The translations under genes were made by a program, and so were the position numbers. A stretch of DNA of 29,850 nucleotides from Trypethelium eluteriae (taxonomy: Eukaryota): the NCBI GenBank assembly GCA_051942245.1, contig JAVECL010000027.1, positions 62,001-91,850 of the forward strand, read 5' to 3'. This document shows, one piece after another, positions 1 to 29,850 of this stretch (its first letter is position 1; each line of letters starts with the position of its first letter). The notes beneath the pieces were generated by a model, which was not told where the DNA came from, made no database searches, and worked only from the letters and a program-made list of their open reading frames with translations.

Positions 1-1018
1 ACGGTTCTCATAGTTGATATGACTTCGACCGCTGACAGGCACGATGAAGAGAATAGCCTAAATGCAATTGATTTGCTAAGCATCAACATCTGAACTTCTA
101 GATAGTGACTTTCCATCATGGACACGATCTTTTTCCCAGAAAGATTCTTTGTCTTCTAGTACGTTAGAGACGATGGGGTCGATTCTTTACGACTCGAATA
201 GATCGAATGGGGTGGCTCAGCCTGACGACGTGGTGTATGGGCAACATGATCGACGTGACCTTAGAGATTGGGTTTCTGGTGAAGGTACCGGATTGGAGCG
301 AAAGGTAAGAAATGCGGAGATGGACACGATAGAATTGAAAGTCCGGGGGCAAATCCGGGTTGTCAAGCACAGGGCAAGTGGTAGTTACTGCCTTAGCCAA
401 ATTCGGTAACCCGGCAGAGGATCTGTCCCCAGCCTGTAATTACTAAGCTGATTGGGCATCTGTTTCAGGAGATCCTTGCCTCCTTTTCTCCACTCTAAGA
501 ATCTAGGTGTTTTCCTACTATGTATCTATCTTCACCTTGCTGGCGGATAATCGATTATCCAGAAAATATCTAACGTGTTCTCAATAAGACAGCTGGCTGC
601 GGACTTCAATATCCAGGGCCGCTGCTTCGACGCAGAACTCGGCTTGACCCAGAGCTTGGAAAGTTCGCATAGCCAATTTTCGGAACTGTAGTCCGAGGAT
701 CGAATATTCAGACGTTTTCTGACTCGATCCTGTCAGAAGGTACTGTAACTACTGTCGAAAGTCAATGTGTCGGCGTATACGGAGTACAATCTACTGAAAG
801 CTGGCCGGAACAAGAATGACAGACTCAGTACCTTGTCTCTGGCTCGTTGGGCAATATGTCAAGTTAACGATACAGGCTTCGTTGAATCCGTTGCAATCCG
901 ATGCGCCATGCTCCTCCAATCATGAACGTGAACATCACTCAAAGGGCGAAGATCGCGAGCGTACGTCGCTTGGCATCTGCAATCGAAGGTATATACTACT
1001 GCCAAGCGAAGAAGAGGC

Positions 1019-1058
1019 AGGAGCTGAGGAGCTAAGGAGCTGAGGAGCTGAGGAGTTG
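1019..1058 (+). repeat. Tandem repeat, 8-bp unit AGGAGCTG x5 (two units with one mismatch)
   Basis: aggagctg aggagcta aggagctg aggagctg aggagttg, read directly from the sequence. Confidence 0.9.
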
Positions 1059-1928
1059 CGGCCCGAGCGCGTCCTGCACTAAACTACCGAGGTACCTAAG
1101 GTAACCATATTTCTATGAGTGCCTTCACAGTCGTGGCAGTTCGCGACTTGATTTTTCGCGTTAAACGTCACTACTCGTGATGTATCTAGGTAATTGAGAG
1201 GCATCGAGACGTTCGGCCCTCTCCATTGTTGCTACAATATCCCTGGGATGGATAGAGTCCTTAAGTATCACCTGCTTCTGCAATCATTTATCCGGGCGAC
1301 AAAAAATGCACGTTACTTATTTATCCATCACATCTTCCAATAAAACCCTTGGTATTCTCTGTTCATGCAGCGCCGAGATCCTTACATGATCCATACCTAT
1401 GTTTCAGAGGCCCTGTTCTCATCCAAAATTGTATACGGAATACCGTTGCTATCTCCAACCCCGCACCTAGGATGCATATCCGATCCCCGTCTGCATACCA
1501 TTTCTACGGCAGTTCTGAATCATTCTCCAGGCAACTTATCTCATTCGCTGATACATCTCTTACAAAGACTAGTCCTAGAAATTTCTTTCCTATCATTGGT
1601 GCGCAGATAGCTTCGGAATGGCTTGAGATCATGTATAAGAGAATATCGTATGCATTGAGTGCGGCTGAGTATGCAACTATGTTTGAAATGTCCCTCTAGG
1701 ACTGCACGACTTTCGGAAAGAAGCAATTTGACGCTGCGGAATGGACTGTGATTGGTGATACCGAGTAACGGTCTTTCCTCTCCGCACATGAACTTTTAAG
1801 GAGGACTCCTCGTTCAAACCTGAAACTATTGTCCTTTACTGGCGTTCATTAATATCTTTCTATCGACTATGGACGTCTCCTAGTCACCCCTCTTTGTTCA
1901 AAATTGAAATAACCGAACTCGTTGCGAT

Positions 1929-4900
1929 ATGTTACCTTACTGGTTCGTCTCTCTCTCAATTACTTGGTTCGTGCACATCAAAGGTATCGAAGGCAAGTTC
2001 CCGCTACGCTTCTAGTACAGCAAAGTGCTAGGAGCATCATGTTTTCTGCCTCTAAGAAGTTCTAGCTGGCGCGGCTGCCCTGGAAAACCTTTCCACTCCA
2101 CTCAGACACTCCTTTTCAGCCGTGAAGACGAGCTCCATCCAAAGAAACTATCATTACAATGACTCAGCAGTGGCATCCGAGTTCTCTCATGTCATATCTC
2201 CTACCGCCATTGGCGACTTAATAGCCCATGGTTTTGGCATTTCAGACTCTCGCTCTGTACCCGCTGGCCAAGCTTCTCGCTTCGTGGCAGCGACTTCTTA
2301 CACTTCGACCAGGGTGGTAGATCATCCATCACCGGTCAGTGCTGCCAATTCTTCCACTTTGGTAGTTTCGTCTGCATTTGGTACACTGATGGCAAGCGTA
2401 AAAAGTCATCCATCATCTTCAATCGCTTCAATACCATCAAATACCCTCACGACAGTCACGCAGGCAAAGATTAGTAACTCGACATCGAGATACCAAACAA
2501 TATCAGCTTTAGATGACAGCGGAGTGACACCAGACCGATCCATCAACACCACCAGTTTGTCTAGAAATACTAGCTCTGGTCTTGATGCATGCTGGGCCCA
2601 ATGGAGTTCATATTGGGTTGCAAATCCGAATGCACGGGAAACATCATATACTACCGTGAGCATGTGGACAACAACTTCGACGGAGCCGGCTGTCAGTGCA
2701 TTAACATACACTGAAACAATTGTCGGTACTACCTTCACTGCATCAGCTTTTGGGGGTGCTGGCGGGTTTGTTTGGCCTACTTTGGAAACCATTACGGTCG
2801 ATGCCGAGACAACCACCATCACGTACCCAGCAGAACCGGCCATAACTGTCATTAGTCTTGATTTTTCGATTATTATTTCAAACCCCCCAGTCCTGGCTGA
2901 ATCGCAGAACCACAGCATTACAACACCGGCCTGTGCTCTGCCTTCCCTCGTACCTCAGTGTCAGTCGCAATGGGCCTCTTACGAGTCGCTTCAACTTCTT
3001 GCTACTGCAGTCCCAGAACCTAGCTGCCCCTTTGACGATTATTTCTCAGCATCATGCTCACTGGCTAGAGCATCGGCATCATCAGCGTCTGCATCGTTTT
3101 CCAGCGCTGTCCAAATGCATAGCCCCTTATGCTCTCAAGCGACCATTGGCTCTGCTCTTTGTACTCAGCTTCGGGATTATTACATAAAGACATGGGTCGA
3201 AGAATGGATTGAAGCTGATGGCGCGGGTCCTTATGCCGCCATCCCATTAAGTAGTGCAGGGTATCAGTTATCGTGGTCCCCCTATCCGGATGGTGGCTGG
3301 TATGCAAGCACCTATTTTCCCACAACTTCGACCTTGGCGCCTGGTTGCACTCTAGGCTGCGCAAGGTGTGCCATAACCGGAGGCTTGGTACGGCTCTTGT
3401 ATTGGCCTACGACAGCAACATCGGCTCAGGATGATAGCAATAGTTTGGAACTTGAGGTCGTGAGTGACCCTTTAACCGCAGTGGCTCTCGGTACAACATT
3501 TACATCACCCACGAACTATATTTCATACGCCAGCGTGTATGCGCAGGACTCCTGTTCGGCCATTGGGTCAATTCACGGTCCGACTATTTTGGCCATTCCA
3601 ACCACTGTGCAGTTGTCAAGTCTGTTTGTGACATGGCCAGACCTCATGCCGCACACTGCCCCATTCAATTTCACCGACTTAAACCCACCAATCCCCGAGA
3701 GTATCTATAGCCGACAGTTGCGATGTACAGCATTCTACCCAGACAGATGGATAGACTATGAGCCTCTGGAGTCGCTGGTAACTCGAACTTGTCCCCAGAC
3801 CTTGGGTCCTTACGAGCCGATTAGTGAGTGGTCCCAAGTTTGATAGACTTGAATTTCTGCACTTACCCAAGTTTGATTTGACATTACTAACGGATAGCTC
3901 AGTTGTTGTGCCTTCACAAATCCTCCAATCAATCGATCCAGCCTGGTCAACATGCTCCGGTGATATTAGGTACGTACGTAATCTGTATATTATCCAAACA
4001 TATCTGTTTGGAATCTTAAATCTTATTATAGGGGCTTATATGATCCTCCATATGCCTTACATGGAGCTGCCGCAGCTGCAACCCCAACGTCCTCTAATTT
4101 CGTCCCTTCAACAGCGCCTATAAAACCTGCCCCTGCCCCTTGGATAGAAACCTTGCCAACACATACTCCAAGCTCAGTGAGACCTTCCGCATCACCAGAT
4201 TATAAGAATCCCACAATCATACAGCCTTTACCTGGAAATGCTCAACCTCCAACAGCCAATTCATTGTTAGATGGCGATCCATCATTAGGAGCTGATCCTC
4301 TAAATCGAGTTAGTATCTTGACTGGAATAATTTCTGGAAGTAATGTCCCAAACGGTGCTGGATCACCTGGAGACTCTTCTGATGAAGGCCCTGGCGACAA
4401 GGTCTCTAGCAATGATCGTGGGAGCAGTTCTTCCGAGGGAGATCCCGGTAGTGGTGATCCTGACAATGGAAGTGTAGCGAAAGATTCCTCTGACGGCGAC
4501 TCTGGAGATAGCAGATTCCCTATCGAGAACTCTAAGTCTCACAATGGCAGGCCAGCTTCCGGTGCTTCATCTCCTTCACCTCCTTCACCAACTTCTTCTC
4601 TGAACAGCCCGAATGGGGTAGTCATCCCGGAGACAGGCGAAGGTGGAGGCAGAGACTCCACTGGACAGGGTGACGACACTGCTGACAGTATTTCTGGAGG
4701 CGAGATTATTGCTATACTTCGCACAGGCAGCGATAATGAAGGTGCACATGGTCAACCAGATGAATCCGTTGGTCCTGCTAGAAATGGCGAGAGCATTGCG
4801 CACGGGACTGCCTTTGACCCTACTAGTGATAAGTCCGACAGTGGGAATTTTGCTCAAGGAGAACCCATCCTAGCTGTCGTCGGGGGTCAGACAATATCTG

Positions 4901-5706
4901 GAGATCCAGAAGACCCAGGTGCAGCCATTATCGCTTCTAGTACACTCTTCGCAGGAGGCCCCGCCGTGACACTCTCTGGCCGGATTATTTCGATGGCTTC
5001 CTCCGGTCTCGTCGTAGGTGGCACAGCCCATCAATTCTCAAGGATACCTGATGCGACTCGAGCTCCAACAGACTTTGAAGCCTCCTTCACCATTTTAGGA
5101 AAAGCGTATGCTGTTTACGAAGACCGCAAGCATCCTGAAACAGCGGTCGTTGTCGCTGCGAACGGCGTTGAAACTACCAGGCTGCGTCCAGGCGATCCAG
5201 TAGCAACAATCGGTGGCCAAAGAATTTCTCTGGACTCCGCCGGTGTCATGGTTGGCTCTAGCGAAGTACCATTTCACATTGCTTCGGTGCATGATATGGC
5301 GAAAGAGCGAGGCATCTTTGCAGATGCGAAGGGTCATGTTCATACTATCGTCATGGAATTGGCTGCAGACGTCGCAGTCGTGGATGGCAGTAAAAATTTG
5401 ACCAGATACGGCCCTCGCCTGACTGTCGACGGAGACTTTGTTACATGGGGTAGTGATGGAGTCTTTGTAGACAACACGCCGGTCATATTCAAGTCAATCA
5501 CTGCAACGGGATGGCCAGATTCCGTTCCGAAAACAACAGACATAGTCGGCCGGCCGAGTACGCTTGGTGTGATGAGCAGTCTCTCGCCAAGTGAGACAAG
5601 AGCTCAAGCCGGGCATCCATCCAGCTCCAAGAAGGTTCTGGAATTTGATTCAACACCGCTCTTTGTTGTCTGGTGTCTAGTTCTTGTGTTCATATATCTT
5701 TGCTAG
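1929..5706 (+). CDS. Secreted Ser/Thr-rich protein with Cys-rich central domain and hydrophobic C-terminus, probable GPI-anchored cell-surface protein, ~1187 aa. Exons 1929-1992, 2066-3823, 3903-3969, 4032-5706
   Basis: Exon 1 encodes a signal-peptide-like MLPYWFVSLSITWFVHIKG. Introns: 1993-2065 (GCAAGT..TAG; alternative in-phase donor GTATCG at 1984), 3824-3902 (GTGAGT..TACTAAC..CAG) and 3970-4031 (GTACGT..TAG). These join ORFs 2122-3843 and 4153-5706 into one 3564-nt frame reading YEPIIVVPSQILQSIDPAWSTCSGDIRGLYDPPYAL across the junctions. Also CTLGCARCAITGGLVRLLYWP motif, Gly-rich beta-like repeats and tail PLFVVWCLVLVFIYLC. Confidence 0.85.
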
Positions 5707-5923
5707 GAAATGATGTTTGTTAATCCTCTTCGAATTCAATCAGGTAGCTTATAGGGAGTCTAAACACATAGAAAAGTTCGTAACCAGTATAATCTTGTCG
5801 TTGAATCGCAACTGTCGTGAGCTTTTTAGCTCTGTAGTCTTCGCCAGGTAAACGGAGTTCCGATGGCGAAGCCGGGATGGGGCATACGATAACGGCTGAT
5901 GCCAAGGGAAACGAAATCGGTAT

Positions 5924-6847
5924 TTAGATATCTTGCAGAAAAGTACCCTCCGCTTTCGGCAGCTGTCCCACCCACATTCTCCATGCTCCATATTCAGGAC
6001 GAACGCTTGAAGAGTGCTCCTCAAAGTCACCTTCGTGTGTATCAATCTCTATGGCAATCCGGCTTGTTCCAACGCGCCTAGTATCATCCAAATATTGGAT
6101 GATATCCACTTCTCTTACGTGCGGAAACAAACTGGTTAACTTGTCTCGGAGTAAAGAAATCAGGCGCTGATATGCATCATCTATATCAGGGAAAAGGATA
6201 GTGGGTCGCGGTGTAACGATATAAATATGTACAGGTTGGGTGTGCTCTGAAAATACTCGTCCTCTTCCTCTAAGTTGTTCTATGCCATAGCTTGTTCCTC
6301 GACAGGCTTGGTTTCCGAAACGGATTATCCTATATGTACGTGCCAGAAAATCCTCGTCGCTTGGTACCTGTGGATAATTATCTTGATGTAGTATGTAATT
6401 GGTACTTAAGGGAATGTCATAAATAAGTGAGATGAAGACACCTTTCCTAGTCATAATCAGGACAGCTGTGTTCCCAGTTAAGGTTTGAAGGCCGAGAAGA
6501 CCCCGGTGTGGATAATCCGGGAAAAGCCATTCTCCGTTCCTCGTTTGATTATCAGGATTAGTAAGCTCAACCCATGCTTGGTTCCTATCTATAGCCCTCC
6601 ATAATTTTGCAGCGTAGCTCGATGGTCGAGGAATATCATGTAGAAGAGTCCGCTTCTGCGCCAGAGTATGGACTGTCCTATTGGCCTTGATAGTCGCGAC
6701 TGGGATACTACTACAAACGGTGCTTAGCGTGCTGTTGAGGGTCTGATTGCCTGAAATCTTTGCTAAATCGATCGCTAGAACCGCAACTATGCCGTTGGCT
6801 AGGAGGATGATCAAGAGATTGAATTTAATGTAACTTGGAGTACGCAT
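5924..6847 (-). CDS. Intronless secreted protein, ~307 aa, candidate effector with degenerate CNF1/YfiH-like deamidase motif
   Basis: Long ORF. ATG at 6847 gives signal peptide MRTPSYIKFNLLIILLANGIVAVLA, followed by a pro-region ending in a Kex2-like LAQKR. Contains LTGNTAVLIMTRKGVFISLIYD. The longer track start at 6937 is a non-ATG extension. Confidence 0.8.
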   Translation of the reverse strand: MRTPSYIKFNLLIILLANGIVAVLAIDLAKISGNQTLNSTLSTVCSSIPVATIKANRTVHTLAQKRTLLHDIPRPSSYAAKLWRAIDRNQAWVELTNPDNQTRNGEWLFPDYPHRGLLGLQTLTGNTAVLIMTRKGVFISLIYDIPLSTNYILHQDNYPQVPSDEDFLARTYRIIRFGNQACRGTSYGIEQLRGRGRVFSEHTQPVHIYIVTPRPTILFPDIDDAYQRLISLLRDKLTSLFPHVREVDIIQYLDDTRRVGTSRIAIEIDTHEGDFEEHSSSVRPEYGAWRMWVGQLPKAEGTFLQDI

Positions 6848-8043
6848 CGCATGAGCTAGGAGAGAAGAAGTAGGAGAGTATACGATACAAGGGAAAAAAA
6901 GGGGAAGGGGGAAACCGTCGGTGGTTATAGACATCAATCCAATGACGACATCAACAGCAGACTGCAGTAAAAATAAAGATATGACGTCCTTTAGCGCTGT
7001 CGAAAAGCTAACTAATTGTTGTTAACTTGTCTTCTCGGTCGAGCCGAAGCAAAGAGGTGACCCAGTCGGTGGTTCATCGTTCTTTAATCGCTTAGAGAGA
7101 CGGAGAGATTCGGAGATTCCTGTTCAACGCAATGTCAAATAAATCGTGGCATCATCTACTGTCCAGTCTGTTCACACAGAATATTAATGTAATGAATAGC
7201 AATTATAGAAAAACCAGTTGGACATTCATTGAACCGAACTTCATTCATCTTCTAAAGTCCTCGCAACTCTGAATAAGCTGTCTGTATGAAAATTCCTCGA
7301 TAATATCGTATTCTCCATAGATCAACCCAGTTCAACCTATTAGCTACCCTACGATTGTCCACCTCCATAACATCCTCCATGAGGTTCTCACCTCATTCGA
7401 ACTCGGGTTTTCCCTATTAAAATCACTTTCGCCAAACGTTGAACCAAGGACTTTATGACCTTTCAAGGGCTTCACACTGGTGGTTGCAGCCAACTTTCTC
7501 CGAGATTTGACAAGAGATAGTCAAATTTGCCCCTTTACAGCCTTACCTGGGCACCTAATCTATAATTTGTTTCCGCGGTGATACTAGTCTTTCACGTGAC
7601 ATGCTTATGTCAAGAGGTCAATACCTTACCCGAGAGGGCGGATGATTTCGACCTGTCAGTAGTACACTACCTTCTTGTCTCTAAACACCACCCAAATTTA
7701 AGCTTTAATATCTTGACACCTTTCATAAAAAATTATGTATATAACAGGCTAACTATAAAGATTGATATCCCCTCTCTTCTTAATATGTATAACCTCTAAA
7801 TCCTTAATCAAAACTTAATCCAGGCGTTTAATTTTCCTGTACCTTATTTAGTACAGCAGGATATTCACTCTGCCTCTCCACAGCATTGTATTAAAGCAAA
7901 ACGTAAGAAACGTTACTGTATTAGCTACAGCATAGCTCATAAAAAGCGTAATAAACATACACAATCAACAGCCCTTATACAAAGGAAGCTATTATAAGAA
8001 TTACAGCCGAATTTGATCAGATGAGGTCTCATCCAAAAGAGAC

Positions 8044-8088
8044 CTCCGCAGAGCTCCATGGGGGTGGTTCTCCGCGGAGCTCCATGGG
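8044..8088 (+). repeat. 19-bp direct repeat, two copies with 26-bp period, just upstream of the DUF3435 pseudogene
   Basis: ctccgcagagctccatggg (8044-8062) and ctccgcggagctccatggg (8070-8088). Confidence 0.85.
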
Positions 8089-8123
8089 CTTCGTCTACCA
8101 TTCCACTCTCGAGCATCTTCATC

Positions 8124-8975
8124 ATGCGGGTCGCGGAGCAGCCGTCATCCAGGCACAATATTTCACGACCCGACAGCCAGCAGCCCATTGAGTCTCGAGT
8201 GGAGGACTACAGCCGCATGGAGGGACGAAACTAAGTTGACCCAGAGAATCTATGCACCCACAAGCGAATCGCTGCAGGACTGGATCAAACGACTTTGGTA
8301 TCAGTAAGCCTGCAACACGCTCAAGGCAGGAAGATGTTGATCCATCATGCTAATGGGGTACGGTGTAGGTATTGCCAATTCCGAGGAACGGGTCCTGCAC
8401 AACTTCCTCTACTGGATACTGAGTGAGAGGCGGGCCACTGTTCGAGGCGCAGGCTCACTGCAGACGTATTGGAATACACTTTAGCCTGGTACGAAAGAGA
8501 GAAACAGGGTCTCATCAAATCGATCATCTAGTCAAGAGCTAGCGAGATGCATGGCACAAGTCGACGTGCTTCAACGCGCTGGGAGAAACATTGTGTGCTG
8601 ATAGAGAGAGGTAAGAGTTTGGTCTAGAAATAGAGAAGAAAAAAATGCCAATCATGCGTGAGTCCAGCTCATCCTGCACAATTAGGCAATACTGACAGCA
8701 ACTGCTAGGAATACATTTGGCATCCCTGACGTCCCCAGCGAACCGTGCCTCCTCCTCTGTCCGCAACTATGCTTTTCAGCTCAGTCTTTGTTGATAAAGC
8801 CTTCGCAGCATCCGACCTAATTAGGTTGAAGCAGCTCTTTAAGATGCGAGTCCCTTCTTTGCTGAATGAATAAGTAGTGCCGATAAAAGCCTCTATGGCA
8901 GTATTCCCATATTTCGGAAGTTAGAGCATAGTGTCCATGAGCTCTAAGTCTCGCCAACAATGCCAGCAACCGACA
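8124..8975 (+). pseudogene. DUF3435 tyrosine recombinase (Starship captain-like) pseudogene, internally deleted and truncated
   Basis: Colinear fragments in shifting frames: IYAPTSESLQDWIKRLWYQ, [intron 8304-8368 GTAAGC..GCTAAT..TAG], YCQF; VLHNFLYWILSERRATVRGAGSLQTYWNTL (8392-8481); LVRKRETG; EFGLEIEKKKMPIMR (8615-8659); [intron 8658-8708]; NTFGIPDVPSEPCLLLCPQ (from 8710); VFVDKAFAASDLIRLKQLFKMRVPSLLNE*VVPIKASMA; IPIFRKLE (from 8903). These match my recollection of DUF3435 blocks (SL.TYW, NTF.IP....P.L.L.P, F.D.AF, IPIFRK). Confidence 0.75.
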
Positions 8976-9579
8976 TCCAGCGAGGCAATGGCGAAGCTCT
9001 TGACAGCAGCAGTAAGGGAAAGATATGAGGCTGACCGTACATGGTTTGATCAATGATTCACAGTGAAATTTGATCTTGCAACATGCAAGTTTTACCGTCT
9101 TCTAACACAATTATCTTTTTAAATATGTCACGTAGGATATATAAACAATTTATCACGGCCTTCCTCCATAAACTATAATGATAAGAATTATGAATGGGAT
9201 GACATGATTAATTATTAAGGCACCTCAACATTAAGTAATTGGGTTAAAAATAAAAGCTAGCTGGGTAAGGATATCCACTTATGGCTATGTAGAGTCTACT
9301 ATACCGTACGGCGCGTACTCAGTAATTACGTTCATTGCGACGATGCTTTCAAGTCCGCGCCACGAGCAGTGCATACTGATACCATGTCGCGCCTGTCTTC
9401 CTCCAACAGTGGCATCACGAATGCTCAACATCACTTCTTTTCGCTCCCAAGTTTTCTAAAACCCTCATTCTTGATGGATGTCTCCGCTGTGTGCCCGACG
9501 TCGATGGATGCGATGACCAGCTCAGACGGTGTCTGCTGCACAAGCATCCTTGCCAGCCTTGGTCACACAACGCATCGCA

Positions 9580-9901
9580 ATGCGCCTGTTGGAATACACT
9601 ACCAACGGCAAGTTGGAGTTTCGCGACGAAGACGTTCCTGGCTATGCCATACTGTCCCACACCTCGGCAATTGATAACGAAGAGGAGGTCCGCTATCAGG
9701 ATGCAGCAGCCTGTATTACGAAGCGCATGAGCAGGGGCAGGAGGAGCACGAACAGAACTGGCTATAAGAAAACACGATACATCTAGGTGGATACTTGCTG
9801 CATCGACAAGCGAGTTAACAACTAGCTCAGTAAGGCTATTGACAGTATGTTTCGGTGGTACCAGCGAGCAACCAAAATGCTATGTTTATCTTGTAGACGT
9901 A
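9580..9901 (+). pseudogene. HET-domain (PF06985-type) heterokaryon incompatibility gene fragment
   Basis: MRLLEY...PGYAILSHT...EEV...GYKKTRYI*VDTCCIDKRVNN*LSKAIDSMFRWYQRATK[+1]CYVYLVDV. Stops at 9784-9786 (W position) and 9823-9825 (E position), frameshift in the A-run 9874-9877, and no WF.RGWTLQE motif downstream. Confidence 0.92.
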
Positions 9902-10764
9902 CACGTTAGCCACTATATTTTTGCTGTTGAAGCGCGTAGCACCATTATAGCTCCTATAATAAGCTCTCATTACTCTCAATATATAAAGAACTGTGCTTTC
10001 CGACCCTCTAAACTAGTTCCTCCTACTAGGTGACCATTATTGGCGAGATTGATTTATGTAATGCTGCCAAACGCGGTTACGGCGTATATTCAAAATTTCC
10101 GCCCACTTGCCTGGTTGCGTACCGTTAACGAGGATTCCACATGCTTGACTACGAGCGCCAGCTTGGTACCTAGGTGGGTACCTTAGGTAGTCTTCGAGCT
10201 GCGGAAGCGTGCCACGTGCTACGACACTTGCACCTCGTTCACAACTACCTGAGGCACTCCATCAACGGCGCACTTGCGACAACTGGCACAACGGCGGGCA
10301 AAGTAGCGGTGCCGTCCGCTACTTAACGCTCACTTACGACTCACTGTGTGCGATGGACCGCCTTAAGACACCTCTATACGCCATTCTCGACCGGCCTTAC
10401 GTTCTCTCACGGCCCGTACCCCTCTCGTCGATGAGTTTGCTCAGAATCCACACTGGCCGTGACACCGACCGTAGCTCAAACAGCTGCAGCGACGGCGATG
10501 ACAATAAGAAGCCTAGCGATATCGAGCGCGGCGGCGTGTGCAATAATGGCGGGGGTCAACGCAAGACATGACCTTGGCGGTATCGCCTAATGCAAGACAA
10601 GGCCATCGCACAGCTCCAAGCTCTGACATAGAGTACAAAGAAAATGGCGGCGGCGTGCGGGATACTGCCACAGACAAAGCTGCCAGCCGACAAAGGCAAA
10701 CGCATCTTATCTCCCCTTCTATTCCAAAGCCACCTCACTCTTCAAAATCTGTAAAATATCCGAC

Positions 10765-11979
10765 ATGGACTTTACTAGCGAGCGCCCTGATGCAGAGCGC
10801 TCTTCGCAGGAGAAAAGTCCCTCAACATCGTCGACTGCATACGTTTGGGACTCGCTATCAAAAATTTGGTTGACAAAGCTGGCGCTGAAAGAGCTAGATC
10901 GAAGGAACAGATCTACTAGGCCTAGGGAGCACCATCCACGTCCATTGCCCGTTGCTCGTGGACTACTAGCTAGGCGCCGTCGACCTCTAACTAGACGCCT
11001 TCTTACCGAGCTACGAAGGGACATCCAGTCACAGAATACACCTGCTTCTGACTTCCTACGAACCTGCAGTCCAGTAGCACTTAGCGACGTACAAGCATTT
11101 GCAAGACACGGCGGCCCCGATCTATTAGACCTAAGAGGAGTATGTACTAAAAACCTTTCAGCACTTGAACCTCCATAGTTAATAAGTAATAGTATCCTGG
11201 ACCCTTCGCTTACTGTAGCCACGAAACGATGATCTCAGCGCTCTCTGACCAAAGGCGAGGGCGTAAACGTCAGTTCTCAGAGTTAGAGCCTTACTCCGAC
11301 ACTCCATATACAAGCACAAAGAAGTCACGATCTACCGGTGCCTACGATCCGAATTTTCGAGAGCGTATGATCAACAACGGGATATATCTTGACGGTTACA
11401 AATACCCTAATGGTCAAGTGCTACCAGAGCCGCAGAATTGGAATGGGCTCCAGCGGATGCTTGCAAAGCCGCGACGATCGCTCTCCTCATATGCAAAGGA
11501 GAGATATGATGAGTTCAAACAGGCAGATGCCGAGGTCACTAGCGAGGACGATGTAATGAGCAAAGTAATCTCAAGGATCCAAGGCACAGTCCCAGACGCA
11601 AACTTTACCGGCAATATTCCGTTCAATAATCTAGCCGACATAATGCGAGGCAAGAGCCATAAGGCGAAACCAGACCGCTTTTGCGGCGCACGACCGGAGC
11701 AGCTCCATCAAGATCTCCATGATAAGCTCCAAGCCCTTATAGTCCCGTCAACTGAGCAGACCCGTCCTATCGCCCCAAACTACTTTGTCGAAGCTAAACC
11801 GCCTAAGGGCTCCGCTTTCGTGGCCTCAAACCAAGCATGCTTCGCAGGCGCGGCAGGTGCTAGGGGTATACATGGTCTTCAGACCTACGGCGAACGGCAG
11901 CCAAAGTATGACAATAACGCGTACACCCTATCAGCTACATACCACTCTGGCACGCTGAAGATCTACTCCCATCACGTCA
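10765..11979 (+). pseudogene. Fungal uncharacterised protein with PD-(D/E)XK nuclease-like motifs, 3'-truncated by retrotransposon sequence. Exons 10765-11139 and 11193-11979
   Basis: Intron 11140-11192 (GTATGT..TAG) joins GGPDLLDLRG to YPGP in frame with ORF 11229. Motifs WDSLSKIWLTKLALKELDRRN, KPDRFCGARPEQL, PNYFVEAK, GARGIHGLQTY, YDNNAYTLSATYHSGTLKIYSHH. The frame reads through into TE DNA and stops at 12027-12029. Confidence 0.8.
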
Positions 11980-14900
11980 GTTGGATAATGCCTTTTCTTC
12001 TTTGGGTACTGTGCTTATTTCTTTTATAATAATTATATTTTGCCACATAGTTCTGGACTTTCTGCTTTATATTGTTGAAAATGCAGTTTTAAGATATATT
12101 CCTAAGTGTTTATGCAACTCTAGGATGTCCATATTGCGGTTTATTATGATATCTTTAAATGTAATAATTAACTTTATTATTTGGAATTTGTAATTTTTAA
12201 GTAATAATAGGGAACTATTTATCTTTGTCTTCTAAGATGTTAAGAACTAATCTAAACTCTTAGGAAATGCTTTTAAGAGTGCTGTTGTCCTTTTTTTTAA
12301 ACACTGCTTAGTACACTTTTTTATTCCCTTAATAGTCTTCTTGTTAACTTAAGGCGTCTGCTTTTTTATTTTCTTTTCCTGGTGCGTAATGTATGGTAAA
12401 CTTATATTGTTTAAGGAGTTCTGCCCATCTAACTTGTCTTTAATTTAACTGTTTTATTATTATAAATATTAACAGATTTTTGTAGTTGGTATAAACATTT
12501 AATTTGGGTGTTCCTTTTATATACACTCTTTAGTACTCTATTGCTGCTATTATTATTAGCAATTCCTTATTATGGATATTATAATTTAGTTTAGCAGGAG
12601 TTATTTTTTTTAAGTAATATCCTATTAGTCTCTACTTCCCATTTACCCATTATAATAAGTAAGTGCTTATTACAAAATCTAAAGCATCTGTTTTAAGCTT
12701 TAGTAATAACTTTAGGTTGCAGATTATTAGTTTTAGGTTTTTTGCAATCTCTTTTTTAATAACTTTAAAGGCTCTTTTTTATAGCTGTTTTTATTTAAAT
12801 AATTGCTTACCCCTTATAAAGTCCGTAAGTAATTTTGCTTTTTTAGAATATTTAGGGATGAATTATTGGTTAAAGTTTATAAATCCTAAGAAACTTTGAA
12901 CCCCCTTAATATTTGTTGGCTTTAGCTATATTAAAATTAATTATACCTTTTTTAGCTCTATTTAAATTTAATTTTTTCTTATCACATATCCTAAGAACAT
13001 TACTTATTTTTAGTGGAAGACATACTTCTTTAGTAATAATTTAAGATTCCTTTTTTTTAAATATTTTAATACCATCTTTACATGTTTTACATATTCTTCC
13101 TTTATTTTGGAATAAATTAGTATATTGTTAAGATATATAATTATAAAAATGTCTAGATATGGTTGTAATGCGTTATTAATCTATTCCTGATAGGTTATAG
13201 GTGCGTTTGTTAATCCAAATAGCATTACCAAGGATTTAAATAGTCTGTATTTTATTCTAAATGCAGTTTTTTATTCCTTACCTTCCTTTATGCGGATGGA
13301 ATTATAGGCATCTCTTTAATCTAATAATATAAGTTACTTTGCTCTGGTTAGGCGGTCTCTTAATTCTGCCGCATTAGGTAATGGATACCTATTCTTAACC
13401 ATAATAGTATTAAGTTTTTAATAATTAATATATAATTATAGTTTTTTATTCTTCTTGGGAATAAAAAGTATAGGATGTTTTGCCGAAAACTCTAACTTTT
13501 GGATAAATCCTTTCCTAAGGTTTTTTTTTAGCTATTTTTAAAGCATCTTTAGTTCTCTTTATAACTGGGGATATAAAGGTCTAAAAGTGGGTTGCTTCCC
13601 TGGCTCTAATTTTATTTTATAATCCCATAGTTGGTGTGGAGGCAGTGCTTAATCTGCCCTCCCTTTCTTAAAGAGTAGCAAATACTTTTTGTATTTAAGA
13701 GGTATTATTATAAGTTTAGCATCCTTATGCTCTGTGTTATCCCTTAATAGACCTTCTACCTTTATTAAAATATTAAATATGCTGGATTTAGTTTATCCTT
13801 CCTGGTTATCCTTATTTATCAACATTAAAGCCACACTATAGCTTATCCTTATCTTATCCCTAAAGCAATTCTCTGCTCCTCTGGGGTCCTATGCAATGCT
13901 GTGTTTGTACTTAGAGAACATAATTTCCCTTATTTCCTAATTAATATTTGGGTTATAACTTCGCAATTATAATAATCTAAATATAATATTATACCTAATT
14001 AGATTTATAATATTAAGTTGGATTTCCTTAGTATGCCCTTGCGTAATTATAAAAATAAGTTCTGTTTTAGTATCCACTTATCCTTGTCCTGCAAATTATG
14101 GTTTAATAGCTTTATATAAACTGTATAACTTTTTTTTTTCCTTAATATTAAGTCTAATTTTTTTAGTAATTATTACTGCTATTATGTTTATTAATGCACT
14201 ATTATTAATTATTGCTTTGACCTGCTGGTTTTTAATTTTGACCTTAATCTTAAACAATCCTGTTATTGCTTTGCTAGGGGATGTTGCATTATAACTTACT
14301 TATAACCTTTTTATAAAAAGTTGTTAATTTTTCCCTCTTCTTCCTTTATCTTTTTAGCGGTTTTATAACACTCCTGCTATTCCGGTTTTATACTTTTATA
14401 ATCCAGGCGATATTTATAGCAATTTAGGTTATTGCATTAATATTTTGCACAATAGTCCGCTTACTTTTAATAGTATTTAATACACACAGTGCTAACACAT
14501 TTTAGCCAGTTTATTATTTAACACATAGGTGGTTTATAGGGTGGTTTTGGGCATAATCCTTATTTGGATTTGCTCCTTCCCTAAGCTACATTACTGCTTA
14601 GTCTGTGGTATGGGCATATCTCTTTTTCTCTGCAGAATTTTTTATTAAGTAAGTTATAATTACTTTCTTATTTTTGGTAAAATCCATAGTCCTTTGTTCT
14701 ACATGCTATAAAGTGCTGGGACTGGTGTTGTAGCTTCTTTTTATATTGTTCTTTTGCCCATTGATGCTTTTTGTATGCATTATTTTAACATTCCTTTTAT
14801 CTAATTATCTGATTATAGTTAGGATGTTGTGAGAGTCTATAAACCTCCTTCCAGTACCTAAAATTCTGCTGCTCTAAATTTTATATAGTTGCTAGGAGTT

Positions 14901-16058
14901 TGGGGCGTGTTATAACATAAGCATAGTAGATTTTACAGTTTTGTATTACACATCTTCCTAGGATTTTATGGTCTGGGTAATCCTCTAATCTTAATATTAA
15001 GTGTACATAACTTTTGTGCTTTTTTTGTGTTGCTACTTCTCCTTAGATACTGTAAGTAATCTTAGGTAGGTTTTCTTGGCTATTTGCAGGGTTAGTAACT
15101 TCTTCCTATAAAGTACTTTCTTCCTCTGCATTGGATTTATTATTAATTATTTAATACTGGAAAATATTTAAGTTCCTAATATTGTTATTACTTATTAATT
15201 TATTAATAATAATTTTATCTTCTCCTAAATGGACTTGGGTTGCCATATTAAATTCTTCTCTGCAATCTACCTTATTTTTAGATTAATAATTCCTTGCTAT
15301 ATACTCTGGTTTTCTATAAGCATAGCATCTTCTCTTGGTTTGGGCACCCTTTTCCTTCTTATTTTGCGCAAGGTTGGAGTACTAAACTCCTTCTATTAGT
15401 TTATTATTATTATAATATTAAGTAATTCCTCCCATTCTTCTTATTAAAATATATGGGGCTAATTGCTTTTTTATACACCTTGCGTAAAGTTTATTGTCCA
15501 GTTTAATTAAGGTATTAATAAGTTCTTATAATATGTTAATAAAGCCGCTGTAGCGCATTAGCTTATCCTTAATATTATCCTTAAGTCCTCTCCAGTACAT
15601 AGGTTGTAATACTTTATTATTCTATTTTAGTTTATCAGAATACTTTTAGAACTTAGCTGCATAATCCGCTGTTAAAGTTTTTTATACTAGGTTCTAAACT
15701 GCTTACTCCGCTATCTTAACTTTGTTAAAAATCCCAAAAATTTATTTAAGCTCTCTTTTAAACTAAGGGAATTTTGCAAAAAGACTGTTAGGGTCCTCTA
15801 AGTTATTAAGATATAAAGTTAATTTAGGTTTTATCCAGTATTAGGCCTATCCTCTTAAGTATAATAAGGCTACTAAAGTCTGTTAATTATTTAGAATTTT
15901 TTTAAATAAGAAGTGGAGTTGGATTTAGCACAGCTATTCTTTTAACTTACTTGTTTCCTTAAAGTACTTATTAGGTCGTCCCACCTTGCCTTCCTTTAAT
16001 AGGGCTTTAGTGTGGGACTCCAGCCGCAGAGTGGATCCTAATTAACTCATCCTTAAGG

Positions 16059-16069
16059 GCGTTTTATTG
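16059..16069 (-). promoter_or_regulatory. Primer-binding site of copy A, complementary to its own LTR (self-priming type)
   Basis: gcgttttatt (16059-16068) is the exact reverse complement of aataaaacgc (16278-16287). It abuts the LTR and lacks a TGG tRNA-type start. Confidence 0.7.
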
Positions 16070-16536
16070 TGTTATAAGCTTATACCCCCTAATACAAGCA
16101 CCGCTTATAACAGGTACATAGAAGGGTCTTAGGGTTTTTTCACGTAAGAGCGGAGTATCAAGGATCCAATAATATAAGAAGGGTCACTAAGCTTTAAACA
16201 ACTTGGTAATAAATAAGGACTTGTTTAATTTGGCTTATAACTAACTGTAGATACAGTTTGGTATAATACAGTAAAGTAATAAAACGCAAGGAGACCTCCT
16301 CTAGAGGGTGATATAGTGCTCATACTTATACCCACAACTCTTATGGTCTGCTCAGCGATCTCCTCGTTATGCTCACGACTGAGCGATGGTGCTCAGCACT
16401 GAGCATTGTTGCTCAGTACTGATCACTCCAGGCTACTACTGATCACTCGGTTAAACTCCGGTTTCTTACCCCTGTTATGTACGGTGTTTCGTGCCGCGGA
16501 CCCCGCCACTTTCTCACGATAACAACGTTCATAACA
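16070..16536 (-). repeat. 5' LTR of copy A (467 bp): family R-U5 with a variant U3
   Basis: Termini TGTTAT...ATAACA. 16070 to ~16292 aligns with the other LTRs; ~16293-16536 does not. Confidence 0.85.
16349..16449. repeat. ~20-bp-period array of palindromic units (TGCTCAG-NN-CTGAGCA type) in the variant U3
   Basis: Units at 16370 tgctcacgactgagcg, 16390 tgctcagcactgagca and 16410 tgctcagtactgatca; degenerate units at 16349 and 16430. Confidence 0.85.
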
Positions 16537-16561
16537 GTTATCCTTTTCTTTAAACACTGCT
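16537..16561 (-). mobile_element. 25-bp remnant of pol from the same family lying between two LTRs
   Basis: gttatccttttctttaaacactgct matches 12284-12308 and 26184-26208 apart from transitions. Confidence 0.8.
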
Positions 16562-17056
16562 TGTTATGAGCCTATACCCCCTAGTACAAGCACAGCTTGT
16601 AGCAGGTACGTAGAGTGGTCTCAGAGTTTTTCACGTAGGAGCGGAGTATCAAGGATCCAATAATGTAAGAAGGGTTACTAAGCTTTAAACAACTTAGTAA
16701 TAAATAAGGACTTATTTAATTTGGCTTATAACTAACTGTAGGTACAGTTTTGGTATAATAATAAAATGTGAGGAAGTCAGTTAAGCTGGTTCCCTCCTAT
16801 ATATATATACTTGTGATCTTCTTAATTACAGTTATTATCCCTCTGATTAGATCTTTATTAATCTTGGGTTAATTATTACTAATTAATGTAATAACTTGTG
16901 ATCTGTAGGTAATCGCCCTAAATTGCTCTACCCTAATCTGTGGCTTATTATTACTAATCAGTTATGTAATCTTTACTTATTATAACCTATCTATGGAATG
17001 CTTACAGTAAGTATAAAGAAAATAGCATTCAGCCTTAATGCGGCTGGGCTGTAATA
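16562..17056 (-). repeat. 3' LTR of copy C (495 bp)
   Basis: Starts tgttatgag, ends gtaata (RIP of gtaaca), next to the PPT; aligns with 23734-24229. Confidence 0.92.
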
Positions 17057-17137
17057 TTACCTCTCCCCTTTTTAACTGTTAGCCTGATAATTGTTTTAAT
17101 GTAGTACATATAGCAGCTAATAATATGTTTAATTATT

Positions 17138-17700
17138 ATAGCTTCCGCCTGCATTCCTGCTTTTTTTATACTTTATTGTTACTATTTTATTGCTAAACTT
17201 TGTAAAGCTTTTATTATAATACATCTTTATTGCAATTATATGCGTTAAAAACTGGACTGCTGCATCAGTCCTAACTCCCAAAGATGTTTAGAGTGTGTAA
17301 GGAGGAATTATCCTTGCAATCTAGCCTTTTTTAAGGTTAACTTTAATAAGATTAATTATAAGATAAATTAGGTTTAGGATAAAATAATAAAATTTATAAC
17401 TAAAATTAATTATTTATAAAAATAATTAAAATTCCTTTATAAATATTAATAATTCTTAGCTTTTAATAAAACTTAAAATATTCTAAACCTTAAGTTTAAA
17501 AAAGAAAAACCTAAAAAGGTTGCTTTACTTAAGAAGTAAGACCCTTTTTATACTGTTCCTAAAATTATGTGGGATATATTAATAAAGGAATTAACCTCCT
17601 TTTTTATTAACTTTTAACTTAATTAGATTTTTTTTAATAATACGTTTTTTTTCTTAAGTTTTAATATTATTATATCTTTTTTTTATACTTAATTAGTATG
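17138..17700 (+). pseudogene. RIP-mutated antisense ORF of copy C (Zn(II)2Cys6-like motif plus coiled coil); end approximate
   Basis: Same frame as copy D ORF 24311 with no indel through the motif. Retains Cys 3-6, including TGC at 17315 that is mutated in D. Confidence 0.7.
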
Positions 17701-18652
17701 GTTTTTATTTCTTACGTATTTTTTAAATTTAGGTATCCTTTTTATTTTATTAAGTATTTTTTACTTTTTTTTTATAAGATCTTTTTTACTTTAAACTTAT
17801 ATTCTTCTTTTAACTTGTAATTAAATATTTCTACATATAATATGCTTTTATTTACTGATTTTAATAGGGATAAATAAAATACTGGGTGGACTTAAGCATC
17901 CTGCGGAAGGTTTAACTTATAATTAATTTTTTTTTTTTTTTTTTTTAATAATAAATAAATTAACCTTTACTGCATTAAGCTTCTTATAAGGTCTTTTTAT
18001 TTTCAAATTTTTTGTAAGTAAATATACTTTATCCCCCTTCTTTAATTAAGGTTTATTTACTTTTTTATTATTTTAAATTAAACTCTTATTTTTTTTATTA
18101 ATATTTTTGGCTATTTTATTATGTACTAATTTTATTACTTTTGCACAATCTTCTCTTAGTGCTAATATTACCTTAATAGGTATTAATTAAACTGGTAGTG
18201 GTATATATCCCATTAACCCTTGGATAGGTGCAAATTTAGTTATACTAAATTCTTTAGTGTTAATATATAACTATACCATAAGTAATAATAATACCCAATT
18301 ATCTTGTAGATTATTAATGTAGTGTCTTAAGAATTATTCCAGTAATTAGTTTATTTATTTAGTTTATTTATTAGTCTCCTTATGGTACGCTATTAATAAC
18401 TTAGTCTTAATCCTTAAGTTTGCTATAAGCATTTGGAAGAATTTAGCTGTAAACCTTTTATCTCAGTCTAATATTATTAAGATAGGTAATTTAAAGTATA
18501 ATATTACTCTTTTAAAGAGTATTTATGCTATTTTTTTTATCCCATATTTTTTGTTAAATAAAATCAGTACTGTATACTTTATTAATCTGCATATTATTAT
18601 ATAAATTGCTATGTAAACTTCTCTGGTTACTGGGTGCTTTAACGCAGGTAAG

Positions 18653-19148
18653 TGTTACGACCCAGCCGCGTCAAGGCTGAACGCCATCTCCTTTGTACTT
18701 GCTGCAAGCGTTCCACAGACAGGTCGTAACGAGTAAAGGTCACGTGACTGATTAGTGGTGGTAAGCCACAGATCAGGATAAAGCGATCTAGGGTGATCAC
18801 CTATAGATCACAGGTTATCACACTAATTAGTAATAATTAACCCAAGATTAGTAAAGATCTGATTAGAAGGATAATAGCTGTGATTAAAAAGATTACAAAT
18901 ATATATATATAGGAGGGAACCAGCTTAACTGACTTCCTCACGTTTTATTATTATACCAAAACTGTACTTATAATTAGTTATAAGCCGAATTAAATAAGTC
19001 CTTATTTATTACTAAGTTGTTTAAAGCTTAATAACCCTTTTTATATTATTAAATCCTTAACACTCCGCTCTTATGTAAAAAACTTCTAAAACCCTTTTAC
19101 ATACCTGCTACAAGCTATGCTTATATTAGGGGGTATAAGCTTATAACA
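18653..19148 (+). repeat. 5' LTR of copy B (496 bp) with TATA run at ~18900-18911
   Basis: TGTTAC...ATAACA termini; reverse complement of the LTRs at 16562 and 23734. Confidence 0.93.
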
Positions 19149-19167
19149 CAATAAAACACCCTTAAGG

Positions 19168-20907
19168 ATAAATTAATTAGGATCCACTCCGCAGCTGGAG
19201 TCCCGCACCAAAGCCCTATTAAAGGAAGGCAAAGTGGGATGACCTAATAAGTACTTTAGGGAAAGAAGTAAGTTAAAAAAATAGCTATGCTAAATCCAAC
19301 TTTACTTTTTATTTAAAAGAATTTTAAATAATTAATAAACTTTAATAGCCTTATTATACTTAAGAGGATAGGCTTAACACTGGATAAAACCCAAATTAAC
19401 TTTATATTTTAATAATTTAGAGGACCCTAATAGTCTTTTTATAAGATTCCCTTAATTTAAAAAAAAGCTTAAATAAATTTTTGGGATCTTTAATAAAGTT
19501 AAGATAGCAGAGTAAGTAATTTAAAATCTGGTATAAAAAACTTTAATAGCAGATTACGCAGCTAAGTTCTAAGAGTATTCTAATAAACTAAAATAAAATA
19601 ATAAAGCATTATAACCCATGTATTAAAGAGGACTTAAAAATAATGTTAAAAATAAGCTAATGCGCTACAGCAGCTTTATTAATATATTGCGAGAATTTAT
19701 TAACACCTTAATTAAACTGGATAATAAACTTTACGCAAGGCGTATAAAAAGGCAGTCAGCCTTATACATTCCAGCAAGAAAAATAGGAGGAATTACTTAA
19801 TATTATAATAATAATAAACTAATAAAAGGAGTTTAGTACTCCAACCTTATGTAAAGTAAAAAGGAAAGAAGTGCCCAAATAAAGAAGAAATGCTATGCTT
19901 ATAAAAAACTAAGGTATATAGCAAGAAACTGCCAATCCAAGAATAAGGTGGATTGCAAAAAAGAATTTAATATGGCAACCTAAGTCTACTTAGGAGAAGA
20001 TAAAATTATTATTAACAAACTAATAAGTAATAATAATATTAGGAACTTAAATATTTTTTAATATTAAATAATTAATAACAAATCTAATGCAGAGGAAGAG
20101 AGTACTTTATGGGAAGAAGTTACTAACCCTGCAAATAGCCAAAAAAACCTACCTAAGATTATTTATAATATCCAAGGAGAAGTGGCAACACAAAAAAAGC
20201 ACAAAAGTTATGTACACCTAGTGTTAAGATTGGAGGATTACCTAGACTATAAAATCCTAGAAAGATGTGTAATACAAAACTGCTAGATTTATTGTGCTTA
20301 TGTTGTAACGCGCCTTAAACTCCTAGCAATTATATGGAATTTAAAGCAGCGGAATTTTAAATACTGGAAGGAGGTTTATGGACTTTTACAACATCCCAAT
20401 TACAATTAAATAGTTGGATGGGAGGAATATTAAAATAATGCGTGTGTAAAGTATTAATAAGCAAAGGAATAAAATAAAAAGAAATTACAACACTAGCTCC
20501 AGCACTTTACAGCATGTGGAATAAGGAACTATAAATTTTATTAAAAATAAGAAAGTAATTATAATTTACTTAATAAAAAATTCTGCAGAGAAAAGGAAAT
20601 ATGCCCATATTACAGACCGGGCAGTAATATAGCTTGGGGAAGGAGCTAAGCCCAATAAGGACTATATTTAAAACCACTTTATAAGCCATCTGTGTGTAAA
20701 ATAATAGACTGGCTGAGATGTATTAATACTGTGTGTATTAAATACTGCTAAGAGCAAGCGGACTATTATGCGAAATATTAATGCAATAACCTAAATTGCT
20801 ATAAATATTATTTGGATTATAAAAATATAAAACCGGAATAGCAAAAGTGTTATAAAACTGCTAAGAAGATAAAAGAAGAAAAGGGAAAAGCTAATAACTT
20901 CTTATAA
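19168..20907 (+). pseudogene. gag: gag of copy B (~580 codons) with CCHC knuckle and long Cys/His-rich C-terminal extension
   Basis: The start (ATA here, ATG in copy A), knuckle CYAYKKLRYIARNC at 19891 (RIP of CYACGKPGHIARNC) and Cys-rich block 20695-20850 are all in one frame. Confidence 0.8.
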
Positions 20908-23733
20908 AGGGGTTATAAGCAAGTTGTAATGTAATATCCCCTAATAAAGCAATAAAAGGATTGTTTAAGATTAAGGTTAAGATTAAAAACTAATAGGTTA
21001 AAGTAATAATTAATAATAATATATTAGTAAACATAATAGCAGCAATAATTACTAAAAAGATTAAACTTAACACCAAGGAAAAGGAAAAGTTATATAATTT
21101 ATATAAAGCTACTAAATTATAACTTATAGGACAAGGATAGGTGGATACTAAAACAGAACTTATTTTTATAATTACGCAAGGGCATATTAAGGAAATCCAA
21201 CTTAATATTATAAATTTAATTAGGTATAATATTATACTTGGATTATTATGGTTGCAAAATTATAACCTAAATATTAATTAGGAAATAAGGGAAATTATAT
21301 TCTTTAGGTGTAAACACGGCATTGCATAGGACCCTAGAAGAGCAGAGAATTACTTTAGGGATGAGATAAGGATGAGTTATAATGTGGCTTTAATGTTAAT
21401 AAATAAGGATAATTAAAAAGGATAAACTGGATCTGGCGTATTTAATACTTTAATAAAAGTAAAAGGTTAATTAAGGGATAACATAGAGCGTAAAAACGCT
21501 AAACTTATAATAATACCTCTTAAATATAAAGAGTATTTGCTACTTTTTAAGAAAGGGAGGGCAGAAAAAGCACTACCTCTGTACTAACTGTGGGACTATA
21601 AAATAAGATTAAAGCTAAGGAAGCAACCCACCTTTAGACCTTTATATCCTTAGTTATAAAGAGAACTAAAGATGCTTTAAGAATGGCTAAAAGAAAACCT
21701 TAGGAAGGGATTTATTTAAAAATTAGAGTCTTTGGCAGGACACCTTATACTTTTTATTCCCAAGAAGAATAGCAAACTGTGACTATGTGTTGATTACCGG
21801 AAACTTAATGCTATTATAATTAAGAATAGGTATTTATTACTTAATGCGGCAGAATTAAAAGACCGCCTAACCAGAGCAAAGTAACTCACATTATTAGATT
21901 AGAGAGATGCTTATAATTCCATCCGCATAAAAAAAAGTAAGGAATAGAAAACTGTATTTAGAATAAGATACGGACTATTTAAATCTTTAATAATGCTGTT
22001 TGGATTAATAAATACACCTACAACCTGTTAGGAATAGATTAATAATGTATTATAATTATATCTAAATATTTTCATAATTGTATATTTTAATAATATACTG
22101 ATTTATTCCAAAATAAAGAAAGAATATATAAAATATATAAAGATGGTATTAAAATATTTAAAAAAAAGGAATCTTAAATTATCACCAAAGAAGTATGTTT
22201 TTTACTAAGAATAAGTAATATTTTTAGGATATGTAATAAAAAAAAATCAGATTTGAATAAAACTAAAAAAGGTATAATTAATTTTAACATAGCTAAGGCT
22301 AATAAATGTTAAGGGGGTTTAGAGTTTCTTAGGATTTATAAATTTTAATTAATAGTTTATCCCTAAATATTCTAAGAAAGCAAAACCACTTATAGACCTC
22401 ACAAAGGGTGAGCAATTGTTTAAATAAGAATAGCCACAAAAAAGAGCCTTTAAAGTTATTAAAAAAGAGATTGCAAAAAACCTAGAATTAATAATCTATA
22501 ACCCAAAGTTACTATTAAAGCTTAAGATGGATGCTTTAAATTTTGCAATAGGCGCTTGCCTATTATAATGGGTAAATAGGAAGTGGAGACTGATAGGATA
22601 CTACTCAAAAAAAATACTCCTGCTAAACTAAATTATGACATCCATAACAAAAAGTTGCTGGCAATAATAGCAGCAATGGAGCACTAAAGAGCGTACATAA
22701 AAGGGACACCCAAATTAAATATTTATACTAACCACAAAAATCTGTTAATATTTACAATAATAAAACAGTTAAACTAATAATAAGTTAAATAGGCAGAACT
22801 CCTTAAATAATATAAGTTTATTATACATTACGCGCCAGGAAAAGAGAATAAAAGAGCGGATGTATTAAGTCAATAAAAAGACTATTAGGGAAATAAAAAA
22901 GTGTACTAGGCAGTATTTAAGGAAAAGAATAATAGCACTCTTAAAAGCATTTCTTAAAAGTTTGGATTAATTCTTAATATCTTAAAAGATAAGAATAAAT
23001 AGTTCCTTATTATTACTTAAAAGCTATAAATTCTGAATAATAAAATTAATTATTACATTCAAAGATATTATAATAAACCGCAATATAGACATCTTAGAGT
23101 TATATAAACACTTAGGAATATATCTTAAAACTGCATTTTTAATAATATAAAATAGAAAGTCTAAAGTTATGTGGCAAAATGTAATTACTGCAAAAGAAAT
23201 AAGCATAGTACCCAAAAAAGAAAAGGTACTATCCAACCAATTTAAGCACTAATAAGACCTTAGGAGCAGATTATAATAAACTTTATTACAGACTTACCTG
23301 TGTTAAAGCACCTAATAACCAGAGAAGTTTACATAGCAATTTATGTGATAATATGCAGACTAATAAAGTATATAATACTAATTTTATTTAACAAAAAATA
23401 TGGGATAAAAAAAATAGTATGGATACTCTTTAAAAGAATAATATTAGACTTCAGATTACCTATCTTAATAATATTAGATAGAGATAGAAGGTTTACAGCT
23501 AAATTCTTCTAAATGTTAATAGCAAACTTAGGGACTAAAACCAAGTTATCAACAGCGTATCACAAGGAGACTGATGGATAAACTAAATAGATAAACTAAT
23601 TACTAGAATAGTTCTTAAGATACTATATTAGTGATTTATAAGATAATTAGGTATTATTATTACTTATGGCATAATTGTGTATTAATACTAAAGAATCCAG
23701 TATAATAAAGTTCGCGCCTATTTAAGGACTAAT
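20883..23733 (+). pseudogene. pol: pol of copy B (PR, RT, RNase H, integrase), -1 frame relative to gag
   Basis: LCVDYRKLNAIIIKNRY (~21785-21835), YFNN for YLDD (22083-22094), NYDIHNKKLLAII (~22630-22670), NFITDLP (~23280-23300), LDRDRRFTAKF, STAYHKETDG (~23550-23580). Confidence 0.92.
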
Positions 23734-24229
23734 TGTTATGAGCCTATACCCCCTGGTACAAGCACGGCTTGTAGCAGGTACGTAGAGTGGTCTCAGGGGT
23801 TTTTCACGTAGGAGCGGAGTGTTAAGGATCCAATAATGTAAGAAGGGTTACTAAGCTTTGAACAACTTGGTAATAAATAAGGATTTGTTTAATTTAGCTC
23901 ATAACTAACTGTAGGTACAGTTTTGGTATGATAATAAAACGCAAGGAAGTTAGTTAAGCTGGTTTCCTCCTACATATATATACTTATGATCTTTTTAATC
24001 ACAGCTGTTATCCTTCTGATTAGATCTTTACTAATCTTGGGTTAATTATTACTAATTAGTGTGATAACCTGTGATCTATGGGTGATCACCCTAAATTACT
24101 TTATCCTAATCTGTGGCTTATTACTATTAATTAGTTATGTGACCTTTACTTGTTACAACCTATTTATAGAACACTTGCAGTAAGTATAAAGGAGATGGCG
24201 TTTAGCTTTAACGCGGCTGGGTTATAACA
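23734..24229 (-). repeat. 3' LTR of copy D (496 bp)
   Basis: tgttatgag...gttataaca followed by the PPT complement. Confidence 0.93.
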
Positions 24230-24310
24230 TTACCTCTCCCCTTTTTAACTGTCGGCCTGACAGTTGTTCTGGTGTAGTATATATAGCAGCTGATAATGTA
24301 TTTAATTATT

Positions 24311-24874
24311 ATGGCTTCCGCCCGCATTCCTGCTTCTTCCATACTTTATTATTACTGTCTTATTGCTAAACTTTGTAAGGCCCCTATTATAATGCGTCTT
24401 TGCCATAACTGCGTGCATTAAAAACTGGACTGCCGCATTAATTCTAACTCCTAAAGATGTTTAGAGTGTGTAAGGAGGAATTATCCTTATAATTTGGCCT
24501 TTTTTAAGGTTAACTTTAACAAAATTAACTGTGAGATAAATTAGGTTTGGGACAAAATAATAGAATCCATAGCTAAGACTAATTATTTGCGGAAATAATT
24601 AGAGTTCCTTTGCAAGTGCTAATAATCCTTAGCTTTTAATAAGACTTAAAACATTCTAAACCTTAAGTCTAAGGAAGGAAAACCTAAGGAGGTTGCTTTG
24701 CTTAAGGAGTAAGACCCTTTTTATATTATTCCTAAAATTGCGTGGGATATGTTAATAAAAAAATTAACCTCCTTTTTTATTAACTCTTAACTTAATTGGA
24801 TTCTTTCTAATAATGCGTTTTTCTTATTAAGTTTTAATATTATTGTATCTTTTTTTTATATTTGGCTAGTGTAA
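24311..24874 (+). pseudogene. RIP-mutated antisense ORF of copy D (Zn(II)2Cys6-like motif plus coiled coil, up to ~187 aa); end approximate
   Basis: ATG 24311; MASARIPASS...MRLCHNCVH*KLDCRINSNS*RCLECVRRNYPYNL...ESIAKTNYLRK*LEFL. Internal stops are TAA/TAG, consistent with RIP of CAA/CAG/CGA. Confidence 0.75.
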
Positions 24875-27800
24875 TCCTTATTTTTTAAGTATTTTTTAAA
24901 TTTAGGTATCCTTTTTATTTTATTAAGTACTTCCTATTTTCTTTTTATAGGATCTTTTTTACTTTAAACTTGTGTTCCTCTTCTAATTTATAATTAAATA
25001 TCTCTGCGTATGGTATGCTTTTATTTACTAATTTTAATAAAAATAAATAAAATACTGGGTGGATTTAAGCATCCTACGGAAGGTTTAACTTATAATTAAC
25101 TTTATTTTTCTTTTCCTTAATAATAAATAAATTAACCTTTACTGCACTAAGCTTCTTATAAGGTTTTTTTATTTTCAAATTTTTTGTAAGTAAATATACT
25201 TTATCTCCTTTTTTTAATTAAGGTTTATTTACTTTTTTGTTATTTTAAATTAAACTTTTATTTCTTTTATTAATATTCTTGGTTATTTTATTATGTATTA
25301 GTCTTATTATTTTTCCACACTTTTCTCCCAATGCTAATGTTATTCTAATAGGTATTGGTTGAATTAGTGGTGGTATATATCCTATTAGTCCCTAAATAAG
25401 CGCGAACTTTATTATACTGGATTCTTTAGTGTTAATACACAACTATGCTATAAGTAGTAACAATACCTAATTATCTTGTAGATTATTAATATAGTATCTT
25501 AAGAACTATTCCAGTAATTAGTTTATCTGTTTAGTTTATCCGTCAGTCTCCTTATGATACGCTGTTGATAACTTGGTTCTAATCCCTAAGTTTGCCATTA
25601 ATATTTAGAAGAATTTAGCTATAAACTGTCTATCCCAGTCTGATATTATTAAGATAGGTAATCTGAAGTATAATATTACTCTTTTAAAGAGTATTTATGC
25701 TGTTTCCTTTATCCCATACTTTTTATTAAATAGGATTAGTATCATATACTTTATTAGTCTGCATACTATCACGTAGATTGCTGTGTAGACTTCTCTGGTT
25801 ATTAGGTGCTTTAACATAGGCAAGTCTGTGATAAAGTCTATTGTAATCTGCTCCCAAGGCCTTATTAGTGCTTAAATTGGTTGGATGGTGCCTTTTCTTC
25901 TTTGGGTACTGTGCTTATTTCTTTTGCAGTAATTACATTTTGCCACATAGCTCTAGACTTTCTGCTTTATATTGTTAAAAATGCAGTTTTGAGATATATT
26001 CCTGAGTGTTTATGCAACTCTAGGATGTCCATATCGCGGTTTATTATAATATCTTTAAATATAATAATCAACTTTATTATTTAGAATCTGTAATTTTTAA
26101 GTAATAATAAGGAACTGTTTATCCTTATCTTCCAAGATGTTAAGAATTAATCCAAACTCTTAGGAAATGCTTTTAAAAATGCTATTATTCTTTTCCTTAA
26201 ATACTGCTTGGTACACTTTTTTATTTCTTTAATAATCTTCTTATTAACTCAAAGCATCTGCTTTTTTATTTTCCTTCCTTAGTGCATAATATATAATAAA
26301 CTTGTATTGTTTAAGGAGTTCTGCCCATCTGACTTATCTTTAATTTAACTGTTTTATTATTATAAACATTAATAGATTCTTGTGGTTAGTATAAACATCC
26401 AGTCTAAGTATTCCTTTTATGTACGCTCTCCAGTATTCCATTGCTGCTATTATTGCTAGCAATTCCTTATTATAAATGTTATAATTTAGTTCAGCAGGAG
26501 TTATTTTTTTTAAGTAATATCCTATCAGTCTCCACTTCCCATCTACCCATTATAATAGGCAAGTGCTTATTACAAAATCTAAAGCATTTATCTTAAGCTT
26601 TAGTAGTAACTTTGGGTTATAAATTATCAGTTCTAGGTCTTTTGTAATCTCCTTTTTAATAACTTTAAAGGCTCTTTTTTGTGGCTATTCCCATTTAAAT
26701 AATTACTCACCCTTTATAAGGTTTATGAGTGGTTTTACTTTTTTGGAATATTTAGGGATAAATTATTGGTTAAAGTTTGTAAATCTTAAGAAACTTTAAA
26801 CCCCCTTAATATTTATTGGCTTTAGCTATGTTAAAATTAATTATACCTTTTTTGGCTTTATTTAGATCTAATCTTTTCTTATTACATATCCTAAGAATAT
26901 TACTTGTTTTTAGTGGAAGATATACTTCTTTAGTAATAGTTTAAGATTCCTTTTCCTTAAATATTTTAATACTATCTTTACATGTTTTACATATTCTTCC
27001 TTTATTTTGGAATAAATTAGTATATTATTAAGATATATAATTATAAAGATGTCCAGATATGGTTATAATATATTATTGATTTATTCCTGATAGGTTATAG
27101 GTGTGTTTATTAATCTAAACAGTATTATTAAGGATTTAAATAGTCCATATCTTATTTTAAATGCAGTTTTTTATTCCTCACCTTCCTTTATGTGGATAGA
27201 ATTATAGGCATTCTTTTGATCTAATAATGTAAGCTACTTTACTCTGGTTAGGCAGTCTTTTAGTTCTGCCGTATTAAGTAACGGATACCTATTCTTAACC
27301 ATAATAGCATTAAGTTTCTAGTAATTAACACATAATTGCAGTTTGCTATTCTTTTTAGGAATAAAAAGTATGGGGTATCCTGCTGAAGACTCTAATTTTT
27401 GGATAAATCCTTTCTTAAGGTTTTCTTTTAGCTATTTTTGAAGTGTCTTTAGTTCTCTCTGTAACTGGGGATATAAAGGTTTAAAAGTGGGTTGCTTCCC
27501 TGGCTCCAGTTTTATTTTATGGTCCCATAATTAGTGCGGAGGCAGTGCTTTTTCTGCCCTCCCTTTCTTAAAAAGTAGCAAATACTTCTTATATTTAAAA
27601 GGTATTGTTATAAGTTCGGCGTCCTTACGCTCTGTGTTATTTTTTAATTAACCTTTTACCTTTATTAAAGTATTAAATACGCCGGATTTAATTTGTCCTT
27701 TTTAATTATCTTTATTTATTAATATTAAAGCTATACCATAGCTTATCCTTATTTTATCCCTAAAGCAATTCTCTGCTCTTCTGGGGTCTTATATAATGCC

Positions 27801-29713
27801 GTGTTTGCACCTAAAGAATATAATTTCCCCTGTTTCTTAATTAATATCCGGGTTATAATTTCGCAATTATAATAATCTAAGTATAATATTATACCTAATT
27901 AGATTTATAATATTAAGTTGGATTTCCTTAGTGTGCCCTTACATAATTATGGAAATAAGTTCTGTTTTGGTATCTATTTATCCTTATCTTATAAGTTGTG
28001 GTCTGGTAGCTTTATATAAACTGTATAACTTTTCCTTTTCCTTAATATTAAGTCCAATCTTTTTAGTAGTTATTGCTACTATTATGTTTATTAATGTATT
28101 ATTATTAATTATTGCTTTAACCTGCTGGTTTTTAATCTTAACCTTAATCTTAAACAATCCTATTATTACTTTGTTAGGGGATGTTATATTACAACTTGCT
28201 TATAACCCCTTTATAAGAAGTTGTTAACTTTTCCCTTTTTATTATTTATCTTCCTAGCGGTGTTATAGCAGGCTTGCTATTTTGGTTTTATATCCTTATA
28301 ATCTAGGCAATATTTATAGCAATTTAGGTTATTGTATTAACATCTCGCACAATAATCCGCTTGCTCTTGGCGGTGTTTAACACACATAATACTAACATAT
28401 TTTAGCCAGTTTATTATTTTACACACAGACAGTTTATAGGGTGGTTTTAGACATAATCCCTGTTTGGATCTGCTCCTTCCCTAAGCTACACTATTACCTA
28501 GTCTGTGGTATGGGCAGGTCTCCTTTTCTTTATAGAACTTTTTGCTTAATTAACTATGCTTGCTTTCCTATTCTTAGTGGAATGCACAATCCTTAAGCCC
28601 GCATTTAGTAAAATGCTAAAGTTGGTGTTGTAACCTTTTTTTATTCTATTCCTTGTTTTATTAATGCTTTTTACATGCATCATCTTAATATTACTCCCAT
28701 CCGGTTATCCAATTGTGGTTGGGATGCTGTGAGAGTCTATAGACCTCCTTCCAGTATCTGAAATTCCATTATTCTAAATTCCATATAATTGTTAGGAGTT
28801 TAAGGTGTGTTATAACATAAGCACAATGGATCTTGCAGTTTTGCATTACACATCTTCCTAGGATTTTATGATCTGGGTAATCCTCTATTTTTGACACTAA
28901 GTGCACATAATCCTCATGCTTCTTTTGCGTTGCTACCTCTCCTTAAATACTGTAAGTAATTTCTAGTAGGTCCTCTTAGCTGTTCGCAGGGTTTGTAACT
29001 TCCTCCCATGAAGTACTTTCCTCTGCATCGGATTTGTTGTCGAATGTCTGATACTGGAAAACATCTAAGTTCCTAGTATTATCATTACTTATTAGTTTGT
29101 TAATAATAATCTCATCTTCTCTTAGGTGGACTTAGGTTGCCATATTAAATTCTTCCCTATAATCCACCTTATTCTTGGATTAACAGTTTTTTGCTATATG
29201 CCCTGGCTTTCCATAGGCATAGCACTTCTTTTTTGTTTGGGCACCTTTTTCCTTCTTACTTTATACTAGGTTGGAGTACTAAACTCCTTCCATTGGTTTA
29301 TTATTATTGTAATGCTGAGTAATTCCTCTTATTCTTCCTGCTAGAATGTATAGGGCTGATTGCCTTTCTATACGCCTTGCATAAAGTTTATTGTCCAGTT
29401 TAATTAAGGTGTTAATAAATTCTTGCAACATGTTAGTAGAGCTGCTATAGCGCATTAGCTTGTCCTTAATATCATCCTTAAGTCCTCTTTAATACATGGG
29501 TTGTAATGCTTTATTATTTTATTTTAGTTTGTTAGAATACTCCTAGAATTTAGCTGCGTAATCCGCTGTTAAAGTTTTTTATACTAGATTTTAAACTGCT
29601 TACTTTATTATTTTAACTTTGTTAAAGATTCTAAAAATCCGCCTAAGCTCTCTTTTAAATTAAGGGAATCTTACAAAAAAACTATTAGGGTCCTCTAAAT
29701 TATTAAGATATAA

Positions 29714-29850
29714 TGTTACGAACGCTCCTGACCAAGGACGCGTTGGAGGTAGCCACTACTTGTAGTGCACCAATCGCGTAACACTGAGCGCGTCTCGCAA
29801 CAGGAGTAAGCGAGGACGTGGCACGGACGCCTCGACCATCTCGCAGCGAG
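29714..29850 (+). mobile_element. Start of another LTR (copy E) inserted in gag of D; GC-rich, little RIP; runs off the window
   Basis: Abrupt TGTTACGAACG, the same terminus as the sense start of the copy A LTR (TGTTATGAACG). Homology of D to A ends at 29713. Orientation is inferred from this terminus. Confidence 0.75.

What the first reader, a model, noticed from the sequence alone, without database searches (positions are those of the whole stretch)
8124..11979. Decayed Starship-like element: captain pseudogene followed by HET and nuclease-like cargo
Seen: multi-frame fragments with two intact-looking introns that the ORF track misses entirely, followed in the same orientation by a HET pseudogene and a PD-(D/E)XK-like gene, then a large TE nest. 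Established: DUF3435 tyrosine recombinases lead Starship giant transposons, whose cargo often includes HET/NLR-type conflict genes. Inference: this is the left end of a dead Starship that became a TE sink. The middle of the captain appears deleted at ~8657, where PIMR runs straight into a later intron, and I see no catalytic C-terminal part.
Basis: partly seen in the sequence, partly recalled or inferred. Interest (0 to 1): 0.75.

Follow-up and report, generated by a model that had tools for sequence, protein, structure and literature searches.

The report
Dead Starship-type recombinase gene with neighbours
A lichen fungus carries the broken remains of a Starship-type recombinase gene, followed by a broken HET gene and a nuclease-like gene cut by a retrotransposon; such wrecks are common in fungi, so this is a real but fairly ordinary find.

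Summary
Window 8124-9219 is a pseudogene of a DUF3435 tyrosine recombinase, the kind that acts as a Starship "captain". It has about seven frame changes, at least ten in-frame stops, a 262-nt internal deletion at 8654-8658, and lacks roughly the last 180 codons. Window 9580-9907 is the first ~113 codons of a HET-domain gene, also broken. Window 10765-11981 is a two-exon DUF7924 gene. An AlphaFold model of an intact 90%-identical relative has a restriction-endonuclease (PD-(D/E)XK) fold. The gene is cut after codon 388 of 479 by an LTR-retrotransposon nest (11980-29718) with RIP-like composition.

A second, ~99.7%-identical genome (run X1) has the same block beside the same left flank. It keeps the 262 nt and lacks the LTR insertion, so both of those lesions are recent.

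The Starship reading is only partly supported. The captain relic is real and points into Starship-typical genes. But I found no boundary, direct repeat, empty site or other hallmark cargo. By published criteria this is at most a "Starship-like" region. It is ordinary, with low-to-moderate interest. The fold assignment for DUF7924 is the small new item.

The parts
7022..8123 (.). Spacer between the left-flank ORF (5924-7021, minus strand) and the captain relic. This is the only place a left element boundary could lie. It holds two structural differences from run X1: 7663-7913 is present only in the window, and at 8090|8091 both X1 contigs carry unaligned sequence (425 nt and 70 nt), so X1 appears to hold extra DNA there.
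   Evidence: no 5S rRNA or tRNA; 13-nt motif repeated at 8050 and 8076
8124..9219 (+). DUF3435 tyrosine-recombinase (captain-type) pseudogene. ATG at 8124. Fragments in three frames align to P0034 residues 28-418 of 600. About seven frame changes, at least ten in-frame stops, and the last ~180 codons are absent.
8304..8368 (+). Intron 1 of the captain relic (65 nt, GTAAGC..GCTAAT..TAG). Splicing restores the conserved ..LWYQ|YC.. junction.
   Evidence: YC follows LW.[QR] or its aligned counterpart in P0034, P0035, P0036 and P0038
8654..8658 (+). Junction of a window-specific 262-nt deletion (87 codons + 1 nt) with 5-nt microhomology ATGCG. It removes the segment that holds the GNR..AL motif of DUF3435 proteins.
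   Evidence: X1 record 3: 257 extra bases plus a 5-nt overlap; P0032 residues 6-92
8658..8708 (+). Intron 2 of the captain relic (51 nt, GTGAGT..CTGAC..TAG). It is skipped in the gene model behind P0032.
9580..9907 (+). HET-domain pseudogene. Only the first ~113 codons remain (MRLLEY..YAILSHT..VDTCCIDK..SMFRWYQ), with two in-frame stops, a 12-codon gap and a terminal frameshift. The best relatives include N-terminal HET domains of NLRs (P0062, P0136, P0148).
10765..11139 (+). DUF7924 gene, exon 1 (125 codons).
   Evidence: identical to the N-terminus of P0048
11140..11192 (+). DUF7924 gene, 53-nt phase-0 intron (GTATGT..TAG).
   Evidence: P0048 reads ..DLLDLRG|YPGPFAY..
11193..11981 (+). DUF7924 gene, exon 2 (263 codons), cut after ..KIYSHHVS. 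That is 388 of the 479 codons of the intact relative. It keeps the KPD, VEAK and NQA motifs but loses the last beta-strand and the long C-terminal helix of the model.
11980..29718 (.). Nest of one LTR-retrotransposon family with RT and RNase H. Copies lie at 11980-16259 (RT on the minus strand), 18959-23237 (inverted) and 25880-29718. It is AT-rich with RIP-like dinucleotide bias. The right end is a truncation, and DUF7924 does not resume after it.

Best explanation
This is the inert 5' stump of a Starship-type mobile element, 'Starship-like' in the published sense.

How it was built (inferred). A DUF3435 tyrosine recombinase gene once sat at the element's left end, reading inward. Behind it came cargo: an NLR-type HET gene, and a DUF7924 gene whose product has a restriction-endonuclease (PD-(D/E)XK) fold.

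How it decayed. The element died by ordinary mutation, not by RIP. Frameshifts, stops, loss of the recombinase 3' end and loss of most of the HET gene came first, because a second genome shares them. Two lesions arose later in this genome only: a microhomology-mediated 262-nt deletion inside the recombinase relic, and an LTR-retrotransposon insertion that cut DUF7924 and grew into an 18-kb RIP-mutated nest.

Current state. Nothing here can move now.

Shown: the identity and the breaks of the three genes, the order of the lesions, and the fold. Inferred: that the three genes once belonged to one element.
For: Gene identities:
- DUF3435 homology in three frames, collinear with full-length relatives.
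- HET fragment.
- DUF7924 gene model confirmed by P0048. P0048 differs from the window's reading only at the Cys/Tyr site (11683). Over the matching DNA, X1 shows 1 changed base in 1,334 nt.

Fold of DUF7924:
- The model of intact relative P0001 has pLDDT 75.8 and pTM 0.75.
- In the VIA search, rows 3-13 are all restriction-endonuclease-fold proteins. Examples: BpuSI Z 8.2, rmsd 4.2, 146 aligned; DrdV Z 8.0, rmsd 3.3, 130 aligned; HsdR Z 6.9; TT1808 Z 6.5; NucC Z 5.8.
- The Atlas structural neighbour cluster is PDDEXK_12, TM 0.61 over 264 residues.
- The conserved KPD and ExK motifs sit on the strands at 157-159 and 192-197 of the model.

Order of lesions: comparison with X1 and with P0032 and P0048.

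Starship link:
- HET/NACHT NLRs are conserved cargo, and DUF3435 colocalised with such genes but lacking TSDs is termed 'Starship-like' (PMC9156397, passages read).
- Captain upstream of DUF7924 on the same strand occurs in 2 of 22 dereplicated metagenome loci with at least 4 kb upstream, which is 2 of 80 loci scanned. L061 continues into an NB-ARC/TPR NLR and a SesA/PigL_N gene.
- DUF7924 is among the most copy-number-variable families in a Neurospora crassa pangenome (PMC13412767, one passage read).
Against: - No boundary, DR/TIR or empty site was found, and the right side is hidden by the nest and the window's end.
- The one other genome has the block in the same place. Flank and block are equally similar to the window, so nothing shows mobility or accessory status.
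- DUF3723, FRE and PLP did not appear in any frame scanned. 12030-29850 was not scanned apart from one 1000-codon stretch.
- 20 of 22 DUF7924 loci with enough upstream DNA have no captain.
- On the DUF7924 tree, the three captain-linked genes fall in three separate clades, each next to captain-less relatives. The label needs 3 changes, and 192 of 500 shuffles do as well. So DUF7924 is not a fixed captain partner.
- The recombinase and the HET gene are both truncated, so their present adjacency could result from deletions that joined unrelated DNA.
- The ExK glutamate and the PD aspartate are not invariant in the family.
Confidence: 0.55

Rival explanations
1. This is an orphan captain pseudogene. 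The DUF3435 relic is all that remains of an element, or of a captain-only copy. The HET fragment and the DUF7924 gene are resident genes of a gene-poor, TE-rich accessory region that merely lie next to it.
For: - Most DUF7924 genes have no captain nearby: 20 of 22 loci with at least 4 kb upstream. The captain-linked ones are scattered on the DUF7924 tree.
- Captain pseudogenes are very common. The starfish authors expect many pseudogenised YRs (PMC11162782). In lichen-associated fungi, of 4,128 putative captains, 1,481 were shorter than 203 aa and 1,139 were called putative pseudogenes (bioRxiv 10.1101/2025.11.25.690456, Methods passages read).
- HET and NLR genes also occur near DUF7924 without any captain (L021, L024, L063).
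- The block is fixed in both genomes available.
Against: - A captain reads into its element from the 5' end. So DNA just downstream is element DNA unless a deletion intervened.
- All three genes share one strand.
- The same gene order recurs in L050 and L061.
Confidence: 0.35
2. The block was recently transferred horizontally between two lichen fungi. The suspicion arose because proteins annotated under two different genus names are ~99-100% identical here.
For: - P0048 and P0032 (annotated in Viridothelium virens) and P0050 (annotated in a Trypethelium eluteriae MAG) all fit this locus at 97-100% identity.
- The left-flank ORF 5924-7021 has only 46% and 44% identical hits, on other contigs.
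Against: Run X1 matches the window equally well on the flank (8 differences in 6,461 nt; 7 in 1,223) and on the block (2 in 568; 6 in 1,874; 1 in 1,334), and its contigs join flank-side sequence up to 8090. The two genomes are simply near-identical overall. The missing flank orthologue is an annotation gap.
Confidence: 0.03
3. The resemblance to DUF3435 and HET is chance similarity in non-coding DNA.
For: Each single Pfam hit is below the family's gathering score.
Against: - The tblastn hits are collinear over ~390 residues of full-length relatives (E 8e-21 summed for P0038).
- phmmer gives E 1.9e-12 against a library of 1.84 billion proteins.
- HET gives E 1.7e-29.
- A relative's annotated protein matches 35 of 36 residues, including a shared frameshifted tail.
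Confidence: 0.01

Closest known systems
Starship giant transposons and 'Starship-like' or degraded ('Derelict') regions (Gluck-Thaler et al. 2022, PMC9156397; starfish, PMC11162782)
   Same: A DUF3435 tyrosine recombinase gene comes first and reads towards HET/NLR-type genes. The element is decayed while neighbouring genes persist, and it lies in a TE-rich setting.
   Different: - No DR, TIR, TSD or empty site was found.
- Only ~4 kb and two further genes are visible.
- No DUF3723, FRE or PLP was found.
- Derelict regions were defined as lacking DUF3435, whereas here it is the captain relic that survives.
Tangerine and other captains of lichen-forming fungi (bioRxiv 10.1101/2025.11.25.690456; abstract and passages read)
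   Same: The host is a lichen fungus, RIP-affected repeats lie beside the element, and pseudogenised captains are numerous.
   Different: - Tangerine is a bounded element in Xanthoria (Lecanoromycetes) with an intact captain of a Lecanoromycetes-specific family.
- This relic is in a Dothideomycetes (Trypetheliaceae) lichen fungus and is unbounded.
- That paper's text does not mention Trypethelium or Viridothelium (0 occurrences). Its supplementary genome list could not be read.
PD-(D/E)XK (restriction-endonuclease-fold) nucleases, including the fungal family PDDEXK_12 (PF20516)
   Same: DUF7924 has the alpha-beta-beta-beta-alpha-beta core. PD and ExK motifs lie on consecutive strands, followed by a conserved Q in the next helix.
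   Different: - No sequence-level match to any Pfam PD-(D/E)XK family, to PDB sequences or to PADLOC models.
- The acidic residues are not invariant.
- No nuclease activity has been tested.
- The two best structural rows are mitoribosomal proteins (Z 10.7 and 10.0), not enzymes.
HET-domain NLRs (PF06985)
   Same: The N-terminal signature is present: MRLL.., YAILSHT.., WVDTCCIDK.., SMFRWYQ.
   Different: Only ~113 codons remain. It has two stops, W changed to S in SHTW, and a 12-codon gap. No NACHT or NB-ARC part remains in the window.

Membership tests
DUF3435 tyrosine recombinase (Starship captain), PF11917 | Sequence match to the DUF3435 profile or to family members | tested here: met
   Two contiguous sub-threshold Pfam hits (17.2 + 15.2 bits; cut-off 25.8). 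phmmer E 1.9e-12 to P0034, which itself scores 472 bits for DUF3435. Collinear tblastn to P0034 residues 28-418.
DUF3435 tyrosine recombinase (Starship captain), PF11917 | Intact reading frame with the conserved catalytic residues | tested here: not met
   About seven frame changes, at least ten stops, a 262-nt deletion removing the GNR..AL segment, and the last ~180 codons absent. It is a pseudogene, a member by descent only.
Starship element | Captain at the 5' end, reading into the cargo | tested here: inconclusive
   The orientation fits: captain, HET and DUF7924 are all on the + strand. The element's end itself is not located.
Starship element | Direct repeats or TIRs at both ends, and an empty site in another genome | tested here: inconclusive
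   Only one other genome was available (X1), and it holds the block at the same place. No 5S rDNA or tRNA target was found. The right end lies outside the window, and no whole genome is held.
Starship element | Colocalised conserved cargo (DUF3723, FRE, PLP, NLR) | tested here: inconclusive
   A HET (NLR-type) fragment is present. No DUF3723, FRE or PLP hit in 1-8100 (six frames) or in the plus-strand frames and ORFs read over 8017-12029. The nest was scanned over only one 1000-codon stretch.
HET domain, PF06985 | Match to the HET profile and its three conserved blocks | tested here: met
   Pfam 20.2 bits (cut-off 22.5) over profile positions 1-88 with stops read through. tblastn E 1.7e-29. 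565 relatives at E<=1e-3. Only the N-terminal part is present.
DUF7924, PF25545 | Score above Pfam's gathering cut-off | tested here: met
   31.1 bits against 27 for the truncated ORF. The intact relative P0048 scores 45 bits.
PD-(D/E)XK nuclease superfamily | Restriction-endonuclease core fold | tested here: met
   VIA-align rows 3-13 are endonuclease-fold proteins with Z 8.2 down to 5.1. Foldseek's best row is a putative restriction endonuclease domain, but only at E 0.026. Atlas neighbour PDDEXK_12 has TM 0.61. The model is of relative P0001, not of the window's cut protein.
PD-(D/E)XK nuclease superfamily | Catalytic D ... (D/E)xK placed on strands 2 and 3, and nuclease activity | tested here: inconclusive
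   The KPD and VEAK motifs sit at the strands 157-159 and 192-197 of the model. But D and E vary in some members, no residue-level superposition was available, and activity cannot be tested here.
LTR retrotransposon (Ty3/Gypsy-like) | RT and RNase H domains, with repeated copies | tested here: met
   RVT_1 at 70.1 bits and RT_RNaseH_2 at 37.6 bits. Three copies at 80-91% identity. The superfamily name rests on my reading of the pol order, not on a test.

The most novel reading that the evidence does not exclude
DUF7924 is an uncharacterised fungal PD-(D/E)XK nuclease family that travels with mobile and conflict loci. It would recur as a captain-proximal Starship gene and often sits head-to-head with a protein kinase gene. 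It would then act as an element-maintenance or self/non-self (toxin-like or defence-like) nuclease, rather than as passive cargo.
Probability: 0.15. Interest if true: 0.55.

Novelty: new member of a known kind. Interest (0 to 1): 0.28.

Why it matters
The locus adds a dated example of how a Starship-type element decays in a lichen-forming Dothideomycete. Old frameshifts and truncations are shared by two genomes. A strain-specific microhomology deletion and an LTR insertion came later. That is useful for annotation, since it flags a captain pseudogene that gene callers split into small false genes. But it changes no concept, because captain pseudogenes and degraded Starship-like regions are already described in large numbers. 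The one item with wider use is that DUF7924 models as a restriction-endonuclease fold. DUF7924 is a widespread, copy-number-variable fungal family of unknown function. It often neighbours kinase, NLR/HET and occasionally captain genes, which gives a testable functional lead.

Tried and rejected
- Whole-genome context: no genome is held for this window, so I could not search for a right boundary or for other copies.
- Earlier notes of this scan: none for this genome.
- Strain comparison: only one run (X1) was listed as a holder, and no RNA holder was listed. So I could make no presence/absence survey and no expression check.
- Six-frame Pfam scan of 1-8100: no family.
I replaced it with one 1000-codon stretch.
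- Rfam on 1-12500 at E<=1: only a chance mir-196 row at E 0.65. No tRNA. So there is no 5S or tRNA target site.
- Protein kinase relic in the window, sought because kinases flank many DUF7924 genes: nothing below E 0.07.
- Sequence-level links of DUF7924 to known nucleases: the profile against PDB sequences gave five rows, all E>=0.22 and unrelated. Pfam at E<=10 gave only DUF7924. PADLOC gave none. Foldseek against PDB gave no row at E<=0.001.
- HGT reading of the near-identity to proteins filed under two genus names: rejected.
- RIP as the cause of the captain's death: rejected. The composite index is -0.5 to -1.0 on the relic and +0.2 to +0.6 on the nest.
- Captain and DUF7924 co-diversification: rejected by the tree. 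L025 and L056 were left out there because their ORFs were split, and 13 short representative loci were never included.
- L067's weak DUF3435-query hit (E 0.003) is to the non-DUF3435 tail of P0037, so I did not count it.
Full report
**What the window is.** The window is fungal.
- Positions 1-8100 have GC 0.37-0.53. They hold long ORFs with no Pfam match, including a minus-strand ORF at 5924-7021.
- Positions 8124-11980 hold the finding.
- Positions 11980-29718 are AT-rich (GC 0.19-0.36; a single 500-nt bin at 16001-16500 reaches 0.43).
- Near-identical annotated proteins come from lichen-forming Trypetheliaceae (Dothideomycetes).
- No whole genome is held. Earlier notes of the scan had nothing.

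**The recombinase relic (8124-9219, + strand).**
- Pfam on stop-read-through frames gave two DUF3435 (PF11917) hits below the 25.8-bit cut-off. Frame 1 covers about 8698-8775 against profile 83-108 (17.2 bits). Frame 3 covers about 8766-8915 against profile 106-155 (15.2 bits). They are adjacent in both the DNA and the profile.
- phmmer of the frame-1 read-through against 1.84 billion representatives gave 16 proteins at E<=1e-3, 4 of them at E<=1e-10.
- I ran 10 of those 16 through Pfam. Seven carry DUF3435 above the cut-off (P0032, P0034-P0038, P0046). Two short ones have no family; they match only the N-terminal region ahead of the Pfam domain. One repetitive protein (P0033) gave spurious rows.
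- tblastn of these proteins onto the window gives a collinear map to P0034 (600 aa):

| Window | Frame | P0034 residues | Note |
|---|---|---|---|
| 8224-8481 | 1 | 28-103 | |
| 8486-8659 | 2 | 105-148 | |
| (none) | | 149-224 | no counterpart in the window |
| 8677-8793 | 1 | 225-263 | |
| 8766-8915 | 3 | 255-304 | |
| 8903-9013 | 2 | 301-360 | includes RGNGEALDSSS |
| 9016-9219 | 1 | 351-418 | includes NLILQH; six stops |

- Nothing aligns after 9219, so about the last 180 codons are gone.
- The ATG at 8124 opens a frame-3 stretch that shifts into frame 1 near 8222.
- In all there are about seven frame changes and at least ten in-frame stops.

**Introns and the internal deletion.**
- Intron 1 is 8304-8368 (GTAAGC...GCTAAT...TAG). 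It holds stops. Its removal joins ..LWYQ to YCQFRG. The 'YC' follows LW.[QR] or its aligned counterpart in P0034, P0035, P0036 and P0038.
- Intron 2 is 8658-8708 (GTGAGT...CTGAC...TAG). It lies between ..MPIMR and NTFGIPD.. .
- P0032 is a 128-aa protein annotated in a relative. It reads MPIMR, then 87 further residues, then NTFGIPDVPSEPCLLLCPQLCFSAQSLLIKPSQPPT. It matches the window in 35 of 36 residues, including the out-of-frame tail.
- That copy therefore shares the downstream frameshift but keeps the middle segment.
- Laying the contigs of run X1 on the window settled the matter. One contig covers 8091-8658, then has 257 bases that are not in the window, then covers 8654-10527.
- With the 5-nt overlap (ATGCG), that is a 262-nt deletion in the window, or 87 codons plus one base, bordered by microhomology.

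**The HET relic (9580-9907).**
- Pfam gave HET (PF06985) at 20.2 bits (cut-off 22.5) over profile positions 1-88.
- The homologue search gave 565 proteins at E<=1e-3 among 800 candidates. The best was E 8.7e-22, with 56% identity over a third of the 300-aa query.
- tblastn aligns residues 1-113 of P0061 to 9580-9876 at E 1.7e-29. The alignment has two in-frame stops, a 12-codon gap and S in place of W in SHTW. There is then a short frame-2 tail to about 9907.
- Several of the best relatives are N-terminal HET domains of NLRs (P0062, P0136, P0148). No NACHT or NB-ARC remnant follows.

**The DUF7924 gene (10765-11981).**
- The ORF 11193-12029 scores 31.1 bits for DUF7924 (PF25545), above the cut-off of 27.
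- It has 31 relatives at E<=1e-3 among 323 candidates in the near-length search.
- P0048 (479 aa) has an N-terminus identical to the window's 10765-11139 reading. It joins ..DLLDLRG to YPGPFAY... That confirms exon 1, a 53-nt phase-0 intron (11140-11192) and exon 2.
- Over the matching DNA, X1 differs from the window by one base in 1,334. That base is 11683 G>A, which changes Cys to Tyr.
- The gene is cut after ..KIYSHHVS, at codon 388 of 479. Relatives continue QPHGPGTQP.., while the window continues into the LTR element.
- The same LTR end recurs at 25880, in direct orientation.
- The 132 bases after the nest (29719-29850) do not resume the gene.

**Fold of DUF7924.**
- I made an AlphaFold2 model of P0001, an intact relative 90% identical to the window's exon 2, from a 25-row alignment. 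It reached mean pLDDT 75.8 and pTM 0.75. The core (residues ~45-320) is mostly above pLDDT 80, dipping to 53-78 over ~131-190.
- Foldseek against PDB found nothing at E<=0.001. Its first row is a putative restriction-endonuclease domain at E 0.026.
- The Foldseek-independent VIA search gave two mitoribosomal chains first: 3j7y_5 (Z 10.7, rmsd 5.3, 224 aligned) and 7a5f_s3 (Z 10.0).
- After those came an unbroken run of restriction-endonuclease-fold proteins:
  - BpuSI nuclease domain: Z 8.2, rmsd 4.2, 146 aligned
  - DrdV: Z 8.0, rmsd 3.3, 130 aligned
  - HsdR: Z 6.9
  - TT1808: Z 6.5
  - NucC: Z 5.8
  - 3ijm, 9y1l, a DUF820 nuclease, EcoRI and EcoR124I HsdR: Z down to 5.1
- Z values near 8 are, by the tool's own note, typical best scores. 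The argument therefore rests on how consistent the list is.
- The ESM Atlas adds a lead. A fungal PDDEXK_12 cluster is a structural neighbour (TM 0.61 by query, 264 aligned) and has a feature score of 0.89.
- In the alignment, P155, G160, A161 and Q209 are invariant and K197 is nearly so. The motifs KPD and (F/I)xExK lie on the strands 157-159 and 192-197 of the model, followed by the helix that carries Q209. This is the classical layout.
- However, the D and the E are replaced in some members, and sequence methods see no nuclease family.
- So a PD-(D/E)XK fold is shown, while nuclease activity is only inferred.

**The nest.**
- 11980-29718 holds three copies of one element: 11980-16259, 18959-23237 (inverted) and 25880-29718. 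Pairwise identity is 80-91%.
- One copy gives RVT_1 at 70.1 bits and RT_RNaseH_2 at 37.6 bits.
- RIP composite indices are +0.22 to +0.61 in the nest. They are -0.48 to -0.97 on the recombinase relic and about 0 on HET and DUF7924.
- In X1 the family's summed word depth is 80,000-220,000, against ~434 for the flanks. It is therefore highly repeated in that genome.

**The second genome.**
- Only run X1 was listed as a holder (share 0.82).
- Its contigs cover the flank: 1-6461 with 8 differences, and 6440-7662 plus 7914-8090 with 10 differences.
- They also cover the block: 8091-8658, 8654-10527 and 10647-11980, with 2, 6 and 1 differences.
- Flank and block are thus equally close. The block is in the same place, and no empty site exists in this pair.
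- The structural differences are:
  - 7663-7913 and 10528-10646 are present only in the window.
  - X1 appears to hold extra DNA at 8090|8091, which is 33 nt before the relic's ATG. One contig runs on for 425 nt and the other for 70 nt there, neither lying on the window.
  - X1 keeps the 262 nt of the captain.
  - X1's contig runs 3,049 nt past 11980 without lying on window 1-20000. Together with the intact P0048, this shows that the LTR insertion is specific to the window's genome.
- This also removed a false lead. The flank ORF 5924-7021 has only 46% and 44% identical hits. That had suggested the block alone was shared. It is an annotation gap, not a transfer.

**Is it a Starship?**
- Published definitions (passages read):
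  - A Starship has a DUF3435 captain at its 5' end, cargo, DRs and sometimes TIRs. Many annotated YRs may be pseudogenes (PMC11162782).
  - DUF3435 colocalised with DUF3723, FRE, PLP or NLR but lacking TSDs is 'Starship-like'. HET/NACHT NLRs are conserved cargo. Degraded regions such as Derelict are described (PMC9156397).
- This locus has the captain relic, the right orientation and a HET fragment.
- It shows no boundary, no 5S or tRNA target, no other hallmark cargo and no polymorphism.

**Test of the captain-DUF7924 link.**
- I fetched 80 metagenome loci that encode DUF7924. They form 48 groups at >=95% nucleotide identity.
- Only 2 of the 80 loci, L050 and L061, have a DUF3435 gene. That is 2 of 48 groups, or 2 of the 22 groups with at least 4 kb upstream. 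In both, the captain lies 2-4 kb upstream on the same strand.
- L061 reads: captain, kinase (opposite strand), DUF7924, NB-ARC/TPR NLR, then a SesA/PigL_N gene. That is a Starship-like head.
- On a DUF7924 tree of 52 rows, the three captain-linked genes lie in three clades next to captain-less relatives.
- So the order recurs more often than I would expect by chance. I did not run a formal background control, and DUF7924 is not a fixed captain partner.
- I put the single-element (Starship stump) reading at 0.55 and the orphan-captain reading at 0.35.

**Novelty.**
- Captain pseudogenes and degraded Starship-like regions are already in print, including for lichen-associated fungi. In one survey, 1,139 of 4,128 putative captains were set aside as putative pseudogenes and another 1,481 as shorter than 203 aa (bioRxiv 10.1101/2025.11.25.690456, Methods passages).
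- A full-text search for 'DUF7924' found one paper. It only lists the family among the most copy-number-variable in Neurospora crassa.
- I found no printed fold or function for DUF7924 in that one search. Supplementary files of the preprint could not be read and might list the genomes concerned.

**Verdict.** This is a real, well-resolved and ordinary relic. I score interest at 0.28.

Noticed in passing
L008, L061, L062, L067, L069, L073, L075, L078 (upstream, opposite strand); L039, L076 (downstream): In 10 of 35 representative DUF7924 loci, one ORF cluster lies about 1 kb from DUF7924. In 8 of the 10 it is upstream and head-to-head. The 4 N-terminal-half ORFs I tested hit Pkinase; two other ORFs of the cluster had no hit. 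A second kinase cluster occurs in 6 loci (2 of 2 tested hit Pkinase). This may be a nuclease-fold plus kinase gene pair. The window has no kinase relic.
   Followed up: partly
L061:4276-17193: A metagenome contig has a complete DUF3435 gene, then a kinase (minus strand), DUF7924, a 978-aa NB-ARC/TPR NLR (minus strand) and a SesA/PigL_N gene. It looks like an intact Starship head with DUF7924 as an early gene. Its boundaries were not examined.
   Followed up: partly
window 8090|8091, 7663-7913 and 10528-10646: Structural differences from run X1. At 8090|8091, 33 nt before the relic's ATG, both X1 contigs carry unaligned sequence (425 nt and 70 nt), so X1 appears to hold extra DNA there. Two segments, of 251 nt and 119 nt, are present only in the window. 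The extra X1 sequence could not be read. It might hold the lost left terminus.
   Followed up: no
window 8050-8062 and 8076-8088: A 13-nt motif (one mismatch between the copies) is repeated 26 nt apart, just before the 8090|8091 breakpoint. There are 2 matches against 0.23 expected, and 1 of 100 shuffles reached 2. Its meaning is unknown.
   Followed up: partly
window 25880-29718 and 29719-29850: The third retrotransposon copy stops short of where the first copy runs on. The GC-rich 132 nt after it do not continue DUF7924. So the nest's right edge is a deletion or rearrangement breakpoint, not an integration end.
   Followed up: partly
window 5924-7021 (minus strand) and ~1700-5700 (plus strand): The left-flank ORF of 365 codons belongs to a small family with only two annotated relatives (46% and 44% identity) and no Pfam domain. 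A very long Ser/Thr-rich ORF upstream also has no Pfam match.
   Followed up: partly
model m1397c0cd30f0 (P0001): The two best structural matches of DUF7924 are mitoribosomal large-subunit chains (3j7y_5 Z 10.7; 7a5f_s3 Z 10.0), aligned over 214-224 residues. That is longer than any nuclease match. I did not establish which proteins these chains are.
   Followed up: no
window 11909-12275: The annotated protein P0050 (229 aa, ending ..QPKKCF) fits a splice from inside DUF7924 exon 2 into the LTR element. This gene-model artefact is caused by the insertion.
   Followed up: partly
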